Part shown: one piece after another, positions 1-64,000 of the stretch
Layout: every line of letters begins with the position of its first letter
Position numbering within the stretch: the stretch's first letter is position 1
IMG/VR virus record: IMGVR_UViG_3300022188_000007
Span: 80,486 to 144,485 of that record
Source of the DNA: a virus
Length of the DNA: 64,000 bases
Reading direction: 5' to 3' (one strand)
The notes under the pieces: model-generated
The model's input: only the letters and a program-made list of their open reading frames with translations
The model's database searches: none
What the model was told of the DNA's origin: nothing
Position numbers and translations under genes: made by a program

Positions 1-3000
1 GTGGAACAGAGAATACCCCATTAACTGTTTTAAATAATCTATTACCAGAGCTTTTTAGAAATGAAAAACATATGGCTAAAATTGCCATGACATTGCAGGC
101 AGTAAAACCGGAAGCCGGTAAAGATACCGCATCCAGTCAAGCGCTATTAAACGCATTAGCAAAAATGAAGCCGGTAGAAGACCAACCCAGTAGTGGTAGA
201 GAAAAGGCCGTATTTGAAGAAGGTATAAAGACTAAGTTATATGATACTAAAATGACTAATGCTATTAATGCCAACTTTTTTAAACTTAATACCGGACAAG
301 ACACTGAAGCTCTGAATAGGCAGTTGAAGTTATTTGAAAGAAACTTAGGGTACGGTGGCGGAGTTATACGACAGGGTGCTCAATATGAGCCTACTGCTAA
401 TTTAGCAAGTCGTTTTCCCCTAGACCTTAAATCCATGGGCAACACAATGGGGGAAGAACTACATACCATGATGAATGAGTTTTTACGTGTAGGGGTACAG
501 AAAGGGCTGGATGTAAAACATGCTGGAGAGACCCCAATTGCTACTGAAATGGCAAATCTAATATCTAAAGGGTCCCCAGGCGTTTCAAGCTTAATAGAAA
601 AGATAAATGCCGGAGAAGGCTCATACGGCGACCTTACTGATTTTGCAGAGGCAAATAAGAAATCCTTAGGGCGTAGATTAGGTGGTATGTCTACCGAAGA
701 TTTGTATCTTGATGCAGCCAGTATTGCTGGAGGTAGAGGTGAGTCTACTACTAAACTAGATCCAGGTAATAGAGAAGAGCTTAAAGAATACATCACTAAA
801 TCTATAGGATTTGAGGGCTTTCTTCACGAGCTGAGTAATCAAGTAATTGAAGCGGCGCATGAAGGGCTTATGAAGTCAGTTAGTGCTTGGTCCGATACCA
901 AAAAACAAAAAGAATTTAAAGGTAGTTCAGCAGAAGACTATGTAAAGGCTTCTATTAGAAAACAACTTAAGGGTGACGGTATTAATATATTGGATTCAGC
1001 GGAAAGTCCTCTAATGCCTTTATATAAAATGAGGACCTCTGGCGCATCAGGCTATCAACAACGTGGTCTATATCAGGATAAATATGGTGACGTAGAGGCT
1101 CCTGAACTCGAAGGAATCTTCCAAGGCAAAGAGGCTGATGCTTATGCCGCTAAGTATAAGGAAGCTAAAGCAGTAGCTAAAAATATACAGGATGCTCTTA
1201 TAGACTTTAGTTCTAATAAAGGTGGTAATAAGAAAGGCAGTTATTCAATGCTACTTGAAAGCAGTATAGAGAATATCTACGCTGATCAGAAAGAGATTAT
1301 GAAGTTAGTACAGGAAATGACACTTGAGAAAGATAGAACTTCTTCAAGTGTAATGGATAGATTAAGTGGTGACGCACCTATGCATGGTTTTGCCAGGGAA
1401 GCTCTAGGTAAGAAGAACAGTAAAACTCAGAAAGAATTTCTAGAGAAATATAGTAGAATTGTAGGAGTTCCTAGCCTAGGTCAAGAATCCACAGCACTTC
1501 TGAAACAAGAGTATCTTCCTCAGGCAGCTTTCCTAGCTAATGCAGAGAAGGGGCCAGCACCACTTCAAGGTGAAACTACAGACGGAGCATATCAAGATAT
1601 ATTAGATGCCCATGATAAAGCTGTAGATAAGTTAAAAGAACAATATCTAGCGGATGCTATAGTAATAGCTCAAACAGATAATATATTAAAAGCAGCCAAA
1701 ACTAAAACAGGAGAAGCAACCTTTTTAACGCAACTACTCCCCACCTCTAAAGGTGATTATGCTAGTAAATCTTATGATGATCGTAGACAACGTATATCTC
1801 AAATCGCAAAGGAGAAAGTCCAAAGAGCTAATTTTGAACAACTCACTCATCCAAGAGGCTTAGAGAGAGATGCTTTTGGCAGATCAATGCCAAGTGGAGG
1901 AGGTCCAGGAGGTCCAGGAGCACTGAGCGTAGGTGGTACAGGGCCAATTGTGGACGTAAATATTGCTAGTGTTGCTGAAGGTGTAGGCGTCTTCCTAGGA
2001 AGGGCAGCCGGAATGGCCAAGACTACTGAGGATACTAGTCCTAGATTTACAATTTCTGAAGAATTAGAAAAAAAATTAGTAAGGGCTGAGGAGATAGTAG
2101 ATGAGATTACCGGTGGTTTAAATAAGGCTACAGGTGATAGTTTTGCTAATAAATATAGAGCCAGTGGGTTAAAGGGAGGTCAAGGGCTAGACCAAATAAA
2201 TGAAATTAAAAAACAGATGCAGGGCATCAAAGCGGGTAGGAAAGCCCGAGATATTCTAGATTCATCATCTTTACTAGGTACAGGCATTCATGCTAAACTA
2301 GAAGATAGTTATAAGAAGGAGTATATAACAGAGAGACCAGTCAGGTACGACTCAGTAGCTGGAGAAATCTCTGGCACAGTAGATGCAATTAAATATGATG
2401 ATAATGAGATTGCTACTCATATAGTAGATATTAAAACTACAAGTCAAAAGAACTACGACGATTTAAAACAAGCTGTAGCTAGATTCCAAGAAAAAACTGG
2501 TAAAGAAACTCCTACACTAGATGAGATAAAAGACTATGTAGGTAAGAATCTAAAAGATAGTAAATTAGGTGATGTAGCCTCTCAGCTGAATCTATATCTT
2601 GCTGCCACCAGTGAGGATGCTAAAGCATCCGCTCATTTCTATAGTAGAACTAACCCTGATCAAGAACCTATTAAGCTAGACCAGTTTTTTGATAAAGAGC
2701 GGCTAGATAATGATGTTGCTGCGGTAGGTCAAGCTAGAAGGGAGATTAAGTTGGAAGGCGGATCATTCGCTAAAACAGCTTCTTATACTGAAGCCGAAGA
2801 GATAGAAGTTTTACTGAAAAAGAAAGAAGTGGCCGAAGCAACTATAGCTGAATTAATAGCTACCAGTACAGAGTATTATACACTAGTAACAAAGCAGGGT
2901 CTCCGTGCAAGAAAGAATCTACCTTCAACAGGCGGCCTATCTGATAAAAGTTTAAATATGATAGGTACACGTGCTAGAGAATTTCAAGCACAGTCTGTTA

Positions 3001-6000
3001 AATTTGATGATATGGTTACAGCGAATCCTATAGCTGAAGGTCGAGAGACTTATAAAGTGCATCAGAACCTTAATGTGCTGCATGAGCGTGCTAAATATTT
3101 TCAACAAAAAGAGGGTTATGAAACGTCTGGTCCCCGGTTTGATAAAATGCACCCCCAGATCCAAGAAAGAGTAACGGAGCACGGCGAGAAGGGCCCAGGG
3201 GGCGCAGCCTTTAGTGCCCTAGTGACTGAGCTTAAAGATACTGGTAAAATTGAGGGCGGAGAGATTAATGCAGCATGGAAGGCATACAGATTAGCTGTGG
3301 GGGATTACTTTGTTAAAAAGATGGCTGCTGCAAGAAAGGAATTAGATAATACAGACCCAGGGGCTGATAATATAGTAAATGTTTTCGGTGCCTACCAGAA
3401 GTCTGTTCAAGCTTTTCAGGATTTTGCTAAGCATGGTCTAGGCAAACCTACAGATATTTATACTTATAATAAACAGTACTTACATGCAGAATCTGCAAGA
3501 GGGGCCGGAATTTATATGGATTCAGCTGCCCTTCAAAAAAAAGCATCTCAGCCTCTAGGAGAAGACCCCACATTACGTAATATCTTCCAAAATATGACTA
3601 ATCTAGAGGGCGACTCGGTACCAATTCCTAGAGATTCTGTTAGGGCAGCATTGGAAGATTTAATGGATATGGATAGATCATTGATTAATCTTTATACAAA
3701 TGCAGAAAAAGTAGCCCATATGGGCAAAGATATAAATCTAGGATGGAATTTTGATAAAGTAAAAGGCGGATTATCTAGATTAAGAGCAGCCCTAGACTTA
3801 CAACTGAAACAACCAGTAGGTGAGCTTTATAATGAAGATCAGATAACCTATCTTAGAACAGTTTTAAAGGAATTAAAAGGACTGGAGACTATTTATATCA
3901 GCCTAGATCTGGATACAGACTCTTTTAAGAATCCCACAGGTGAATATAAATTCCCGACTTTAGTTCCTGTACCGAAACAATTATCTAGAGACCAGCAGTC
4001 TGCCATGCATTACCAGAATATTGAAAAAATTAAAGGTCATTATAGAACACCAGAGGCAGAAGGTGGGGCCAGGGAAGGGGATTCCTTTGTTTATAATGCT
4101 AAGACTTTCGGGCCTAGCGGTAAACAGATGGATAACCAGAGATTTGTAATTTCTAAATACGGTGAAGCAATAAATAGTGCAGGGAAGTCTGTTCCAATTC
4201 TGAAAAGTAGGCTAGATAACTTAAATAAATCCTTAGTGGACGGTAACAGAACTTTCAGTGTTGCTATAGAGAGAGTAGTTAAATGGGGCGCAGCCGCCAC
4301 ACTAGTTTATGGTGGACTAAGTTATATTAAAGATGCTGTTAAACACATGTCTGATGTTGAGACTGCTATGGCTAGATTACAGATGGTGATGAATCCATTA
4401 ACTACTGATTTCGACTCTCTACAAAAAGCAGCTTTAGGTTTTGCTAAGCAGTATGGTGTGGAGACTACGGATGTTTTAGGTAGTATGAAGGTATTTGCAC
4501 AGCAAGGTTTGAGCCAAGGGGAAGTAGAAGAGAGGACCCAAACTTCTACATTAGCAGCTAATGTTACAACTTTGAGTGCTGTAGACGCTACTGAAGCCTT
4601 AACTGCAGCTATGAAGGTATTTAGAGCCGAGGGTGAGAGTTCTATGAGGTTCTTAGATTCTTGGAGTCAAGTAGAGGCAAGGGCAGCTATTACAGCCGGC
4701 GATTTAGCCGATGCCATAAAAAAATCAGCTTCTGCTGGTAGGAATGCCGGGTTCACTTTTGATGAGTTGAATGGTATGGTAGCTGCTATAGGGTCTACTA
4801 CACGTCAAACAGGTAAAGAGGTAGGTACTTCTTTAAGATTTATCTTCAGACGAATTTCAGCGGATAAAGGACCTAAAGCTCTAAAAGGTGTAGGAGTAGC
4901 AACTACTACACCGAAAGGCACACTCAGACCTGGTTATAAGGTACTTGAGGATTTGGCAGGTAAGTGGGAAGAGTTAGAACAAGCTCAAAAACTAAGTATA
5001 GCCCAGGCTATTGGTGGTACTCGTCAGTACAACCAGGTATTAGTATTGATGGATAACTGGGACCAAGTAGTGAAAAGCACAACCGATAGTATGAATGCTA
5101 AAGGTTCAGCTGAAAGAAGAAACCTTAAGTTGATGAAAACTTATTCTAAGCAATTAGAACAAACTAAAGCAGTCTTTTCTGCGTTAAAAGTAGAAGTAGG
5201 TAAAGTAGTTCTTCCTAGTTTTAAAGCAGGTCTAACCGGTATAAGAGGATTGGTAGAAGCGGTGAATAATGTCCCCGCATCTTTTAAATTAGCTGGAGCC
5301 GGGATGGTGTTATTTGTGGGATATATAACTAAAGGGGCTGAGGCCCTTAATACCATAATGAGCCTAGTAGATAGAACTAAACTTTCTTTTTCAGCCCTAA
5401 AAGATGATTTTTCTAAAGGGATAGATAAAGGGATGTTTGAGGTCTTTGGTAAAGGTACTCCAGAGCTAGATTCAGATTTATTTGGTCTTTCTAAGTTAAG
5501 TGATACTGGTACTGTAAATATTGATGATATGGAAAGCTCTTTAGGTAAGTTAGCTTTCGGGGCTTTATCAGCAGGTCAAGCCTTCAATAAATTCGCAGGC
5601 ATAGTAGGCTCTGACTCTGCGTCTGCAGTTTCTGCAGTCGGTAAATACGTGACAGCCTTTGGCGCTCTAGTAGAAAAAACAGGCACCGGTATATCTTTAA
5701 TACCAGGGATACCTGGTCCAGTAGACGAAGCTGTAGGGGTAGCAACAAGCTTTACAGGCAAAGCAATAAAAGGTACTGGCGGAGCTTTTGATTTTGTAGG
5801 TGATAAGGTGGGTAAAGGGGCCCAGTCCTGGATGGAGGGCTTTGCTTCACAGAATACATCTGCAATGAAATCAATGGCCCCACTTTTAGGTACATTAGGG
5901 GGGATAGCTTTATTAGCCCCAACAATAATAGACGCATTCAAAAACTTAACTCAATCTGCAACAGACTATAAAGATGAGCAGTTAAATAGGTTGGAGGTAG

Positions 6001-9000
6001 ATGCTAAGGAGATTGATTCTCTACAGGGATTAATTACTTCATATAAAAATTTACAAGATCAGAAAGAGAAGATAACTAGATTATCAGACCCAAAGGTTCA
6101 GGCTAAGGGTATAAAACGTGGCGAATATAAAAGCCCTATCTTGGAAAAGATTGACGCTTTAAAGGCTACTAGAACATTTGATTCTAACTTAGGCGCTATG
6201 GACCCTAGCATGATAGCAGGTTTCGATGAGTTTGGCCGTGTAATATTAAGTAATACAGCTAATCTAACAGGATATCTAGAGGAATTAAAAAGAGCCAAGA
6301 CTGTCACACTAGCCTTATCTAAACTTAAAATAGCAGCCCGTTTTACAGACGATCTTACTGAGACGGGGGGCAATCAAGAATGGAAGCAGCAGGTTAAATC
6401 ACTTGCAGCCGAATTCCCATTAATTGGTGAAATGTTGGCTAAGAATATCACTGTAGGGCCTAAGAAAGCACTAGAAGTTATAAGAGAAGAGCTAGATCAA
6501 CTTTTAGCGGCTAAAGCAGAAGCCCCTATGTCTACGGCATTTGATTCAGACATAGAGAGATCATTAACAGCACATGCTAAAGTATTAAAAACTTTCAGTG
6601 CTACATATGCAGAACTAGGTAAAACCTTAAGTAGTATAAGTACTGAAGGTGCTACTGTAACTGATATCGCGGATCTATATAAATCACCAGACGCATTGAA
6701 GACGTTTGATCTTCAGGCCGCATATGAAGATAAATACCAGATTGCTGAAGTAAGGGGAACTGTTAGTGGTAGAGACATCGCAGCATCTAAAGTATTAAGA
6801 ACTCAATCAAGTGGACTGGGTTCTTATATAGAAGCGTCTAGTGTTCTTACTGAAGCTAATTTATTTTCGGCAGGACGATTACCTAGGAAACCCAAGAAAG
6901 ATGGCACTATAGGTGCATCAGATAATGACCTTGTTACACTTAATAAAAACTTTGCAGAGAAATATGGTATTGCTACAGGCCAAGCTACTTTGAAAATAGG
7001 TAAAGACCATAAGTTATTCTTAGAATTTATAGACGCACTCACAACAACCCCGACTACTAAAGAGTTTTCACAAGCAGAAATTGAAGCAGCAGCAAGAGCT
7101 TTTTTCCCTGTTGATGAGATATTACAAAAGGCCCAAATAAGTGTAACTAAGCTTAATACTTTTGTAGCTGGAGCGTCAGCAGGTATATTAGGGGTATCTG
7201 AAAAAAAATTAAATACACGTCAGTTTGATTTAGGTGAACGCTTCTACGATCAAATTCCTACTAATGTATTATTACAGACTGAAAAAGGTTACAATACAAA
7301 AACAGGTACTTTTGGAAAACAGGACTATAAAGAAGATTATAGTTCAGACTTTATTGATAAGTATTATGATCCCCTACAAAAGTATAACACAGCCAAATCT
7401 GCCTTAGGGGGAGACAACGCCTCATTGGACGCCTCAGTATTAGGAGGTCTGGCCGAACAACTTCGAGGCCTACAAGATATTTTAAAAAACAATTCAATAG
7501 CTTTTCAATATAGAGCAGCAATAGAGGATTTAAATAAAGCACTGTATGAGGGGGCTAGAGCCACAAGGAAAAGTATACTTGTAGAACAAGAAAGGCAAAA
7601 AGTTGATAAACATACTGCTGGGTTTATGCGCGGTAAAACTAAAGGCGTGGCTTCTATTGATCAGGGGGTTACTAACTATAAAGATTTAAATGATCAGCAA
7701 AGAGCCTCGTTAATGTTTAAAGATTATGATGCCCTAGCAAAGAAAATTCTTGTACAAGAGACTAGTATTGAAGGCTTAATAGGCCAGTCTAAGTCAGTTG
7801 CAAGCACCTATGCGGATATCCAAGAGATAGGTAAAGCTCCTGAAGGTTTTGATGCAATAATGACTAGGGGCCGTAATGTTGAGTTAATGAGTATTATGGA
7901 TAAAGTAGATAACGATAAGGGGGCTGCTCAAATTTCAATGAGAGTTTCGGAACTGAAGTCTCCTTTAGAGGGTATTTTAGCGAACACCGACATAATGGCC
8001 GCCAATACCTATGGAAGACCAGGGGATATTAAAAGAGCTGCAGCTACTGCAGAAGAGAACTTAGTTATAGCCGAACAAAGGAAGCTTGCAGGTAAAGGCC
8101 CATTGGATAATACTGTTGACAATAAAACTGATCCAGTGAAAACATTCAAAAGTCTTCAGAAACTAATGACCATCAGAGACGCCGCCGCAAAGGAAGGAGA
8201 TACTGTTACTGTACGTGCACTGGACAATACACTTGCTGATTCTTATGGTAGGGCTTTGAAAGTATATGGTATGAAGGATTTTGCTAGGTTAACTAAACTA
8301 GTTGCTCCTACCAAGTTTTTTTCTTCCAATAACAAGGAATTAGTGGCATCAAGGGCATCCGCTTTAGCACAAAAAGGTATAGGTACAACTCCAGACAGAA
8401 TGATGCAATCTATAGAGTCTGCTAAGATGGCAAAAGCCGCCCTAAGGACTCAGAGCTTTATTGATAAGTTAACTGCCTTTAAAGCCCCTGAGAAAGAGAT
8501 CGAGCGTGCAAAGAATAGGCAGTGGTATGTACCTTCTAAAGAAGTAAGGGACTATGAAAAAGCCTACGCAACAGATCCCAGTAAACCACTAATAAATCCT
8601 AAAATATTTGAGAAGGCTCTAATCGCTGGAGCAATACTTCCTGCTTTTCAGGGGAAATCTTTGGGTGAGAAGAGAACTACTATAGAAGATCAAATAAACA
8701 GGTTACAGAAACAAAAAGATAATTACCCTAAGGAAGGTAAAGAGGCTGAAAAGCTAGGGATTGATAAAAAAATAGAAGGCTATCAAAAGATATTAACGGA
8801 TGATTTAGATCCTCAACAATTTGTAACTTCCACTTTACAAGGGCTATCAACAACAGCACTTGCTGCATACGAAGGGGTGGGAATATTCGGAGGCTCCCAG
8901 TCTGATAAAGAAAATATGGCTGCCGTAGGTGCAGGTCTTTTTGTTATAATGAAATCACTAGAGTCTAGAATAGGTAAAGACAATATGCCACAATATTTCA

Positions 9001-12000
9001 AGGACTTTTCTAAAGAAGCAGTGGATAAGATTAAGATCGCGGTTGAAACAGGAGATTACTCTGATATGGCCAATGATCTAGGTAAAAAAACCAAAAAGTT
9101 TTTAAAGGGTTTTAATAAGTCCATGGAAGCTCAAACCGAAAAGGCGGAAGACGCAGGCATTGACCCTGAGAAAGACATTAGAGAACGTCGTAAAAGACTA
9201 AAAAAGTTAAATGCTACCCTGGATCTGGAGAGTACTACTAAGTCTCTTAATGAGGTCACTGATGTAGGGAGCAACAATTTGTTGAGAGGGTTAGAAGCCA
9301 TAGCAGTTGTAATGACTGCGCAAGCAGTTGGGGGCTGGAAATCTAAAAAAGGGGAAACAGCAGCCAGAGTCAAGGATGGTGTAAACGTAGCTAAACAACA
9401 AGGTCTAGCTTCTTTAGCTTACTCTGAAAAGAATGCTGCAGCCGTAGATGCCTACATAGGAAAGCTTGTACTGACCCAAAAGGAGTTGGCAGAGAAGAAA
9501 GGTCCTGATGGCGGAGCAATTAATATAGTTATGGATGTTATGGAGGACTTTAAAACTAGTTTAACATTGGCTGCTGCCGAAGGTAAAACACTTGAGGAAG
9601 CAATGTCAGGGCTTCAAGATAAAATAGGTGACACTAAAGTTTTTACCGGTATTTACACAGATGTGGCTAAATTAATAGGAGCTATGGAGAACTTTAGAGC
9701 AGAACTTCAAAAATCATTTACAACTTTTGATGATAAACGTTTATTAGATCCTACACGTTCTTTAAAGGGAGAGTTATTGGGTTTTGGGGGCGAGACAACT
9801 CTTCCAATAGGTAGACGTGACATGTCGACTCAACAAAGAGCTTACGCAGGTGGGTCAGACTCCTTAAGGTCATCCTTTGCAGTAATGTCTAAAGGGATTT
9901 TGATACAAGAGGCCCAAATAAAAACTTTAGGTTTTGTTAGATCTCAGATAGCTGACACTGAACAAAATATAGATTTTGGTACCAAATATGGAACATCTGA
10001 TTCACAATTAGAAGCTTGGGAGATGCACTTAAAGGGGCTTGAAGGCACTCTGGCTAACTTACAAAACGTGACTACTTTAACTAGCCAACAGTTGCAGGCG
10101 TTGGGTACTTCTATGCGAGGGGCTATTAAGTACTCAGAGGCTATCAACAAATTAAATGATGCTTTGGCAGATGTTTCTGTGGAGCACGCTGTAACTGGTA
10201 TAACAGGATTAAAAACTTATTTTGATTCTTTTGAGGTGTTGCTAGGTGGCTCAGATCCGTTAGCCGCCCAACCTGTTTCACCAGAACAAGAAAGAATGGG
10301 AGCTAAGGTAGGAGTAAGATTAGTTTCTGGTGAATCAACCTCTATGGATATAGAACGTGCCCAGTTACTCACAGAGATAAAGAATGCCACAGACTCTAAA
10401 TCTAGAACTGCTGCTAGTATAAAACTAGGAGATCTTGATGAGAAGTATAGAAGGTTAGGTATTGATAAAGAACAACAAGTCGAGAACCAGCGGCTTGGTT
10501 CTACTATGAAGCCTTATGAGGATTTTTACCGTAATATGGAAGGGTTGTTAGGAAGTAATGAATTAAATGATAAACAATATGGAGAAATTAGTGGCGTTAA
10601 AAATGAATTTAAAGAAGCCATGAAAAGAGCTACGGAAAAAATACCTATAGATGAGGCAATAGCTCAGCTGGAAGGGCAAAAAGACAACTTAGGGGCTAAT
10701 CAATTCAAGGAAGCCATGAAAGAATTAGTGGCAATGAAAGCAACAGGGACTACACAAGTATATAGAGGTATGGATAGAACCAAAGACTGGCAAGGTATTA
10801 TGAGTAGAGTCATGGCAGGTTATGATAAAGAAATAGATGCATACAAGGCTGCAACCGGTACTACTGATTTAGATACTTCTTTAGAAAACATGGTAACTAA
10901 CCCACTAGTAAATGTTATTGGGATGTCTAATCTACTTCTAGCTGAATTAGTGACACACTTTGTAGACAAAAAAACTGCGGCAGACATACTCAATGGGCCT
11001 CAAAAAAAAGAGTTAGAACCAGATTACTTATTTTCTTCAATAGTCCCTGATAAAAAAGTTGTATTAGCAGAAGCACAAGATTTTCTGAAAGGCATTAGTA
11101 TTAATCCTGCGGACAATTTAAAAACACAGCCATATGATTTCAATAACGACAATATTGATCCAAATAGAGGCCGCCCTACATTGTTTGGTAGACCTGTAGG
11201 TCCAATAAGTAAAGATGCGCTTGGGTTGCCTCCAATACAAGATAAGGTAGTACCTCCACCTCCAACAGAGGTCGAATTAGCTGCTAAAAAGCATCCTAGG
11301 TTTAAGGAAATGGAGACTTACGTGAAAAATATAAGCCTTGATCCTATAGCTAATTTAAAAACAGAGCCATTTGGCCCTAATTCTGAGCAAGACAATTCAC
11401 AAATTGTAGCTGTAAATGAACTTCAGTTAGTAACTCTAAAAAAAATAGCTACCAGTCTTAGCAGTAATGGTTCTGGTGATTCCACTGAACCTACTACTAA
11501 AGCCGCAGGCGGAAGAATCTTTGGAGAAGGTGGTCCAAGAGAAGATAAGGTACCCGCTTATTTAAGTCCAGGAGAGTTTGTAATAAGAGCAGCTGCTGCA
11601 CAACGGCTTGGTTATGAGAATCTAGATGTAATGAATAAGAAAGGGCAGGTCCCTGTGGCTTTTGAGAGTGGGGGCTCCTTAAACCAGAGGCACATAACAC
11701 AAGCACATCAGTATTTTGTAGATCCTGATGCGGTACTGCCCCCAGAGTTTAATCCAGAGTCAGAGCTATATAATAAAGGAATAACAGGTAAATATATTGA
11801 TTTACGGAAGTCAATGCTTTCTGAAGAACAGCGGGAAGCTGTTGCAGGTATCTCCACATTAAAGGGATTATATAATACTTTTTCTGATATGGCTGGTAAT
11901 GATGAGGATAAATTAAATTCTTTATTTCCTGAAGATATAATGCCTGTAATGGAGCGTTTCGAAGAGAACAAAAAAGCCCAAGAAGAGAAAGGTATATTGG

Positions 12001-15000
12001 GTTGGATGAAAGGAAAATTAAAAACCAAAAATAAGGCAACAGCAGGTGCAAGGGCAGTTACAGGCCTTGATAAGGCCGAGTTATTAAAAGAAATAAGTAC
12101 CTATGCTGACGGTGGCCGAACCATTAGTACTGTTACTGGTAAACCTATACCCACAGCAGAGGAAACAGAAGAGGGTATGGCAAAGATGCGAGAAGCTTTA
12201 GGTTTTGTAGCTTCTGTAGGTCACCCAATTACTTCTATCCCCACCTCTATCTATGGCATGTATCAAGGTTTTAAAGAAAAAGGTCTTAGTGCCCAACCAG
12301 CTGTTGAAGGTTTTGGGGGCTTAGAACTATTAAATTATATACCACAGGCTAAAAGACTCGGTAAAATGAAAACAATTTTAAGTAAAGGTTTTGGTAGATA
12401 TTTTGATAACGCAGGGGACGTGAATGATTATTTTGATATTACTGGTAAGTTAGGGGGTAAACTAACTTCATCACACGGAGATGATTTTGACGCGTTACTA
12501 GCTTCCGAGAATACTTTTGAGGAGGGCGGCTTATCTCTTTGGGATAAATTACTGGGTAAACAGTTCGATCCTACAGAGAGATGGAAGGGTAAAAAGTTAC
12601 CATCAGGTATGGGAAAATTTGATAAACCTGAGGTGACAAAAAAATTAGAAGACGAAATAAAAGCTACAAAACGCCATGATGTTCATTCTTTTAGTTTCCT
12701 ACGCGAAAAACATGGTTTTGTGAAAGCATTACAACTTTATGGTGCAGGATCTCGTTTACAAGAAGGGGCAGATATATTAAAGAAGGCTGATGGTGGTAAG
12801 ATAAGAAGTTTTATAGGTGATTCCACAGGAGTAGCAGAGGTAGGAGAAGAGTTATTTAATGAAAGAATCAATGCCCCTGTACTAACTCGGTCTGTGGCCA
12901 GTATGATTAAATCAGAGTTTGGCACCTCAGACGTAGGTAACAATCAATTAGGTGCGCCAGTAGATAAATTAATGGGCACTTCGTTTGATCCATCTGCTAC
13001 CATGTTAAAAGATAGTAGAGCTTTTACAGCTGTTGGTAATAATATAAAATCATATGCTTCTACAGCCGATTTTAATACCGGTAGAGCGAAGTCTGATAAA
13101 TTGAAGGGCAATATAGGTAAAGGTAATATAATCCCAGGTATGGATGGATTAACCTCTATATATGATGGATTCTTAACTTCCAAATACAATAGCCCCTTCT
13201 TATCGCAAGAAGAGCAATCCAACAATAGGGCTTGGTATGAAGCCACTAGAGAGCAAGAGATAACCAATAAACAGAAATATGAATTATTAGGTGATGCAAA
13301 AACAGACGCAGATAGGAAACAGCTTACTGACTACTGGCAGTCTGTGGGTAAGGCTGCTCCAAGTAAGTTTGCTGATGGAGGGAATGTCGATGAAGAAGAG
13401 CCTGTGATTGAGTGGGGACATACTACTGCTAAAGCTGTCATGGATAAATGGACAGCGGAAGCTAAAGATGCGGCTATGTATAGATCGTTACATGCTATGT
13501 CTAGTGCTGAAGATTTTGCATTAAAATTGGATAGAAATAAAAAAGCTAGAACCGACATGACCAGAATTCTAGCTGATAACGAATACTTAGATAAAGACAC
13601 CCAAGAAGGGTATGATTATTCATTTGATAAACACCGAGGATTAAGAATACTTACTGATGAAGATTCGGGGGTGAAGGTAGGTAGAGTAATTACTAAGTCA
13701 TATCGTTCTGTAGATGAAAGTTATAGACCTAGATCTATGGCAACTGTTAAGAAACAAGTACATGACCCATTTGCTATATCCGAAGATGCTTATTCTTCTG
13801 GCGCGCTTACTGATTTCTCCGAGAGATTATCTCTAGACAGTAACTATGGTAATGAGGCTTTTAGGTACCACGGTGAGGGCCGTGATATATGGAAGAATAT
13901 GCAACGCTATAAGAAATTATTTTATGGCTCTCCGGGTGAAAGTAAAGCATCTGAAGGGTATTTAGCAAAATTTCAAGCAGGCCAAAAGAACCTTGATAAA
14001 GTACGTTTAGTGATGAAGGTTTTAGAAGAAGGTGGTAATATTTATGATGACTCCAGACTTCAACAGAAAGTGGGCGGACCAGCTAGGTTAGAGGCTTTTG
14101 ATTTTGGAGGTAAGAAAGGTACTGTAGATATACCTACTAGAAATTTCAAAAGAGCTGAACTACTTAAAGAATTACAAGCGTTATATGGGGATGAATCTCA
14201 AGGGGCCATCATTAGTGCTGAGAGGATAAAGAATGAAATCTCCGCTTTAAACGCGCAGAAAATAGAAACTTCTGATGGTACAGTGGAATACATAAGGGCA
14301 GATGAACAGAAATATACGTCTGTTTTACAGGATATTAAAGACGCCGCCGTAATTGCACGAGGTGAGTTAGATCCTAAAGGCAAAAATGCAAGAAGACGGG
14401 CTGTTACAAGAGCTCAGTCCCCTCTATTATATAATTATTCTAATACGCTACGGGACAAAGAATTGGCAAGAGCAGGGTTCCTAAAGCAGACTGGCCCACC
14501 GAAAGATTTTTCCGACTTCGATAAAAAAGATATTCCAGATATGAAAAAATGGCTGGCTGCTGGAGATTATGGCTATGTAACTAGTGACACAGTGCAACGA
14601 ATGAAGGACTTTATTACGAGTGAGACATACAATGTGGGTGGTGTAGCTACTAGATCTATGCCAGTTAAACATTTTGGCGGTGTGGTAACACAAACTGGCC
14701 CAGTATTTGCTCAGAAAGGTGAATACATTATACCTAAAGGATTTAAAGATGGTACTTCGGGTTTGGGTGGTGTAACCTCCAGTCCAGCTTCCCAAGCTTT
14801 AACTTCAGGATCGATGAGATTAGATGGTTCTGAGGTATTATCACAATTAAATAGTTTAAGTTTAAAGGTGGATAATACTACGGTTAAGGTAGACACTACT
14901 GAGGCAGCAAGTAGACTATCATCTTCTATTAGTGATGCTTTTAGTGGTATAGAACCATTTAAAGTAGAAGATAAAACTCTATTAGTAGAAGATAAGGTTT

Positions 15001-15788
15001 TCTCAGTAGAAGATAAAAAGTTAACTGTGGAAGATAAAACTTTTACTATTGAAGATAAAACTTTTAAGGTAGAGGATAAAATTTTCTCAGTAGAAGATAA
15101 AAAGTTAACTGTGGAAGATAAAACTTTTACTATTGAAGATAAAACTTTTAAGGTAGAGGATAAAATTTTCTCAGTGGAAGACAAAAAATTAACCGTGGAA
15201 GACAAGGTTTTTACTATTGAGGATAAGGTTTTTAAGGTAGAGGATAAAATTTTCTCAGTGGAAGACAAAAAATTAACCGTGGAAGACAAGGTTTTTACTA
15301 TTGAGGATAAGGTTTTTAAGGTAGAGGATAAAGTACTAACAATAGATGCTTCTAATATTTCAGTAGATATCGGCGATGCAGAGGCTAGATTAGCTTCAGC
15401 GATTAGCAATGCGATTAGTAGTGCGGTAGTTAATATAAAAGTTGAGGCCCCTACTACTGGAGGGTCAGTCGGCGCGGATAAATTCGATCAGTTAGCCCAA
15501 ACAGTATCAGATGTAAACGATAAACTTATAAGTAGTTCTGTGATTATGGAGAGTAGAGTGAAGATTTTAGAAGGGGGTATAGACTTAGTTGTGGATGAAA
15601 GCGTGGAAAAAAAACTAGCTTCTAAATTGATGAGTATTAATGAAAGTGTAACAGGGGCTCTCTTGAGTGTAGATACTGTAGCTAATAATGTAACCACTCA
15701 AATAGATAGTATAAGACGTGAGTCTAACGAAATAAAATATCTAGCACATATGGCTTTAAATGCTAGAGGTTCAGGAAATATAACTTAA
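1..15788 (+). CDS. Giant multidomain tail tape-measure protein (5'-truncated, >5,260 aa)
   Basis: The frame of the 72..15788 ORF stays open back to base 3 (GTENTPLTVLNNLLPELFRNEKHM) and has no SD before ATG 72, so the true start lies upstream of the window. It has a TP901-type core, hydrophobic helices (FKLAGAGMVLFVGYI, MAPLLGTLGGIALLAPTII), a helical Ala/Lys/Glu-rich composition, typical C-terminal TMP motifs and a position just before hub-like genes. Confidence 0.9.
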   Translation, partial: GTENTPLTVLNNLLPELFRNEKHMAKIAMTLQAVKPEAGKDTASSQALLNALAKMKPVEDQPSSGREKAVFEEGIKTKLYDTKMTNAINANFFKLNTGQDTEALNRQLKLFERNLGYGGGVIRQGAQYEPTANLASRFPLDLKSMGNTMGEELHTMMNEFLRVGVQKGLDVKHAGETPIATEMANLISKGSPGVSSLIEKINAGEGSYGDLTDFAEANKKSLGRRLGGMSTEDLYLDAASIAGGRGESTTKLDPGNREELKEYITKSIGFEGFLHELSNQVIEAAHEGLMKSVSAWSDTKKQKEFKGSSAEDYVKASIRKQLKGDGINILDSAESPLMPLYKMRTSGASGYQQRGLYQDKYGDVEAPELEGIFQGKEADAYAAKYKEAKAVAKNIQDALIDFSSNKGGNKKGSYSMLLESSIENIYADQKEIMKLVQEMTLEKDRTSSSVMDRLSGDAPMHGFAREALGKKNSKTQKEFLEKYSRIVGVPSLGQESTALLKQEYLPQAAFLANAEKGPAPLQGETTDGAYQDILDAHDKAVDKLKEQYLADAIVIAQTDNILKAAKTKTGEATFLTQLLPTSKGDYASKSYDDRRQRISQIAKEKVQRANFEQLTHPRGLERDAFGRSMPSGGGPGGPGALSVGGTGPIVDVNIASVAEGVGVFLGRAAGMAKTTEDTSPRFTISEELEKKLVRAEEIVDEITGGLNKATGDSFANKYRASGLKGGQGLDQINEIKKQMQGIKAGRKARDILDSSSLLGTGIHAKLEDSYKKEYITERPVRYDSVAGEISGTVDAIKYDDNEIATHIVDIKTTSQKNYDDLKQAVARFQEKTGKETPTLDEIKDYVGKNLKDSKLGDVASQLNLYLAATSEDAKASAHFYSRTNPDQEPIKLDQFFDKERLDNDVAAVGQARREIKLEGGSFAKTASYTEAEEIEVLLKKKEVAEATIAELIATSTEYYTLVTKQGLRARKNLPSTGGLSDKSLNMIGTRAREFQAQSVKFDDMVTANPIAEGRETYKVHQNLNVLHERAKYFQQKEGYETSGPRFDKMHPQIQERVTEHGEKGPGGAAFSALVTELKDTGKIEGGEINAAWKAYRLAVGDYFVKKMAAARKELDNTDPGADNIVNVFGAYQKSVQAFQDFAKHGLGKPTDIYTYNKQYLHAESARGAGIYMDSAALQKKASQPLGEDPTLRNIFQNMTNLEGDSVPIPRDSVRAALEDLMDMDRSLINLYTNAEKVAHMGKDINLGWNFDKVKGGLSRLRAALDLQLKQPVGELYNEDQITYLRTVLKELKGLETIYISLDLDTDSFKNPTGEYKFPTLVPVPKQLSRDQQSAMHYQNIEKIKGHYRTPEAEGGAREGDSFVYNAKTFGPSGKQMDNQRFVISKYGEAINSAGKSVPILKSRLDNLNKSLVDGNRTFSVAIERVVKWGAAATLVYGGLSYIKDAVKHMSDVETAMARLQMVMNPLTTDFDSLQKAALGFAKQYGVETTDVLGSMKVFAQQGLSQGEVEERTQTSTLAANVTTLSAVDATEALTAAMKVFRAEGESSMRFLDSWSQVEARAAITAGDLADAIKKSASAGRNAGFTFDELNGMVAAIGSTTRQTGKEVGTSLRFIFRRISADKGPKALKGVGVATTTPKGTLRPGYKVLEDLAGKWEELEQAQKLSIAQAIGGTRQYNQVLVLMDNWDQVVKSTTDSMNAKGSAERRNLKLMKTYSKQLEQTKAVFSALKVEVGKVVLPSFKAGLTGIRGLVEAVNNVPASFKLAGAGMVLFVGYITKGAEALNTIMSLVDRTKLSFSALKDDFSKGIDKGMFEVFGKGTPELDSDLFGLSKLSDTGTVNIDDMESSLGKLAFGALSAGQAFNKFAGIVGSDSASAVSAVGKYVTAFGALVEKTGTGISLIPGIPGPVDEAVGVATSFTGKAIKGTGGAFDFVGDKVGKGAQSWMEGFASQNTSAMKSMAPLLGTLGGIALLAPTIIDAFKNLTQSATDYKDEQLNRLEVDAKEIDSLQGLITSYKNLQDQKEKITRLSDPKVQAKGIKRGEYKSPILEKIDALKATRTFDSNLGAMDPSMIAGFDEFGRVILSNTANLTGYLEELKRAKTVTLALSKLKIAARFTDDLTETGGNQEWKQQVKSLAAEFPLIGEMLAKNITVGPKKALEVIREELDQLLAAKAEAPMSTAFDSDIERSLTAHAKVLKTFSATYAELGKTLSSISTEGATVTDIADLYKSPDALKTFDLQAAYEDKYQIAEVRGTVSGRDIAASKVLRTQSSGLGSYIEASSVLTEANLFSAGRLPRKPKKDGTIGASDNDLVTLNKNFAEKYGIATGQATLKIGKDHKLFLEFIDALTTTPTTKEFSQAEIEAAARAFFPVDEILQKAQISVTKLNTFVAGASAGILGVSEKKLNTRQFDLGERFYDQIPTNVLLQTEKGYNTKTGTFGKQDYKEDYSSDFIDKYYDPLQKYNTAKSALGGDNASLDASVLGGLAEQLRGLQDILKNNSIAFQYRAAIEDLNKALYEGARATRKSILVEQERQKVDKHTAGFMRGKTKGVASIDQGVTNYKDLNDQQRASLMFKDYDALAKKILVQETSIEGLIGQSKSVASTYADIQEIGKAPEGFDAIMTRGRNVELMSIMDKVDNDKGAAQISMRVSELKSPLEGILANTDIMAANTYGRPGDIKRAAATAEENLVIAEQRKLAGKGPLDNTVDNKTDPVKTFKSLQKLMTIRDAAAKEGDTVTVRALDNTLADSYGRALKVYGMKDFARLTKLVAPTKFFSSNNKELVASRASALAQKGIGTTPDRMMQSIESAKMAKAALRTQSFIDKLTAFKAPEKEIERAKNRQWYVPSKEVRDYEKAYATDPSKPLINPKIFEKALIAGAILPAFQGKSLGEKRTTIEDQINRLQKQKDNYPKEGKEAEKLGIDKKIEGYQKILTDDLDPQQFVTSTLQGLSTTALAAYEGVGIFGGSQSDKENMAAVGAGLFVIMKSLESRIGKDNMPQYFKDFSKEAVDKIKIAVETGDYSDMANDLGKKTKKFLKGFNKSMEAQTEKAEDAGIDPEKDIRERRKRLKKLNATLDLESTTKSLNEVTDVGSNNLLRGLEAIAVVMTAQAVGGWKSKKGETAARVKDGVNVAKQQGLASLAYSEKNAAAVDAYIGKLVLTQKELAEKKGPDGGAINIVMDVMEDFKTSLTLAAAEGKTLEEAMSGLQDKIGDTKVFTGIYTDVAKLIGAMENFRAELQKSFTTFDDKRLLDPTRSLKGELLGFGGETTLPIGRRDMSTQQRAYAGGSDSLRSSFAVMSKGILIQEAQIKTLGFVRSQIADTEQNIDFGTKYGTSDSQLEAWEMHLKGLEGTLANLQNVTTLTSQQLQALGTSMRGAIKYSEAINKLNDALADVSVEHAVTGITGLKTYFDSFEVLLGGSDPLAAQPVSPEQERMGAKVGVRLVSGESTSMDIERAQLLTEIKNATDSKSRTAASIKLGDLDEKYRRLGIDKEQQVENQRLGSTMKPYEDFYRNMEGLLGSNELNDKQYGEISGVKNEFKEAMKRATEKIPIDEAIAQLEGQKDNLGANQFKEAMKELVAMKATGTTQVYRGMDRTKDWQGIMSRVMAGYDKEIDAYKAATGTTDLDTSLENMVTNPLVNVIGMSNLLLAELVTHFVDKKTAADILNGPQKKELEPDYLFSSIVPDKKVVLAEAQDFLKGISINPADNLKTQPYDFNNDNIDPNRGRPTLFGRPVGPISKDALGLPPIQDKVVPPPPTEVELAAKKHPRFKEMETYVKNISLDPIANLKTEPFGPNSEQDNSQIVAVNELQLVTLKKIATSLSSNGSGDSTEPTTKAAGGRIFGEGGPREDKVPAYLSPGEFVIRAAAAQRLGYENLDVMNKKGQVPVAFESGGSLNQRHITQAHQYFVDPDAVLPPEFNPESELYNKGITGKYIDLRKSMLSEEQREAVAGISTLKGLYNTFSDMAGNDEDKLNSLFPEDIMPVMERFEENKKAQEEKGILGWMKGKLKTKNKATAGARAVTGLDKAELLKEISTYADGGRTISTVTGKPIPTAEETEEGMAKMREALGFVASVGHPITSIPTSIYGMYQGFKEKGLSAQPAVEGFGGLELLNYIPQAKRLGKMKTILSKGFGRYFDNAGDVNDYFDITGKLGGKLTSSHGDDFDALLASENTFEEGGLSLWDKLLGKQFDPTERWKGKKLPSGMGKFDKPEVTKKLEDEIKATKRHDVHSFSFLREKHGFVKALQLYGAGSRLQEGADILKKADGGKIRSFIGDSTGVAEVGEELFNERINAPVLTRSVASMIKSEFGTSDVGNNQLGAPVDKLMGTSFDPSATMLKDSRAFTAVGNNIKSYASTADFNTGRAKSDKLKGNIGKGNIIPGMDGLTSIYDGFLTSKYNSPFLSQEEQSNNRAWYEATREQEITNKQKYELLGDAKTDADRKQLTDYWQSVGKAAPSKFADGGNVDEEEPVIEWGHTTAKAVMDKWTAEAKDAAMYRSLHAMSSAEDFALKLDRNKKARTDMTRILADNEYLDKDTQEGYDYSFDKHRGLRILTDEDSGVKVGRVITKSYRSVDESYRPRSMATVKKQVHDPFAISEDAYSSGALTDFSERLSLDSNYGNEAFRYHGEGRDIWKNMQRYKKLFYGSPGESKASEGYLAKFQAGQKNLDKVRLVMKVLEEGGNIYDDSRLQQKVGGPARLEAFDFGGKKGTVDIPTRNFKRAELLKELQALYGDESQGAIISAERIKNEISALNAQKIETSDGTVEYIRADEQKYTSVLQDIKDAAVIARGELDPKGKNARRRAVTRAQSPLLYNYSNTLRDKELARAGFLKQTGPPKDFSDFDKKDIPDMKKWLAAGDYGYVTSDTVQRMKDFITSETYNVGGVATRSMPVKHFGGVVTQTGPVFAQKGEYIIPKGFKDGTSGLGGVTSSPASQALTSGSMRLDGSEVLSQLNSLSLKVDNTTVKVDTTEAASRLSSSISDAFSGIEPFKVEDKTLLVEDKVFSVEDKKLTVEDKTFTIEDKTFKVEDKIFSVEDKKLTVEDKTFTIEDKTFKVEDKIFSVEDKKLTVEDKVFTIEDKVFKVEDKIFSVEDKKLTVEDKVFTIEDKVFKVEDKVLTIDASNISVDIGDAEARLASAISNAISSAVVNIKVEAPTTGGSVGADKFDQLAQTVSDVNDKLISSSVIMESRVKILEGGIDLVVDESVEKKLASKLMSINESVTGALLSVDTVANNVTTQIDSIRRESNEIKYLAHMALNARGSGNIT
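2154..2750 (+). other. PD-(D/E)xK (Cas4/RecB-like) nuclease domain within the tape-measure protein
   Basis: Motifs occur in the expected order: YRASGL (2154), GTGIH (2277), TE, SGTVD (2373), IVDIKT (2427), QLNLY (2583). This matches the G-x-x-x-H / E / G-x-x-D / D-x-K / Q-x-x-x-Y signature. No Fe-S cysteines are present. Confidence 0.8.
4260..5250 (+). other. Tape-measure core domain (TP901/PhageMin_Tail-like)
   Basis: The stretch AIERVVKWGAAATLVYGG...DVETAMARLQMVM...AKQYG...FAQQG...AANV...ATEALTAAM...DLADAIKKSASAGRNAGFTFDELNGMVAAIGSTTRQTGKEVGTSLRFIF...SIAQAIGGTRQYN is characteristic of this family. Confidence 0.9.
14955..15332 (+). repeat. In-frame tandem repeat: 18 x 21 bp (xxx[VI]EDK heptads) with an 84-bp higher-order period
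   Basis: The protein reads PFKVEDK TLLVEDK VFSVEDK KLTVEDK TFTIEDK TFKVEDK IFSVEDK KLTVEDK... The four-heptad block FSVEDK/KLTVEDK/xFTIEDK/xFKVEDK repeats four times with near-identical DNA. Confidence 0.97.
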
Positions 15789-15804
15789 AGGGAAATGTAT
15801 AAAT

Positions 15805-17829
15805 ATGGGAAATAATCCACCATGTATAGATAGTTTTTGGGCCGCATATGGCGATTCTTCATTATTGATTGAAATCCCCCCTCAAGGTCCTACTGGTAGT
15901 ATCGCCGCAGATGTACTAGGTACTTATAGTATCCCGGCTGCGGCCAATTCTAATATTGGGGGAAATTTACAAGGTCTAGATATAAAACATATGGATGCTA
16001 TGGCAGTTATTAATCTCTCGTTACTTGAAGAGATGGCTGATCGCTCTGGGGGGATGTTTGAAGCAATAGTTAATAATTCTGGTGAAGTCGAGTTTGTAGA
16101 AATAGGTAAAGGTACTGCTAATTTAAGTGATATATACTATCAAGTACAGACATTTTCATATGTAGAGCCGTGTAAAGGTGTATTAGTACGAGGCGGCCAA
16201 ATAATGCCTACGTGGAAAGAAATGAATTGGCAATATATTTGGGGTGATGGTACAAGTAAGGATGTACATCATACTACCCAGATGGTAACTAATTGTATGT
16301 ACGATAATTTTAGTACCCATGCTACTATAACTTTTAATGATCCACACTTAGATAATAGTTCTTATAATGACGGTATCGACAATCTATATGATGTAACAAG
16401 TCCGTGGGATAAGATTATAGGTTATGCTCGATTTATAGATTGCCCTAACGCTACCCCGTCTACTAAGATAACCTTAGATACATCTACTACTATACCTATA
16501 GAGGTTGGAGGTAGAACAAATAAAGGCCCTAATATGGGGACATTAAAACCCCGTCCTTCTCATGACCCTAATTCTGCTGATACTGCTGAGTGCTGGCAAT
16601 GGATGGAGGGTGACTCTATAGGGAGTACATCAGATGGGGTAATAATAAATTTACCAGAGTCTCTTCGTTTTGAGGATGTATCTGGCCATAAAGTAGATAA
16701 ATTTGTTAAAGTAGCAGAAGTTTTGCTTATAGGTAGAGAACTTTCTATGCTACATTCTGGGGCCCTAGATGATTCAACTGCAGTTAGTCAGGACCCTATA
16801 GATACCAATACATTAGCCCTAATTTCAGAAGATAATATGAATCAAATCATCTTTAGACTCGAAGAGGGGAAACATTATGCTATTCTTTATAAAGAGGACG
16901 GTGATTTTAAACAACCCTATATTCTATTTGCAAAGGATGCTAGGCCTAATGAACCCAAAACGTACGGTCAGGACACCAAATATATAGTTAGTCAGTATGG
17001 GGAATCAGGGTACTTTAAGGCTGGTGAGACAGGAGTGGGGACAATATTCCCAGTAGCAGGTAATAGAGGTATATTAGTACAACAAATATACGCTCTAGTG
17101 GATTTAGACACCCCATCTATATCAATATATGACCCTGAACAACCAGGAGCTGTAGGTGCCGCTTCTAAAGCTTTAGATTTAGCTAATGCCTTAGAGTATT
17201 GGGTTACTCCAATAATGGTAACTGAACTACCACCTTCAATATCATTTAATGGCTCACCAATAGATCAAAAACCTTCTAAAGCAGATAATGATCCTACAAC
17301 TGCCCAAGTCTTTGATGATACTCCTCTTGAAGTAGCGTATGATCAAATGGATGGAGGTGGTGGGGTAGAGCTTACTCTACCGTTCTTTAATGATCCTTCT
17401 GATGACGTTAAATTAGATAGTTTATCGGGGGCTTTATATGATTTTATGAACGCTGGTACTGGATTGGATACTACTTATGTATGTGGTCCGGATACCGATG
17501 TTACTTTAGGGGAGGCTGGTCCCGCCGGCGGAATAGTGAATAGTATTTCATACTCTTACACCGATAGTGGGTCTTATACCGTCTCTGTTAATGAGGGCCC
17601 TAGACTAGTAAAAAATTTTTCAGGTGGAGGGCCTTCTGGACCAACAATGAAGGCATCAGATAATTTTAGTTCAAGAGGAACGATCATAGATACTCTTGGG
17701 AATGGGATGTTTTTTAAAGTTAGAATAGATGGCTATGGGGAACGTATAGCTATAAACATGTCACCTTCAATTATAAAAATAGGTGATGTAGTACAGTGTA
17801 CTGTACATAATAATCCAGTGGAGGCATAA
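15805..17829 (+). CDS. Putative baseplate hub / tail-tip protein (674 aa)
   Basis: First gene after the TMP. It is acidic and beta-rich, with a hub-like segment (GIVNSISYSYTDSGSYTVSVNEG) and an OB-fold-like C-terminus (RGTIIDTLGNGMFFKVRIDG...IKIGDVVQCTV). The function is inferred from position and pattern. Confidence 0.5.
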   Translation: MGNNPPCIDSFWAAYGDSSLLIEIPPQGPTGSIAADVLGTYSIPAAANSNIGGNLQGLDIKHMDAMAVINLSLLEEMADRSGGMFEAIVNNSGEVEFVEIGKGTANLSDIYYQVQTFSYVEPCKGVLVRGGQIMPTWKEMNWQYIWGDGTSKDVHHTTQMVTNCMYDNFSTHATITFNDPHLDNSSYNDGIDNLYDVTSPWDKIIGYARFIDCPNATPSTKITLDTSTTIPIEVGGRTNKGPNMGTLKPRPSHDPNSADTAECWQWMEGDSIGSTSDGVIINLPESLRFEDVSGHKVDKFVKVAEVLLIGRELSMLHSGALDDSTAVSQDPIDTNTLALISEDNMNQIIFRLEEGKHYAILYKEDGDFKQPYILFAKDARPNEPKTYGQDTKYIVSQYGESGYFKAGETGVGTIFPVAGNRGILVQQIYALVDLDTPSISIYDPEQPGAVGAASKALDLANALEYWVTPIMVTELPPSISFNGSPIDQKPSKADNDPTTAQVFDDTPLEVAYDQMDGGGGVELTLPFFNDPSDDVKLDSLSGALYDFMNAGTGLDTTYVCGPDTDVTLGEAGPAGGIVNSISYSYTDSGSYTVSVNEGPRLVKNFSGGGPSGPTMKASDNFSSRGTIIDTLGNGMFFKVRIDGYGERIAINMSPSIIKIGDVVQCTVHNNPVEA

Positions 17830-17832
17830 AAA

Positions 17833-18417
17833 ATGACAATTCAATTAGTACCAATACGTGCAACAATCACAATAGGAGCCCTTACTGTAAGTACGCCTTA
17901 TATACAATCATTTAATGTGCGTAAAACAAGAGGCCAAATTAGCTCATTTGATGCAAGTTTAAAAGTGGATCATGGTGCCATTACTGGTAGTAACATGGGA
18001 GGTTTTGTTACTATCAGTGCAGGTAGTAGTGGACAGAGTAAAATATACACGGGGATTTTAAAGAAATCTACAGTATCCCCTTGTTGGGATGACCCTGGGT
18101 ACGTATTATTAAATATCAGTGGAACAGATGTATTAAGTCATTTACAAGGTAAAAAATATACTAGAAGATGTAGAGCTACTAAGAGTACTTGGATTAGTAT
18201 TGACTCTGTTACTAGGGAAGGCCTTAGGGATGGAAAATTTAAAAAAGAGCATCAAGTATTATCAACCATGCCTAGCGCTATAGAAAAAGCACAAGAGCCT
18301 ACTAAAACTGCAATGCCTTCAGCTAAGGCTTATACTCCAAAATCAGAAACGGAAAAAGTTGTCATAGTAAACTTTACTTCTATTGTAGGTACAGACCCAG
18401 GTCAAGGTGTTGCATAA
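17833..18417 (+). CDS. Baseplate hub-like protein (gpD/XkdQ-type N-terminal domain)
   Basis: The pattern IQSFNVRKTRGQISSFDASL...VTISAG...IYTGIL...LNISGTDVLSHL resembles hub protein N-terminal barrels. Confidence 0.55.
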   Translation: MTIQLVPIRATITIGALTVSTPYIQSFNVRKTRGQISSFDASLKVDHGAITGSNMGGFVTISAGSSGQSKIYTGILKKSTVSPCWDDPGYVLLNISGTDVLSHLQGKKYTRRCRATKSTWISIDSVTREGLRDGKFKKEHQVLSTMPSAIEKAQEPTKTAMPSAKAYTPKSETEKVVIVNFTSIVGTDPGQGVA

Positions 18418-18432
18418 GGAGCTTAAAAATAT

Positions 18433-18822
18433 ATGGCTAATATAACAAATATCTCAATATATTTAAGAGCAGGGGAGTCTTATACGTTACATGTTCCCGT
18501 GAACATGGCCAATAATATGGGATATTTCCCTAGAAAAGGAAGTATTAAAAAAGAAAACGGAGAACCTACTGATTTTAAGAATGGGTTTTATGTGGAAAAT
18601 GAAGAAGTAGGTTCTATAACCAAGACTCATGGAGACAAGGTAGCTGTTGATTATACACATAAACTTCCAGCGGCAAATACTATTTGGTTTCATGCAGTGA
18701 CTGGTGAACGTGCTAGAATTATGATATCTAATATTCAAGTGCATTCTCATGAATCAATTGCTACAGGTGGTCCAGCTTATGGTACGTATTTTAGTGATAT
18801 TGATGCAGGGGGGACAGACTAA
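18433..18822 (+). CDS. Putative spike/tip-associated protein with HxH motif (129 aa)
   Basis: SD aaggag precedes the start. The C-terminal IQVHSHESIATGG resembles the HxH metal-binding apex of gpV/gp138-type spikes. Confidence 0.4.
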   Translation: MANITNISIYLRAGESYTLHVPVNMANNMGYFPRKGSIKKENGEPTDFKNGFYVENEEVGSITKTHGDKVAVDYTHKLPAANTIWFHAVTGERARIMISNIQVHSHESIATGGPAYGTYFSDIDAGGTD

Positions 18823-19424
18823 TGGCAGGTTGCTGCACTTTAGTTGGAAATTTTTTAAACGATACTGGAATAAGTCTACCTAATGGTTGCTTTCTCTCAG
18901 TGAACAGTAATGTAAATACAGAGTACTCTGATACAGGCTGTGATGAAATGCTAGGAGGTTATACTATCGGCTCTTTAAACCTATCCGGTTATGCTGGAAC
19001 TGAAGTATATACTGGTTGTGGTGGTCGAGCTGGTACACAGGTAATCTGGTTACGTAAGTATGATTGTTCTTCAGATATATTGTATTTTATATATGCGGGG
19101 GAAGGAAGGTCTTTTTTATCTGAAGATATAACTTTAGATGAGATCTCATTAAATAATACTTATCCTAATCGAACAAGAGTTTTAAGTGCCTCCGCACAGT
19201 CCGGCCCTACAGGGTTTTATACTGATGTGACACAGGCAGAAGGAAAAGGTATGACGTATGCCGGCGGTCCTATTAATTTTGATACTTCAAGTGAGGTCGG
19301 CTGCACTTTAGCCGATATTGGACTCAGTAATAGTGGTAGTTCGTTGTATTTACAGAATTTTAGTATTGAATTAGTACCAGGATCAATCCCGGTAGCTAAT
19401 TATTCTTTTGCATATAATCCTTAA
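18822..19424 (+). CDS. Hypothetical virion protein, possible tail-tube-like fold (200 aa)
   Basis: TAATG coupling to the previous gene. Beta-rich and Cys-containing, with C-terminal LYLQNFSIELVPGSIPVANYSF. Confidence 0.55.
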   Translation: MAGCCTLVGNFLNDTGISLPNGCFLSVNSNVNTEYSDTGCDEMLGGYTIGSLNLSGYAGTEVYTGCGGRAGTQVIWLRKYDCSSDILYFIYAGEGRSFLSEDITLDEISLNNTYPNRTRVLSASAQSGPTGFYTDVTQAEGKGMTYAGGPINFDTSSEVGCTLADIGLSNSGSSLYLQNFSIELVPGSIPVANYSFAYNP

Positions 19425-19438
19425 GGAGGAATATAAAA

Positions 19439-19726
19439 ATGACAAGTATTAGCAGTGGTTTAGAGTATCGTTTGAGGGCAGGGAGTCCAATGCCTACGTC
19501 TTCCCCAGGGGTGTTTGTACTTCATTCATTTATGGCAACGCTTTCATCTGTATACATTGACGATTGTGCCTCAAGTTTACCCTCAAGTAGTCAATTTCAA
19601 GGCCAAAGTTCAGGAGGTTATTTATCCGCTAGTTATTCCAGATTACCTTTATCTGAAGAGAGGTTTAAAGGTAAGATAAACGAGGGCCCGGCCTATGTAA
19701 GCGAATCTGCAGGAGGATATAATTAA
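19439..19726 (+). CDS. Hypothetical protein (95 aa)
   Basis: SD aaggagga upstream and lies within the operon. Confidence 0.7.
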   Translation: MTSISSGLEYRLRAGSPMPTSSPGVFVLHSFMATLSSVYIDDCASSLPSSSQFQGQSSGGYLSASYSRLPLSEERFKGKINEGPAYVSESAGGYN

Positions 19727-19732
19727 ATAATT

Positions 19733-19978
19733 ATGACCACCTTTATGGAATGCGAGTCTTTATCTATAAGCTATAATATTATGGGGATAGCTACAGTTAA
19801 TTATACATTGGTTTCTACTGAAGAAGCTCCAGCATGGCCTTATAATAATGTGTCTGCAGGGAACCAAGTTTTCTCTGGTGTAGTTACTAATGTCTACACT
19901 CAACCTATAGCCAATACAGAGGATGCTTTAGGTGGTCCGTGGTATACTATAAATGTAACATTATTAGCGACAACTTAA
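19733..19978 (+). CDS. Hypothetical small beta-rich protein (81 aa)
   Basis: Lies within the operon and shows an alternating beta-strand pattern. Confidence 0.7.
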   Translation: MTTFMECESLSISYNIMGIATVNYTLVSTEEAPAWPYNNVSAGNQVFSGVVTNVYTQPIANTEDALGGPWYTINVTLLATT

Positions 19979-19994
19979 TAGAGGAGGAATACTT

Positions 19995-20222
19995 ATGGCG
20001 TGCGGTGGGTGTGGTAAGCGAAGAAGGCCTAGTCCTAATACAAGAGCGGTAACTCCAGAGGCGTACGATTTAACTGGTGGTGTCGATGTCAGAAGTTTAA
20101 ATGATAGACAGATAAAGGCTAGATTGGAAGTTTTTAAGCGTAAATTTTGTAAAACTTGTAGTAACAGGTATGTATGTAGTTATGCTATATATCTAGATTG
20201 TAAAGGACTTAATCCACGGTAA
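19995..20222 (+). CDS. Small basic Cys-rich protein (MACGGCGKRRR...CKTC...C...C)
   Basis: SD gaggagg. Two CxxC motifs plus two further Cys suggest metal binding. Confidence 0.75.
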   Translation: MACGGCGKRRRPSPNTRAVTPEAYDLTGGVDVRSLNDRQIKARLEVFKRKFCKTCSNRYVCSYAIYLDCKGLNPR

Positions 20223-20224
20223 TT

Positions 20225-20245
20225 AAGTAACCTAATATATTATAG
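20225..20245 (+). promoter_or_regulatory. Candidate phage late-promoter motif, copy 1 (AAGTAACCTAATATATTATAG)
   Basis: Intergenic and immediately before the SD of 20262. The first 12 nt and last 4 nt are identical to the copy at 29940. Confidence 0.6.
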
Positions 20246-20261
20246 AAAGGAGAAATAAAAT

Positions 20262-20939
20262 ATGAGTATTCAAGTAGTTATAGGCCAGTCCACTATAGTA
20301 GATTTCGGATCTGCCTGTGTGATATCAGCAAACTGGGCATTTGAGCCTGGTAAACAAGATGCTTTTTGTTTAGGGAGCTGGGTCCCCAGCGAGGATCATA
20401 TGATATTCAAACCACAACAAACATTAAGTGTAACCCTATATGCCCCAGGACCCTCACATAATGTAGAGCCATCTGATTCATGCGATATGACCGACACAAT
20501 CGATGCTAGTGTGTCTCCAGGCTTATGTAACGGAACATCTGCACCAATAACAGGGCCATGGATGGTTACGAGTTATAATTATTCTAAAGAATCAAAAGAC
20601 CAACCCGCACAAGAAAGTTGGTCTTTAATTAAGTACATAGGAGCCAGCGCTTTTTTAACAGGCAATGCAGCGTTGAGAGCAGTAGAGCCAGGAACAGTAC
20701 TTAGAGGAATAGCCCAAGGCCAGTGTACTGACGAAGGAGTAACCGGTATCACCTTTGGAACAGGGGGAGCTTATGCAACTTCTGTAAATGGTAGTGTATC
20801 CGCTGGAGCGATAGGAAAACAAACTACAATGCAACACGGTGTGGTAGGCTCGATAGGAGGAGGCTCCAGTGATAAAAATGCTACTGGTACAGGAAGTACT
20901 TCAATTCCTTTAAACCCTATTTATCAGGATGTAAGTTAA
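20262..20939 (+). CDS. Hypothetical virion protein, possible tail-tube-like fold (225 aa)
   Basis: SD aaggag. CVISANWAFEP...CLGS...TLSVTLY...VTSYNYSKE...AQESWSL resembles tube-fold strand patterns, followed by a Gly/Ser/Thr-rich tail. Confidence 0.55.
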   Translation: MSIQVVIGQSTIVDFGSACVISANWAFEPGKQDAFCLGSWVPSEDHMIFKPQQTLSVTLYAPGPSHNVEPSDSCDMTDTIDASVSPGLCNGTSAPITGPWMVTSYNYSKESKDQPAQESWSLIKYIGASAFLTGNAALRAVEPGTVLRGIAQGQCTDEGVTGITFGTGGAYATSVNGSVSAGAIGKQTTMQHGVVGSIGGGSSDKNATGTGSTSIPLNPIYQDVS

Positions 20940-20941
20940 TT

Positions 20942-21376
20942 ATGAATGAATTTTTATTATCAGAACAATTTAAGTTAGAGCTCCATTGGAAGCAAGCTGC
21001 ATATGATCAAGCAGGTATATGTAGATTAAAGGGGGCTTATTTTACAGGCCCAGTTTTACAAGTAGCTGTCCAGATACAATCTAATGATAGTATGTTACTG
21101 GATCTATATTCTCAGTATATAATGCTTGTTAAAGGTACTTATGTAGTTAAATTTTTGTGGGGGGATGTAGTTTATAATGAAGATGGTTCGAAGGTTTTTT
21201 TGTCGGACGCCAGGCTAGAGCATGAGGCAGACCTTAATTCTACACCTAATTTAGATTCTCTAGATTACTTTGTAATTGACACGAGTGATCACGAAATTAG
21301 TATACATCATCGTCATCTAGTGTATAAGACTTTTTTAATAAATTCTAACAACACTTTATATAGGTTTAATGAATGA
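20942..21376 (+). CDS. Hypothetical protein (144 aa)
   Basis: Starts 2 bp after the previous stop and overlaps the next gene by ATGA. Confidence 0.75.
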   Translation: MNEFLLSEQFKLELHWKQAAYDQAGICRLKGAYFTGPVLQVAVQIQSNDSMLLDLYSQYIMLVKGTYVVKFLWGDVVYNEDGSKVFLSDARLEHEADLNSTPNLDSLDYFVIDTSDHEISIHHRHLVYKTFLINSNNTLYRFNE

Positions 21377-21867
21377 GTTATTTAGATAAGTTGTGCATAA
21401 CAGTTTCTGGTACTACCAGTGAGGAGATATGGAAAGAGATTCGTTCTTCTGTTGGTGGGACTCAATTTGATAGCCAAGACGCTATTGATCGAATGAATTG
21501 GGAGATAGCGGACTATGACGCATGGGTAGGTGAGAATGGTTTTGTGCCCTTTGATAAGTGGTTGTTGTGGTTGATCAGAATAGGTACTGTTAGATATGGT
21601 AATTTACCTAGTAATAAAATACATGAAGGTAAAGTTGGTCATAGTTATGCTCCATGTCCTTACTCTACTCAAAGTGATGAACTAAAGACCAGGCTCATGT
21701 TAAAGTTAAAACCATCTGACCCATTACCTGCTAAAGCAGACCACACAGAGTCAGGGGTTACTTATTATTTAAGAACAACAGCTAGAGGTAGTAGGTGGGG
21801 GCAAGGGTGTACTTTTATAGGCTGCCCGTATTATATTTTAAATACTCAAAATTATTTTTATACTTAA
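21373..21867 (+). CDS. Hypothetical protein (164 aa)
   Basis: ATGA coupling. Contains two CPY motifs and a C-x4-C. Confidence 0.75.
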   Translation: MSYLDKLCITVSGTTSEEIWKEIRSSVGGTQFDSQDAIDRMNWEIADYDAWVGENGFVPFDKWLLWLIRIGTVRYGNLPSNKIHEGKVGHSYAPCPYSTQSDELKTRLMLKLKPSDPLPAKADHTESGVTYYLRTTARGSRWGQGCTFIGCPYYILNTQNYFYT

Positions 21868-21885
21868 AAACTAGGAGGAAAAGAA

Positions 21886-22866
21886 ATGGCACTAAACATT
21901 GATACTCAGGATCTTGAAAATTTTCCTGGAACAACAAAAAGAATTACAATCGATTTAAGTAGTATAGTCCCGATAGGGGCTGAAGGGGATGAAAAGTTTG
22001 TATTAAGTACAGTAACTAACTCTTATAGTGATAATGAGGAGCGTACAGGTATACAAGATCTTTATGTGACTAATATGACTGCAGGTTGGTGTAAAAGCTC
22101 AGGGTTTGCTGGCTCTTCAGGTAAGTTTTATTTAGATGATACGCATAAAAGCCTAAAGGTACGGATGGACGCTACAGTGAGCGGGACAGATGGTAGTGGT
22201 TTTTATACTGTAGATCTGACTCCCAATGATGATGATACTCCGGTGTCAGGGGAAGTAGTAGCAGCTGAATTAGAAACAAAGATAAGGGCTGTAAGTGATG
22301 TTATTGATCCTATTGACGCTGGGTTTTCTACCGCGTATAGAAATGCCTCTGTGGAATATAAAAATGGTAAATTCTGGATAGTTTCTGGAAGTATCAGTAA
22401 TTATTACTCAGGCAACCTAAGATCTTCGGTAGTTATTAAAGCAGCAACCGCTAACGATTGTGCTCAAGTTTTAGGGTTTGATCTTCCTACTACAAGTTTT
22501 GATTTATCTAACGTAGCAGTTAAAGAAACTCTATTAAACTCAGGATACACTGCTGATACAGATACATTGAGTGTAAATACTGGTACGGGAGCTTCAGCTG
22601 GTATGGCTTTTATGATCACTGATGGCACTAACACTGAATATTTTACAGCGTTGTCAGGAACCACTGATTCTAGTATTAAAGTGGCTACTTTAGGAACCAA
22701 TGCCTATACCGGAATAGAAAATTCCTATGGAGCTAATTCTGCTAAGTTACAATTAATGAAGGAACAAGACCCTGAAAGTGTACCTACTAATTGGTATACT
22801 TCTATTGATCAATTGGTTCGTTATGGTATAAAGGCATTGGCAAGTCAAATAGATTACAGTAGTTAA
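21886..22866 (+). CDS. Virion structural protein (326 aa) with sheath/flagellar-IN-like module
   Basis: SD aggagg. Shares a module (VAAELETKIRA...KFWIVSG...SSVVIKAATANDCAQVLGF) with the 34729 and 43160 proteins. Confidence 0.6.
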   Translation: MALNIDTQDLENFPGTTKRITIDLSSIVPIGAEGDEKFVLSTVTNSYSDNEERTGIQDLYVTNMTAGWCKSSGFAGSSGKFYLDDTHKSLKVRMDATVSGTDGSGFYTVDLTPNDDDTPVSGEVVAAELETKIRAVSDVIDPIDAGFSTAYRNASVEYKNGKFWIVSGSISNYYSGNLRSSVVIKAATANDCAQVLGFDLPTTSFDLSNVAVKETLLNSGYTADTDTLSVNTGTGASAGMAFMITDGTNTEYFTALSGTTDSSIKVATLGTNAYTGIENSYGANSAKLQLMKEQDPESVPTNWYTSIDQLVRYGIKALASQIDYSS

Positions 22867-22885
22867 TTATTAAAAGGTTATCATT

Positions 22886-23308
22886 ATGAAGATACATAAG
22901 TTTTGGAACACACTCTGCATTGATTTGGACTATAGATTTTTTTCAGGTATCCCTATAGTGGATTTTAAGTTAATGTATGACTCTATGGATGTAGAATTCT
23001 TACACTTTGTCCCAACTTTAGATGAAGTATTAGCGCTAGGATTAGTCAGTGGGATTAAGTTATCAGGGACAGAAGGGGCCGTAGTAATGAGTGCCAAAGC
23101 CTTTGATGTACTTAAGCCTCAATTTGATGGATTTAATAAAGTTTTTAGTGTACCTATACTATTTATTGTTGAAAATGATTACAATCCTTTAGGATTGCAT
23201 CAAGCTGTATTGAAAGATGATGCTAATGTCATCAATAAATTAGTAGCATATATTAACAGTAGCAATGAATCAGCAATTTTAGTAATTAAAGGAGGGACAC
23301 TGACATGA
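22886..23308 (+). CDS. Degenerate ThDP-decarboxylase PYR-domain protein (sulfopyruvate decarboxylase alpha / phosphonopyruvate decarboxylase N-half-like)
   Basis: RFFSGIP...LHFVPTLDEVLALGLVSGIKLSGTEGAVVM matches FFxGVP...xxE-x-xA-xG-xxxG-xxxxG-xxxxVxM of the ComD/Ppd family. The following QNSG motif is lost. Confidence 0.7.
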   Translation: MKIHKFWNTLCIDLDYRFFSGIPIVDFKLMYDSMDVEFLHFVPTLDEVLALGLVSGIKLSGTEGAVVMSAKAFDVLKPQFDGFNKVFSVPILFIVENDYNPLGLHQAVLKDDANVINKLVAYINSSNESAILVIKGGTLT

Positions 23309-23946
23309 CTATGACTAGGAAAAAGATTCTAAATGGTATAGCCGCTTTGGTATTTGATACTGATATTGTTTTTTGTATTGGTAATACGTTATGTAGGGAA
23401 GCTCCAAAATTCACAGAGACTACTGTTTTTTTAGGTGATAATTTTACTGATTTTTTCTCAGTAATTACTGGAGTAGCGATGACGACCGATAAACGTGTGC
23501 TTGTTATAGTGGAAGACCAGTATCTGTTAAGATATTTTAACTCTATTCTTCAAGCAGCAGTAAGTAAATGCACTAATTTATTTATAATAGTTGTAGTTAC
23601 GTCTCTATATGAGGCATTAGTAACTCAACCTAACTTATTTAAGGCATTAAGATCTATTAAAGGCATATTATTTAATTCAGGGATGTTAACTCATGAGTAT
23701 ACTAGGTATTTGGAAACTAAAGCTTCAATTAAACAGTTGAAAGATATATACTATAATACTATGGGGCCGGTAGTAGGTTTAGTAGCTGTGTCGAGTAATA
23801 GGTTATATAATATTAATTCTGATAGTATTTTTACAGAAGAGTTGGATACAATAAGTGAATTTATACAGAATAAAGAAATAGAGACTTCAATTCCAGAAGA
23901 GAAGCGTAGGGTACTAGATTTAGATAAAATCATGAAGGTGAAATAA
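23305..23946 (+). CDS. Degenerate ThDP-decarboxylase PP-domain protein (sulfopyruvate decarboxylase beta / phosphonopyruvate decarboxylase C-half-like)
   Basis: MTRKKIL...DIVFCIGNTLCRE...SVITGVAMTTDKRVLVIVEDQYLL...NLFIIVVVTSLY...TQP follows the ComE/Ppd pattern, but GDG and DN of the ThDP motif are replaced. ATGA overlap with the alpha-like gene. Confidence 0.7.
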   Translation: MTMTRKKILNGIAALVFDTDIVFCIGNTLCREAPKFTETTVFLGDNFTDFFSVITGVAMTTDKRVLVIVEDQYLLRYFNSILQAAVSKCTNLFIIVVVTSLYEALVTQPNLFKALRSIKGILFNSGMLTHEYTRYLETKASIKQLKDIYYNTMGPVVGLVAVSSNRLYNINSDSIFTEELDTISEFIQNKEIETSIPEEKRRVLDLDKIMKVK

Positions 23947-24465
23947 ATGGCACATATTTTAGTTAAAAATAGTTTAAGTAATTATAAGGCAGTGTTAGTT
24001 GACATTAATTTTCCTATAACTGTAACAACTGATTCTGCAGGTGACCCTCAGTGGGTTTTAGAAACTGCTTCTACATACCCATCTGCTAGTGGTACTAAGA
24101 TCAGACCGGCTTATGCACATAAAGCTACAGCATTTAATAGTCTAGATGACGCAGTTGCTGATGCTATATCAGAGATTGCTAAGCAAATTGATTGGCTTCC
24201 TTTAGTGGAGGATGATACTCCTCCATATATATCAGATATAAGGCCTTTAGGTGGTGCTGTTTCAATAGCTTCTAATATTAATATAGATATAAAGGACGAT
24301 GTTCCTTCAGCCGGCATAGATTTATCAGAAGTAAAGGTAACACTGACTACAGAGAATACTGAATTTGATATTACAGATGAATGTGTTATGGATGGAGATC
24401 CTTTTTATTATAATATACATTGGGAACCTCCTACTAGGGTAACAAGAAATTATAAACAGGAGTAA
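23947..24465 (+). CDS. Structural protein with C-terminal Ig-like (Big_5/SbsA-type) domain
   Basis: DDTPPYISDIRP...INIDIKDD...GIDLSEVKVTL...NIHWEP is an Ig-like pattern also seen in the 26959 protein. Confidence 0.6.
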   Translation: MAHILVKNSLSNYKAVLVDINFPITVTTDSAGDPQWVLETASTYPSASGTKIRPAYAHKATAFNSLDDAVADAISEIAKQIDWLPLVEDDTPPYISDIRPLGGAVSIASNINIDIKDDVPSAGIDLSEVKVTLTTENTEFDITDECVMDGDPFYYNIHWEPPTRVTRNYKQE

Positions 24466-24467
24466 TT

Positions 24468-25724
24468 ATGACTACAGATAATTTAAAATTTAGAAAACCT
24501 CACATGACTTTCATAGACGGCTATTTTTACATGCTTGATGATGACACAGACATGCTTCTTCAGAAAACAGATGATGGCATTACTGCATTTTCTTACCCAT
24601 TTGATACTTTAATGACAGACGAGGTCCTAAGTCTTGAGTATGATGGCATCAACTTTTGGTCCCTGCATAATGGGGAAGTTGCTAGTACCTTAGTCGTTGG
24701 TAGGTGGAGAATAGAAAATTATATATGTAAATTAAAAGAAACTATTACATTGAGCAATCCAGGACACAATTTTAATGGCGAAGCATTTACTGTGGAACAC
24801 TACCATTGTACTATAAGCGGTGCTTATTTACCTGGGGATGCAATTATAACCGTTGAATCAGATATTGCAGAATTACCTGGTGAATTATTAAGTGGTATGT
24901 CTGCCACTATAGGTCCTAATTATAATGGAAAAAGTGAAACAATCAACATCCAACATGTTGATGGTAATGTAATAACTTTTGCCGACCCTTTAGAGTACAA
25001 TTATGAGGAGGGCCAGGAACTTAAATTTTATAATCATATATGGTTATTTAATAATGCTCATGAATTGGATACAAATAATGGCGCGCTTTATAAAATAAAT
25101 GCCTACTCAGGGTCTATTTTATTTATATATCCCAGTGGGGTATACAAGGATGTAAAAGCAACCACTTTTTCAGAGATAGATCATTTCATAGATTTCGGGG
25201 TGATAAACTCTTTGATGTATGTAAAGGCTAGTAATTTATTATTTGTTGATATAACTTCGTCTGTATTAGAGTTGGGGTATTATGGCTCTATGGCAATGGA
25301 CACTATAGACGCTAACGAGGTGGATATCCTGGATGTTCTTGATATTTCTGTGTACGGAAAGAATGTGTATAGGTTACAGGAGAAAGCAACTTATTTCGGT
25401 ACTACCTCCACTTGGGCGACTTATAGTTATCAAGCAGCTACATTTAATCAGATGGTAGCTTCCATATCAATGACAGCAACGCCTAATATTATAGCTGCTA
25501 ATGAGGTCAGTGTTTCAGAAATAGAAGCTAGAGTTAAGGACCAATTTTTACAGCCAATAGTAGGCCGTTTAATTTATTTTGCTGTAGCTTCTCAATCTAC
25601 TGGAGTTATCGTAGATGGCTCAGAATATGTTAATACAGACGCTAGTGGGGTGGCGCTTTCTACATATAGATCTGGGTTGGAGGCAGAACTAATTCAGATA
25701 ACAGCAAGGGTACAACAGGTCTAG
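24468..25724 (+). CDS. Structural protein, paralog 1 of 3, with C-terminal Big_1 (invasin-type) Ig domain
   Basis: C-terminal ATPNIIAANEVSVSEIEARVKDQFLQPIVGRLIYF...TDASGVALSTYRSG. Paralogous to 25727 and 26959. Confidence 0.7.
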   Translation: MTTDNLKFRKPHMTFIDGYFYMLDDDTDMLLQKTDDGITAFSYPFDTLMTDEVLSLEYDGINFWSLHNGEVASTLVVGRWRIENYICKLKETITLSNPGHNFNGEAFTVEHYHCTISGAYLPGDAIITVESDIAELPGELLSGMSATIGPNYNGKSETINIQHVDGNVITFADPLEYNYEEGQELKFYNHIWLFNNAHELDTNNGALYKINAYSGSILFIYPSGVYKDVKATTFSEIDHFIDFGVINSLMYVKASNLLFVDITSSVLELGYYGSMAMDTIDANEVDILDVLDISVYGKNVYRLQEKATYFGTTSTWATYSYQAATFNQMVASISMTATPNIIAANEVSVSEIEARVKDQFLQPIVGRLIYFAVASQSTGVIVDGSEYVNTDASGVALSTYRSGLEAELIQITARVQQV

Positions 25725-25726
25725 TA

Positions 25727-26944
25727 ATGACTTATGAGAATATTAAATTTAATAAAGACCACTGCGTAGTACGTAATGGTTATTTTTATTATATAGATGA
25801 GTTAAATAATGTTCTATACCAGAAAGCTTCTGATGGCTTAGCTGTTTTTACATATCCCATCATAGACATAGTTGGCTCCCCAGTAAAATGTATGGGGTTC
25901 GATGGTCGTTACTTTTGGGCTCTTCAAGAGGGCCCCACCAGCCAGGACATCACCATAAAAAAATATTACGAAGTTAATTATGTAATACATTTAAAAGAAA
26001 CGTTAGAGTTTTATAATGACCCAGACCATTCTTTTGATGTGGACACTTTTACGTTAGAGTTCTATAATACCACTTTGTCAGGTGCTGTGTCTAAAAATGA
26101 TACTTCGATAGTTATTAGTAATTACACCGAGAGGGCAGTACCTGGTACTGTTGTGACATTAGGCCCTAACAGTAAGGGGGACTATGAGGATGTAACGGTT
26201 ACCGGAACACTTAGTGATAGTCAGACACTTGGCCTAGACTTTTTTATTGAGCACGACTACGCTGGAGGCGTTCCAGTATATTTTGCAACTAATTTATGGT
26301 TATTAAACAAATACGCATTTAAGGTCTATGATGATGGAGCTCTTTATAAGGTCAACCTACCTAAAAAAGAAATCGAATCTATAACTGTTGATGCTGATTT
26401 TGCGGCCATAACTGCTAGTTGTTTTTATACTACATTCACAGACAGCTATGTACTTCTTGCTTGGGAGAATAGTTTGCGTTTTTTAAATCTTAATACCTTG
26501 GTAGTAGATAAAACTATGGTATTAGATAATATAAAAGTGGACAAGGCCACTATAATACCTATAGTCGCATTACAATTGGATGGTGACACTTTATATAGAT
26601 TACAAAGATCAGCGACATATTTTGGTGTGGATAATGATTTCTCAACTGTTAATTTTCAACCCTCTCCGATGCGTCCTTTTGTGGACTCAGTGTCCATAGA
26701 TGTATTACCTAAGATTCTGCCAGCTAATGGTATAAATGTAGCTGATGTAGAGGCTGTAGTAAAGGATCAATATGGTGCGCCTATTCAAATTAAACCAGTG
26801 GTTTTTGAAGACTCAGATGAGGTAGGGTTTATAACAATAAAAGATGTTTATACTAATTTAGTAGGAACAGCTAAAACTTATTACAAGGCTGGGATAGTAC
26901 CTAATACTGTATTTTTGATGGTAACAGCCACTCAATATGACTAA
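25727..26944 (+). CDS. Structural protein, paralog 2 of 3, with C-terminal Big_1 Ig domain
   Basis: MTYENIKF...TLGP...YRLQRSATYFG...PKILPANGINVADVEAVVKDQYGAP...GTAKTYYKAG. Confidence 0.7.
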   Translation: MTYENIKFNKDHCVVRNGYFYYIDELNNVLYQKASDGLAVFTYPIIDIVGSPVKCMGFDGRYFWALQEGPTSQDITIKKYYEVNYVIHLKETLEFYNDPDHSFDVDTFTLEFYNTTLSGAVSKNDTSIVISNYTERAVPGTVVTLGPNSKGDYEDVTVTGTLSDSQTLGLDFFIEHDYAGGVPVYFATNLWLLNKYAFKVYDDGALYKVNLPKKEIESITVDADFAAITASCFYTTFTDSYVLLAWENSLRFLNLNTLVVDKTMVLDNIKVDKATIIPIVALQLDGDTLYRLQRSATYFGVDNDFSTVNFQPSPMRPFVDSVSIDVLPKILPANGINVADVEAVVKDQYGAPIQIKPVVFEDSDEVGFITIKDVYTNLVGTAKTYYKAGIVPNTVFLMVTATQYD

Positions 26945-26958
26945 AGGGGTTCATTCTA

Positions 26959-29937
26959 ATGTTTGAAAATATAAGGGTTAACAACCCTAACTTTTGTATA
27001 GGCCCACAAACTGGAACGTATTGTTCAGTGGATTCAGATAATGACCCAGTAGTCATGCATGTAAGGAATGATAACGGGGAGTTAATAAGAACATATGGAT
27101 TTTATGAGCCAGGGATATTAGAATCAGGCCCTTATGAATATGAGGATGACACGCCCATTAGTTCTACGGGTTATTTCTATAATGAGTTTGTTACCATTAA
27201 ATATATTGGCCCAAAGGACCAAGATTCTTATTTTGACGGTGCAGTATTTTATACATTAGAAAGACGTGCCAAAGTGTATAGAGAATTTTATACTTTTGAA
27301 CGTGAGATGGATGTAGAAGGTCATCCATATGAACTAATAGATCCGGTTAAACCTGAAAATATAGATGATATAGTATTACCTCGCCCCACTCCTTATGAGG
27401 CCTATAATCTTAATGAAGCTCTAGGTTACCTACCTACAGATGACCATCCAGAATACAGTAGTAATATAATACGTAGATGGGTACTTGACGAAGCTAACGC
27501 CAGGTTAGTTTTAAATTCTACCACAATAAAAAACTCAAATGACACGGATTGGTTTGGCGGAGACGCTTTTGCGGTACTACATACTGTATCTCCTATGACA
27601 GATCATACCGCGAAAGGCTCAGGCCAAATTTCTATCCCCACCACAACCACTTCAGGTCTAAAAAAATATGACACAATAATGTTAGGTCCCTCTGCTGATC
27701 AAGATAATGTTGGTGAGATAGAGGAAGTTTATGTACATAGTATAGATGGAGAAACAGTTGTAGTTAAGACTTATGAGGGATATATTCCTCCCAAGTACGA
27801 CTATATGGAAGGTGATTCTGTAACCACCTTTGGGGATATCCTTTTGTTTGGAAATACCAGGCCTGTAATTAACGAGATTCAGGTCGAATACACTACAGCT
27901 ACGTCATTTGGTACATTATTTCATTTAGACCAGACTAATTATGGGGAAGTTTCCCATAGAGAATATAGTGGGGTGTATGGTGACATACACGCCGCAGTTT
28001 GGAATGTGTATATGAATACACTTAGTTTTGTTAAAGGTACAAATTTATTTCATATGGATATAGATGATTATGAAATAACCAGGTCACAGAATTTAGGTTT
28101 AGAGTACCCCGTTACGAATGAATTAATAGTATTGTATGATCTAGATATAAAAGATGTGACTATCTATAGATTACAAGATGAGGTCATAAAAAAAGATGAC
28201 TCGGGGCAATACGCTAAAGTAGGTTGGGACACTTATAATTACCATGCGGATTCTTTATTACCTTATTCTTTTTCTATAGCTTTACAGGCAGATAAAAATG
28301 TTTTGATGGTCGCTAATAGATCCAATATCACTGCTACTGTAAGAGATCAATTCGGTGTAGGGCTTATTAATAAAAATATATGGTTCACCACTGAAGGTGA
28401 TGCCGGAGCAGTAATACAGCCTGTAGACGGGTATGGACAGTCAGACCCCGATGGTCAAGCCTTTTTAATATATGATTCTGGCTATAATTCACAAGCACAA
28501 GTACAAATTAAAGTTGTAGTGGATGGCGGAAACATCACTTACGGCACCTCTTTTGTTAATGGGGTTATAAATTTAACTCAACATAATGAGTTCCTGACGG
28601 AAATGCAAGCAGTAAATATAAATGATTTTTCTAGTGGATGCGCTGTACTTACTAAGAAGTACTTAATACCCTCTCAAGTTAAGGGTGCCCCAGTCCAGCG
28701 CCAAACCACAGTTCCAGCCTGTGATGGAACCATAGCGCTTAAACAAGTTGTTTCTTTTATGTTCCCAAGAAATGACCTATTAATGGAGGAGGATTGGCCG
28801 GATTATGGGGATCTTCTTAAGTACCCTTTTTTAATAAAACTACACGCTGAACCTGATATGCACCGAATCTTGCCCGGACTTATAGATGTAGAAGGTTTTT
28901 ACAATGAATGTAGCAGCATGGCGGTAACTGTTATTAAATTGTTACTATGTAGTAATGATAGGGAGGAGAGTTACCTTAATATACCTGCTATTTCTGAGGG
29001 ATTTTCTGAACATTATCTCAGTCAAAACTATATTAGTAGGCATTTATTATATGGACACACTGCTATTGTATCATTAGACCAGTTTACTTTTGTACAAGAA
29101 GCAGTTCCAGCTATGTGGTCTGAGAAGAATAATGTGACCACCGATTACTGGATTAGGCTTCGCCCTTTTGCTAGTGATTTGGACCCTACTACTCTTGTAA
29201 TAAAATTTAAGGAAGAGTCTTACTTAGGAATGGGAGAATGGTATGAGGTGACTATAGATGGGGTAATAACTATGTTTGATGCTGGAGGAGGATTAAATGG
29301 TATTGATTTTTATTATATACCTCCAGTTGTTTTTCATCATAACGCAATTGTATATGTTTCTATTGAAGTATATGACACTTCTAATATACCAAATAAAATT
29401 TTAGTAGATTACTGGTTTAAATTAATACCTGATTTTAAAGCTCCTCATTTAGACAAGTATTTCCCAGCAATAGAAGAGCCCGAAGCTAATATCAACACAC
29501 CTATTACATTTGATTGTTTAGATGTGGGTGAGGGTGTAGATATTGATACTTTAGAGATATTTGTTAATAATAGATCAACTACATTTGAGTACAATGAGTT
29601 TGAACCAGGGAACTACCATATTACATGTAATCTTTCTTATATTTTTTATTACGGTCAGACAGTTAACGTGGTAGTTGATGTAAAAGATAGATCAGCTAAT
29701 TCTAATAGATTGTTTGATGGTTGGAAATTTTTTATTACAGAAAGTTCCACACCTTGGTTTAATATGAATAACACAGAGCCTCGCCGTTGTATAGAGGGTC
29801 TTCGTAGAGACCAAGATGTGTCTTTACAAGTTTATGGTGTAGATGACACTGGGATTAAATATGATAGTTTAAGACTAGAAGTTGGAGGTCGTTATAGAAC
29901 TATTAAGATAATACCTATTGTCTATAGATTAAGCTAA
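26959..29937 (+). CDS. Structural protein, paralog 3 of 3 (992 aa), Big_1 plus further Ig-like domains
   Basis: MFENIRV...MLGP...YRLQ...ITATVRDQFGVG...DGQAFLIYDSG, followed by Ig-like repeats (GEGVDIDTLEIFVN, TGIKYDSLRLEVG). Confidence 0.7.
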   Translation: MFENIRVNNPNFCIGPQTGTYCSVDSDNDPVVMHVRNDNGELIRTYGFYEPGILESGPYEYEDDTPISSTGYFYNEFVTIKYIGPKDQDSYFDGAVFYTLERRAKVYREFYTFEREMDVEGHPYELIDPVKPENIDDIVLPRPTPYEAYNLNEALGYLPTDDHPEYSSNIIRRWVLDEANARLVLNSTTIKNSNDTDWFGGDAFAVLHTVSPMTDHTAKGSGQISIPTTTTSGLKKYDTIMLGPSADQDNVGEIEEVYVHSIDGETVVVKTYEGYIPPKYDYMEGDSVTTFGDILLFGNTRPVINEIQVEYTTATSFGTLFHLDQTNYGEVSHREYSGVYGDIHAAVWNVYMNTLSFVKGTNLFHMDIDDYEITRSQNLGLEYPVTNELIVLYDLDIKDVTIYRLQDEVIKKDDSGQYAKVGWDTYNYHADSLLPYSFSIALQADKNVLMVANRSNITATVRDQFGVGLINKNIWFTTEGDAGAVIQPVDGYGQSDPDGQAFLIYDSGYNSQAQVQIKVVVDGGNITYGTSFVNGVINLTQHNEFLTEMQAVNINDFSSGCAVLTKKYLIPSQVKGAPVQRQTTVPACDGTIALKQVVSFMFPRNDLLMEEDWPDYGDLLKYPFLIKLHAEPDMHRILPGLIDVEGFYNECSSMAVTVIKLLLCSNDREESYLNIPAISEGFSEHYLSQNYISRHLLYGHTAIVSLDQFTFVQEAVPAMWSEKNNVTTDYWIRLRPFASDLDPTTLVIKFKEESYLGMGEWYEVTIDGVITMFDAGGGLNGIDFYYIPPVVFHHNAIVYVSIEVYDTSNIPNKILVDYWFKLIPDFKAPHLDKYFPAIEEPEANINTPITFDCLDVGEGVDIDTLEIFVNNRSTTFEYNEFEPGNYHITCNLSYIFYYGQTVNVVVDVKDRSANSNRLFDGWKFFITESSTPWFNMNNTEPRRCIEGLRRDQDVSLQVYGVDDTGIKYDSLRLEVGGRYRTIKIIPIVYRLS

Positions 29938-29939
29938 TA

Positions 29940-29960
29940 AAGTAACCTAATTATATATAG
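29940..29960 (+). promoter_or_regulatory. Candidate phage late-promoter motif, copy 2 (AAGTAACCTAATTATATATAG)
   Basis: Intergenic and upstream of the SD of 29978. Matches the 20225 copy. Confidence 0.6.
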
Positions 29961-29977
29961 GAAGATAAGGAGAAACA

Positions 29978-30682
29978 ATGTCAGAACCTATTTTAACATT
30001 TTTGTATAATTATTCAGAGAGTGACACACCATACCCAGGTACTGGAGAGGCTGCTGCCGATTGGCACAGTATTTTTTTAGCTACTGGATCTGGGGTTAGT
30101 CCTGATAGAAAAGTGTATACTGGTGGAGGAATTCATCAGTCATTACCTACACCTACTGCTATTTATGGTAGAAGAGAGGCAACTTTACGACCAACTGTAG
30201 GAACATATCCAGTGCCTCAGATTTATATTGAATCTGAACTTGATAATATAATGTATCATGTGCCTTTAGCTAGTGGCCAACCAAACACTAATAGGTTTGT
30301 TTTTGGTGTTTATGTAGATGGTTTAATAACTAGTGATTTATATCTTGAGATGTGGGATGATGTTACTTTTTCAACATCTTCTATACCTACTTTATCTGGA
30401 TCTATAAATTATCCTCATTCAGTTTTTAATGCCATTAGTACTACAGATTCAGCTCCTCCTGAATTTTGGACAGGTGCTGATCTTGTTACTACTTCAGGAA
30501 CTGTTGTTTCAGGTACTCCAGGAGCAGTATGTTTAGCAGGTTATACTAATAGATTAAGATTAAAAGATGCCGATGAGATACAAAATGAATGCTTATACTA
30601 TAGTATGTATGCGGCTATACCATGGGATCTTGATTTTACACATGATAGACCGATAGAATCTTATAGATATTTATATATATAA
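29978..30682 (+). CDS. Hypothetical structural protein (234 aa)
   Basis: SD aaggag. LEMWDDVTFST resembles LTAWDDDTHST in 31162. Confidence 0.7.
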   Translation: MSEPILTFLYNYSESDTPYPGTGEAAADWHSIFLATGSGVSPDRKVYTGGGIHQSLPTPTAIYGRREATLRPTVGTYPVPQIYIESELDNIMYHVPLASGQPNTNRFVFGVYVDGLITSDLYLEMWDDVTFSTSSIPTLSGSINYPHSVFNAISTTDSAPPEFWTGADLVTTSGTVVSGTPGAVCLAGYTNRLRLKDADEIQNECLYYSMYAAIPWDLDFTHDRPIESYRYLYI

Positions 30683-30694
30683 AGGAACTTAATA

Positions 30695-31147
30695 ATGGAT
30701 AAAAGAGTAAAACCAATAAAAGGTTTAGACGCAGTAGATGGTGCTATATATGGTAAACATAATAGAGCCAAGATGGTTAATCCATATAAATCATATTTTA
30801 TTGTACACTACGATGATGGTGCTATATTTAAAGGTAAGAATTTATATGATACAGGCTGGCATAGTGTTAGACATGGTATTAAAACTTTACAATATAAGTT
30901 GTCTACTGGGCATTTAATTACTATTCCAAAATTTCAAGGCTATTTACCTACTATAGAAGTAAGTGAGTCAATAGAGGGCTTTAAGCTATTTCATGCTATC
31001 CATGTTAATTGTATAGCACATGATAAAACAATGAAGTATAAAATAATTTTGAAACAGGATAACATAAGTAAATATAATATAGGAGATATAATAGTCTCAA
31101 CCTCGACTAAAAGGATGAAGTCATCCCAATGGAAGATGGCTGTATAA
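30695..31147 (+). CDS. Hypothetical basic protein (150 aa)
   Basis: SD aaagga. Possibly related to 36828. Confidence 0.7.
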   Translation: MDKRVKPIKGLDAVDGAIYGKHNRAKMVNPYKSYFIVHYDDGAIFKGKNLYDTGWHSVRHGIKTLQYKLSTGHLITIPKFQGYLPTIEVSESIEGFKLFHAIHVNCIAHDKTMKYKIILKQDNISKYNIGDIIVSTSTKRMKSSQWKMAV

Positions 31148-31161
31148 AGGAGCTTAAATAG

Positions 31162-32835
31162 ATGGCAGTAACTATAATAAAAAATTTCTGGAATGGGACC
31201 GAGTATAAGAGTATCGCAAAGATAGTTTTTACTAGTCCTAATTTTACTAGTCCTTATCAGGCCGGTACCAGGTCTCATATGCAACCGGGCGGCCTATACA
31301 TGGGGACTTGGTATGAAGCAGTCGACTTCATGTACAGACAACTAGTTAATCAGGATTACGTCGAGCTACCTGATGAAATGGAAGGTTTCTTTGGTAGAGT
31401 CACTGTAGACGGTGCATTTGATTTCTCTACTGATACTACTTTAACAGTTCTACATGAGTACGGCAATACCTTTGATTTAGAAGGTCCAGGGGCATACCCT
31501 AATATACTATATAGAGATAGGGATAATTATGGCTCTATTGTTAGTGCGTCAGGCACTGGCACAGCTCCTAATGGACAAACGATAACGGATATAATACTCA
31601 CCGACGTAGTAGGTGACGCAATATTGAATGAGTGGGGAAATAATACAACTAGTGGTACAATAATTGATACTATTACAGGGCTTGCTAACCCAGTAGGTGA
31701 GCTTACTACTCTTTCCGAAATTTATACCACTACTGTGATTGCTAATGATGAGTTTAGTTCTGATTTATCAGGAGATATAACTGCAGCTGTGAGTGGTATC
31801 ATGTACAGTGTGGAAAATGAGACTGTAAGTGGCACTTTAAATGGCGAATTCAGCGGTCTCTTTACGGGAGTTGTAGCTGACGGTTTAGGTACTCCAGCAT
31901 CCAGTACTATATCTAGTGCAGTTTCTGTAGCAGCTACCGGTCATGATTATGGTACAACCCTTAGTGGTATTTTAGAGACTTCAATAGCTGAAACTATGTC
32001 ACCTATAGGTGAAGTTATGACTACCTCTGTAAGCGGTATGGTTACTACATATACAAGTGACTCAACCTATACAACTATCAGCGGTCTGGTAGGCGGAGAG
32101 TTAAGTGGTACAGTAATTAGTGGTACAGTGTATCCTAATGTGTCCGGCACGCTTTCGGGCACGGTTACAGGCATCTTAGAAGGGCATGATTTTATTAATG
32201 ATGTTGATGTCTATAGCAGTGTTTCAGGTACCATGGTTATACCACTTACAGGACTTGAACATGTAATGTTTAATTCTACAGACACATGTAGTATCTCTGG
32301 GGTAGTAACTGGGCCAATAAGTGGAACAGTAAGTGGTACAATAGAAGGTAGTTTTGTTAAACCTTCCGAACTTTTATACCATCAGTATTCCGATGCTTAC
32401 ATTAATGAAGCCTCAACTGTACCTAGGCCTCGTAGACACCATGGAGAAAATTCTATAATATTTTCAATTACCTTTGGGGAAGCCTATGATTGTAGACTTA
32501 CAGCTTGGGACGATGATACGCACTCTACAACACTTAATAAAGTATTGACCGAGGAACATTATAGAGTTGATGCAGCAACCTATAGATCTAATATGGCGGA
32601 TACTGCACATTCTCCTACTTTTAGGAAGACTAATAATTTAGTATTTCCTCCTGCAATCGATGTAGTACTGAAAGGTGACGAGAGATACTATGGTAATTTT
32701 GATTTAATCTTCTCCATAGAGGCAGATGAGTATGGAGAGTATTTAGCATTTATACCGAGGTTGGTAGATATAGATGAGTCATTTATTGCAGGGAGTTATG
32801 ATTTTGTGACTACATTGCATTACCAATATACTTAA
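31162..32835 (+). CDS. Structural protein with long T/S-x-S-G-rich insertion (557 aa)
   Basis: SD aaaggag. More than 15 xxSG units lie between about 31540 and 32360. Confidence 0.75.
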   Translation: MAVTIIKNFWNGTEYKSIAKIVFTSPNFTSPYQAGTRSHMQPGGLYMGTWYEAVDFMYRQLVNQDYVELPDEMEGFFGRVTVDGAFDFSTDTTLTVLHEYGNTFDLEGPGAYPNILYRDRDNYGSIVSASGTGTAPNGQTITDIILTDVVGDAILNEWGNNTTSGTIIDTITGLANPVGELTTLSEIYTTTVIANDEFSSDLSGDITAAVSGIMYSVENETVSGTLNGEFSGLFTGVVADGLGTPASSTISSAVSVAATGHDYGTTLSGILETSIAETMSPIGEVMTTSVSGMVTTYTSDSTYTTISGLVGGELSGTVISGTVYPNVSGTLSGTVTGILEGHDFINDVDVYSSVSGTMVIPLTGLEHVMFNSTDTCSISGVVTGPISGTVSGTIEGSFVKPSELLYHQYSDAYINEASTVPRPRRHHGENSIIFSITFGEAYDCRLTAWDDDTHSTTLNKVLTEEHYRVDAATYRSNMADTAHSPTFRKTNNLVFPPAIDVVLKGDERYYGNFDLIFSIEADEYGEYLAFIPRLVDIDESFIAGSYDFVTTLHYQYT

Positions 32836-32850
32836 AGGAGTATATTACTT

Positions 32851-34509
32851 ATGCCTTTACAGGACCATGAAATACCTACGATTGTTATTGTAGGGCCACT
32901 AGACTCACATGAAGCCGATATAGCCTCTAATGTAGTATATAGTACTACTGATAGTGGCACAACTTCAATATTCATGGACTACTCTAAGTATAACGCAGAT
33001 TTCACTGATACAGACAATACAGAGGTAGAGGTAACTACACTGGATACAGAAGTTTCTTATACATCTATTATTGATACACTTGAGGTGGCTGATTTAAAGG
33101 ATAAGGCATTAGACATAGTAAGTACTGCATTTTTAGCAAAGAAAAACTCTTTTGCATATGATATAGATACTGAGTGGTATTTAAGCCCATATATTAGTAC
33201 TGTATCTAATGACACTTATATGGATTTTAGGATCAATTTAGGGGTAATACCTATTAGAGATGATATAAATGTAGACATGTTTTTTTCTAATGTGACCTAC
33301 TACAGTTGTACTGCTGATCTTTATTGTTGTCTTACAGATACACCTAGGATAATAGACATAGATGTGAAGCAAGGAGATGGTAGGATAACTAGATTATCAA
33401 CTGATATTTATACTGCTACTTTTGATACCTCATACTTAAATGCATCTGTTTATAGCACTGCGATGGGGATGGCTCCATCAGGCTCTAATAAACACTGTTG
33501 CTCGTATTCAGGTATATCGTGTTCCGGTACTGATTACCCAGGTGCCACTTTTTGCTCCACAACGTATTCTGGGTTGTTGGCTTTATGTAGTACATACTCT
33601 GGTTGTGTATATGAAGCATTAGATTACTGTATACGCACATGTTCAGGTACTTCATACTATGGCAGTGTACAGAATGATTTGGGTTATTGTATAAACACAT
33701 ACTCTGGTACTACGTATTCTGGGGCAACGTACTCTGGATGTACATATGATTATTTGGATTATCGTGTTGATACTTATCCTAGAGGTATTCTTTCTGATTT
33801 AGAAGTAAGTACTGGGGGTATAACTTTGATTAATTTAGATATTTATTCTACATCGCTAGGATTATCAGCACCGACTTCAGTAGATTTTAAGACTAGAAGT
33901 CTTTTTACCGGAGATTTTTTTGTAGAAAGAGACCAATTTGTAACAGCGTCTTCGATTGCTTGGGTAGATGTTATAGATTATTTATACCCTATTAATACTG
34001 ATAACACTTTTTTCTATGTAGAGGGTGTTTTAGCAAGCGGAGTTTATTTTGAAGACATACCAAATGGTAAACGGATGTATTATAACCCATTGAATGATTT
34101 TTACTCTGATGGAGTATTGAATTATTCTATTCATGTAGAGAATAGTATGGGTGAAGTAGAAGAAAAGGATTTTTATTTTCTATATGGCTATGATTTACAG
34201 CTAGATGAGGTAGTTGATTGGGGTCCTAATAAACAGGTATTAGTTAGAGCAGAAGCAGGTAACTTAGTGTTTTGTCCTGGTTTAGCTGGAGCAGCTTTTG
34301 AGTTTGGAACGGTTGATTTAACATCGTTTAATTTAGGTTGTTCAATAACACCGGTAGGTTTTGAAGATCTGACTTTTAAAATAGTACCTCAAAGTACAGT
34401 ATTTTTCTATGGAAAGACTTATACTGTGAGGTTACACAATGTAAAAGATTTTGCGGGAAATACTATGCCAGATTTAGAATATGAATTTACTATAGAGGAC
34501 CCAAACTAA
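32851..34509 (+). CDS. Structural protein with Cys/TYSG-rich segment and C-terminal Ig-like domain (552 aa)
   Basis: The C-terminal YGKTYTVRLHNVKDFAGNTMPDLEYEFTI is Big_5-like. TYSG repeats lie at 33470-33790. Confidence 0.7.
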   Translation: MPLQDHEIPTIVIVGPLDSHEADIASNVVYSTTDSGTTSIFMDYSKYNADFTDTDNTEVEVTTLDTEVSYTSIIDTLEVADLKDKALDIVSTAFLAKKNSFAYDIDTEWYLSPYISTVSNDTYMDFRINLGVIPIRDDINVDMFFSNVTYYSCTADLYCCLTDTPRIIDIDVKQGDGRITRLSTDIYTATFDTSYLNASVYSTAMGMAPSGSNKHCCSYSGISCSGTDYPGATFCSTTYSGLLALCSTYSGCVYEALDYCIRTCSGTSYYGSVQNDLGYCINTYSGTTYSGATYSGCTYDYLDYRVDTYPRGILSDLEVSTGGITLINLDIYSTSLGLSAPTSVDFKTRSLFTGDFFVERDQFVTASSIAWVDVIDYLYPINTDNTFFYVEGVLASGVYFEDIPNGKRMYYNPLNDFYSDGVLNYSIHVENSMGEVEEKDFYFLYGYDLQLDEVVDWGPNKQVLVRAEAGNLVFCPGLAGAAFEFGTVDLTSFNLGCSITPVGFEDLTFKIVPQSTVFFYGKTYTVRLHNVKDFAGNTMPDLEYEFTIEDPN

Positions 34510-34522
34510 ATAGGAGAAGGCT

Positions 34523-34735
34523 TTGAATAAATTAACTTATAAGTTAGTAGAAGATCAATTTGATTTAAGAGGCTACAAGTTACTTTCTAAAAAATATAAA
34601 TCTAATAGAATTAAACTAGATTATGTTTGTAGTGAAGGACATTATAGTAGTTGTAACTCAAGAGCTAACTCAGAAAGAGAATGGCACGAGGCTTGGTATA
34701 AAGCGATAATATTAAGGAGGAGTAAATTATGGTAG
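34523..34735 (+). pseudogene. Internally deleted HNH homing-endonuclease remnant (70 aa, TTG start)
   Basis: The N-terminal GYKLLSKKY...KLDYVCSEGH is a zinc-ribbon-type DNA-binding start typical of phage homing endonucleases. It is joined directly to SCNSRAN...W, the end of an HNH domain. The catalytic HH core is missing. SD aggag is retained. Confidence 0.65.
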
Positions 34736-36303
34736 CGATCACAAGGTGGATTTCTTTTCCGGCAGATGCTGGAGGAGAAGTTACAGACGGTAATGGAAGC
34801 ACGTATAAGGGTAAGCAAGGTTATAGTAGAGCAACTGCTAGTGTAGCAGATACTTTTACAATAGGCCCGACATCTAATAGATTATATGTTTCAATAGATG
34901 GAGATACAGGTCCGTATATAACTATGTATTCAGGAACAAACCTTGACCCAAGATTTTTGGCAAAAGATATTACTGAGAAGATGCATGATTTAGGTAAAAA
35001 TAATGATAGATGGGATGCGGCCAAATGTGTTTGGACAAACAATAAAGCAGAGGGTAATTGTTTTGAGATATACTCAGGTACATTGGGCTCTTCGTCTAGT
35101 GTTGTAATTACTACTGGTGGCTCTAACGATGGCTCTGCTTTGTTAGGTTATGCAACTGCCATGGAGCAAGGTGGTTTAGCAGACTCTAATGGTTTTACAG
35201 GGGATATAACGGTTACAGGGGACTACTATGGATTTTTGGATGAAACTTACACAATAGTAATTACAAATGATTCATATAGTGAAGCAGGGGTGGCTCCTAG
35301 GGGAATTGGGACTCCAGTAAAAGATTCATCTAATAGTTATGATGGTTCAATGATGACCGGAGGTGTATTTAATGGACCTTCCGATTTAACCTACACTATA
35401 AATGTAGATGTAACTAATGGCTCTACTATGGGTGGTGGATGGGGAAATGTTCCAAGAATATCTTGGGTATCTACAGGTAGTGATTCTTCAACAGTTAGTA
35501 CTGAATTACTTTTTCCTAATTACTGGTACAAAGTAGGTGATTACGGGTTAATGGTTAAATTTACTGACGCAGTATTTAATCAAGTTAGTCCTGCATGGAC
35601 TATAGGTTGTAAAAAACCGGATTACGTGGGGGGAACTAATGCTTCGGGTCCCGTAGCCACAGCAGAGTATGTTTGGGCATCAGACCGTGGAGAGATGAGT
35701 TCATCTCCCTTTTTGACTTCTTCAGGTGTAGCTACTCAATTAGGTACCAGGGGCCTATCAGTGGTATTTAATCCTAATGGGTCGGACAATTTTAATGCTG
35801 GGGACGAATTCCGTGTAATTTGTACTGCCCCTAAACCTACTAGTTATAACATAACTAGCCTTAACTACGGTAATGTTACGGTCAGTACGGAGTCCAGTGT
35901 AAAATGTGTGGTATTTGAAATTGAAGCTGGAGCGGTAGAAATGTCTACTGTAAAGTTCGGTCTTCAAAATCATGGGACTTTTAGTCATCACGATGCAGGT
36001 AATAACGATACTGAGTTTAGGTTTGGAACTGTAGGGCCTGATAATACTTCAGGGTCTAATCCATCGAATGGTATCGAATGGTGGCCTAATGTAGTTCCTG
36101 GTGATATAGATGATAATACTGCACCAACTTATTTGTATAATACAAAAGCTAATTTATCTGTTGTATCTACGGCAGATGACAGTGAGAGTATAGGTAATAC
36201 GGGATTAATGTCTGATCCAATTTGGACAGGAATTCGACTTGGAAGTTCAGAAACAGGCGCTAATAGTACTATCAACATGCGTCTTTACTTCGATTATAGT
36301 TGA
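34729..36303 (+). CDS. Gly/Ser/Thr-rich virion structural protein (524 aa)
   Basis: SD aaggaggag. Has an N-terminal sheath/IN-like module, all-beta segments and DNFNAGDEFRV. Confidence 0.7.
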   Translation: MVAITRWISFPADAGGEVTDGNGSTYKGKQGYSRATASVADTFTIGPTSNRLYVSIDGDTGPYITMYSGTNLDPRFLAKDITEKMHDLGKNNDRWDAAKCVWTNNKAEGNCFEIYSGTLGSSSSVVITTGGSNDGSALLGYATAMEQGGLADSNGFTGDITVTGDYYGFLDETYTIVITNDSYSEAGVAPRGIGTPVKDSSNSYDGSMMTGGVFNGPSDLTYTINVDVTNGSTMGGGWGNVPRISWVSTGSDSSTVSTELLFPNYWYKVGDYGLMVKFTDAVFNQVSPAWTIGCKKPDYVGGTNASGPVATAEYVWASDRGEMSSSPFLTSSGVATQLGTRGLSVVFNPNGSDNFNAGDEFRVICTAPKPTSYNITSLNYGNVTVSTESSVKCVVFEIEAGAVEMSTVKFGLQNHGTFSHHDAGNNDTEFRFGTVGPDNTSGSNPSNGIEWWPNVVPGDIDDNTAPTYLYNTKANLSVVSTADDSESIGNTGLMSDPIWTGIRLGSSETGANSTINMRLYFDYS

Positions 36304-36334
36304 TCGTTACAATAATTATATTATGGTTAAGTAC

Positions 36335-36362
36335 TTGACATTTAATTAGGGTTACTTATATT
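36335..36362 (+). promoter_or_regulatory. Candidate sigma70-type promoter (TTGACA-N16-TATATT)
   Basis: Perfect -35 at 36335-36340 and a 5/6 -10 at 36357-36362, in the largest intergenic gap and upstream of three small genes. The spacer is 16 bp and the start site would fall very close to the SD. Confidence 0.45.
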
Positions 36363-36377
36363 AAGAAGGAGTAATGG

Positions 36378-36593
36378 ATGAAATCAAAAATTTATTTAAA
36401 GGAAGTAGTGGATAATAAATACAGGAAGTTTGGATCTAACCTGGAATATTATCCTGTTAGATTAGAAAATAATGATGGCTCTTTTACTGATGCTTTATTC
36501 ACAAAGGGTCAGTTGGAGCGTGCAATAAAAAGAGCAATAGTTAACCCCGAAGATATACCAGAATTAACTTTTCTGCAAAGTATTTTCGGATAG
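36378..36593 (+). CDS. Hypothetical protein (71 aa)
   Basis: SD aaggag. Confidence 0.7.
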   Translation: MKSKIYLKEVVDNKYRKFGSNLEYYPVRLENNDGSFTDALFTKGQLERAIKRAIVNPEDIPELTFLQSIFG

Positions 36594-36609
36594 ATAAGGA
36601 GTAGTACAT

Positions 36610-36807
36610 ATGCCGTTATATGAATTTGAGTGTGAATGTGGGAACGCATTAGATAGATTAGTACCTATGGGGACTAGCTCTATTCAATGCGAGGATTGTG
36701 GAAAGGATATGAAAAAAATTATTTCAAGATCTAGTTTTATTTTGAAAGGGCCTGGATGGGCATTTGATAACTATGGTTTAAAGGGTACTAAAAAAACCAA
36801 CAAATAA
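36610..36807 (+). CDS. FmdB-family zinc-ribbon protein
   Basis: MPLYEFECECG...CEDCG..MKKIISRSSFILKGPGW is the FmdB-family signature, with the first knuckle shortened to CxC. Confidence 0.85.
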   Translation: MPLYEFECECGNALDRLVPMGTSSIQCEDCGKDMKKIISRSSFILKGPGWAFDNYGLKGTKKTNK

Positions 36808-36827
36808 TATATAAGGGGTGCAACTAT

Positions 36828-37133
36828 ATGAGAAGAGGATGGCAAGTAGAACTTCTTGATGGTTCTATACTGGAGGAAGGTAATATTGAATGGAGAAAAG
36901 TACCTAAAGTCAAGATTAAGCGTTTGTCCTTGTTGTATGACGGCCGGCAATGGGACTTGTCTGGTAAGGCGGCTTATTTTATTAAAAATAAAGCCTCCAT
37001 GGTACCTGGTATAGCGGCTTCTTTTAGAATTGAACGTAGATGTGTAGGTTACTACGACGGCGCTAAAAAGATTCATTATATAGTGGATGAGTCTACTGGT
37101 AAGTTTAATATGGAGGTCGTAGATAACGGGTAA
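36828..37133 (+). CDS. Hypothetical basic protein (101 aa)
   Basis: SD aagggg and lies within the operon. Confidence 0.7.
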   Translation: MRRGWQVELLDGSILEEGNIEWRKVPKVKIKRLSLLYDGRQWDLSGKAAYFIKNKASMVPGIAASFRIERRCVGYYDGAKKIHYIVDESTGKFNMEVVDNG

Positions 37134-37138
37134 ATCTA

Positions 37139-40100
37139 ATGAAAACAGATTCTATTAATAAATGCCAGTACTGGAATAAATATGAACCAACTCTTTGTAT
37201 ATACTGGGATGATGGTGCTACTACGTGTAATTATCAAGCAATCGCAGCAGCCGCAGCTCAAGATTCGGCTAATGCCCTTAAAGTTCCAAATCATTCTCCA
37301 GCTTGTAATTTACTTGGTACTTCTGTCAGTTGTTCTCACTATATAGCATCTTCCCCAGGTGAAGTATTAGCAAGATGTATTCTACCTGATCCTAGAAGAC
37401 ATGTATGTAATAGGGCTACTGGAAAAAGTTGGGTAGTTGTCGGCGAACCAACTGGTGATGTTAATGATAGCGGCATTGAGTTGTTTGATTGGGACTTTGA
37501 CACAATAAATGGGTACAATGAGGGGGAGTGCGACGGTACTGGTACTGATACTACTTGTTCTGGTTATGCCCCATATCATATGGGTTTTGGCACCCTTCAA
37601 CCCTCAGATAGCCCAGATTTAGACACTTTTGAGTCCGGTCATTATTCTTTAGATGTTGAATTTGGTTTCAGACTTCCTACTAATTTTACTATCTATAATA
37701 TTCGAGCGGCACTATCTAGGTGTCATTGGTGGAGAACTGACCCGGGCACATTTGCAGTTGACGCTGAAGGTAAAGTGAAATTAAAAGGTAATTGGGAATG
37801 TTCTTGCCCTAAGGATACTAGTGCTTATAGTGAATTTACACTTGAAAATGGTCCCCCATGTAATGGGTGTAAGCCTGAGTGTTCTAACTATACTGGGGTT
37901 TGCTGGCAGTACTGTATAGATGAGAAAATGGAGGATGGTGACCCTATATTAGCGGAACAGATACATGAACTGAGATATTATCATAGAGAAAATAACTGGA
38001 CTAAAGAAGCAATACAAGCAATATTTATCGATGAAGGAGAAATCTTTACTTGGCACGGCTCTGCTGATTCAGGTAAGTGTGCAACAGATGGATCTAGCCA
38101 GTCGATGGAAGAAGACTGTGAAGATGGAGGGGCCTCTATACATGGTATATTATCTACTACTGTTGGTTCTGATGGTAATATAGAAGAGTATAGAATTCCT
38201 GCAGTTAAAGTGTCTATGCCTTCATTTGAAGAGTTCACTATTGAAACTCAGAATGTGGAGTTGACTCAAGGCACAGAGGTGGCTGGCACACTAGAGAATT
38301 TTCCTACCTTAGTAAGAGCGTTACAATTATTCCCTTTATCCCCCATAATAAAAACAGAGTTTAATAAGCATACTACCTCTAATGATGTAGATATCGGGTT
38401 CTTTGAAACTCCTTATCTAGCGGAAGGGATTAGTACTTTAATTTATGGTAAACTATTTTATTCTACTGTAGCTTATGCCATTAATTTGAGCGATGCTGAG
38501 GTACAGGCCATACTTCCTGTGGAATTGTATTATTTTGATGATATATACATACTAGAATCTGAACTAGGACCTGAGGCTTATGAGGTGTTTAATATTAAGT
38601 TAGAGGCTACATTGAAAGCAATAGCGACAATATCCCCTGAAAAAGTAATTCCTAATTCTTTACCTGATGAAGACAGAACATTTTTAATGGATGTGCCTGT
38701 GTTATCTAAAGACCGTACATATGACGGGTCCAATAAAAATACCATTTTGGTCTTTCAAAAAGCCAATAATATATTTACTTTCGATAAAGTAACATTTACT
38801 AAGCGAGTTGTAGGGGGTATGTTATTCCAAGATGACTTTCAGATTATAGGGGATCAGAAACTAGTTAGAAAACCGATTCCTAATTTTGAGAAATCCTTTA
38901 TGACTAATTTAAATAACAACGGCTCTATGTCGTTTCATTTCGAGCCTTTTATAGACGCAGGTCTTGCAACAGATGCGTTATATACATACAACGATGTCCG
39001 CCATGTTGATCCTGTAGACGATCCTATCTATGTTGGTAGTACTAAATATAAAATTACTATACCTCAATATACACTTGAAACTTCTACTGTTCCAGGTTCC
39101 CCACAGGAATTTAAGGTTATTGGTTCAAATGGCTATGCTCTTATCACATTGAATGACTTATTTGTTAATAATGTTATAGAGAATTGGGAAGCTAAAAAAA
39201 TAGTAGCTACTTATGGTAATGATACTATAGATGAGGAGGGTAACCTAACTACCGAGTATACTGAGTGTGAAATGCAAATTGTACGCCATGGAGGGGATCG
39301 TAAATTAGCTAGCGGTCAGGTACTAGTTAAACCTAAGGATATGAGTGATTTTAATTCATTATGTGGTGATACTTTAGTGGAAATAAATGATTTAACGTAT
39401 ATGGAAAAAAGAAGTTTTGAACAGCCCCCAGATATAGATCTTGGTACTTATGAAGAAATAGACACAAATGGAAATGAGGTTCTTATAGAGGCGGGCGAAT
39501 TTGAGGGTACTTCTGAGCAGTTCACTATTAAAAATTATAAATTTGTTCTTACTTTAGCTACGGTTATGCAAGATAGTACTGGTAGGCCTTTTACTATGTC
39601 AAGAACTAAACCTATAGGTATGGTTAAGCAGGTAGCTTGCCCAGACGTAGAGATATATTATAAATGGACCGCGGTGTATAACCTATGGCAAAATCTTCCT
39701 ATATGTACATGTTGTGGTCCTCGATCAGAAAAATTTCTAGCCTCTGGTATTTTAATATCAAACGTACCTTTATGTGGCGATCACTTTGAATGTAAAGGGT
39801 GTTATCCTGCTGCTGTCTGGTGGCCTTATAACATGTGTCAAGGATACACGGGGTACAATCAAGTCACAAATTTAGATAATTGGGACGTATCAATGATTGG
39901 GTTATTTAAAACCAAATCTACAGATACAGAGGGCAATGAGAGTTACGATCACGGATCACATGATATGCGCATGATGGGGCCGCATATACGTTATGCCTCC
40001 AGCGGTTTGTATTGTCCACCTAAACCCTGTGCTTGTCCTATGTTGACGTATAACAATTATATGACGGAGGAGCCTTATTTCACAGGGTATGGTAGGATAA

Positions 40101-42730
40101 GGGCTGGAGTTAATGACTATCAAATAGGAATTTGGATAGATACTGGTAGTTACCCTATAATGCAGTTTGGGAATGAATTTCGTTCTGTTCTTCGTTCATA
40201 TCGTACTACGGACCAAGCTCCATATGTTAGAACAGATACTGACCCTAAAACAGGGCGTTCTGAACCTAGAACAGATTGGCATCTCATGCCGGCGGCACAA
40301 ATGTTTTCTTCATCAGATATAACTGCTGATTCTGACCCTATGTGGGATTATTTTTGTGATCCTAGTGGCCCAAATGTTATTAATCCGTTAGGATTTTATC
40401 TTGCAGATGAGTTTGATGGTATGGCTATTGATGAGACAGTGGACTACTATAATCGTTTTAGATTTGAAGATATCATAACCGTACAAAATGAATTAAATTT
40501 AGGTTATCCTAAAACTATAGGGCAATACGTTGTATCTACTGGAGGCGCAATAATTTCTCCTTTCTATAATTTTAAAGCTTATGAAGCAGGCGGCTCGTCT
40601 ACTTTCATTCAATGGGCTTGGCAAGAAGTTTGGAAACCTCTAGAAAGAAATATTAAGGAAGGCGCGGGGTATTCTTATAGTGATTTTATAGCGTTATATC
40701 TAGAAAAAGGGGTGGTAGGGAACGTTAAAGGTACCTATTTAGATAATAGCGGCTCGGTAGTAGGTAGTCACCGAATGATACAAGTTGAGTATCCCGACTA
40801 TAAGTATGATTGGCAAAATAAAGAATTTAGACTTGTATGTGATGAGAATATGCAGTCCTCTATTAGGTTTTGGGCACCTGAAGAGAAAGATAAATACACT
40901 GGTGAGTATTTAGGCTACCCTTCTTTACAATTGAATAATGGCCCAAAACGAGGAATTAATTGGGCTGGTGAATGGCTTACTCCAAATAATGGCGACGGAG
41001 AACTAGCAGAGGGCCAGTCCTTGGAAGAAGAATATAATGTAACACTGTATGAGACATGTATCGGCAATCCCTCATTCGAGGGTACTATTAAATCTGGTTG
41101 GGCAGAGCAGGTAACTTTATTTGATACAGGGTATGATGCTGACTCTATTGAGGCAGCCATAGAAGATGAGCGCCATGTTGTAACTATTAATACTATTACT
41201 GGAGATAAAATCAATACTTATTTTCAACGCGGTTTAAACGTAGAACTACTTTTGAATGGGCTAGGTAGCGCACCATTAAGACTTGAGCACTTGACTCAAC
41301 TCACCAAACTGGGTGAACTCATGGAAGTAATGTGTGGTACCTTTGATGAGTTATCTATTGGTTTTACATTTGATAGTATAGTTCGTACTGTGGGCAGGTT
41401 TAGTTTTAGTTATGAATACGGCCCTAAATTAGTATCACCGGAGATACCTGCAACAGCAACTACCAAGAAGGTACCTGCTGTTTACAGCTACCATCATATG
41501 CCAGAGGTATCTATTTATAAATCAGACTTAGGCAGTTCAGAGGGAGCAACTTTGTTGTATAAATCTGATGGAATGGAGCTATATGATGGTCCAAAAACAA
41601 GTCTTAATTCTTTTGAAGTAAGAGATGAGACCATAGAATGGGGGAATACTTGGGATTATATAGCTGGGGGCGGATCAGGCTTGTATGTTGTATTTAGGGT
41701 CACCCCTACAATAGCAGAAATTACCGCACTTGATGCTAGTATAACAGACCCAGGCAGATATACTAAGTACCCTAATTTTGTAAATGTATTGAATACTCAG
41801 GTATATGAAGAACAATTGATTAATGCACAAGAGAATATAAAAAATTGGGAAAGGAAATACTATGTTTCCCACGGCTCCTCTGCTGATGGTCCTCCTCAAG
41901 GGGGAGGCGATGAAAAAACTCTGACGGCTATTCCAAATTTCCCTCATACAGTTTGGCAAGTAGATGATGTGGACGGGGTAAAAGGAATCCGTGATTCTGC
42001 CGGCCCAGCTGTATTTATAAATAAATGCAGGGGAAGATTTGTTTTTGATACCTGGGAAGATTTAACGTTATTAGACTCAGGGTCTATTCCAGAAATGGAA
42101 AATTTACAATATAAGTTATACAATCAGGCGGCTGAAAAGGCAACACAGCAATCTACTATGAAGCCGTTAATGCCCCCGGGTTTGCAAGAACTTCTTACTA
42201 AAAATGGTGTTAACTTCGCGGGCGCTGGTCCTCTTGTGCTAACAAATTCTTTAATATCTACATTGGGAGGGATAAATCAATTCCCCATAATGCAGGCAGA
42301 AGGGCATTCTTATATAGCTAGCGAGCCCTGGACGGAGGCTTGTGCTGGGGATAATGGTTGTTATGGAGGAGATACTTTTGCATGGAGGTATACAAATTAT
42401 GATGATATGTCGTCTCATACAGCAGTAGAATCATTAACTCAATATAATATGGGAACTTATTGGATGTTACAGCGTAGAAAGATGAACATAGATTTGAATG
42501 TTGGTCTTTATGTGAGGTGGTACTCAAGAAGTACAGGGAATAGGATATACCAAGCCTCTGAAGAAGAATTTTCTACTTTAATTTATCCTGAGATGGATAT
42601 TAAGCCCCTTGTAGGTGGCCTAGGGACAGTAGTAGCACCTACAAAGGGCAACCCAGTCCGAAACTTGTTTTTAGGCGGCTCCTGGGGCTCAATTCAGGAG
42701 TCCATATATGGACCTGATGCCACCTGGTGA
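37139..42730 (+). CDS. Large Cys-rich virion/baseplate-associated protein (1,863 aa)
   Basis: About 19 Cys in the first 330 aa and about 11 more at ~39630-40040. Acidic and beta-rich. No family recognised. Confidence 0.7.
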   Translation: MKTDSINKCQYWNKYEPTLCIYWDDGATTCNYQAIAAAAAQDSANALKVPNHSPACNLLGTSVSCSHYIASSPGEVLARCILPDPRRHVCNRATGKSWVVVGEPTGDVNDSGIELFDWDFDTINGYNEGECDGTGTDTTCSGYAPYHMGFGTLQPSDSPDLDTFESGHYSLDVEFGFRLPTNFTIYNIRAALSRCHWWRTDPGTFAVDAEGKVKLKGNWECSCPKDTSAYSEFTLENGPPCNGCKPECSNYTGVCWQYCIDEKMEDGDPILAEQIHELRYYHRENNWTKEAIQAIFIDEGEIFTWHGSADSGKCATDGSSQSMEEDCEDGGASIHGILSTTVGSDGNIEEYRIPAVKVSMPSFEEFTIETQNVELTQGTEVAGTLENFPTLVRALQLFPLSPIIKTEFNKHTTSNDVDIGFFETPYLAEGISTLIYGKLFYSTVAYAINLSDAEVQAILPVELYYFDDIYILESELGPEAYEVFNIKLEATLKAIATISPEKVIPNSLPDEDRTFLMDVPVLSKDRTYDGSNKNTILVFQKANNIFTFDKVTFTKRVVGGMLFQDDFQIIGDQKLVRKPIPNFEKSFMTNLNNNGSMSFHFEPFIDAGLATDALYTYNDVRHVDPVDDPIYVGSTKYKITIPQYTLETSTVPGSPQEFKVIGSNGYALITLNDLFVNNVIENWEAKKIVATYGNDTIDEEGNLTTEYTECEMQIVRHGGDRKLASGQVLVKPKDMSDFNSLCGDTLVEINDLTYMEKRSFEQPPDIDLGTYEEIDTNGNEVLIEAGEFEGTSEQFTIKNYKFVLTLATVMQDSTGRPFTMSRTKPIGMVKQVACPDVEIYYKWTAVYNLWQNLPICTCCGPRSEKFLASGILISNVPLCGDHFECKGCYPAAVWWPYNMCQGYTGYNQVTNLDNWDVSMIGLFKTKSTDTEGNESYDHGSHDMRMMGPHIRYASSGLYCPPKPCACPMLTYNNYMTEEPYFTGYGRIRAGVNDYQIGIWIDTGSYPIMQFGNEFRSVLRSYRTTDQAPYVRTDTDPKTGRSEPRTDWHLMPAAQMFSSSDITADSDPMWDYFCDPSGPNVINPLGFYLADEFDGMAIDETVDYYNRFRFEDIITVQNELNLGYPKTIGQYVVSTGGAIISPFYNFKAYEAGGSSTFIQWAWQEVWKPLERNIKEGAGYSYSDFIALYLEKGVVGNVKGTYLDNSGSVVGSHRMIQVEYPDYKYDWQNKEFRLVCDENMQSSIRFWAPEEKDKYTGEYLGYPSLQLNNGPKRGINWAGEWLTPNNGDGELAEGQSLEEEYNVTLYETCIGNPSFEGTIKSGWAEQVTLFDTGYDADSIEAAIEDERHVVTINTITGDKINTYFQRGLNVELLLNGLGSAPLRLEHLTQLTKLGELMEVMCGTFDELSIGFTFDSIVRTVGRFSFSYEYGPKLVSPEIPATATTKKVPAVYSYHHMPEVSIYKSDLGSSEGATLLYKSDGMELYDGPKTSLNSFEVRDETIEWGNTWDYIAGGGSGLYVVFRVTPTIAEITALDASITDPGRYTKYPNFVNVLNTQVYEEQLINAQENIKNWERKYYVSHGSSADGPPQGGGDEKTLTAIPNFPHTVWQVDDVDGVKGIRDSAGPAVFINKCRGRFVFDTWEDLTLLDSGSIPEMENLQYKLYNQAAEKATQQSTMKPLMPPGLQELLTKNGVNFAGAGPLVLTNSLISTLGGINQFPIMQAEGHSYIASEPWTEACAGDNGCYGGDTFAWRYTNYDDMSSHTAVESLTQYNMGTYWMLQRRKMNIDLNVGLYVRWYSRSTGNRIYQASEEEFSTLIYPEMDIKPLVGGLGTVVAPTKGNPVRNLFLGGSWGSIQESIYGPDATW

Positions 42731-42765
42731 TTTAAAAATAAATAATATAATTAAGGAGTAAATAG

Positions 42766-43170
42766 ATGATGGATTTAATTTGTTCTAAATGTGATAGTGA
42801 GCTTTATGAAAATTCTATAGCCACTACTTTTGAATACAATAAGGACATAAAGGTATTAATGTCGGAAGCGGGCGAGTTAGTTATTAAAAATGCTCCTAGA
42901 TATATGATATTCGCTTGTAATAAATGTGGTTTTACACGGAAAATTTTTTTTGAAGATTATTTTGCTTCTAGACAAGCAGTGGCTTTAAAAACTTTAGGTA
43001 AAATGCGTTCTGATTCTTGTGTACGTACATTAGATCATTCTGTAAAATATAGTGAGGATAGCGGTTTAACTTTTTGCGGCCTCTGTCCTGGTTTGTTTGA
43101 TGGTGATGGAATGTGTACTAATGATGTAATAGCTGGCTGTTCTGTAAGGAGACATCTCCTTGAAGACTAA
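42766..43170 (+). CDS. Zinc-finger-like protein (134 aa)
   Basis: CSKC, CNKC and CGLC plus additional Cys. SD aaggag. Confidence 0.75.
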   Translation: MMDLICSKCDSELYENSIATTFEYNKDIKVLMSEAGELVIKNAPRYMIFACNKCGFTRKIFFEDYFASRQAVALKTLGKMRSDSCVRTLDHSVKYSEDSGLTFCGLCPGLFDGDGMCTNDVIAGCSVRRHLLED

Positions 43171-46100
43171 TTATAATCTACTAAAAGACGCTTATAGTAT
43201 TAAGAATATATCTACTTGTCAGTATGACTCATTGCATGGTTATGTGAGTGATTTTAGTAAGAATGGTGATGTGGATGGCTGGGATATATATTCTAATATA
43301 TGTCTGTATGGTGTATGGGACACAGTACTGTTCGGTACTTCTTTAGATAGGGAGTGTTACATTAGTAGAACTAATATATTTATACCTATTCCAGCAGAAT
43401 CATATCATATAATGAAAGTTACAATGAAATTAACTTTACCTGATGATCTCCCTGAACAGTTTATTCCTACCAAAGGTAGGCTCATGTGGCAGACGGTAGC
43501 TGATCCTTCATGGAGTGAACAAAAATCTATAGACTTCGATCTTATTGTAAATGACCAATGGTATTCTTATATAATAAACACTGGAGAATCTCAATACTGG
43601 CAAGGTGATATTAATAACGTCAGGATTTATCCTTTTACTGATGGCAAGCCTGAAATACGCTTTACTATTAAGGCTATTAATATTGATTCTACTGATTATT
43701 TTCAATGTATTAATACACAGTGCGACTACTATTCTAAATATAGCCATCCTTGTGAAGGTATTGGCAAACGGGCATCGATTACTTCAGGTATTCCTAAAGA
43801 AACTTTTACAACTGTATCCGGACTCAATGATAAGTTACTACTTAATATAGACGGTTACGGTGACCAGCAAATAAATTTAGGTAATTTTACTAATATAACT
43901 GGTAGTGATATGGCAAAAGTATTAGTAAATAGAATAAGTTTGGTAGACGTAGGGCAGTATACTTATGTAGAATCTACGTTTGATTATACTCAAAATACAC
44001 TTATAATTCATTCAGGTTCGTCTACTGAAGGTGGGACAATTAGTATAGGTGGTCCAGCAGCAGAAATCTTGGGCTTTTTTAATGAGTTAGGGGAAGATGT
44101 ATCTGTTGAGACTATAGGTAAGTCTCCGGCATCTGGTTTTGATTACTCAGCCTCTCGTAGGTTAAAAGGTTTCGAGATAAATGCCTTGATCGATTCGGAT
44201 GAAGAACATACCGCTTATTATCATAATCCTAATCAATATACTGTGGAAGCTGGTCGATCTGACTTTATCGATTCAATGAGCTCATCCCATGCTCCCCGGC
44301 CAATTGACATAGACTACTATAAAGAGATAGATGGTAATAATAAATTAATCATAGACGGTTCTCATCCAGTTAATGATTCTGGAAGACTTACTTTAATAAA
44401 AGTTAACGGAACTAGATGTAAAGATGTCGACGAGAATATGTTTGTTTCTTCAAGATTTAGTTCTTCTTTTAGTAAAGTGGTGTTGTTAAGGACTTATAGA
44501 ATGACTGATGTTGAAACTTCCTTTGTTCAAATAATTTATACAGCCACTATTGAAGATCCAGAAAAAGGCGCTGTACATACTTCAGATGATGTTACATATA
44601 GCATAGAAGTAGATTGGTTAGTAAACAAAGGTGATTTAATTGGATTTTATAATTTTAACGTACTGTGCCCCCATTCTATGCAACAGCGGCAGCCAAACGC
44701 TGTCTACTTTGAAGTGGCTGGAATGCCTGAAGGTAAATTTTCAATCGGAAAACCTGCAGCCAAAGGGGTAATAGGTTTATCTTTTTATGCAAGAAGTAGT
44801 AGAATTCAAGAGAACATCCAGTTGGAAATAGATCTAGGTCGGAGAGCTAATATAGCTGATTTACATGTTCATGGTGAGGAATTGAAAACTGATTATGAGT
44901 ATAATGTAGCTGCATGCCTAGATGTAACTTGGGAAGTCAATTTACATAATGACACACATTGGCACGATGTAAATCATTGCTATACCGGAGTGGTAGGCCG
45001 TAAAGTAGAGCATAGAAATAAAGCTTATGGTTTGGAATGCTTAGATGATTGTATAACTACCCCAGATAATGGTCAACAAGGCAGTACTTATACAAGTAAT
45101 TCTCATGGAGGGAGTCTGCACTGGGACGGCTCCAATTACATTCAAAATGATGATCCAGATACTTATAGCGGCCTGGTTACTATTGGAGAACATAGTTATT
45201 TTTATGTTAATGGTGATGGGGAATGGAACAGTGCTGAATGCGGGGCTACCGGAGATGAGGATGCTGCTTATCGTTATATGGAGTTTCAAAGCCCCTGGAC
45301 TACAGGCGAGCCTTATGATTATGAGTTTGACCCCTTAACATTTACCTTATTATTTCCTCCTGGCCGGCAAGTTAAAATACACAAAACTGCTATTTATTTT
45401 AAAGAGTCTAATAACTTTAAACATCTTTCTTTGTCTTATTACCTTGGGGAGTTTGGAGGGAACGGAGATGCCGAAGAGATACATTGGAAGTATGTCCCAA
45501 CATTTACTTCTGTAGATTTAGATGGTACCATGTTATATGAAGGTTTGACTGATGGTGAAAGACGAAGTCAGCAGTATGATGATATTTATTTTTCTAATCC
45601 ATGGCCTTGGGGCAAACCTGAGTATGTGAATGGTGTTTGCACTAATTGGGATATATATCAGACTCTAATGAATGAGCGTATGAATACTCTAAAACACTAC
45701 TTTGAGCCTGTCGAGTGTTATGGGTTCAGATATCATAATGAGTGGCATAAAAGTACTAAAATAACTGAAATAGAGGTGTTTAGTTATTTATACATAGAAC
45801 CTTCTTTACTAGATAATGTTAGTATGTACAGTTCAGTGTATAGTAATGAATGGCATGAGTTGTCTTTTACTGCAGATGAGGACGACGATGAAAAGATTAC
45901 GGCACATGTTTCGGGCAGTCCTAGGTATTTTAAACTCGAAATAAAATCACAAGATATATTTAAACTCAAAGAATTAAATGCTACTATTTCTATGGAATAT
46001 ATAAAAGATTTAGATTGCTATAATACTATTAGTGCTGATTATGCACCTAAAGGTATTGTAACAGAATCAAAAGAGCTGATTATAGAAAATACTTATGATA

Positions 46101-49100
46101 TTCCTTTGAATCTAATAGTAGATATTCCTACCAGTTTATTTAAACAAGATGACATATTGTCCTGGGTCAGGTTTGACTCAGAAGATTCTACTATTAATGC
46201 TGAAATAGGTCCAGGAGCTATAGTACGTAAAAATCCAGACTATCCTTTATATATGGCTGATGGTCAAATAGCGAATAATTGTATTGCTTATTATTTAAAA
46301 AATATGATTGATAATAAACCATCATATCAATTTATAAATAATTACAAATGGACTTTTTACAAAACATTACACCATAATGAAGATGTAGCTTATACTAATG
46401 ACCCTACAGGAAAACAGTACTCTGTTTCATTCGATAAAGTATCTAGTAAATATTGGAAGTTAGGGGTTTTTGACACAGGTCGTTATGAATTAAATAGTTT
46501 TAAATTATATAATGGCCTTAGTTTATTAGATAATTATAATATATATATTCAAGCACGTACTGATTTTTTTAGTGGTAAATTTAAAACTTCTATTGACCCT
46601 ATTACAGGCAACATACTTCCAGTAAGTGTGGTAGAGGATGATTTTTCTAACAGTACTTATTTAGATTATTGGGATTATGACTTCGGGCTTAATCCCGGGA
46701 ATAATAATCTTGTAGAGGCATATGATAGTATATTTCCTTATTTAGATGGGTGGGGCATGGCAGCAATAAATAAAACCTTTTGGCCAGGTGCCCTTAGTTT
46801 CAGTGTGGACATACATTTTAAATTTGGGCTACCTAGTAGTTTAAAATACACTGTGGAGCTACTAGATGAAGATGAAAGAGTTTTGTTTACTATGGAATTA
46901 ACCGGCCAAGGAGATGATACAGCTACTTTAGATATTTGGGCAACATACCCAATTAGTCAAGAGATGAAACACTTACAGTATTGGGGCACCGACCCCATGT
47001 TATATGCTGGAGGGCAATCAATCACAAACCCAGATTCAAAAGATTTAATATTTAGTGTAGAAAAAGTTGGTAATACTTTTTCTTATATTTCCTTAGACAC
47101 TGTTGATGGTGCTAATATTTTTAATACTACATCTCAACTTTCATTCCCTGATAGGGTTAGCAAGTTAAATATACGTTATGAAAACATGTCTTCAGATGAA
47201 TATTATACTCAAACTACTAAAGTAAGTACCAGTAGTGTGGTTGTTCAAGCACTCCCTTATCTAAGTGCGCAAGAATTTATAGCTTTTGATTTTAATGATA
47301 GTGAACCTGTCGATAAATTTGAAATAGTACATACTCAATCTGAGTTGTTGAAACCAGCTATTTTGATAGGCAACTTGGATAAGGATGACTATATATTCTG
47401 GGCATATAGTTTTGCTAAGACTGGAGATTTGACACCTGTTAGCCGTAGTATATATAGTAATAATGGTTTTTATAACTCAGGTAACAATGCTCTTGATTCA
47501 AACCCCTGGAATCTTTTTTCAGACGCATGGAATTTTTATTTCACTCATTGCTCTTGTTATGTAAAGTATGATTTTGGTGCTGGAAATGCAAGAGTTATTA
47601 ATTATCTTTATTACACTCCTTATGCCAGTACTACTTATCAAACACCTGACATAGTGCAAGTTTATGGTACTAATGAGTATGGAGATACTTTTGACCCTGA
47701 GTCATCTAGTAATAAACTTTTAATAGAGTTTGATATTAATAAGTATGGGTCTACTCATGCCTATAATGAAGAGTATTTTACTAACAATAATTACTATAGA
47801 TTCTTGATAATTTATTGGCCTAGAAAAGAAGACAACACTTGGAATACATTACTTTTATCAAAAAAAATGAGGTTTGGTCGTAAATTTAATGACTTCAACC
47901 CTTATAACTCGATCACTAATGAGCAAGAAATATTATTAATTCATTCAGATAATGAAGCCACTGACATTGAATTTATAGACTCTTCTTATTACTCTCACCT
48001 TCTATATAAAGCTGGGGCTCCTACGCATTCAACTACTGTTGCCAAATTTGGTAATTCTTCTATGTATTTTAATGGGGGTAACAGTTTTATTAAAGTGGGG
48101 GAGGACTCGCCTGCTTCAGAGGCTTATTTTGATTTTGCTGACAATGATTTTACAATCGATGTTTGGATATATATGACAATACATACTACATACAGGCGTG
48201 TGTGTTCAACACGTTCAGTAGGTGGGACCGGAATGATAGTTACAATACATGCTAACGGTACTCTTTATTTTCAGGATACTACTGCCGGTATAGTGTATTC
48301 CTCTCATTACATACCTTTAAATCAATGGAGCCACATAGCTGTTGTTGGGCATGAGGGGACTATAAAACTATATCTTAATGGGGTAGCAGATCCTGCTACG
48401 CTAGTTCAAGGGGTTCTATCACCTCCCGACTCTATATTTATTATAGGCAGGGTTATTAACCAAGGGTCTTATTCGTTCTATGGGTATATGGATGCGTTTA
48501 GGGTTAATAATGGTAGGGCGTTATGGACAGAAGATTTTACTCCCCCAGAATTCATAAAAACTTTTGAAAATAGTGTACTTACTGCTGCTACTGAGGAAGA
48601 TTATACTAATTATTTGGCGATTGATCTACAGCAGCTACATAATGTAGATTTTTTAAGAAACTCCGGTCCAAACGAAAACTTAAAAAATATTTGGAATACT
48701 TCAGAGATAGATTACTCTGGGTCTGACACTGCAAATATAGATGAAGTTGAATGGAAAGGTTCAGCCCCTGTGTTATTGCTTAATTTTGAAAACTTTACGG
48801 ACAGTTCTGAGTCTGAGCATGTTCTAGTAAAGGAGGGGGATGTTACTATTAGTACAATAGGAAGTGCAGTAACTCCTAATGGTCATGCAGTGTTCAATGG
48901 TGGAACTATCTCTATTGATACCTCTGGCGATTTTAATCTATACGCAGAAGAGTTTACTATTGATTTTAGAGTTCTCCGAGCAGGCGCTGGTTATGAAGGT
49001 ATTATTTCTCGCACGTCTGCATTAAATTCTACCTCTTCTTTCTCATTTACTTTCGGGGTAGACGATTATTTAGTAGCCACTGTGTATAGTGGTGGAAGTC

Positions 49101-52100
49101 TGTTTGAGTTAAAGTCTCAGTTTATGCTAAGTACTTCTATTTGGTACCATGTAGCACTGGTTAGATTCAATGGTACTTTAGGCTTATACATAGATGGTAC
49201 AGCACATGATAGTATTTATATAGGTACAGCTGTTGAGGTAAATTTGGCAGCCACTCCACTAATATTAGGTAGATTTAATGAAGCATACTTTAAAGGTAGT
49301 TTAGATGAAGTAAGAATCATAAAACAACATGCTTATTGGAAACATAGTTTTGATCCTCCAGAAGTAGCATATACTAGTACTGTAGTGGGAGATAAAACTA
49401 GTGCTCGTTGGCTTAAAATACCAATGGTTTGTGGTGATAATATAGACCGTTATTTGCAATACATAGGTATATACCCCGAGATAACAATGGCGTATATGCC
49501 TGGCGGAGGCTATAATTGTGAGTGGGTACCTTTTGAAGTACCAAGTAGACTTACTAATTATATCACAAGTGCTAGGAATCTTGCCCCACACGGTACAATA
49601 CTAAATATAGCAGAAAAATACTATGAGTTTGAGACATCAGGTCTGCCTAGTTGGAACAACTTAACATACCCAGTTACTATTGCTTCAGGCATAGAACAGA
49701 CTAATTTTTCTGGTGAATTTCCTGATCCCATCTGGGAGTCTTACTCTGAAGATTTTACTAGTTTATATTCTAGCATATCTCGTGAGACTAAGGCATTAAA
49801 AATAGCCCTAACTTCAGATGAGGACGGTGTATGTAGTTTTAGAACTAAGGATGTATCAGGAGCGGCTACGTTTGAGATCGAGATTGATTATAGCATTAAT
49901 CATGTGTCATCTAGTAGACTTACTACCGAGTTGCATATATATAATGCTGATAGATCTCATACAATGTACCTAAAAAGAGAACTAGTTTCTGGAAGTTCAG
50001 CAGTGATATATTTTTGGAAGGATGCTTGGTATGTGACGTACAACACATTTATATCGGACTTACTTAAAGAAATCACCAAATTTAAAATTAGAAAACATGG
50101 GTATACTTTCACAGCATCCTACTTTAATCGTGTAGATAATGAGTGGGTAACTTTTGCGGACCATGAAAATTACGATTTCGGTTATGATGACCCTATATTT
50201 TTTGAATACTCGGTGGACAAGCTTGGTAACTTTCCTGAGAATACAATTAATATTACTAATGCAGTACTAACTGTAGATAATACTACTATTTCTGGCTCAG
50301 CTGGGTGGGGGATAAGGCCTATAGATGATGATGAAGACTTCTCTTGTCTGGAATATCTTACTCCTGAAGTCCTAACAGACTTTGGGCCGGTATTGGTTTT
50401 AGATGATTTAATAATTGGTAGAAAGATCCAGAACTTTGAATTTCGTTACTATAATGAAGGTGTAGGTGGCGGCGGATTTAGTATATTAGACAGTAATGGG
50501 GACGAAATATTAGGTTTAGCTACTAATTCTCCAGAATGGATGGTAAAATCTATTAATGGCTGGGAAGTAATAAACGATAACCCCTTTTCAGGTAATGACA
50601 GTTGGTATAAAGTTCTAGTTACTTTTGATTGGTCAGCTTTTACTGCTACTATTACTTGGCAAGCGGTTACTGCCAATGACTATGTAAGTCATACTGTTAG
50701 TTTAATTGAACAAACTAATGTGTCTACATTTCAAATAAGGACTATGACTGGTAGGTCTTGGGGTCTAAATTATCAGAAAATTAAATTCGATGATGTAATA
50801 ATTACTCCAGATTCTTACTGGATGCAAGATTGGCACCCATACAACTGTTTGTCTGGTGACGCATCTAATGAAGGGTATGAGTATTCTTGGGGTTTTCCAT
50901 CAATTGATCCTAAACCTACACTTACTTTAGATTTAGGTGGAATATATAATGTTAATAAATTTGTATTAACTCATCAAGCTTCTTCAGAAGCTACTGACTG
51001 GATGAACACTGCTTATACTATTTCATACGCTACATCTATTTCTGGAACATTTAGTCCTTTAGTAGAAGTAACAGGTAACACTGAGTCTAGTATAGAACAT
51101 TACCTTGATGATGCAGTTGAATGCTCTTTTATAAAACTAGAAATAGATGCCTACACTAAGCCAGCTGTAGCACCAATTATTACTGTGGAAGGCCAAAGCG
51201 ATACGACTGAATTTATAACCATAGATGGTGGCTTTTTAAGAGAGTTCGAGATATGGCAAGCAGATGATAATATAGCAATAAATTCACAAGATCACCCTGT
51301 AGTTTGTTTGGATCTAAGACATGCATTTAATGTTACAGGGCATAATTTAGAACTATATGGGGATTATCCTTGGGAAAAGAGTTGGCGTAATGATGAGGAA
51401 TTCTACCAATACTCAGATGACCCCACTTCTATTGCTAACGAGGTCTCTTTTACATCACCAGCTCAAGCTTCAGTACCTTTCTTTTACTCTGGTGAGTACT
51501 TAGATGTTAATCGTACCGGAGGTCCTGTTATATTAACATCCTCTGTTTTCTTAGCCAAGGGAAACTATGCAATACGTTGGAGTATATATAGACCTGACAC
51601 CTCTGAATTAGTACACATGGATATTATTGGCCCTTCTTCATACACAGTTACTTCCTCTATAGTATCGGAAGGTTGGGTTACTCAATCTAGCACTCTTAAT
51701 TTGGCTGAGTCTGGTTATTATACAGTACAAGTAAGGGCTTTACCTACAAGTCTTACAGGTACCTGGGGGGTAAGAGCTGTTAGTTTTGAAAATGCCCAGG
51801 CAACCTCAAAATGGCTGGCTCTTCGTAGAATTACTGCAGAGAATTTTACGTATGATTGGAGAGACCCATCACAATACATCGATGAGGATGCTAGAGGGAT
51901 AGCTCCAGGAATAGATTATTTAAAAAAAGTGCTAGTATATACAACAAACCATCTTCGTCCTACAGAATGTAGTTGGTGGTGGGACTCTGGTATGAGTGTT
52001 TTAGAGAATGATACTATTAATACTAAAGAGGGCTTTCGTTCCCTGAAAATAACTTACCCAGACTCAGATAGGTCAGATTTTATTAGACTTATAGAGGGAG

Positions 52101-53335
52101 ATACCTTTGGGATGGATGACCAATATTCATTTAAAGACTCTTTAAGCATGTGGTTATACGTGAGTGATGTGGACAAACTAGATATAACTACAGGAGGTAT
52201 AGCATTTGGTTGTTTCGAAGGCTGGGCTAGCGTAGTTACATGGGATAATCACTTAGATAAATCCTTTGATTGGATTAAAATCAAGAGTAACCTACAGACT
52301 TGGAATTTTAGCGATATGAATTTAAAAACAGGCTGGAATCGGGTTAGATTACGTTTTGATGAGTATGATATTACTTATCCGCCTGCTGATATTAATACTG
52401 GGGTTCTAGACTCTGTATTAAATTATCGTGTAAATAGAACTTCTTCTTTTGGTATGGTATTTACTGGAAAAGGTGAAAGTTTTCATATGTTTTTAGACGG
52501 CATAAAAATAGAAAGAAACTATTTCTACGACGACGTAGTTTTTGGTGATAAAGGATTATGTTTAACTTGGGGTGAGTTCGCAGAGATGCCTTTAAGCGGC
52601 ACCAGCCTTAGGAGAGGTGCTATAGAAATGTGGTTAAAGTTATATACAGGGTCTAATGGGGTTGATATATATGAACATGTAGCTTCTAGAACTATATTTA
52701 CTTTAATAAATAATAGTGATGAGTGTATTACTCTAAGTATAAGAGGCTCCCATTGGTTTGAGATAGGCATAGGAAATATCAAGGCGGGTTTTTCTCAACT
52801 GTATGTTGATGCGCTTGAGTATGATTTAAGTAACTTCACTTTTGGTATAGGGGATATTTTTCATGTAGCCCTAGCTTGGAGCCATGATGGTACAGAAATG
52901 TCCAATAATAATACTTTGCGTTTATTTATAAATGGAGTGGAATGTCTTTCTTCTAATTCAACGTGGGGGATCTCAGATAATAAAGGAACATTACTACGAT
53001 TAGGTGGGGGGAACTCATACTTATCTACCAATGATAATGATGATGGAAGCGCCATCTTTAGTAATGTTAAACTGTATAATTACTGCAAGGAAGAGTATGA
53101 CTTAAATGAACAAGCACCTAAAATATATGATGCGGCGTCTTCTAACTCCTTTTTACGTTTGTCTGCCGATAATATTACTTTTTATGGGAGTACCTCAGTG
53201 GAGCTACCAATGGTGTTTGAAGCTATTCAACCAGGTGATGAGGTAAAAGTTTACACTAAAGTAGATAAAACTAAACCTGAATTATATAATCAATTCACAG
53301 GAACCATCACTGTTGATTGGGAGGTACCAGTATAA
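43160..53335 (+). CDS. Giant modular tail-fibre/adhesin protein (3,391 aa; CBM-like, discoidin and three LamG/ConA-like domains)
   Basis: TTG start with SD aaggag. LamG signatures lie at ~47930-48550 (AKFGNSSMYFNG...DFTIDVW...WSHIAVV...GYMDAFRV...FTPP), ~48770-49370 and ~52540-53090. A discoidin-like LDLG..YNVNKF...FIKLEI...LREFEIW and an N-terminal galactose-binding-like domain (WQGDINNVRIYP) are also present. Confidence 0.8.
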   Translation: MKTNYNLLKDAYSIKNISTCQYDSLHGYVSDFSKNGDVDGWDIYSNICLYGVWDTVLFGTSLDRECYISRTNIFIPIPAESYHIMKVTMKLTLPDDLPEQFIPTKGRLMWQTVADPSWSEQKSIDFDLIVNDQWYSYIINTGESQYWQGDINNVRIYPFTDGKPEIRFTIKAINIDSTDYFQCINTQCDYYSKYSHPCEGIGKRASITSGIPKETFTTVSGLNDKLLLNIDGYGDQQINLGNFTNITGSDMAKVLVNRISLVDVGQYTYVESTFDYTQNTLIIHSGSSTEGGTISIGGPAAEILGFFNELGEDVSVETIGKSPASGFDYSASRRLKGFEINALIDSDEEHTAYYHNPNQYTVEAGRSDFIDSMSSSHAPRPIDIDYYKEIDGNNKLIIDGSHPVNDSGRLTLIKVNGTRCKDVDENMFVSSRFSSSFSKVVLLRTYRMTDVETSFVQIIYTATIEDPEKGAVHTSDDVTYSIEVDWLVNKGDLIGFYNFNVLCPHSMQQRQPNAVYFEVAGMPEGKFSIGKPAAKGVIGLSFYARSSRIQENIQLEIDLGRRANIADLHVHGEELKTDYEYNVAACLDVTWEVNLHNDTHWHDVNHCYTGVVGRKVEHRNKAYGLECLDDCITTPDNGQQGSTYTSNSHGGSLHWDGSNYIQNDDPDTYSGLVTIGEHSYFYVNGDGEWNSAECGATGDEDAAYRYMEFQSPWTTGEPYDYEFDPLTFTLLFPPGRQVKIHKTAIYFKESNNFKHLSLSYYLGEFGGNGDAEEIHWKYVPTFTSVDLDGTMLYEGLTDGERRSQQYDDIYFSNPWPWGKPEYVNGVCTNWDIYQTLMNERMNTLKHYFEPVECYGFRYHNEWHKSTKITEIEVFSYLYIEPSLLDNVSMYSSVYSNEWHELSFTADEDDDEKITAHVSGSPRYFKLEIKSQDIFKLKELNATISMEYIKDLDCYNTISADYAPKGIVTESKELIIENTYDIPLNLIVDIPTSLFKQDDILSWVRFDSEDSTINAEIGPGAIVRKNPDYPLYMADGQIANNCIAYYLKNMIDNKPSYQFINNYKWTFYKTLHHNEDVAYTNDPTGKQYSVSFDKVSSKYWKLGVFDTGRYELNSFKLYNGLSLLDNYNIYIQARTDFFSGKFKTSIDPITGNILPVSVVEDDFSNSTYLDYWDYDFGLNPGNNNLVEAYDSIFPYLDGWGMAAINKTFWPGALSFSVDIHFKFGLPSSLKYTVELLDEDERVLFTMELTGQGDDTATLDIWATYPISQEMKHLQYWGTDPMLYAGGQSITNPDSKDLIFSVEKVGNTFSYISLDTVDGANIFNTTSQLSFPDRVSKLNIRYENMSSDEYYTQTTKVSTSSVVVQALPYLSAQEFIAFDFNDSEPVDKFEIVHTQSELLKPAILIGNLDKDDYIFWAYSFAKTGDLTPVSRSIYSNNGFYNSGNNALDSNPWNLFSDAWNFYFTHCSCYVKYDFGAGNARVINYLYYTPYASTTYQTPDIVQVYGTNEYGDTFDPESSSNKLLIEFDINKYGSTHAYNEEYFTNNNYYRFLIIYWPRKEDNTWNTLLLSKKMRFGRKFNDFNPYNSITNEQEILLIHSDNEATDIEFIDSSYYSHLLYKAGAPTHSTTVAKFGNSSMYFNGGNSFIKVGEDSPASEAYFDFADNDFTIDVWIYMTIHTTYRRVCSTRSVGGTGMIVTIHANGTLYFQDTTAGIVYSSHYIPLNQWSHIAVVGHEGTIKLYLNGVADPATLVQGVLSPPDSIFIIGRVINQGSYSFYGYMDAFRVNNGRALWTEDFTPPEFIKTFENSVLTAATEEDYTNYLAIDLQQLHNVDFLRNSGPNENLKNIWNTSEIDYSGSDTANIDEVEWKGSAPVLLLNFENFTDSSESEHVLVKEGDVTISTIGSAVTPNGHAVFNGGTISIDTSGDFNLYAEEFTIDFRVLRAGAGYEGIISRTSALNSTSSFSFTFGVDDYLVATVYSGGSLFELKSQFMLSTSIWYHVALVRFNGTLGLYIDGTAHDSIYIGTAVEVNLAATPLILGRFNEAYFKGSLDEVRIIKQHAYWKHSFDPPEVAYTSTVVGDKTSARWLKIPMVCGDNIDRYLQYIGIYPEITMAYMPGGGYNCEWVPFEVPSRLTNYITSARNLAPHGTILNIAEKYYEFETSGLPSWNNLTYPVTIASGIEQTNFSGEFPDPIWESYSEDFTSLYSSISRETKALKIALTSDEDGVCSFRTKDVSGAATFEIEIDYSINHVSSSRLTTELHIYNADRSHTMYLKRELVSGSSAVIYFWKDAWYVTYNTFISDLLKEITKFKIRKHGYTFTASYFNRVDNEWVTFADHENYDFGYDDPIFFEYSVDKLGNFPENTINITNAVLTVDNTTISGSAGWGIRPIDDDEDFSCLEYLTPEVLTDFGPVLVLDDLIIGRKIQNFEFRYYNEGVGGGGFSILDSNGDEILGLATNSPEWMVKSINGWEVINDNPFSGNDSWYKVLVTFDWSAFTATITWQAVTANDYVSHTVSLIEQTNVSTFQIRTMTGRSWGLNYQKIKFDDVIITPDSYWMQDWHPYNCLSGDASNEGYEYSWGFPSIDPKPTLTLDLGGIYNVNKFVLTHQASSEATDWMNTAYTISYATSISGTFSPLVEVTGNTESSIEHYLDDAVECSFIKLEIDAYTKPAVAPIITVEGQSDTTEFITIDGGFLREFEIWQADDNIAINSQDHPVVCLDLRHAFNVTGHNLELYGDYPWEKSWRNDEEFYQYSDDPTSIANEVSFTSPAQASVPFFYSGEYLDVNRTGGPVILTSSVFLAKGNYAIRWSIYRPDTSELVHMDIIGPSSYTVTSSIVSEGWVTQSSTLNLAESGYYTVQVRALPTSLTGTWGVRAVSFENAQATSKWLALRRITAENFTYDWRDPSQYIDEDARGIAPGIDYLKKVLVYTTNHLRPTECSWWWDSGMSVLENDTINTKEGFRSLKITYPDSDRSDFIRLIEGDTFGMDDQYSFKDSLSMWLYVSDVDKLDITTGGIAFGCFEGWASVVTWDNHLDKSFDWIKIKSNLQTWNFSDMNLKTGWNRVRLRFDEYDITYPPADINTGVLDSVLNYRVNRTSSFGMVFTGKGESFHMFLDGIKIERNYFYDDVVFGDKGLCLTWGEFAEMPLSGTSLRRGAIEMWLKLYTGSNGVDIYEHVASRTIFTLINNSDECITLSIRGSHWFEIGIGNIKAGFSQLYVDALEYDLSNFTFGIGDIFHVALAWSHDGTEMSNNNTLRLFINGVECLSSNSTWGISDNKGTLLRLGGGNSYLSTNDNDDGSAIFSNVKLYNYCKEEYDLNEQAPKIYDAASSNSFLRLSADNITFYGSTSVELPMVFEAIQPGDEVKVYTKVDKTKPELYNQFTGTITVDWEVPV

Positions 53336-53349
53336 GGAGAAACTAATAT

Positions 53350-56019
53350 ATGTCAAATTATAATTTAATACATAGTGGATTAATTGAAACTAACACTTCA
53401 GGCACTAAACAACTAAATACTGAAGAACTTACTCTTCTGTATGATGGTAACACAGTGACTTCAGGGGTAACGCTCATCGATACCGATATTTTATATATAG
53501 ATATAGATCTATATAATAGGGTGAATGTAGAAGATTTTAAATTATACATAAATGTGCCTGATCGTCAGGCATCTTTAGTAAGTGTAAACTTTTATTATAA
53601 AAATAATATAATTGATGATTATACTTTATGTTCTAAGGAACAAGATATCGATGCTTTTTATCCTATCAATTTACCTGAATTATTCGCCCCAAGATTTTGT
53701 AGGATAGTTATAGATTCATTGGAGTGCACTATACTTGAGATCAGCTTGACCAACGATGATGATCAGGTAGCCTTTGGTGAAGATGGAAATCAGTCACTAG
53801 TTACAGTTGATCACACATATGGAAATTATACTACTTTACCCATCTTTAATAATGCTGCTATTGATACACCTGTAGTGAACGCTTATGTTTTAGTAGACTA
53901 TCAGGAAAATGAGTCTGATTTTTATTTAACCTTAAGTCCTTCTTTTGATGGTGAATATGAAGGGTTGGCTGATGGAGCTTTTATAAAAACAGACGACACA
54001 TCGTTTAAATATACCTGGTCTAGGGGCATGTTTGATGGTACAGTAGTTATTGGGGATACTATACAGACTGATCCTAATTACTATGGGTCTACTTATAATT
54101 ACACTACTCCTGTAGTTTCATTGGGAGATCCTTTAATGTCTTCTTTTCTAATTACTAGGCAGACTATTACTAGTGGTACTAATATTACCTGGGGGGACCC
54201 AAATAATAAATCTACAGTTAAAGTATTTAGTTCCAATACGGCTCCCATAGCATTCACTAAATTTTTTATTACAAGTACTTCAGTAGATTTTACTGTGAGT
54301 ATCTACAAAGCTGATCTAGCTAATGGTGCGCTAGAAGAGTATAAAACTATTCAAACTACTTCTACTGCGGATAACACAGTACTATTTGATAAAACTTCCG
54401 GCACTTTTTTGATTCTTTTGATAAATAATCAAGTAGTTCGTTATAAATACAATGAAGCTAGTGCCTTTGGTGCAATAACTTATTCCACTAGCTCTACTGA
54501 TAATAAGTTTAAGGATAATTGGGCTGTGGATGGTTATGGTAATGTTTGGGGGTATGTAAGTAATTCTGGGTATAAATTAAGATTCTTAAATGGTGTGTCA
54601 TTAGAAGCAACTACTGTGTTGACCGACGCGGCTATCCCTTTTGTCACAGATTTAGCAGTTAATTTAAGATACGCTAGTTGCTGGTTTACAGATCCTGGGG
54701 TCAAGATGCTCAAACATGTTGATGCTGATGGAGTAATGTTGGTTAGTAAGTCTATGAATAACCCCACGTATTTGACTTCTCTATATGATGGGGGATGTTT
54801 AGTTGTAGATGTAGGAACTACACTTATTACACGTGTAGATTACTTTGGAGAAACAATAGCAGAAATAAATTTTTCCTCTATTTATGAAATTATAGATATT
54901 GACTATAGTATTTCTGAGGAAAGTACGACCGCTCTTCATGAACGCTTTTGGGTATTGACACATAATGGTTATGTGTTTCAATATACTTTTGATGGTTTAA
55001 TTATATCAGAAGCAAGATATATTTCAGCTACTAGTATACATGCTTTTCTAGGCGGATGTTTAATACATTGTACCTCTTTAAATAAAACCTACCAATTAAA
55101 CTCTAATGGTGAACAAACTAGAGTTTGGGATTATACTGGATTAGATACTATGGGGCCAGTCCCTTGCCCAATTGACATGTCTTATGAAGAATACCTAGAA
55201 CAAGCTGAATCAGCTAGTATTTTACCGATAAATTCTGATCCTGTATGGGGAGTTGGTACTGACATAGATTGGAAGGAGGTTAAAAGTGACGGGTATTTGT
55301 TACCCTTTGCTAATTATCATCAACTGAAGTATAATTTTACACCTTTAGTTATAAACGACTTATGCTTGAATGGCGACTTTGAGACTGGTGACCTTACTGG
55401 TTGGGTAGAAACTAATTCTGGTTTTGAGATAACCACTATAGACCCACGAGAGGGCTCATACTGCCTTAGATTAATTCAGTCTGAGAACGATGGTACTGTA
55501 CATCGATATATAGATTTATCTACTTATACTGGTATAGATTTTGACCTACTAGATAATAATTTACAAGGGTATGTATTTAATGTTAACTATTGGATTAAAA
55601 AGAACGATATGCATTACACCTCTTATTACAGCACCGTTACTGTAGAATTTTATGATACGGAGTCACATGAAATAGATAATACTAGTTTGTATGCTAAACA
55701 TGGCTATGAAATTTCAGATGGTTTATGGTATAATGAATGGTTACAAAGTAAAGTACCAAGTGGGACGAGGTTTATAAAAATAATAGTCTATTCCTTTCAT
55801 CATGTTGCATATAATTCACAGGCCTTTGATGGATTTAAAGCGCAACTAATGCATTCTCCAGAACTTGATTTAGTGGGAGTCCCTAAACCCATCAAACTCG
55901 AAGATATTATGCCACAGACTTCAAAAAACATCTATCTTAAAACAGATTTCCCACCAGGGACCGCCAACAGTGAGTATGTAACTCAATTAAAATGTTGGTG
56001 GGGGAGTAAGGAGGAATAA
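53350..56019 (+). CDS. Tail-associated protein with beta-propeller-like and carbohydrate-binding-like domains (889 aa)
   Basis: Propeller-like repeats (WAVDGYGNVW, CWFTD, GGCLVVD) and a CBM-like NGDFETGDLTGW...VPSGTRFIKI...AFDG. Confidence 0.7.
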   Translation: MSNYNLIHSGLIETNTSGTKQLNTEELTLLYDGNTVTSGVTLIDTDILYIDIDLYNRVNVEDFKLYINVPDRQASLVSVNFYYKNNIIDDYTLCSKEQDIDAFYPINLPELFAPRFCRIVIDSLECTILEISLTNDDDQVAFGEDGNQSLVTVDHTYGNYTTLPIFNNAAIDTPVVNAYVLVDYQENESDFYLTLSPSFDGEYEGLADGAFIKTDDTSFKYTWSRGMFDGTVVIGDTIQTDPNYYGSTYNYTTPVVSLGDPLMSSFLITRQTITSGTNITWGDPNNKSTVKVFSSNTAPIAFTKFFITSTSVDFTVSIYKADLANGALEEYKTIQTTSTADNTVLFDKTSGTFLILLINNQVVRYKYNEASAFGAITYSTSSTDNKFKDNWAVDGYGNVWGYVSNSGYKLRFLNGVSLEATTVLTDAAIPFVTDLAVNLRYASCWFTDPGVKMLKHVDADGVMLVSKSMNNPTYLTSLYDGGCLVVDVGTTLITRVDYFGETIAEINFSSIYEIIDIDYSISEESTTALHERFWVLTHNGYVFQYTFDGLIISEARYISATSIHAFLGGCLIHCTSLNKTYQLNSNGEQTRVWDYTGLDTMGPVPCPIDMSYEEYLEQAESASILPINSDPVWGVGTDIDWKEVKSDGYLLPFANYHQLKYNFTPLVINDLCLNGDFETGDLTGWVETNSGFEITTIDPREGSYCLRLIQSENDGTVHRYIDLSTYTGIDFDLLDNNLQGYVFNVNYWIKKNDMHYTSYYSTVTVEFYDTESHEIDNTSLYAKHGYEISDGLWYNEWLQSKVPSGTRFIKIIVYSFHHVAYNSQAFDGFKAQLMHSPELDLVGVPKPIKLEDIMPQTSKNIYLKTDFPPGTANSEYVTQLKCWWGSKEE

Positions 56020-56021
56020 AT

Positions 56022-57983
56022 ATGGAAGCAACTTTTAATAGTACTAATTCATTTAATGTTGATGGAGATAAAACTGCTGAATTCTTAGAGAACAGGCGGA
56101 TTAAATTAGATTGCGGTGAAGACGGTATTAGGTATGCTTCTATAATTTCAGCTACTTTTACCTCTAGCACCTTGATTACTATAGATGAGGCTGCAGCAAC
56201 AGTTAATCTTATAGAGGTATGGTACAGTGTGGTTAAGCCGGGACTGGAGGGTAATTTACCCGACCATTTTCATTCAACTACTGAAGGAGATGGTGGGTAT
56301 ATTACATCATCGTCAGGTCTTGTTTATAATTTTTTAGATCTTACTGACACTTCTTCTACTTATTCTGGTACTGAGAATATGTATGCGCAGTCCACAGGTT
56401 CTGGGGTAGAGTGGGCTACAATTACGGTAACTTCCGGAATAGATGGTATAGATGGGCTAGATGGATTAGACGGTGCTAGTTGGCTTACAGCTTCTGGGGT
56501 TCCAACACAAGAAATGGGCTCCGCAGAGGATTTATTCCTAGATTTAGTTACTTATGATATTTACACAAAAGATGATCCTACTTATGGATCTACAAATTTA
56601 TTTACTGACGCCGGAGGGACTGCTTCTGCAAGTAGTACCTTTTCAACACTTGTTCCCGCTCAAGCAGTAGATGGTAATATTTCTACTTCTTGGATGGGTG
56701 GTAGTGCTGTGAGCTGGTGGAAATATGAATTCCCAGAAAGCCTCCTTATATCAAAATTGAGTGTATTACCTATGAATCAAGGAGCTTCTAACCAGGTTAA
56801 AGACTTTGAAGTTTATGGTTCCAATAACGATGCAGATTGGGATTTACTGACTTCTGGCCAGATAGATAATGTGAACGCGTTTTATGATATAAACTTCTCT
56901 AATTCAGTGCCATATAGTTTTATTAGATTTAATGTTTTAACTGTCTATGCAAACTATGCGGCAATGGACGAAATTCAGGCATTTCAAGTGGATGATGTAG
57001 CTTGGAGAAAAATAGGTAATATAAGTGGTGGAGAAGGAGAAGGAGGGGGCGACTATACTTTTATAGCTCTTACAGACACACCTTCTACCTATTCTGGAAC
57101 AGAAGGTCAATACCTCCAATCTACCGGCTCTGGGGTTCAATGGGGACATGTTGCTAATATTTCTTCTGGTGCACCACCACCTTCGGTCGTATGCCCCGGT
57201 GATGTAGGGGATTTTTATATAACTACCAATGATAATGATATATACGAAAAAAGTGACGTTCCTCCCGAGTCAGTTTCTTTTAAATCCATTATAATAGACA
57301 TTACAGATAACTGGGGAGACACTTCTTTTTTAGGAATTAGGTCAGTAGAATTTAAAAATGATGATGCATTAATTTCTTTAGCTGACGAGGATATCACGTG
57401 CTATTCCACTTCTGAGTATGCAACAGTTTATGGCCCTAAATATACATTTATAACATCTACTTCTAAAACAGCATCCTGGTCAGAAAACCAATGGCTGGCC
57501 GGTAATGGCTTTGTAACAAATCAACGAATAATATGTGTTTTAGATACCCCTATTGAATTTAATTCTGTGGTTGTTAATAACTCTCATAATGGGGGCGGTT
57601 ATGAAACTTCTGGTGCAAAAAATATAAAAATACATGGATCTACTGATGAGATAACCAACACAACCTATGATTCTGTTATATCTAATGCCGCGTTAATTTT
57701 TTCAGATCAACTTGCTACCCATTTAGTGCCTACTAATGTTATAGATGACCAAATATTGGATTTAATACTAGATACATCTACTAGTTGGGTTAAAGTATTA
57801 GATGCAAAAAACAATTTTATTGCACTAGATGATACCCCCACTACTTATTCAGGAGGGCAATACTTAAGAACTACGGCATCTGGAATAGAAGCCATAGATG
57901 GTATAATTGTGAAAGCACCTAATGAATCTGAATGGCTAATACAAGTCACTAATTCAGGAACCTTATACACTACGGCTATGTAA
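56022..57983 (+). CDS. Tail fibre protein with discoidin domain, short collagen-like stretch and F-x-x-L-x-DT-x-x-TYSG repeats (653 aa)
   Basis: Fibre repeats at 56331, 57060 and 57816. GIDGIDGLDGLDG at 56436-56474. F5/8-type ASASS...AVDGN...WWKYEF...VKDFEVYGSNN..W. Confidence 0.75.
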   Translation: MEATFNSTNSFNVDGDKTAEFLENRRIKLDCGEDGIRYASIISATFTSSTLITIDEAAATVNLIEVWYSVVKPGLEGNLPDHFHSTTEGDGGYITSSSGLVYNFLDLTDTSSTYSGTENMYAQSTGSGVEWATITVTSGIDGIDGLDGLDGASWLTASGVPTQEMGSAEDLFLDLVTYDIYTKDDPTYGSTNLFTDAGGTASASSTFSTLVPAQAVDGNISTSWMGGSAVSWWKYEFPESLLISKLSVLPMNQGASNQVKDFEVYGSNNDADWDLLTSGQIDNVNAFYDINFSNSVPYSFIRFNVLTVYANYAAMDEIQAFQVDDVAWRKIGNISGGEGEGGGDYTFIALTDTPSTYSGTEGQYLQSTGSGVQWGHVANISSGAPPPSVVCPGDVGDFYITTNDNDIYEKSDVPPESVSFKSIIIDITDNWGDTSFLGIRSVEFKNDDALISLADEDITCYSTSEYATVYGPKYTFITSTSKTASWSENQWLAGNGFVTNQRIICVLDTPIEFNSVVVNNSHNGGGYETSGAKNIKIHGSTDEITNTTYDSVISNAALIFSDQLATHLVPTNVIDDQILDLILDTSTSWVKVLDAKNNFIALDDTPTTYSGGQYLRTTASGIEAIDGIIVKAPNESEWLIQVTNSGTLYTTAM

Positions 57984-57985
57984 TA

Positions 57986-58006
57986 AAGTATCCTCTATAT
58001 TAACAG
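57986..58006 (+). promoter_or_regulatory. Candidate phage late-promoter motif, copy 3, divergent (AAGTATCCTCTATATTAACAG)
   Basis: Intergenic, same 21-bp length and same AAGTA.CCT...AG frame as the copies at 20225 and 29940. Confidence 0.45.
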
Positions 58007-58042
58007 AACTATAAATTTAAATTTATAATGGGAGAATAATTT

Positions 58043-61000
58043 ATGGCCACCATCGTCAAATCAGTTGAGTATGTAGAAATAGATGTACTCTCTACTGAAT
58101 TAGATGTTAGTAGTAGTTTGACTAAAGGACAGGATTATAGAAACTGTGTCCCTTTCATGACGTCACATTCTACTAATGATTATCTTGATAGTAAGCTTTT
58201 TGATATGTACTTTTCTGGTACCTTTATTAATGGTATTATTAATTTCAGTAGAGGTAATTTAAGAGTATCTACTGCTACTATTAAATGTTATGTGGTTGAA
58301 TTTTACCCATCTCAAGTAAAAGTACAACAAGGTACTTTTGATAATAGCTCTGCTACAACTGATACTGTCACATTACCAATCTCTTTAAATAGTAAAGACA
58401 AGGCAGCAGTTGTTTTTTCTTGGAAAACTACATCATCTTCTCAACAGTACAGGGCATTAGTAGTTAGAGGACGTGTACTAGATGAAACATCCATGGATTT
58501 TTATAGGAATTACGTAGATGGTAGCTGTACGGGTCACTGGTTTTTATTTGAAGACCTTGTTAATAATTTTAAAGTTACACATAAAGATAGCTCTTACACT
58601 AGTGCTGGTCAAACATTAACCATAGATGATGGAAGATGTGTTGACCCCTTAAGGACCTTCCTTTTAGGGTCTTATGCCTCCGCAGGCGTTAATACTGGTT
58701 ATCTTACTAGAGGAACTACTAGAATATTTCTATACTCTAATGGGGCGATACGGAGTGATAAGCAAGATGTGTCTTATTACACTATATATTGGAACTGCCA
58801 GGTTATAGAGTTCTTGGATCAGGAAAAAATATATGTCCCTTTTGATCATTTTTTAACGTCGTTTACTACCGCTACACAGACTAGGGCTGTGGGAGACCAA
58901 CCAAATAATGTACCATTTATATGTGATATGGACTATAGTATGGTAATTTCATCCATGCCACAGGGTATGTGCAGGGCTAATCAAACTGTGGTAGCTGCCA
59001 TGAAAGAAGCATTTGTTTCTGTTGAGTTAGTAGACGGAGCCTCTATTGAGTATACAAAAGGGGCAGCTGTTTATGCCAATTATCCTGCTTATGTTACTGC
59101 GGTAGATTGGATGGGTATTACTGTAGATATAGGTACTAATGACTCACCTATTCCTGAAGGAGGCGAACCCGGGGAATCGTTTGTTAAGTCAGTAGAAAAT
59201 TTTAGATTTACTCTTGATGACTATTTTGGTGCTAGGGTATTAAGTAAAGGCCAAAACTGGTTAAATTGTGCTATTTTTTCATCTACTAGGGGAACTGGTG
59301 GGGATAATATAAATCAAAATATGGCCAATGTGTATATAGTATCTCCAGGAATAGTTTGTTTTAAAGCATGGGATACCACAGCTCAAATTATAGATGTGAG
59401 TGTAGTAGAGTTCTGGCCGGATCAAGTTAAAGTTCAACATCAGAATAGCTATTTAAAGACAACTACTACAACTACTACTGAGATTGAAGAGCTGTCCGAT
59501 ATTAATAAGTGTCTTATCACTTCTGCGACTTTTGTTGCTGGAGCATCTGCCGACGGTCGTCAGAATATGGTGCGTACGGGCTTTTTAGATAATACTACAG
59601 TAGAATTCTACCGGTATACCTCTACTTATGCAACAGATGTGTCTTTTTTTATTGTAGAGGATCTACAAGATAACTTCGATTCAGTACATTTTAAAGGTGA
59701 TTTTACTTCCGCTAATCAAAATATATACGACGACACCCATAATTGGGATTATTCCAATACATTCATCATAACATCTTATGCTTCAGCTAATGTTAGCACT
59801 ACACCTAGTAGGAGTTTTATCAGTGCTTATTATGCAGGGGAGTTTAAACCCACTTATTTAGTTAAATACGATGCATCTTATTATACTGTTTATTATTATA
59901 CTACAGTGGTTAAATTTAACCAAAAGAGTAAACATGTGCAACACTTTAGTGCAACATTTAATGTGGCATCACTTACTGGGGAATATTCTGTAGATTTCGC
60001 TAATCATTCTAATGCTTTAACTTGTTATAATACAGGTCAGCAAAGTAGTATGAAGTGTGATACTACGGCTGCCACCGGCATATCAGATTCTTTTGCTACA
60101 ATTAGAATTACGGACTACGATAATAGAACCTATGAGCAGTCAAAGCCCTCACATACTTACACTTCTCATGGTTCTTTTATTATGATTGATTGGATTGGCC
60201 AGCATTATCAAAAAGAGTATGATGTAGCTAAAATGACGCCGACAAAGTCAGTTATTAACTCTGTACAGATAGCTTCTTCAGATAATACTGATGGTTATTT
60301 AATTATCCCTCTAACAAAAGGTCAAAATATAAAACAATGTGTACCTTTTATTAGTTCATCTACGGCATCCAGTGATAATGAGCCTGTTAGATTTTATAGA
60401 TCTGTGTATAGGTATGAAGATCCTGACACTTTTAGTGTTAGATTCGGTAGTGACGCAACTAGTACTAGAAAAACTACTTGTTATATTACTGAATTTAGTG
60501 AAGATATCAAAATTCAGTATGGGGCAGGGTACGCTGATGGGTATACAAAAATATTCACTATAAACGAAGTTAATTTAGATAGAGCTTTTTTAGTTTTTTA
60601 TGGTTATAGTGACTCATGGGAAAATTTTATAAGGAATCATGCTATATGTGGCCATTTTAAAAGCTCCACCGAGTTGGAATTTATTAGGACTTATACAGGA
60701 GAACAGATGTGCGTAGGTTGGTATGTGGTAGAATGTCCTGATGACGATAGTTACTGGAAAGTACAGCATATATATGAAACTAGTTTGGGAGGCCAGGGCA
60801 CTCAGGTAGTTGATATTCCTAATCATTACAATATAAATAATACCTTATTTTTTGCTTCTTGGACATCCACCGCTGCTGGTGCATACCCCAGCAGGAGTAT
60901 GTACAGAATGCGTCCCACACTTCAGAGTATAGAGTTTAATAAATACGATGTCTCTTATTATAACATGGATAATGTAAATGTGGAGGTAATCCAAATTTCA

Positions 61001-61615
61001 AAAGAACTAGTTGCTAGAGGATTTAAAGCCAGCGGGAATGATGTTAGTTTGAATACAACAACTACATCTACTGATATAGACCTTAGGGGAAATAACTTTG
61101 ATTTGACTAGATCAATGGTAATTAGTGGTAATCAAGGAAATGAGGGTCGTGTGGATACTACAGCAGCTGCCGCCTTTGATGAGGGGTATCATCACTATTC
61201 TTTTAAAGATAGTAATACAGTAACAGCAATAAAAACTGGAGGAGTATCTTATAATACTTATAGTTATTTTTTCGTGTACCAATGGCCAGAATTTAATAAG
61301 TACTATATGGAGGGCACTGTTATCGAAGACATTGACGCACAGGAGATCCCAATAGACAGAGAGGTCTTGGCTTATCGTTCATCCACTGGAGAACTGGTGG
61401 ATAAAACTACCTCATCTGGGGGGTATTTCTTTGTGGAAACTCCTTACCCTGATAAGCACCATATAGTTTGCAGGGACGATGAAGCCGGCAATGATTATAA
61501 TGATTTAATTTATGGTAGTATGCAGCCAGCTGTTATTTCAGGGACTTTCGCTTATAACGAGGGGCTAGTTACTATATCTGGGATGTATATTGGTGTACCT
61601 CTTGGGAGGTTATAA
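58043..61615 (+). CDS. Tail-associated protein with three ~360-aa internal repeats (1,190 aa)
   Basis: Units start at ~58055, ~59183 and ~60251 (VKSVE...LTKGQ..NCVPF / VKSVE...LSKGQ..NCAIF / INSVQ...LTKGQ..QCVPF). A small C-terminal beta domain reads REVLAYRSSTGELVDKTTS. Confidence 0.75.
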   Translation: MATIVKSVEYVEIDVLSTELDVSSSLTKGQDYRNCVPFMTSHSTNDYLDSKLFDMYFSGTFINGIINFSRGNLRVSTATIKCYVVEFYPSQVKVQQGTFDNSSATTDTVTLPISLNSKDKAAVVFSWKTTSSSQQYRALVVRGRVLDETSMDFYRNYVDGSCTGHWFLFEDLVNNFKVTHKDSSYTSAGQTLTIDDGRCVDPLRTFLLGSYASAGVNTGYLTRGTTRIFLYSNGAIRSDKQDVSYYTIYWNCQVIEFLDQEKIYVPFDHFLTSFTTATQTRAVGDQPNNVPFICDMDYSMVISSMPQGMCRANQTVVAAMKEAFVSVELVDGASIEYTKGAAVYANYPAYVTAVDWMGITVDIGTNDSPIPEGGEPGESFVKSVENFRFTLDDYFGARVLSKGQNWLNCAIFSSTRGTGGDNINQNMANVYIVSPGIVCFKAWDTTAQIIDVSVVEFWPDQVKVQHQNSYLKTTTTTTTEIEELSDINKCLITSATFVAGASADGRQNMVRTGFLDNTTVEFYRYTSTYATDVSFFIVEDLQDNFDSVHFKGDFTSANQNIYDDTHNWDYSNTFIITSYASANVSTTPSRSFISAYYAGEFKPTYLVKYDASYYTVYYYTTVVKFNQKSKHVQHFSATFNVASLTGEYSVDFANHSNALTCYNTGQQSSMKCDTTAATGISDSFATIRITDYDNRTYEQSKPSHTYTSHGSFIMIDWIGQHYQKEYDVAKMTPTKSVINSVQIASSDNTDGYLIIPLTKGQNIKQCVPFISSSTASSDNEPVRFYRSVYRYEDPDTFSVRFGSDATSTRKTTCYITEFSEDIKIQYGAGYADGYTKIFTINEVNLDRAFLVFYGYSDSWENFIRNHAICGHFKSSTELEFIRTYTGEQMCVGWYVVECPDDDSYWKVQHIYETSLGGQGTQVVDIPNHYNINNTLFFASWTSTAAGAYPSRSMYRMRPTLQSIEFNKYDVSYYNMDNVNVEVIQISKELVARGFKASGNDVSLNTTTTSTDIDLRGNNFDLTRSMVISGNQGNEGRVDTTAAAAFDEGYHHYSFKDSNTVTAIKTGGVSYNTYSYFFVYQWPEFNKYYMEGTVIEDIDAQEIPIDREVLAYRSSTGELVDKTTSSGGYFFVETPYPDKHHIVCRDDEAGNDYNDLIYGSMQPAVISGTFAYNEGLVTISGMYIGVPLGRL

Positions 61616-61618
61616 TAT

Positions 61619-62596
61619 ATGGTAGATTTATATTCTTGGGTGGATGACCCTTCCTATTCTTGGACGGATGAGCCATATATTCAATGGTCTGTTTCTGTTG
61701 ATAGCGCTCTTAATCAGGTTTGGCAGGATATAAATTATGCTTACGCTGCTACTTCAGAAGGACTAGACATCATAGATATAAACTCAACTGAAAAAATAGC
61801 GTATGTGTCATTAGTAGGTGGTTTTTCCACCATATGGGCATCAGAAGATACTATTTATTTAGGTACTAATGGAGGGGTTAAATATTTAAGTAAGTCTTCT
61901 ATATTAGGGGATAGTGCTTCTCCAATTAACTTAACGGCCTTTTTAAATAGCTACACTTATTATGCTCCGGCATCTACAGATGTTAGGTATATTCATGGGT
62001 TTGAAAATAAACTATCCATAGTCACTGCTTCTGGTATGGACCTGGTAGACAACACTAGTGGGGGCTTTAAAAGTTCCACCTCTAATACTAAAATTGGAAA
62101 ATGTTTTTCAACAGCCGATAGATCGGTGTATTATACAGTTAATAATGCTTCAATTAATGGGGTATTTAAAGTAAATTCTTACTTGTTTGATTGGGATACA
62201 CCTGATATTAGTTATGTAACTGATGATTCTTTTTTACCCAATGTAGTAATAAATGATATATTTATTACACTACAAACAGCGAGCAGTGGGGTCAATAATA
62301 CAATATTTGTGGCAACATCTTCAGGGGTTTATATATTTGATGAAGACTCAGCTCAAGTTGATCATTATACAAATGAATTAGCAGGTACCTCTATAAATAT
62401 TACCGGTATATGGGCTGATCAGGCTTCCAGTATTGGATCTGGTAAGATGTATATAGTGTCTAGTGGTGAAGGTGCTGGGTTTTCTGTTTTTGATTTGGAT
62501 ACTAAGTCTTTATGGGATAAATATACATTAACAGATAAGGGCCGGACAAATGAAGTATTAGTATCAGAAGATTTGATTGATGTAGGAGGTGCTTAA
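61619..62596 (+). CDS. Beta-propeller-like virion protein (325 aa)
   Basis: Repeating YAATSEGLDIID, IYLGTNGGVKY, IVTASGMDLVD, IFVATSSGVYIFD blades. Confidence 0.7.
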   Translation: MVDLYSWVDDPSYSWTDEPYIQWSVSVDSALNQVWQDINYAYAATSEGLDIIDINSTEKIAYVSLVGGFSTIWASEDTIYLGTNGGVKYLSKSSILGDSASPINLTAFLNSYTYYAPASTDVRYIHGFENKLSIVTASGMDLVDNTSGGFKSSTSNTKIGKCFSTADRSVYYTVNNASINGVFKVNSYLFDWDTPDISYVTDDSFLPNVVINDIFITLQTASSGVNNTIFVATSSGVYIFDEDSAQVDHYTNELAGTSINITGIWADQASSIGSGKMYIVSSGEGAGFSVFDLDTKSLWDKYTLTDKGRTNEVLVSEDLIDVGGA

Positions 62597-64000
62597 TGGT
62601 AGATTTTATACCACCAGAAAGTACAAAAATACCATTTAAGTTTGATTCTAGTGGGTATACTCCCCCAGATTTTACTAGTGTTGATTTTAAATTCTCCCCT
62701 ACACTAGTTAAAGTAGCACTTAATAATGCTATTAATGGTGTGGCAGTGTATCAACAGCCAAAAGATTATTTAAAAAGTTGCAATACTAATGTAGTAGGTT
62801 ACACTTCAGGAAGTTTACAGATATTTAAAAGTGATTGTATTTATGGTGGTATACGGGACCTTTCAGTAATATTACGGTCTATTAATTTTACCGACATACC
62901 CGCTTATATTAAAATAGGCACTACAGATTATATTGATTTAGATTTATCTTTAAAGGGTTGGAGTAAAGAAGTAATTAGTAATATTACTGGTGCCCTTAAA
63001 GGTTGGATAGTTGAACAATCTAAAGATTTACCTTGGTATATAAAACAAGGTCTCACAGGTCAAGTTGATTTAGTAAAACACTTAAAGGTTTTTCAACATC
63101 AACAAGCGTATTTTACTGAAATAATAAAAGGCTGGTCTACTGGGGTCACTAAAGACTTATTTAATACTGTAAAGTCATGGCAATCTGATATAATTGATAT
63201 TTCTGAATATATTAAGACTACCATTCAAGAAACTAGTGATTTAAATACTATTGTATATAAGATTTGGCAGCATAGTAATAGAGATATTAATTTAATGTTG
63301 CATGGTTGGCAAGCTGCTGACTTACAATCTATTATACAGGCTTGGCACACTGAAAATTTAAATGGTATTCTCCGAGCTACTTATTTTAGTGATGTAGGAG
63401 CTTTTTTATATGCTATACAGCCTGTAGATATTGAAGCCGAAGTCATGGGTTGGGCTATACAAGACTTGCAGATATATATAGCTAAAGGACAATATGATGG
63501 GGACCTGTCCGCTGATATCTACGGTATAACTTCTATTAATTTACCATTCCATCTAGTAGGGAAGTTAGGTATTCAAACTATAAAGGATCTAAAGGGCACC
63601 ATGACTAATTTTGCCGTTGAAGACCTGCCTGTTTATCTGAATACTATTAGTTATTCAGATCTAAATGCTTATTTACTTTCTTCACGTCTTACTGCCGATT
63701 TAAGGTTTGAAATATACCCAAAAATTGTTTTTGTTAGACACAATATAAATGTATCTTTTTTGGAACACAGGGATTTGGTAGCATCTATTAATCATACCTG
63801 TGTTAGTTCTGGGTTTAAAGAATTACAATTTTCATTACTAGCTAAACATAAATATGACTTACCTTGTCGTATATATGGAGGGGATGGTAGTAATATAGTA
63901 GATCTAAAAGTACTTATTAATTCTTACGAATATATATCTCAGAATACTATACCAGTTATGTATATTAATCTAGAACCGGTAACAAGGGCTAATATATATT
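62596..64000 (+). CDS. 3'-truncated repeat protein (>468 aa) missing from the supplied ORF track
   Basis: ATG at 62596 overlaps the previous TAA, with SD aggagg. Manual translation (MVDFIPPESTKIPFKFDSSGYTPPDF...) is open to the window end and shows ~12-15-aa D-L-x-x-x-[IL]-x-[GA]W repeats. Confidence 0.85.
   Translation, partial: MVDFIPPESTKIPFKFDSSGYTPPDFTSVDFKFSPTLVKVALNNAINGVAVYQQPKDYLKSCNTNVVGYTSGSLQIFKSDCIYGGIRDLSVILRSINFTDIPAYIKIGTTDYIDLDLSLKGWSKEVISNITGALKGWIVEQSKDLPWYIKQGLTGQVDLVKHLKVFQHQQAYFTEIIKGWSTGVTKDLFNTVKSWQSDIIDISEYIKTTIQETSDLNTIVYKIWQHSNRDINLMLHGWQAADLQSIIQAWHTENLNGILRATYFSDVGAFLYAIQPVDIEAEVMGWAIQDLQIYIAKGQYDGDLSADIYGITSINLPFHLVGKLGIQTIKDLKGTMTNFAVEDLPVYLNTISYSDLNAYLLSSRLTADLRFEIYPKIVFVRHNINVSFLEHRDLVASINHTCVSSGFKELQFSLLAKHKYDLPCRIYGGDGSNIVDLKVLINSYEYISQNTIPVMYINLEPVTRANIY

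Follow-up and report, generated by a model that had tools for sequence, protein, structure and literature searches.

A giant tape measure protein with RNA polymerase and exonuclease domains in a hydrothermal-vent jumbo phage

[quoted passage not shown] The original prediction, made from a 64,000-nt window of this genome (positions 80,486 to 144,485 of the 144,485-bp IMG/VR record IMGVR_UViG_3300022188_000007), was that the TMP may bring nucleic acid enzymes into the host. Here, we find that both cargo domains are real, that their catalytic residues are invariant (20 to 26 homologs), and that the fusion is conserved, whereas delivery we infer by analogy with gp96 of Thermus phage P23-45.

RESULTS

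Extent and layout of the giant open reading frame

Within the window, the giant open reading frame (ORF) occupies nucleotides (nt) 3 to 15788 of the plus strand (listed as 1 to 15788), with an open 5′ end and 5,261 aa followed by a stop, in agreement with the uninterrupted frame of more than 5,260 aa reported initially. Retrieval of the upstream sequence, which had been proposed as a check, extended the frame by a further 7.6 kb and recovered most of the polymerase there. The frame opens at genome position 72811, and a likely TTG start, preceded by AGGGGGG, lies at 72868, 7,618 nt upstream of the window; this start gives the length of ~7,801 aa (the gene-caller version of the ORF in the public collection, P0019, is 7,745 aa). 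In order, the modules are an N-terminal region of ~1,100 aa, the RNAP, a Gly/Pro linker, the nuclease, a TP901-type tape measure core, and, over ~3,500 aa, a helical body followed by C-terminal repeats. Residue numbers below refer to the full-length protein and nucleotide numbers to the window, unless stated otherwise.

Residues 1 to 1270 matched only unnamed clusters, at low recognition, in an ESM Atlas feature search, and the first 4,000 aa had no NCBIfam match. The region between the polymerase and the linker (aa 2751 to 3169; nt 633 to 1889, plus strand) is conserved, with BLAST coverage in 35 to 46 of 51 homologs, and gave no Pfam, PHROG, or PDB sequence match. The linker, SGGGPGGPG, had been placed correctly at nt 1893 and spans nt 1893 to 1919 (plus strand). 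Four vent metagenome runs contain a second, coexisting in-frame allele of nt 1727 to 2054, a segment that spans the linker.

RNA polymerase module

The original prediction mentioned possible RNAP motifs. These proved to belong to a module that lies mostly upstream, and the window contains no more of it than the portion that follows the active site. Judged by its motifs and profiles, aa ~1120 to 2750 is a single-chain, β/β′-like two-barrel DNA-dependent RNAP with predicted activity. The two barrels are encoded at genome positions 76909 to 80178, with FEDQIVIS at aa 1348, RYGSKG at aa 1471, and LDFDGD at aa 2432; the catalytic aspartates of the DFDGD triad (genome 80164 to 80178) lie ~310 nt before window position 1. 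In DPBB-A, the D-x-D-x-D triad (LDFDGD, aa 2432 to 2437) is covered by a local Pfam Rpb1_2 match and is invariant in all homologs examined; LDFDGD is identical in the first 17 of 17 homologs and occurs as LD[FY]DGD in 34 of 34 viral loci. In DPBB-B, GRKFTTRYGSKG contains the invariant K1467 and K1475 and is aligned to R[H]GNKG in stand-alone RNAPs scoring above the Pfam Rpb2_6 cutoff. Across 22 sequences of 31 to 70% identity, E1349/D1350, R1466/K1467, R1471, K1475, and D2433/2435/2437 are invariant.

Profile comparison by hhalign linked the module to stand-alone proteins of ~1,000 to 1,180 aa (probability, 99.6%; E = 6 × 10−25) over 403 columns spanning FEDQI, R[YH]G[SN]KG, and PIDI..S..KR, and polymerase homology extends back to ~aa 1120. 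The module shares with cellular RNAP β/β′ subunits and their fused single-chain derivatives the colinear motifs FEDxIxxS, R[HY]GxKG, P[IV]DIxxxxxGxxxR, and N/K-LDFDGD. However, it differs from the cellular enzymes in being a single, strongly diverged chain that stays below Pfam cutoffs (17.3 bits for the direct RNA_pol_Rpb1_2 match; cutoff, 25.3), carries large insertions (e.g., ~140 aa between RYGSKG and PIDIRISS), and is embedded in a structural virion protein. It also contains no cysteine and hence no zinc sites.

At the level of fold, aa 1841 to 2479 resemble the N-terminal ~500 to 600 residues of RNAP largest subunits. Foldseek comparison of a 1,200-aa RNAP model with the PDB gave no match at an E value of ≤0.001, many of the weak matches being to RNAP β′, and comparison with BFVD gave nothing significant, only scattered RNAP β′ entries. 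In the AF2 model, the β-type barrel was poorly resolved (pLDDT under 50 at model residues 45 to 66 and 176 to 224), and its assignment rests on motifs and profile comparison. Sequence searches of PDB chains with aa 1201 to 3000 and with a five-sequence RNAP profile returned chance matches only, and tblastn of the module against 50,697 GenBank phage records returned no match.

[quoted passage not shown] These motifs are candidates for the bridge helix and trigger loop; hhalign of aa 2420 to 2760 with the stand-alone RNAPs aligned 36 columns, around DFDGD only. A crAss/YonO-type polymerase was also considered and was dropped because the motifs and the profile link point to β/β′-type enzymes. Pfam matches to FH2, DASH_Dam1, and DAHL were noise.

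Nuclease domain

The nuclease domain of the original prediction held up at the level of both sequence and fold. Residues 3226 to 3461 (nt 2058 to 2765, plus strand) form a PD-(D/E)xK exonuclease domain of the Cas4/RecB/λ-Exo type with a restriction-endonuclease-like fold. Its invariant residues are H3303, E3317, D3334, D3349-x-K3351, and Q3401-x-x-x-Y3405; in 20 sequences, the catalytic motifs D3334, D3349-I-K3351, and Q3401-LNL-Y3405 are unchanged. The motif order H...E...GxxD...D-x-K...Q-x-x-x-Y is that of the Cas4/RecB/λ exonuclease family (SSO0001, 4IC1; LHK-Exo, 3SYY; λ Exo, 3SLP; human EXO5). Unlike the Cas4, EXO5, and AddB subgroup, the domain lacks the four Fe-S cluster cysteines and indeed contains no cysteine at all, and it therefore groups with the cluster-free λ Exo and RecE rather than with Cas4 proper. 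It further departs from the family in a ~45-residue helical insert between D-x-K and QxxxY and in being an embedded domain instead of a stand-alone recombination or CRISPR protein. In the PHROG search, phrog_1706 gave a weak nuclease hint only. Among the papers searched, none described a nuclease embedded in a TMP or a TMP-RNAP fusion in a jumbo phage.

Tape measure core and C-terminal region

Helical bundles and a small β sheet (aa 3480 to 3990; nt 2820 to 4352, plus strand), for which there was no convincing structural match, lead into the TP901-family tape measure core (aa 4003 to 4315; nt 4389 to 5327, plus strand). The core occupies window aa 1463 to 1775, close to the ~1,400 visible residues at which it was first said to begin. 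It matches TIGR01760 (E = 1.6 × 10−40; 139.3 bits against a cutoff of 28.8), PF10145 (E = 2 × 10−27; 96.7 bits against 33.2), and six TMP PHROGs, including phrog_4211 (E = 2 × 10−72). A Kyte-Doolittle scan located two hydrophobic, membrane-segment-like stretches after the core (aa 4297 to 4315 and 4498 to 4516; nt 5271 to 5930, plus strand). The long Ala/Lys/Leu-rich tape measure body (aa 4320 to 6200; nt 5340 to 10982, plus strand) is matched in most homologs over its first ~900 aa (to ~aa 5200); the number of matching homologs drops to 0 to 5 by aa 6000 to 6200, partly since the fetched loci stop there.

The GG-delimited segments noted after the helical region may correspond to four [KYF]A[AD]GG motifs (aa 6373, 6574, 6801, and 6996) in the C-terminal region (nt 11499 to 14747, plus strand). 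One of these motifs precedes VPAYLSPGEFVI (nt 11550 to 11585); the region also contains a second GEYII, at aa 7446, in the stretch GEYIIPKGF (nt 14718 to 14744). Further downstream, a tandem repeat of 84 nt in 4.4 copies (nt 14963 to 15332, plus strand), built from 21-nt units, encodes ~17 heptads VEDKxFx. No lytic domain was detected in the C-terminal region by Pfam or by comparison of the C-terminal 1,601 aa with the PDB; an M-protein match in the latter search was repeat driven.

Conservation of the fusion and genome context

Homologs of 6,400 to 8,000 aa from independent assemblies, forming ~60 database clusters at 50% identity, have the same domain order. A survey of conserved versus swapped cargo, suggested with the original prediction, found the polymerase in all of the ~60 clusters, whereas the nuclease is absent from 12 of 57 homologs and has been lost or gained several times. 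Two doubts raised at the outset, that enzyme folds might be lacking and that the frame might be an assembly chimera, did not materialize, as RNAP and nuclease folds are both recognized and the fusion recurs across these clusters. In 33 of 34 viral loci, drawn from IMG/VR metagenome data sets that are numbered separately (the exception being L034), a single frame runs for ~2,000 to 2,700 aa before DFDGD and reaches at least 580 aa, usually more than 3,000 aa, past it; most frames run to the end of the locus. Contigs from three further runs, almost all at ≥99% identity, can be tiled along the ORF as far as it lies in the window, and they show neither joints nor indels.

Scans of 19 flanking ORFs against PHROGs and Pfam gave no match to a tail, capsid, or other virion family; apart from two HNH endonucleases and one subthreshold Ig-like domain, nothing matched. 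The large downstream ORFs (992 to 3,391 aa) resemble baseplate or fiber genes by size alone. No member of the sheath family PF04984 turned up in the record that contains the window or in four near-complete relatives, a search whose reach is limited by sequence divergence.

Complete jumbo genomes related to this one (238 and 269 kb) also carry a gene for a stand-alone, Cys-containing paralog of the polymerase. G001 (268,764 bp, 100% complete) and G003 encode stand-alone RNAP ORFs of 1,109 and 1,180 aa (E = 0); none was found in the window's own record (55% complete) or in the relatives G002 (97% complete), G004, and G005. Most stand-alone proteins pass the Pfam cutoff for RNA_pol_Rpb2_6 and 4 of 8 scanned pass that for RNA_pol_Rpb1_2, and the one protein queried against the PDB (P0124) matched RNAP β chains.

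Cysteine avoidance

The reported absence of cysteine, in contrast to the neighboring genes, extends over the entire chain (0 of 7,801 aa). The remaining 99 plus-strand ORFs of the record contain 441 Cys in 34,556 aa (1.28%), so that ~100 would be expected in the giant ORF (P ~ 10−43). Giant homologs are nearly free of cysteine as well (18 in 364,455 aa; n = 50), compared to 118 in 9,543 aa for the stand-alone polymerases (n = 9).

Comparison with P23-45 gp96

In Thermus phage P23-45, virions contain a polymerase that belongs to the full-length TMP, gp96, and that transcribes the pre-early genes of the phage (Chaban et al., Nat Commun 2024, PMC10770324). Structures of gp96 are available (PDB 8H2M and 8H2N). 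Like gp96, the vent-phage protein unites an RNAP with a tape measure core in a single chain. In gp96, also a giant TMP (5,002 aa), a two-barrel, DFDGD-containing RNAP likewise precedes the tape measure region, hydrophobic membrane segments are present, and none of the 5,002 residues is cysteine. P23-45 has a second, stand-alone, nonvirion paralogous RNAP; for the vent phage, such a gene was seen in relatives G001 and G003. However, the gp96 polymerase sits at the very N terminus (DFDGD at aa 779), whereas that of the vent protein follows ~1,100 aa (DFDGD at aa 2433). In addition, gp96 contains a metallopeptidase domain but lacks a nuclease, the reverse of the vent protein with its nuclease and no detectable lytic domain, and P23-45 is an 84-kb thermophilic phage compared to roughly 235 to 270 kb here. 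RNAP, nuclease, and TMP-core profiles had no match to gp96 at an E value of ≤10−3 (hmmsearch), and neither gp96 structure was among the fold matches listed for the RNAP model. The vent-phage protein would thus work like gp96 but by these profile searches lies outside the gp96 sequence family, with its packaging and delivery proposed by analogy.

DISCUSSION

We consider it likely that the giant ORF encodes a TMP that delivers enzymes, by a route that would parallel that of gp96. The whole protein would be assembled into the virion, with the TP901-type core, the two hydrophobic segments, and the following ~3,500 residues acting as the tape measure proper. On infection, it would leave through the tail and form or line a channel across the envelope, such that the polymerase would reach the entering DNA end, together with the nuclease in most relatives. 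The delivered polymerase may then transcribe pre-early genes without the host enzyme, and in the relatives later transcription may pass to the stand-alone paralog. Targets of the nuclease could be DNA at the point of entry, host DNA, or the end of the phage genome. A chain without cysteine would suit threading through a narrow tube and an oxidizing compartment, followed by folding or refolding.

An alternative is that the protein is a true polyprotein that is cleaved, autocatalytically or by a protease of the phage, either ahead of assembly or in the course of it. The enzymes would then be released as head or internal proteins or would stay out of the virion, and the C-terminal ~3,800 residues alone would measure the tail. 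The flexible Gly/Pro linker between the two enzyme regions and the repeated [KYF]A[AD]GG motifs of the C-terminal part are compatible with cleavage, and ~4,000 aa of globular cargo would be hard to fit in, or pass through, a tail lumen. Processing is also known for other TMPs and for ejection proteins of giant phages (e.g., SPN3US). However, Pfam, PHROG, and NCBIfam searches found neither a protease domain nor a known cleavage motif in the ORF, and the avoidance of cysteine covers the whole chain including the cargo, which fits an entire chain that leaves one cell and enters another. Moreover, in the one tested case, gp96, the polymerase stays within the full-length virion TMP (PMC10770324). 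We therefore regard processing into separate enzymes as unlikely.

Less probable still, by a clear distance, is that the regions resembling enzymes are relics without activity that serve as spacers, plugs, or modules for binding DNA, with nothing catalytic delivered. The strong divergence of the polymerase, which defeats direct Pfam and PDB sequence searches, its large insertions, and the dispensability of the nuclease in 12 of 57 relatives might be read in this way. Nevertheless, the catalytic residues of both domains are invariant among sequences of only 22 to 40% identity, which is not expected of relics, and the equally divergent gp96 is active (PMC10770324). Finally, that the ORF is an assembly chimera or several adjacent genes read through is close to refuted, since, although the source is a metagenome assembly and no single independent-run contig spans the whole ORF, one open frame recurs in independent loci, the order of domains is the same in ~60 clusters, and the window part is tiled by contigs of three other runs.

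Enzyme delivery by the TMP is, given the P23-45 precedent, not new in kind; the new elements are the embedded nuclease and the jumbo-phage setting. Virion-packaged polymerases fused to large proteins and delivered with the DNA to begin transcription are also found in crAss-like phage phi14:2 (gp66) and in N4 (gp50), but those carriers are not TMPs and N4 uses a T7-like enzyme; PDB sequence, Foldseek PDB, and BFVD searches revealed no resemblance to either protein. To our knowledge, TMP-fused virion RNAPs had so far been described only in a single small group of Thermus phages. Our data suggest that the arrangement extends to uncultured jumbo phages that form a large and diverse clade (~60 clusters at 50% identity), with a different and apparently unrelated polymerase lineage in which cellular β/β′ motifs are still recognizable, with a DNA exonuclease as an additional, optional passenger, and with a length of ~7,800 residues, far above that of gp96. 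It is conceivable, and we propose it tentatively, that the fusion of virion RNAP and TMP arose at least twice in unrelated lineages and that the TMP is a modular platform with a fixed polymerase, an exchangeable nuclease, and an N-terminal module of ~1,100 aa. If so, phages would have turned to such fusion repeatedly as a way to begin transcription at the pore through which DNA enters, and no nuclease before the λ-Exo-like one would be known to travel on a tape measure. On this view, the tethered nuclease could resect the incoming genome end for recombination or circularization, or else degrade host or rival DNA where the genome enters. If delivery is confirmed, the view of the tape measure would widen from ruler and channel former to enzyme carrier, two small enzyme fragments would be on offer for testing, and whole-chain cysteine avoidance, set against Cys-containing cytoplasmic paralogs, would be a sequence signature of ejected proteins.

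Extent and composition of the giant tape measure gene

The window opens inside a 5'-open frame that runs uninterrupted from 3 to 15788 (+ strand; 5,261 aa in the ORF listing), bearing out the original prediction of a single frame of more than 5,260 aa. When the upstream sequence was retrieved from the source record (IMG/VR virus, 144,485 bp, with the window at 80486 to 144485; CheckV completeness, 55%), the frame was found to open at position 72811 of the whole record, and this upstream part holds the catalytic triad of an RNA polymerase (RNAP). A TTG at 72868, with AGGGGGG nine bases ahead, is the first plausible start and gives a tape measure protein (TMP) of 7,801 aa; residues are numbered on this protein here (window residue = protein residue − 2,540). 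The same gene is called as 7,745 aa in a public collection (P0019). The absence of Cys, already read from the visible part, extends over the full chain (0 Cys; ∼100 expected; P ∼ 1e-43), the expectation being taken from the record's other 99 plus-strand ORFs (441 Cys in 34,556 aa; 1.28%).

That so long an ORF might be an assembly chimera was raised with the original prediction; the evidence is against it. A single open frame was present in 33 of 34 IMG/VR loci (the exception being L034), reaching ∼2,000 to 2,700 aa before the DFDGD motif and at least 580 (usually >3,000) aa after it, with 0 to 4 Cys per locus frame; most of these frames extend to the locus end. BLAST homologues covered the query near-completely from aa ∼100 to ∼5200, and when every retrieved protein was scanned by local HMM, some 50 full-length clusters (6,400 to 8,000 aa) showed the domain order RNAP, nuclease, TMP core. 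The stretch is contained in hydrothermal-vent metagenome runs, and the part of the ORF inside the window is tiled by contigs of three further runs that are not flagged as potential sources. Depth is present in 30, 28, and 26 of 30 bins; nearly all of these contigs are ≥99% identical to the ORF, and no joints or indels were seen. Given the open frames, the conserved domain order, and the tiling without joints, a chimeric origin is very unlikely.

Around the Gly/Pro linker, each of the four vent metagenome runs compared contained one contig matching the window to nt ∼1720 to 1727 before diverging and another joining it at nt 2054 after unlike sequence. Since the loose ends at nt ∼1727 and 2054 are both open in the frame of the ORF, a second allele of this ∼109-aa stretch (window 1727 to 2054) appears to be present alongside the reference form.

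An RNA polymerase module spans the window boundary

The original prediction had suspected RNAP motifs. A polymerase is present, but the window shows only its tail, the catalytic triad lying ∼310 nt upstream. Pfam RNA_pol_Rpb1_2 gave a sub-threshold match on aa 2429 to 2455 (reading NLDFDGDQ); LDFDGD was identical in 17 of the 17 first homologues (30 to 49% identity overall), and LD[FY]DGD was found in all 34 viral loci. Upstream lie FEDQIVIS (aa 1348), GRKFTTRYGSKG (aa 1465), and PIDIRISSHGIAKRG (aa 1627), which we take to resemble RpoB beta-subunit signatures. Across a 22-sequence alignment of aa 1290 to 2489 (31 to 70% identity), E1349, D1350, R1466, K1467, R1471, K1475, D2433, D2435, and D2437 were invariant.

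When 1.84 billion representatives were searched exhaustively by profile, 142 proteins were retrieved; alongside the giant proteins they include Cys-containing proteins of ∼1,000 to 1,180 aa. Most of the latter exceeded the Pfam gathering cut-off for RNA_pol_Rpb2_6 and four of eight scanned exceeded that for RNA_pol_Rpb1_2; the one queried against the PDB (P0124) matched RNAP beta chains. By hhalign, the module alignment matched an alignment of nine of these proteins over 403 columns, the three beta motifs among them (99.6% probability; E 6e-25), and local hhalign extended the homology back to aa ∼1120. The AF2 model of aa 1290 to 2489 had a mean pLDDT of 73 with a poor beta-type barrel; Foldseek gave no match for it at E ≤ 0.001, and many of the weak matches were RNAP beta' chains. 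Further family-conserved motifs follow DFDGD at aa 2614 to 2643 and 2697 to 2715, both within the window, and may represent the bridge helix and trigger loop; hhalign in this region aligned the DFDGD stretch only. Because hhalign homology starts at ∼1120 and conserved motifs continue to 2715, the predicted RNAP module covers about aa 1120 to 2750.

A stand-alone paralogue of the TMP-borne polymerase, with beta and beta' fused in a single chain, is encoded in two related, nearly complete jumbo genomes: G001 (268,764 bp, 100% complete; 44346 to 47516, minus strand, 1,109 aa; locus L043) and G003 (237,910 bp; 113084 to 116374, 1,180 aa; L042). It was not found in the window's own record, which is about half a genome. 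Nine stand-alone RNAPs contained 118 Cys in 9,543 aa, compared to 18 in 364,455 aa for fifty giant fusion proteins; Cys avoidance is therefore specific to the TMP-borne copy.

The nuclease is an optional module

The nuclease domain that had been predicted has an intact-looking catalytic set: H3303, E3317, G-x-x-D3334, D3349-x-K3351-T, and Q3401-x-N-x-Y3405 were invariant among 20 sequences (aa 3231 to 3480; 22 to 72% identity). Its profile matched the Cas4 protein SSO0001 (4IC1; E 8e-5), and an AF2 model of aa 3181 to 3990 (pLDDT 75.8; 80 to 93 across the nuclease) matched EXO5, SSO0001, ACE1, AdnAB, LHK-Exo, MGME1, RecE, and lambda Exo in Foldseek (probability 0.95 to 1.00). Because it has no Fe-S cysteines, the putative nuclease most resembles lambda Exo and RecE, the members that lack the cluster. 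The ∼500 residues that follow are modeled as helical bundles, for which no convincing structural match was found.

Surveying homologous TMPs for conserved versus swapped cargo, we found the polymerase in every relative and the nuclease missing (no HMM hit) from 12 of the 57 proteins. A FastTree phylogeny of the RNAP module (a quick method, midpoint rooted) requires 5 to 8 changes to explain this distribution, and the well-supported sister pairs P0025/P0057 and P0063/P0076 differ in the nuclease. The RNAP-to-core distance in P0057, which has no nuclease, is about one domain length shorter than in P0025, which has one. A more distant, Cys-free set of 4,000 to 5,600 aa carries only RNAP and TMP core, with a shorter N-terminus. 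In one 7,000-aa homologue (P0018), the precomputed Pfam list places PF00929 (RNase_T/DnaQ-type exonuclease) beside PF10145, and the PD-(D/E)xK domain is retained; this relative may have two nucleases.

Tape measure region and neighboring genes

The TP901 core lies where it had been placed from sequence reading (TIGR01760, aa 4003 to 4315; E 1.6e-40; 139 bits, cut-off 28.8), and PF10145 and six TMP PHROGs concur. Two hydrophobic 19-mers (aa 4297 to 4315 and 4498 to 4516) are followed by an Ala/Lys/Leu-rich body of ∼1,900 residues and a C-terminal region in which the [KYF]A[AD]GG motif occurs four times and a VPAYLSPGEFVI motif once. Near the 3' end, a near-perfect 84-nt tandem repeat (4.4 copies, 93% matches; window 14963 to 15332) codes for VEDKxFx heptads and is likely to vary in length. 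Pfam detected no lytic domain in the giant protein, nor did a PDB search in its C-terminal part.

Upstream of the window are two paralogous, Cys-rich HNH endonuclease genes (L003:1349-2212 and 5913-6782, genome 61349 to 62215 and 65913 to 66785; phrog_559, E 1e-26 to 1e-28), probably homing endonucleases, among otherwise unannotatable and presumably structural genes. Downstream of the TMP, two further giant ORFs contain Cys (window 37139 to 42730, 1,863 aa, with no Pfam match; 43160 to 53335, 3,391 aa) and are possibly fiber or baseplate proteins.

Comparison with gp96 and a proposed model for enzyme delivery

A TMP-fused RNAP is already known in kind. As shown by Chaban et al. (Nat Commun 2024, PMC10770324), gp96 of Thermus phage P23-45 is a 5,002-aa TMP with an N-terminal two-barrel RNAP (DFDGD at 779) that is active in vitro, is contained in virions within full-length gp96, and transcribes pre-early genes, among them a paralogous non-virion RNAP gene; transcription was proposed to occur at the TMP pore as the DNA enters. 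In keeping with the Cys avoidance of the giant TMP family, gp96 contains no Cys (0 in 5,002 aa; L052:13288-28296, GenBank), a feature we did not find mentioned in that article. Our RNAP, nuclease, and TMP-core profiles did not detect gp96, nor did the RNAP module match any of 50,697 phage records by tblastn. By these comparisons the vent-phage polymerase appears to be of a different lineage, and its fusion to a TMP possibly arose independently. The optional nuclease is an addition relative to the gp96-type fusion. In the literature searched, we found neither a jumbo-phage TMP-RNAP fusion nor a TMP-embedded nuclease.

Judged from alignments and structural models, one polypeptide carries a TMP core together with an RNAP and an exonuclease that both look intact, in an arrangement conserved under selection. 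Some 1,100 residues precede the RNAP, and the cargo amounts to about 4,000 residues. These data support the idea that the TMP acts as an enzyme carrier, with packaging and exit modeled on gp96 and general TMP biology. Processing of the giant TMP into separate proteins is a less likely alternative. If packaged whole, as the analogy suggests, the TMP would exit via the tail at infection, its hydrophobic segments inserting in the envelope; the polymerase would meet incoming DNA and transcribe pre-early genes, and later transcription would pass to the cytoplasmic paralogue. The nuclease might, speculatively, resect ends or degrade host DNA. The fusion occurs across a large clade of jumbo phages from vents and other environments.

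Follow-up and report, generated by a model that had tools for sequence, protein, structure and literature searches.

A predicted cellular-type RNA polymerase module inside a giant phage tape measure protein

In Thermus phage P23-45, a two-barrel RNA polymerase (RNAP) and a tail tape measure are joined in one polypeptide, gp96, such that the phage seems to inject its own transcription enzyme with its tail ruler (Chaban et al., 2024, Nat Commun; PMC10770324). In gp96, which is present in the virion, the RNAP is N-terminal, about 1,100 aa long, flat and clamp-less, with a short connector of about 67 residues between the barrels, and it groups with the phage/QDE-1 clade. Together with three close relatives, this is the only tape-measure-fused polymerase described in the papers we could search. 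Other phage-encoded enzymes are organized differently. The virion and non-virion RNAPs of jumbo phages such as phiKZ and AR9 are cellular-like beta/beta-prime homologues that are split into 4-5 separate polypeptides and packaged in the head. [quoted passage not shown]

Here, we describe an RNAP-like module within a tape measure protein (TMP) of an uncultured jumbo phage. The window we analyzed is a 64,000-nucleotide stretch (positions 80,486 to 144,485) of IMG/VR virus record IMGVR_UViG_3300022188_000007. An initial annotation of this sequence had noted possible bridge-helix and trigger-loop motifs and proposed that the open reading frame (ORF) continues upstream into a virion RNAP whose DxDGD motif lies outside the window. 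Both motifs are present: frame 3 of the window reads ...NANFFKLNTGQDTEALNRQLKLFERN... and ...RVGVQKGLDVKHAGETP..., with F of FFKLNTG at window 276, Q at 498 and H at 519. The ORF does continue upstream, as a single uninterrupted frame of 7,820 codons (genome 72811-96270) in which the window starts at codon 2559, and the predicted motif exists as NLDFDGDQIQLH at aa 2450-2461. The proposal is supported, with two corrections. The RNAP is not at the front of the protein, as had been suggested, but lies about 900-1,300 residues in and about 1,050 residues before the tape-measure core, and its best structural matches are cellular-type beta/beta-prime enzymes and not YonO, crAss or QDE-1-type ones. 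The features are listed in Table 1.

Table 1. Features of the giant ORF that lie within the window (all on the + strand; aa numbering is that of the 7,820-codon ORF)
Window position	Protein position (aa)	Feature	Basis
3..15788 (+)		C-terminal 5,261 codons (plus stop) of the 7,820-codon ORF, which starts upstream at genome 72811; the likely start is a TTG at codon 20, which gives 7,801 aa	ORF analysis; JGI gene call of 7,801 aa
3..1265 (+)	module about 1860-2980	Part of the predicted beta-prime-like RNAP module inside the window; the catalytic DFDGD (aa 2452-2456) is 321-307 bases upstream of window base 1	AlphaFold2 model; VIA-align, model 60..1180 against E. coli beta-prime 23..1355, Z 12.9-13.3; unbiased PDB search
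198..347 (+)	2625-2674	50-residue helix, candidate bridge helix; its N-terminal half (aa 2642-2650) touches the beta-like part in the co-fold	DSSP helix 825-874 of the model; interface residues 842-850; alignment to archaeal subunit A' ends at model residue 867 / chain residue 824
276..326 (+)	2651-2667	Candidate bridge-helix motif FFKLNTGQDTEALNRQL; family consensus AQLFK(I/L)(H/N)TGxxTEAxxR	5th most conserved 12-residue window
447..566 (+)	2708-2747	Helix-loop-helix, candidate trigger loop; the tip has low confidence	Helices 908-928 and 939-947 of the model; pLDDT below 50 at 931-934
498..527 (+)	2725-2734	Candidate trigger-loop motif QKGLDVKHAG; family consensus NExxRFxxQKGMDVKHAG; the His is L or K in 4 of the aligned sequences	3rd most conserved 12-residue window
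2271..2465 (+)	3316-3380	Weak match to a Cas4/RecB-type nuclease family, between the RNAP and the tape-measure core	phrog_1706, E 0.0013; homologous segment in 15 of the 45 giant homologues searched
4329..6074 (+)	4002-4583	Tape-measure core; the Pfam PhageMin_Tail match covers window 4422-5018	PF10145, E 2.1e-27, 96.7 bits against a cut-off of 33.2, full profile 1-201; phrog_4211, E 6.2e-77, plus seven further TMP PHROGs
5874..5939 (+)	4517-4538	The only strongly hydrophobic segment of the protein; possible membrane-insertion segment of the TMP	Kyte-Doolittle scan

By sequence alone, the two motifs are not above chance. Although the Q-x6-H-x-G spacing of the trigger loop is present, 0.24 occurrences of the bare pattern are expected in this protein and 2 are found, and an ungapped scan of the whole protein with the E. 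coli bridge-helix and trigger-loop peptides neither places its best hits here nor beats shuffled controls. What lifts the motifs above chance is their context. They lie 200 and 273 residues downstream of a nearly invariant DFDGD in the same frame and, in an alignment of 35 homologous segments of aa 1801-3000, the five most conserved windows are the DFDGD loop, RFPxTG..IQP, the trigger-loop motif, FNRKMPAVMGKA and the bridge-helix motif. In the ungapped scan, the DFDGD segment is the only E. coli motif clearly above the null (47 against a maximum of 30), and hhalign aligns NLDFDGDQIQLH... to E. coli NADFDGDQMAVH..., although in this comparison with RpoC only the 27 columns around DFDGD were aligned. 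The segment shares DFDGDQ(I/M)xxH with cellular largest subunits.

Position, fold and conservation carry the assignment. An AlphaFold2 model of aa 1801-3000 (pLDDT 79.9, pTM 0.70) was compared with the PDB. Nearly all top Foldseek hits are RNAP largest subunits, but the E-values are weak (2e-3 to 3e-2). In a second look with VIA-align, E. coli beta-prime scored Z 13.3 (rmsd 5.3-7.7 Å, 316-337 residues aligned), with rows at Z 12.9-13.2 spanning model 58..1181 against beta-prime 23..1356. In an unbiased VIA-align search of 48,161 chains, ranks 1-11 are all RNAP largest subunits (Z 13.0-10.2), including Pol I (Z 13.0), archaeal A' (Z 12.3 at 18% identity), Pol II, plastid, vaccinia, Pol III, M. 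tuberculosis and ASFV enzymes. Designed and VCP double-psi beta-barrel (DPBB) domains align to model 393-664 at Z 7.7-8.8 and rmsd 2.5-2.8 Å, although the DFDGD loop itself has pLDDT below 50. In the model, the first motif lies in the C-terminal half of the 50-residue helix, the candidate bridge helix, and the second at the tip of the helix-loop-helix, the candidate trigger loop, both downstream of the Mg-binding DFDGD loop of the barrel. These two labels rest on a predicted structure and on the first and last aligned residues only, and the spacing between the two elements (34 residues) is much shorter than the roughly 100 in bacterial beta-prime.

No curated model reaches its threshold. Pfam RNA_pol_Rpb1_2 hits the DFDGD segment below its cut-off (17.3 and 20.7 bits against 25.3), Rpb1_1 and Rpb1_5 give no match in the contig at E up to 10, and Rpb2_6 also finds nothing in the contig. 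Searches of PDB sequences with aa 1801-3000, with its 35-row profile and with a profile of the beta-like region found no polymerase, and a search of the viral fold library BFVD gave only weak, mixed rows, among them the phi14:2 protein (E 0.054, probability 0.13).

Directly upstream, with no linker, there is probably a beta-like module (about aa 900-1855) that carries the two-lysine motif GxKxxxRxGxKGV. This motif, GRKFTTRYGSKGV at aa 1484-1496, lies about 970 aa upstream and is the best match in the whole protein to E. coli GDKMAGRHGNKGV, with identical spacing, but its score of 32 falls within the null range (median 24, maximum 33). It is nearly invariant in the family. The co-fold of aa 1281-1800 with aa 2301-2780 scores 0.77 against a best control of 0.00, a mark reached by 58 of 80 solved complexes and 2 of 110 mismatched pairs; the three runs agree in at least 60% of contacts, the partner's pLDDT is 70-72 and the interface includes the candidate bridge helix. 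However, this pass may reflect likeness to solved RNAPs. An AlphaFold2 model of aa 1001-2000 was poor (pLDDT 53) and its Foldseek matches are meaningless, hhalign against E. coli RpoB found nothing, an HMM of the region gave nothing against RpoB, RpoC, gp96 and gp64, a Pfam scan of 15 homologues gave no RNAP family, and the ESM Atlas returned only TMP-named clusters at 0.85, which is uninformative. Another stretch, RISSHGIAKRG (aa 1650), precedes the DFDGD barrel, which argues against its being bridge-helix-like, as does an earlier annotation equating it with the beta motif PVDIVLNPLGVPSRM; by sequence it is not above chance either way.

A bona fide tape-measure core follows at aa 4033, and JGI names a homologue a TP901 family TMP. 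Neighboring genes gave no tail-tube or chaperone matches and almost no PHROG or Pfam matches, apart from one downstream ORF that matches a tail-protein PHROG. No tail-sheath family was found, but the contig is only about 55% of the genome. Although a search for related loci with the single protein found no relatives, degenerate DNA patterns identified homologues, and at least 46 protein clusters (at 50% identity) of 6,400-8,000 aa share the same order, each representative having 0-4 Cys. DFDGD is present in 45 of the 46 giant representatives and the beta-like motif with both lysines in 42 of 46. There was no match among 50,697 GenBank phage records. Only two short MAG-binned contigs turned up, which we do not take as evidence of the host.

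P23-45 gp96 is the most likely functional analogue. In both proteins a two-barrel RNAP with a DFDGD loop, here probable for the second barrel, lies on the N-terminal side of the TMP core, and both chains are cysteine-free (0 Cys in 5,002 aa and 0 in 7,820 aa, against about 100 expected in the latter). However, there is no detectable sequence or profile similarity: hhalign of the family profile against gp96 residues 1-1200 gives a probability of 0.6% and aligns no RNAP segment, and a family HMM against gp96 and gp64 gives nothing. The module described here is internal, spans about 2,000 aa and has about 950 residues between the beta-like motif and DFDGD. In the predicted structure, it aligns with the whole of beta-prime, model residues 60-390 matching the clamp-bearing N terminus. 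The phage is a jumbo phage, not an 84-kb Thermus phage. Compared with cellular beta-prime, Rpb1, A190 and archaeal A', the order of a candidate beta-like two-lysine motif followed by beta-prime-like elements resembles a fused rpoB-rpoC, as in the natural beta-beta-prime fusions of some bacteria, but identity is 11-18% in structural alignments, the regions between the DPBB and the candidate bridge helix and between that helix and the candidate trigger loop are much shorter, the module is embedded in a presumed virion protein and no alpha or omega partners are known. The jumbo-phage multisubunit enzymes are structural matches (7ogp_A, Z 9.3; 7s00_d, Z 9.2), but this single chain scores higher against cellular enzymes than against them. 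QDE-1 scores only Z 8.6 and RDR2 Z 9.3.

How might such a protein function? We consider it likely, though not established, that the two motifs belong to a beta-prime-like large-subunit module within a single 7,801/7,820-residue TMP, probably as part of a beta-beta-prime fusion of the cellular type followed by a nuclease-like domain and the tape-measure core. By analogy with gp96, we infer that the protein is built into the tail and expelled into the host at infection, with its N-terminal half leaving last, just ahead of the DNA, after which the polymerase refolds and transcribes the first phage genes independently of the host enzyme. The complete absence of cysteine fits a chain that must travel unfolded and refold. 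There is no evidence here for packaging, injection or activity, and a bulky clamp-bearing polymerase is harder to pass through a tail than the flat, clamp-less gp96.

It is also possible, although we think it unlikely, that the giant ORF is a polyprotein from which the polymerase and the nuclease are cut off during or after translation to act in the infected cell, with only the C-terminal part built into the tail. The bulk of the module and its separation from the TMP core by about 1,000 residues would be consistent with this, and since no other RNAP, sigma factor or T7-type RNAP was found in the 144-kb fragment (the T7-type search having no positive control), this could be the phage's only polymerase. 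However, the fused polymerase of gp96, the only studied case, is in the virion, the whole chain including the RNAP part lacks cysteine, which is expected for a translocated protein and not for a cytoplasmic enzyme, no protease domain or cleavage motif was found in the ORF, and the fusion is kept in 46 diverged clusters. A similarly doubtful alternative is that the module is an RNAP-derived domain that no longer transcribes DNA, serving instead as a structural plug or motor of the tail or in another nucleic-acid activity, such as primer synthesis, RNA-dependent synthesis or pulling DNA into the cell without making functional RNA. Its extreme divergence from all curated RNAP models, the compressed regions flanking the candidate bridge helix, the replacement of the trigger-loop His in some members and the presence of QDE-1 and RDR2 among the structural matches could be read this way. 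Yet the elements that matter for catalysis are exactly those kept, the five most conserved windows all being active-site elements or candidates for them, and cellular-type DNA-dependent enzymes score well above the RNA-dependent ones (Z 13 against 8.6-9.3). That the motifs are merely chance resemblances in a region unrelated to RNAP is very improbable, since despite their weak sequence matches it is contradicted by the colinear fold, as well as by the in-frame DFDGD and the conservation of the family.

More tentatively, one can envision that a complete, cellular-type beta-beta-prime RNAP of about 2,000 residues, together with a nuclease, is threaded as an unfolded, cysteine-free chain through a tail that may exceed 1 micrometre and refolds in the host as the phage's pioneer transcription machine. 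The fusion would have arisen independently of that in P23-45, and fusing a polymerase to the tape measure would be a recurrent solution in huge phages. Further, more distant giant ORFs with the same internal LDFDGDxIxxH motif exist in IMG/VR.

Whereas the gp96 polymerase is a minimal, flat enzyme thought to be shaped for passage through the tail, this family would show the same strategy with a full-size, clamp-bearing, cellular-like beta/beta-prime enzyme, raising the question of how a chain of about 860 kDa leaves a tail and refolds into a working polymerase. Published motif filters for viral two-barrel RNAPs would narrowly miss it, as the RxP-to-DxDxD spacing is 101 residues against an allowed maximum of 100. 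The protein would also provide a natural single-chain beta-beta-prime RNAP. It predicts either a very long tail or a large non-measuring cargo segment, and it suggests that these jumbo phages are independent of host transcription from the first moment of infection.

The window covers bases 80486-144485 of a 144,485-bp IMG/VR virus record that CheckV rates about 55% complete. The ORF that runs off its 5′ end is part of one uninterrupted frame of 7,820 codons, in which a TTG at codon 20, preceded by AGGGGGG, gives the 7,801-aa product called by JGI. As the identical protein is also present on a 318,366-bp ENA contig, the source is a jumbo phage. Residue numbers used here count from the first codon after the upstream stop, and 19 should be subtracted for numbering from the TTG start. 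Although the initial annotation placed two possible RNA polymerase (RNAP) motifs at the front of the tape measure, they lie in the first half of the protein, not at its front. Coordinates of these and other features are collected in the table.

Positions of features of the giant ORF and of related loci
Feature	Window position	Genome or locus position	Residues (aa)	AF2 model residues
Giant ORF (7,820 codons)	3-15788	72811-96270		
GFNVIAELRNTASTFEDQIVIS, beta-like resemblance			1353	
Beta-like two-lysine motif, GRKFTTRYGSKGV			1484-1496	
PIDIRISSHGIAKRG, beta-like resemblance			1646	
RxP strand motif (RFP)			2348-2350	
RxP motif to DFDGD	upstream of the window	L002:7042-7368	2348-2456	
Segment containing DFDGD, NLDFDGDQIQLH	321 bases upstream of the window		2450-2461	
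Region fitted by isolated double-psi beta-barrels				393-664
Region of the two motifs	270-530		2649-2735	
First motif, F	276			
Second motif, Q	498			
Second motif, H	519			
50-residue helix, candidate bridge helix			2625-2674	825-874
Helix-loop-helix, candidate trigger loop			2708-2747	908-947
Tip of the hairpin				931-934
Weak Cas4/RecB-type hit (phrog_1706)	2271-2465		3316-3380	
Start of tape-measure PHROG matches			4002	
PhageMin_Tail match			4033-4231	
Strongly hydrophobic segment			4517-4538	
1,863-aa ORF	37139-42730			
3,391-aa ORF	43160-53335			
Volactin-like actin homologue (PF25216) and hybrid sensor histidine kinase	upstream of the window, same contig	L050:16182-17360; L049:15252-18140; L051:16497-18720		
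Family member with one in-frame stop		L034:519-3143		
More distant giant ORFs in other IMG/VR contigs		L010:3039-3398; L030:4803-5138; L033:8101-8574; L028; L027; L007		

Frame 3 reads NANFFKLNTGQDTEALNRQLKLFERN and RVGVQKGLDVKHAGETP, confirming that both motifs are present. As bare patterns, however, they are weak. The spacing Q-x6-H-x-G is expected 0.24 times in this protein and occurs twice. When the E. coli bridge-helix and trigger-loop peptides were slid along all 7,820 residues, the best ungapped matches were elsewhere and were no better than in shuffled sequences. The caution in the initial annotation that the evidence consisted of only two short motifs was thus justified. By sequence alone these motifs prove nothing.

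The initial annotation also predicted that a DxDGD motif would be found upstream, and such a motif exists. The same frame reads NLDFDGDQIQLH, against E. coli beta-prime NADFDGDQMAVH. This is the only E. coli motif that clearly beats the null in the ungapped scan (score 47 against a null maximum of 30) and the only segment that hhalign aligns to RpoC. It also gives a Pfam RNA_pol_Rpb1_2 hit, although this is below threshold (17.3 and 20.7 bits against a cut-off of 25.3).

An exhaustive HMMER search with aa 1801-3000 found 100 cluster representatives, 74 of them at E up to 1e-30, most of which are proteins of 6,400-8,000 aa. Among the 46 representatives of at least 6,000 aa, the same elements occur in the same order: a beta-like two-lysine motif (42 of 46), DFDGD about 900-1,020 residues later (45 of 46), the first motif about 155-200 residues after that, the second motif about 55-80 residues further on, and a tape-measure core 1,220-1,900 residues after DFDGD. 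In a 35-row alignment of the region, the five most conserved 12-residue windows are, in order, the DFDGD loop, RFPVTGVASIQP, VQKGLDVKHAGE (the candidate trigger-loop motif), FNRKMPAVMGKA and NFFKLNTGQDTE (the candidate bridge-helix motif). Both motifs are therefore conserved in homologues, although the His is L or K in four aligned sequences. One family member (locus L034) has a single in-frame stop inside the polymerase region, which could be due to a sequencing error, a pseudogene or a recoded stop. Other IMG/VR contigs of up to 545 kb carry very long ORFs (at least 3,050 to at least 4,643 aa) with the same LDFDGDxIxxH motif 700-2,000 residues from their start. These resemble the family only around the motif (E 1e-5 to 1e-10). 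They may be further families of polymerases embedded in giant proteins. Two short contigs binned into MAGs, one of Gammaproteobacteria and one of Woesearchaeota, consist largely of this gene (33% and 69% identity), but these are probably mis-binned phage DNA and not evidence as to the host.

AlphaFold2 (AF2) on the alignment of aa 1801-3000 gave a usable model (pLDDT 79.9, pTM 0.70). Although Foldseek against the PDB gave no hit at E up to 1e-3, almost every one of the top 49 rows is an RNAP largest subunit. VIA-align on those candidates gave Z 13.3 for E. coli beta-prime (rmsd 5.3-7.7 Å, 316-337 residues), with many rows spanning model 60..1180 against beta-prime 23..1355 and 492 chains scoring Z of 8 or more. 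In an unbiased comparison with 48,161 representative chains, RNAP largest subunits occupied ranks 1-11; these include human Pol I (Z 13.0), Sulfolobus A′ (Z 12.3, 18% identity), Pol II, S. pombe Pol I, plastid, vaccinia, Pol IV, Pol III, M. tuberculosis, Pol V and ASFV. Below them come helical bundles at Z 10 or less, phiKZ and AR9 subunits (Z 9.3 and 9.2), RDR2 (9.3) and QDE-1 (8.6). Isolated double-psi beta-barrels fit the model at rmsd 2.5-2.8 Å. Although helical models can reach Z of about 13 by chance, here the whole top of the list is one protein family aligned end to end, which is not what a chance helical match looks like. We take homology to beta-prime/Rpb1 as established at the level that a predicted model allows.

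In the model, the DFDGD strand is followed by a set of short helices and then by a single 50-residue helix, the C-terminal half of which is occupied by the first motif. A helix-loop-helix follows, which carries QKGLDVKHAG at the end of its first helix and has a tip with pLDDT below 50. This is the layout of a bridge helix followed by a trigger loop. Consistent with this reading, the distance from the end of the hairpin to the end of the aligned region (about 230 residues) is close to that in E. coli beta-prime (about 205). In addition, the alignment to archaeal A′, a subunit that appears to end just after the bridge helix, ends inside the long helix (model 867 against chain 824), and residues 842-850 of the helix touch the beta-like part in a co-fold. 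However, as only the first and last aligned residues are known and the spacing between the two elements (34 residues) is far shorter than the spacing from bridge helix to trigger loop in bacteria, this reading is weakened, and both elements remain candidates.

Upstream of the beta-prime-like module, the protein reads GRKFTTRYGSKGV, with the same spacing as E. coli beta GDKMAGRHGNKGV, including both lysines. Although this is the best match to that peptide in the whole protein and is almost invariant in the family, its score (32) lies within the range of shuffled controls (median 24, maximum 33), making it suggestive rather than significant. Other beta-like resemblances, including GFNVIAELRNTASTFEDQIVIS and PIDIRISSHGIAKRG, are not above chance by sequence. 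The AF2 model of aa 1001-2000 failed (pLDDT 53), and Pfam and PDB profile searches were blank. A co-fold of aa 1281-1800 with aa 2301-2780 scored 0.77 against a best control of 0.00, a mark reached by 58 of 80 solved complexes and 2 of 110 mismatched pairs; the three runs agree in at least 60% of contacts, and the partner's pLDDT is 70-72. Because solved RNAPs resemble this pair, the result may derive from memorized structures and shows likeness, not binding. We therefore consider the beta-like module probable. If it is real, the chain is a beta-beta-prime fusion, since the beta-prime-like alignment begins only about 40 residues after the last beta-like motif.

In the remainder of the protein, Pfam PhageMin_Tail matches over its full length (96.7 bits), and eight tape-measure PHROGs match (best E 6.2e-77). 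The protein contains only one strongly hydrophobic segment. A weak Cas4/RecB-type hit (phrog_1706, "CRISPR/Cas system associated", E 0.0013) lies between the polymerase and the tape-measure core; as a homologous segment is present in only 15 of the 45 giant homologues searched, this domain is optional in the family. The protein has no cysteine, whereas about 100 would be expected from the other ORFs of the contig (1.29% Cys). The 46 giant homologues have 0-4 cysteines each, and gp96 of Thermus phage P23-45 has none in 5,002 aa. By contrast, two further very large ORFs downstream in the tail region, of 1,863 and 3,391 aa, are cysteine-rich (39 and 33 Cys); the 1,863-aa ORF has no PHROG match. 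Upstream of the window, the phage encodes a volactin-like actin homologue (PF25216, E 8e-58) and a hybrid sensor histidine kinase with PAS and receiver domains.

A fusion of polymerase and tape measure is known from P23-45, in which the N terminus of the 5,002-aa tape measure gp96 is a two-barrel RNAP with 779-DFDGD-783 that is present in virions and transcribes pre-early genes (Chaban et al., 2024, PMC10770324). The gp96 polymerase is flat and clamp-less, which these authors suggest allows passage through the tail, and is closest to the phage's second RNAP within the phage/QDE-1 clade. We found no other tape-measure-polymerase fusion in our literature searches, and a jumbo-phage review does not mention one. 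The family described here has no detectable similarity to gp96, is internal rather than N-terminal, is about twice as long, with about 950 residues between the beta-like motif and DFDGD, and aligns with the whole of beta-prime, including the clamp-bearing N terminus. It has no tblastn match in 50,697 GenBank phage records. The spacing between its RxP motif and DFDGD is 101 residues, with a helical hairpin inserted in the barrel, which is one residue more than allowed by the [RK]xPx{20,100}DxDxD filter used in the survey of viral two-barrel RNAPs in that paper.

How might such a protein function? One polypeptide holds both the beta-prime-like module and the tape-measure core, and the catalytic loop and the candidate bridge helix and trigger loop are under strong conservation. 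We infer that the protein sits in the tail with its C terminus at the tip, as established for siphophage tape measures, and leaves tip-first, so that the polymerase half enters last, just ahead of the DNA. It would then refold, helped by having no cysteines, and transcribe the first genes, as proposed for gp96. If the whole chain measures at about 1.5-1.6 Å per residue (the gp96 ratio), the tail would be about 1.2 μm, while if only the part from aa 4000 measures, it would be about 0.6 μm. It is also possible that the ORF encodes a polyprotein whose polymerase is released in the cell, although the cysteine-free state of the whole chain argues against this, or that the module is a polymerase-derived domain with another role, although conservation of every catalytic element argues against such a role. 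Neither possibility is excluded.

Our findings confirm the presence of the two motifs and support the inference that the ORF may contain an RNA polymerase fused to the tape measure, including the specific prediction of an upstream DxDGD motif. While gp96 provides a precedent for such a fusion, the predicted polymerase described here is of the cellular type, is probably beta-beta-prime-fused, and is embedded in the tape measure of a widespread, uncultured jumbo-phage family.

What the first reader, a model, noticed from the sequence alone, without database searches (positions are those of the whole stretch)
2154..2750. Intact-looking Cas4/RecB-like nuclease embedded in a tape-measure protein
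Seen: RASGL, GTGIH, E, GTVD, DIKT and QLNLY in canonical order, with a ~45-aa helical insert between DIKT and QLNLY and no Fe-S cysteines. Known: this is the PD-(D/E)xK exonuclease signature, normally found in stand-alone phage replication/recombination genes. Inference: an injected nuclease could process genome ends for circularisation, attack host DNA or interfere with CRISPR adaptation. It would have to be held inactive inside the virion.
Basis: partly seen in the sequence, partly recalled or inferred. Interest (0 to 1): 0.82.

Follow-up and report, generated by a model that had tools for sequence, protein, structure and literature searches.

The report
Active-looking nuclease inside giant tape measure
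The 7,801-residue tail "ruler" protein of an uncultured giant phage carries, between a built-in RNA polymerase and its ruler core, a conserved cysteine-free DNA-cutting domain of the RecB/Cas4/lambda-exonuclease type, so the phage probably injects a nuclease with its DNA, which the papers I could search do not describe for tape measure proteins.

Summary
All six motifs sit in one frame at window 2157-2597, inside an ORF that is the C-terminal 5,261 aa of a 7,801-aa tape measure protein (TMP).

An AlphaFold model of the domain (pLDDT 90) matches Cas4 SSO0001 and a phage exonuclease at Z 12.4. The top 44 structural matches are all RecB/Cas4/lambda-exo-type nucleases.

The domain occurs in 68 of 81 giant RNA-polymerase-TMP fusions, at the same position. 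G759, H763, E777, D794, K811, Q861 and Y865 are invariant, and D809 is D in 67 and E in one.

Thirteen relatives lack it through a clean ~250-aa deletion, which needs at least 5 independent losses. Its divergence tracks the polymerase (Mantel r 0.85), so it is inherited vertically and is not a mobile cassette.

It is not Cas4 proper. The whole chain has no cysteine. Three relatives also encode a separate canonical Fe-S Cas4-like exonuclease.

Most likely it is an active DNA nuclease that enters the cytoplasm with the polymerase half. Its substrate is untested.

The held literature has no TMP-embedded PD-(D/E)xK nuclease. This scan has already found the same arrangement in at least six other genomes.

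The parts
3..15788 (+). C-terminal 5,261 aa of the 7,801-aa tape measure gene. The gene starts upstream of the window at G000:C1:72868, with a TTG start after an AGGGGGG ribosome-binding site.
   Evidence: The own protein P0092 is 7,801 aa.
1890..1919 (+). Gly/Pro linker PSGGGPGGPG (full-length aa 3170), about 75 aa upstream of the nuclease domain.
2112..2789 (+). PD-(D/E)xK nuclease domain of the RecB/Cas4/lambda-exo type, with no cysteine. Window aa 704-929, full-length aa 3244-3469.
   Evidence: Family HMM envelope. AF2 pLDDT 90 and pTM 0.88. Z 12.4 to 4ic1_D and 3k93.
2157..2171 (+). N-terminal motif RASGL. S721 is S in 64 of 68 homologs.
2277..2291 (+). GTGIH motif on the first core helix. 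G759 and H763 are invariant (68/68).
2331..2333 (+). E777 on strand beta1, invariant (68/68).
2373..2384 (+). Motif II, GTVD. D794 lies on beta2 and is invariant. It aligns with the GRAD motif of SSO0001.
2427..2438 (+). Motif III, DIKT. D809 is D in 67/68 and E in 1. K811 is invariant (68/68). Both lie on beta3. The motif aligns with IEIKT of SSO0001.
2439..2582 (+). Variable helical spacer between motif III and QxxxY. It is about 30 aa longer than in canonical relatives.
2583..2597 (+). Motif IV, QLNLY. Q861, N863 and Y865 are invariant (68/68).
4422..5018 (+). Tape measure core, Pfam PF10145 PhageMin_Tail.
   Evidence: E 5.8e-28, 98.6 bits; matches annotated TMPs in 305 cultured-phage records.
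5271..5330 (+). First hydrophobic segment after the TMP core (full-length aa 4297-4316).
5871..5942 (+). Second hydrophobic segment (full-length aa 4497-4520).

Best explanation
**Shown**
- Window aa 704-929 fold as a RecB/Cas4/lambda-exonuclease-type PD-(D/E)xK nuclease.
- It has a complete active-site set (H763, E777, D794, D809, K811, Q861, Y865).
- It has no Fe-S module.
- It is one module of a 7,801-aa tape measure protein. The order along the chain is: N-terminal leader, two-barrel RNA polymerase, Gly/Pro linker, nuclease, helical region, TMP core, two hydrophobic segments, long C-terminal ruler.

**Inferred**
- The domain is a Mg2+-dependent DNA nuclease kept active by selection.
- No hydrophobic segment separates it from the polymerase. 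It should therefore end up on the same side of the membrane as the polymerase, in the cytoplasm.
- It would arrive there just ahead of the DNA, as proposed for the polymerase of Thermus phage P23-45 gp96.
- Only a few copies per virion would arrive. No peptidase motif is evident that could release them, so they would stay tethered near the entry pore.

**Favoured mechanism**
- I favour action on linear DNA ends at the entry site: 5'-to-3' resection of the incoming genome's leading end. This would start recombination or circularisation and spoil the end for RecBCD/AddAB.
- I rank this above bulk degradation of host DNA.
- The job is accessory. It may be partly redundant with the phage's separate Fe-S Cas4-like exonuclease, which would explain the repeated losses.
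- Silence in the virion would follow from confinement or partial unfolding in the tail tube, away from DNA.

**My odds**

| Claim | Probability |
|---|---|
| Real nuclease fold with a competent active site | 0.9 |
| Delivered to the cytoplasm | 0.7 |
| Substrate is the phage's own DNA end | 0.35 |
For: **Fold**
- AF2 model: pLDDT 90, pTM 0.88.
- Foldseek probability 1.0 to EXO5, SSO0001, AdnAB, ACE1, MGME1, RecE and lambda exonuclease.
- VIA Z 12.4 to 4ic1_D (172 aligned, rmsd 3.7) and Z 12.4 to 3k93 (169 aligned, rmsd 3.1). The top 44 rows are all from this nuclease clade.
- 140 viral models match at E<=0.001. The 50 listed that carry a name are exonuclease, Cas4-like, PD-(D/E)XK or uncharacterised proteins.

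**Sequence**
- phrog_1706 at E 1.7e-5.
- The family profile hits Cas4 4ic1 at E 0.003, with GxxxH, GxxD and (D/E)xK aligned.

**Selection**
- The catalytic residues are invariant in 68 homologs. Mean pairwise identity across the domain is 32%.
- The domain is an island of conservation between weakly conserved linkers.

**Context**
- TMP identity.
- RNA polymerase motifs upstream in the same ORF: DFDGD at aa 2433 and TRYGSKG at aa 1470. Pfam RNA_pol_Rpb1_2 gives E 3.2e-4.
- Only two hydrophobic segments exist, and both lie downstream of the TMP core.
- Precedent and delivery model: P23-45 gp96 (10.1101/2022.12.01.518664).

**Accessory role**
- 13 of 81 relatives lack the domain through a clean deletion of about 250 aa.
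- This needs at least 5 changes on the tree.
- Relatives G001-G003 carry a separate canonical PDDEXK_1 protein at E 1e-24 to 1e-29. It has CxxC-type cysteines, and in G001 it sits next to a RuvC-like ORF.
Against: - No biochemical or virion data exist for any member. Activity, substrate and polarity are all inferred.
- Pfam PDDEXK_1 stays below its gathering score.
- A resecting nuclease at the pore would degrade one strand of the first genes to enter. That is tolerable only if the genome has terminal repeats, and the termini are unknown because the record is a fragment, about 55% complete.
- Repeated loss fits a conflict or host-specific role just as well.
- Whether the nuclease part is cleaved off, or whether it is folded in the tail tube, is unknown.
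Confidence: 0.55

Rival explanations
1. An injected weapon against host or rival DNA. The nuclease nicks or degrades the host chromosome, plasmids or a superinfecting phage in the first seconds, before any phage gene is expressed. The phage's own DNA would be spared by modification, by end protection or by timing.
For: - The same fold and active-site evidence as above.
- Iyer et al. proposed that injected DNase domains of polyvalent proteins degrade host DNA or rival elements (PMC5512222).
- Repeated loss, and variable extra cargo in relatives (DEDD exonuclease, SLT, PT-TG), look like arms-race turnover.
Against: - Only a few copies per virion would arrive.
- They would probably stay tethered to a membrane-inserted TMP, since no peptidase motif was found.
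- No self-protection mechanism was identified.
- The closest structural relatives are end-processing exonucleases, not bulk DNases.
Confidence: 0.28
2. An RNA-directed activity coupled to the fused polymerase. It would process the first phage transcripts or degrade host mRNA, as the herpesvirus SOX and influenza PA PD-(D/E)xK nucleases act on RNA.
For: - It is fused in one chain about 800 aa after the polymerase catalytic motif.
- SOX, Rai1 and eIF3d appear among the weaker structural matches.
Against: - The polymerase is retained in all 13 lineages that lost the nuclease, so the polymerase does not depend on it.
- The best matches are DNA exonucleases at Z 10-12.4. SOX matches at Z about 7.
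Confidence: 0.07
3. A non-catalytic structural or DNA-end-binding module. It would be a nuclease fold recruited to hold the genome terminus or to pack the tail lumen, like the inactivated Cas4 derivative TP1 in the TTV1 nucleocapsid.
For: - A virion protein derived from Cas4 is a known precedent (PMC4625639; PMC5704561).
- The domain sits in a structural protein.
Against: - TP1 is an inactivated derivative.
- Here every catalytic residue is invariant in 68 sequences while the rest of the domain averages 32% identity. A purely structural role does not predict that pattern.
Confidence: 0.05
4. Interference with CRISPR adaptation, or another defence-specific decoy role, as suggested for the Cas4-like proteins of Campylobacter phages.
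For: - It resembles Cas4 in fold and profile.
- A phage Cas4-like protein has been linked to the acquisition of host-derived spacers (PMC4804229, listed).
Against: - It lacks the Fe-S module that defines Cas4.
- It has no detectable link to Cas1/Cas2.
- The host and its CRISPR type are unknown.
Confidence: 0.04

Closest known systems
Cas4 nucleases, e.g. Sulfolobus SSO0001 (PDB 4ic1) and Pyrobaculum Pcal_0546 (PDB 4r5q)
   Same: - Same fold: Z 12.4 and 10.0.
- It is the only PDB sequence hit below E 0.01 for the family profile, with GxxxH, GxxD and (D/E)xK aligned.
- It shares the QxxxY motif.
   Different: - It has no Fe-S cysteines at all. All Cas4 family members have four (PMC5704561).
- It is not a free protein and not CRISPR-linked.
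- It carries about 30 extra residues between motif III and QxxxY.
Lambda exonuclease / RecE / YqaJ-type phage exonucleases (PDB 1avq, 3h4r, 3k93, 3syy)
   Same: - Cysteine-free PD-(D/E)xK exonucleases of phages.
- Z 9.7-12.4.
- The same order of active-site residues.
   Different: - No Pfam YqaJ match in the record at E<=1.
- Those proteins are free-standing recombination enzymes made after infection. This one is a domain of a virion protein.
Thermus phage P23-45 gp96: tape measure protein with a fused N-terminal virion RNA polymerase (10.1101/2022.12.01.518664 / PMC10770324)
   Same: A giant TMP whose N-terminal part is a two-barrel RNA polymerase with a DFDGD motif. This is enzymatic cargo delivered through a long tail.
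   Different: - The gp96 paper mentions no nuclease.
- gp96 has a metallopeptidase domain, and none was found here.
- Neither the polymerase region nor the nuclease gives a tblastn match in 50,697 phage records.
Polyvalent proteins of phages and conjugative elements (Iyer et al. 2017, PMC5512222)
   Same: Large multidomain proteins thought to be delivered with the DNA. They carry enzymes that act early, including DNases.
   Different: [quoted passage not shown]
- Those proteins are not tape measure proteins.
Staphylococcal-nuclease domain on the baseplate hub protein of the BtI1 prophage-like element (PMC2147016)
   Same: A nuclease domain decorating a tail protein.
   Different: - A different fold (SNase).
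- A different tail protein (the hub).
- No polymerase partner.
- The function is likewise unknown.

Membership tests
PD-(D/E)xK nuclease superfamily, RecB/Cas4/lambda-exo branch | Alpha-beta-beta-beta-alpha-beta core fold | tested here: met
   The AF2 model shows H57-81, E86-95, E98-109, E115-124, helices, E185-192. Z 12.4 to 4ic1_D and 3k93, and the top 44 rows are all from this branch.
PD-(D/E)xK nuclease superfamily, RecB/Cas4/lambda-exo branch | Catalytic D on beta2 and (D/E)xK on beta3 | tested here: met
   D794 lies in strand 98-109 of the model. D809 and K811 lie in strand 115-124. They align with GRAD and IEIKT of SSO0001. Conservation is 68/68, 67/68 (+1 E) and 68/68.
PD-(D/E)xK nuclease superfamily, RecB/Cas4/lambda-exo branch | QxxxY motif on the helix after the core strands, and the GxxxH helix before them | tested here: met
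   Q861, Y865, G759 and H763 are each 68/68. Their positions on helices H159-179 and H57-81 are seen in the model.
PD-(D/E)xK nuclease superfamily, RecB/Cas4/lambda-exo branch | Metal-dependent nuclease activity | not testable with these tools
   Needs protein expression and an assay.
Pfam PF12705 (PDDEXK_1) | Score at or above the curated gathering cut-off (22 bits) | tested here: not met
   18.5, 19.9 and 14.5 bits. It is the best Pfam hit, but below the cut-off and covering only motifs II-III.
Cas4 family in the strict sense | Fe-S cluster module with four conserved cysteines | tested here: not met
   There are 0 Cys in the domain and in all 7,801 aa. The defining feature is taken from PMC5704561.
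Lambda exonuclease / YqaJ (PF09588) | Profile match | tested here: not met
   No match at E<=1 in the record. The fold similarity is real, at Z 10.4-12.4.
Tape measure protein (PF10145, TP901 type) | Profile match above the cut-off | tested here: met
   98.6 bits against 33.2. phrog_4211 at E 5.9e-83. 305 cultured-phage records match, and those listed are annotated as TMPs.
Tape measure protein (PF10145, TP901 type) | Position after the tail tube and chaperone genes in the tail module | tested here: inconclusive
   The upstream and downstream ORFs gave no PHROG match, apart from one HNH endonuclease.
TMP-fused virion RNA polymerase (P23-45 gp96 type) | Two-barrel polymerase motifs in the same polypeptide as the TMP core | tested here: met
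   DFDGD at aa 2433 and TRYGSKG at aa 1470. Pfam RNA_pol_Rpb1_2 gives E 3.2e-4, below its cut-off. The motifs are conserved in the family consensus. No fold was computed here.
TMP-fused virion RNA polymerase (P23-45 gp96 type) | Detectable sequence homology to gp96 | tested here: not met
   tblastn of the most conserved polymerase stretch against 50,697 phage records gave no match at E<=1e-3.

The most novel reading that the evidence does not exclude
The tape measure protein delivers a tethered 5'-to-3' exonuclease that sits at the cytoplasmic mouth of the entry pore. There it resects the leading end of the phage's own genome as it emerges. The resulting 3' tail would escape RecBCD/AddAB and start annealing or recombination of terminal repeats, before any phage gene is expressed. 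This would be a new, protein-encoded step of genome delivery.
Probability: 0.3. Interest if true: 0.8.

Novelty: new variant of a known kind. Interest (0 to 1): 0.62.

Why it matters
Tape measure proteins are known to carry cell-wall enzymes, and in one Thermus phage an RNA polymerase. A conserved and apparently active DNA nuclease inside one adds a new class of tail-delivered cargo.

It raises two concrete questions. How is a nuclease kept harmless next to the packaged genome? What does it cut in the first seconds of infection?

The family is large. It holds at least 80 protein clusters, from contigs of up to 325 kb. It also offers natural controls, because 13 lineages have deleted exactly this module. 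A cysteine-free RecB/Cas4-like nuclease that tolerates passage through a tail tube could also interest enzymologists.

Tried and rejected
**Searches that found nothing useful**
- megablast of window 1-20000, and tblastn of the domain and of the polymerase region, against 50,697 phage records: no match.
- The search for related loci with the single domain: no relatives. The alignment-based scan then worked.
- phmmer of the single domain against PDB sequences: only chance-level hits.
- PHROG annotation of nine upstream ORFs and one downstream ORF: nothing except one HNH endonuclease.
- The listing of cluster members gave no names or hosts.
The Pfam position of PF00929 in relatives therefore rests only on motifs.

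**Ideas tested and dropped**
- *Recent duplication of the phage's own Cas4-like gene.* hhalign of the domain family against the stand-alone Cas4-like proteins of relatives was not significant, so there is no evidence for it.
- *Toroidal homotrimer like lambda exonuclease.* complex prediction with three copies of the domain returned no answer. This says nothing either way.
- *A peptidase that frees the domain.* No HExxH or HxxEH motif occurs anywhere in the chain.
- *Mobile or homing-endonuclease-like cassette.* Rejected, because the domain and polymerase pairwise identities co-vary: Mantel r 0.85, with 0 of 999 permutations as high.
- *The DEDD exonuclease (PF00929) of some relatives replaces this domain.* Rejected for two reasons. 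In three of those nine proteins the DEDD motifs lie at the N-terminus, aa ~135-430 (none was found in the other six). Eight of the nine PF00929 proteins also keep the PD-(D/E)xK domain.
- *P0073 holds a diverged or replaced domain.* Rejected. Its flanks align to neighbours on either side of a clean deletion.
Full report
**1. The observation**

ORF 3..15788 (+) runs open off the 5' end of the window. Its translation holds the motifs in this order:

| Motif | Residue | Nucleotides |
|---|---|---|
| RASGL | aa 719 | 2157-2171 |
| GTGIH | aa 759 | 2277-2291 |
| E777 | aa 777 | 2331-2333 |
| GTVD | aa 791 | 2373-2384 |
| DIKT | aa 809 | 2427-2438 |
| QLNLY | aa 861 | 2583-2597 |

- The domain has no cysteine.
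- K811 and Q861 are 49 residues apart.
- A canonical Cas4-like protein of a related phage has 17 residues between its DYK and QLSLY. The real insert is therefore about 30 aa. The model shows it as helices.

**2. The gene**

- The window is bases 80486-144485 of a 144,485-bp IMG/VR record, estimated about 55% complete.
- The frame opens upstream. A TTG at 72868 follows AGGGGGG and gives 7,801 aa. This equals the length of the catalogued own protein P0092.
- Window residue 1 is residue 2541 of the full chain.
- The tape measure identity is firm:
  - PF10145 scores 98.6 bits against a cut-off of 33.2.
  - phrog_4211 reaches E 5.9e-83.
  - tblastn matches 305 cultured-phage records, and those listed are annotated as TMPs. 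The best is Bacillus phage vB_BcoS-136 at 32.6% identity.
- Two hydrophobic segments follow the core, at full-length aa 4297-4316 and 4497-4520. There are none anywhere else.
- Upstream of the window the same chain carries TRYGSKG (aa 1470) and DFDGD (aa 2433). Pfam RNA_pol_Rpb1_2 gives a sub-threshold match at E 3.2e-4.
- This is the architecture shown experimentally for Thermus phage P23-45 gp96, a TMP with an N-terminal virion RNA polymerase (10.1101/2022.12.01.518664). That paper mentions no nuclease.

**3. Is it a nuclease fold?**

*Sequence alone is weak but consistent.*
- PDDEXK_1 is the best Pfam hit, but below its cut-off: 18.5-19.9 bits against 22.
- phrog_1706 ("CRISPR/Cas system associated") gives E 1.7e-5. 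phrog_1990 ("Cas4-domain exonuclease") gives E 0.0059.
- A profile of 13 family members finds one PDB sequence below E 0.01, Cas4 SSO0001 (4ic1, E 0.003). Its LGDILH, GRAD and IEIKT align with the GxxxH, GxxD and DIKT motifs here.

*Structure settles it.*
- The AlphaFold2 model, built on a 20-row alignment, has pLDDT 90 and pTM 0.88. It shows the alpha-beta-beta-beta-alpha-beta order.
- D794 lies on the second core strand. D809 and K811 lie on the third. Q861 and Y865 lie on the following long helix.
- Foldseek gives probability 1.0 to EXO5, SSO0001, AdnAB, ACE1, MGME1, RecE and lambda exonuclease.
- VIA-align gives Z 12.4 to 4ic1_D (172 aligned, rmsd 3.7) and Z 12.4 to the phage-related exonuclease 3k93 (169 aligned, rmsd 3.1). 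The first 44 rows all belong to this clade.
- In the viral library, 140 models match at E<=0.001. The 50 listed that carry a name are exonuclease, Cas4-like, PD-(D/E)XK or uncharacterised proteins.

**4. Is it kept active?**

- An exhaustive phmmer search of 1.84 billion representatives found only 21 relatives. Most are proteins of 4,500-7,900 aa, and the rest are shorter entries of 163-1,540 aa that may be fragments.
- A search with the polymerase region found 80 clusters of giant TMPs (4,271-7,998 aa) on contigs of up to 325 kb.
- An HMM of the domain finds it in 68 of 81 giants, always about 800 aa after DFDGD where that motif is present.
- Residue conservation in those 68:
  - G759, H763, E777, G791, D794, K811, Q861, N863 and Y865 are invariant.
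  - D809 is D in 67 and E in one.
- Mean pairwise identity in the domain is only 32%.
- The domain is a conservation island (0.32-0.41) between poorly conserved linkers (0.18-0.21).
- From my own knowledge, not tested here: in lambda exonuclease and RecB the equivalent His, Glu, Asp, Asp/Glu and Lys bind the two metals and activate water.

**5. Presence and absence**

- Thirteen giants give no HMM hit.
- In twelve of them, the distance between conserved anchors on either side of the domain is 414-489 aa. In the proteins that have the domain it is 645-1,012 aa.
- In the thirteenth (P0073), the flanks align to neighbours on either side of a clean deletion.
- On a FastTree of the polymerase region, the domain occurs in both deep clades. 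The domain-less proteins are scattered: 7 changes in total, of which at least 5 are forced by well-supported branches.
- Pairwise identities of the domain and the polymerase co-vary: Mantel r 0.85, with 0 of 999 permutations as high.
- Together these results indicate an old, vertically inherited module that has been lost repeatedly. It is not a mobile cassette, and the polymerase and ruler do not need it.

**6. Not Cas4 proper, and not the phage's only such nuclease**

- The whole 7,801-aa chain has no cysteine, whereas other ORFs of the record have 1.2%. Homologs have 0-4 cysteines.
- All Cas4 family members have a four-cysteine Fe-S module (PMC5704561), so that membership test fails.
- Three related records (G001-G003) each encode a separate 385-412-aa protein that passes PDDEXK_1 at E 1e-24 to 1e-29.
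  - It has an N-terminal Cys and a CxxCxxxxxC motif.
  - In G001 a RuvC-like ORF precedes it.
  - In G001 it lies at 149 kb. The co-linear position in our record would be just beyond its end at 144.5 kb. This is an inference.
- hhalign finds no significant similarity between that protein and the TMP domain. The TMP copy is therefore not a recent duplicate.

**7. How it most likely works**

*Shown:* the fold, the complete active site, the conservation, the position in the chain, and dispensability.

*Inferred:*
- No hydrophobic segment lies between the polymerase and the nuclease. The polymerase must reach the cytoplasm to be useful, so the nuclease should enter the cytoplasm too.
- TMPs are thought to leave the tail ahead of the DNA and form its conduit (model).
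- Few copies arrive per virion. No peptidase motif is seen, so they probably stay tethered near the pore.
- The closest relatives are end-processing 5'-to-3' exonucleases.

I therefore favour resection of linear DNA ends at the entry site, above all the leading end of the phage genome. The stand-alone Cas4-like enzyme would provide later redundancy, which makes loss tolerable.

Bulk attack on host or rival DNA is the main rival. It is the role proposed for the ParB-like DNases of polyvalent proteins (PMC5512222).

An RNA role tied to the polymerase is unlikely, because the polymerase persists wherever the nuclease is lost.

A purely structural role, like the inactivated Cas4 derivative of TTV1 (PMC4625639), is contradicted by the invariant catalytic residues.

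Silence in the virion needs no special inhibitor if the domain is confined or partly unfolded in a channel of about 4.5 nm, away from DNA. The gp96 authors propose a similar solution. This is inference.

**8. Novelty**

- Five full-text searches found no TMP-embedded PD-(D/E)xK nuclease.
- The nearest ideas in the literature are:
  - the gp96 polymerase fusion;
  - polyvalent proteins with ParB-like DNases;
  - a staphylococcal-nuclease domain on a prophage hub protein (PMC2147016).
- I rate it a new variant of a known kind: enzymatic cargo on a tape measure protein.
- This scan has already reported the same arrangement in at least six other genomes. My results agree with those notes. They add the 68-sequence residue count, the loss count on a tree, the co-divergence test and the stand-alone paralog.

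Noticed in passing
G000:C1:72868-80485 (upstream of the window, same ORF); L002: The N-terminal 2,540 aa of the same protein carry two-barrel RNA polymerase motifs: TRYGSKG at aa 1470 and DFDGD at aa 2433. Pfam RNA_pol_Rpb1_2 gives E 3.2e-4. The region has no tblastn match in 50,697 phage records.
   Followed up: partly
window 3-15788 and the whole 7,801-aa chain: The chain has no cysteine in 7,801 residues, whereas other ORFs of the record have 1.2%. The 14 homologs checked have 0-4 cysteines each. This suggests selection against Cys in a protein that must travel through the tail and the cell envelope.
   Followed up: partly
window 14963-15332: There is an in-frame tandem repeat near the C-terminus. 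Its period is 21 nt (heptads of the VEDKxFx type), organised in 84-nt units with 4.4 copies. The near-identical protein P0002 is 56 aa (two units) shorter over the aligned part. The 56-aa gap was not mapped, so placing it in this repeat is my inference.
   Followed up: partly
relatives P0066, P0067, P0071, P0073, P0075, P0076, P0083, P0084, P0086; also P0057 and P0031: Nine related giant TMPs also carry Pfam PF00929, a DEDD 3'-5' exonuclease. In three of them the DEDDh motifs lie at aa ~135-430. One relative has an SLT domain (PF01464) and one has PT-TG (PF14449). The N-terminal cargo of this family therefore varies.
   Followed up: partly
L017:611-2688 (G001), L016, L015: Related phages encode a canonical Fe-S Cas4-like exonuclease of 385-412 aa. 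In G001 it lies directly after a 179-aa RuvC-like ORF. This is probably the recombination module.
   Followed up: partly
L003:12914-13783 (G000:C1:65913-66782): A 290-aa HNH endonuclease ORF (phrog_559, E 3.5e-26) lies about 6 kb upstream of the tape measure gene, among ORFs that have no PHROG match.
   Followed up: no
window 37139-42730, 43160-53335, 58043-61615: Further very large ORFs lie downstream on the same strand: 1,863 aa, 3,391 aa (TTG start) and 1,190 aa. They are presumably tail-tip or fibre proteins and were not examined.
   Followed up: no
family of P0002-P0090: At least 80 clusters of 6,500-8,000-aa RNA-polymerase-TMP fusions come from contigs of up to 325 kb. At about 1.5 Å per residue, a 7,801-aa ruler would imply a tail of roughly 1.2 µm if the whole chain measures length. 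That would be longer than the 800 nm reported for P23-45.
   Followed up: no
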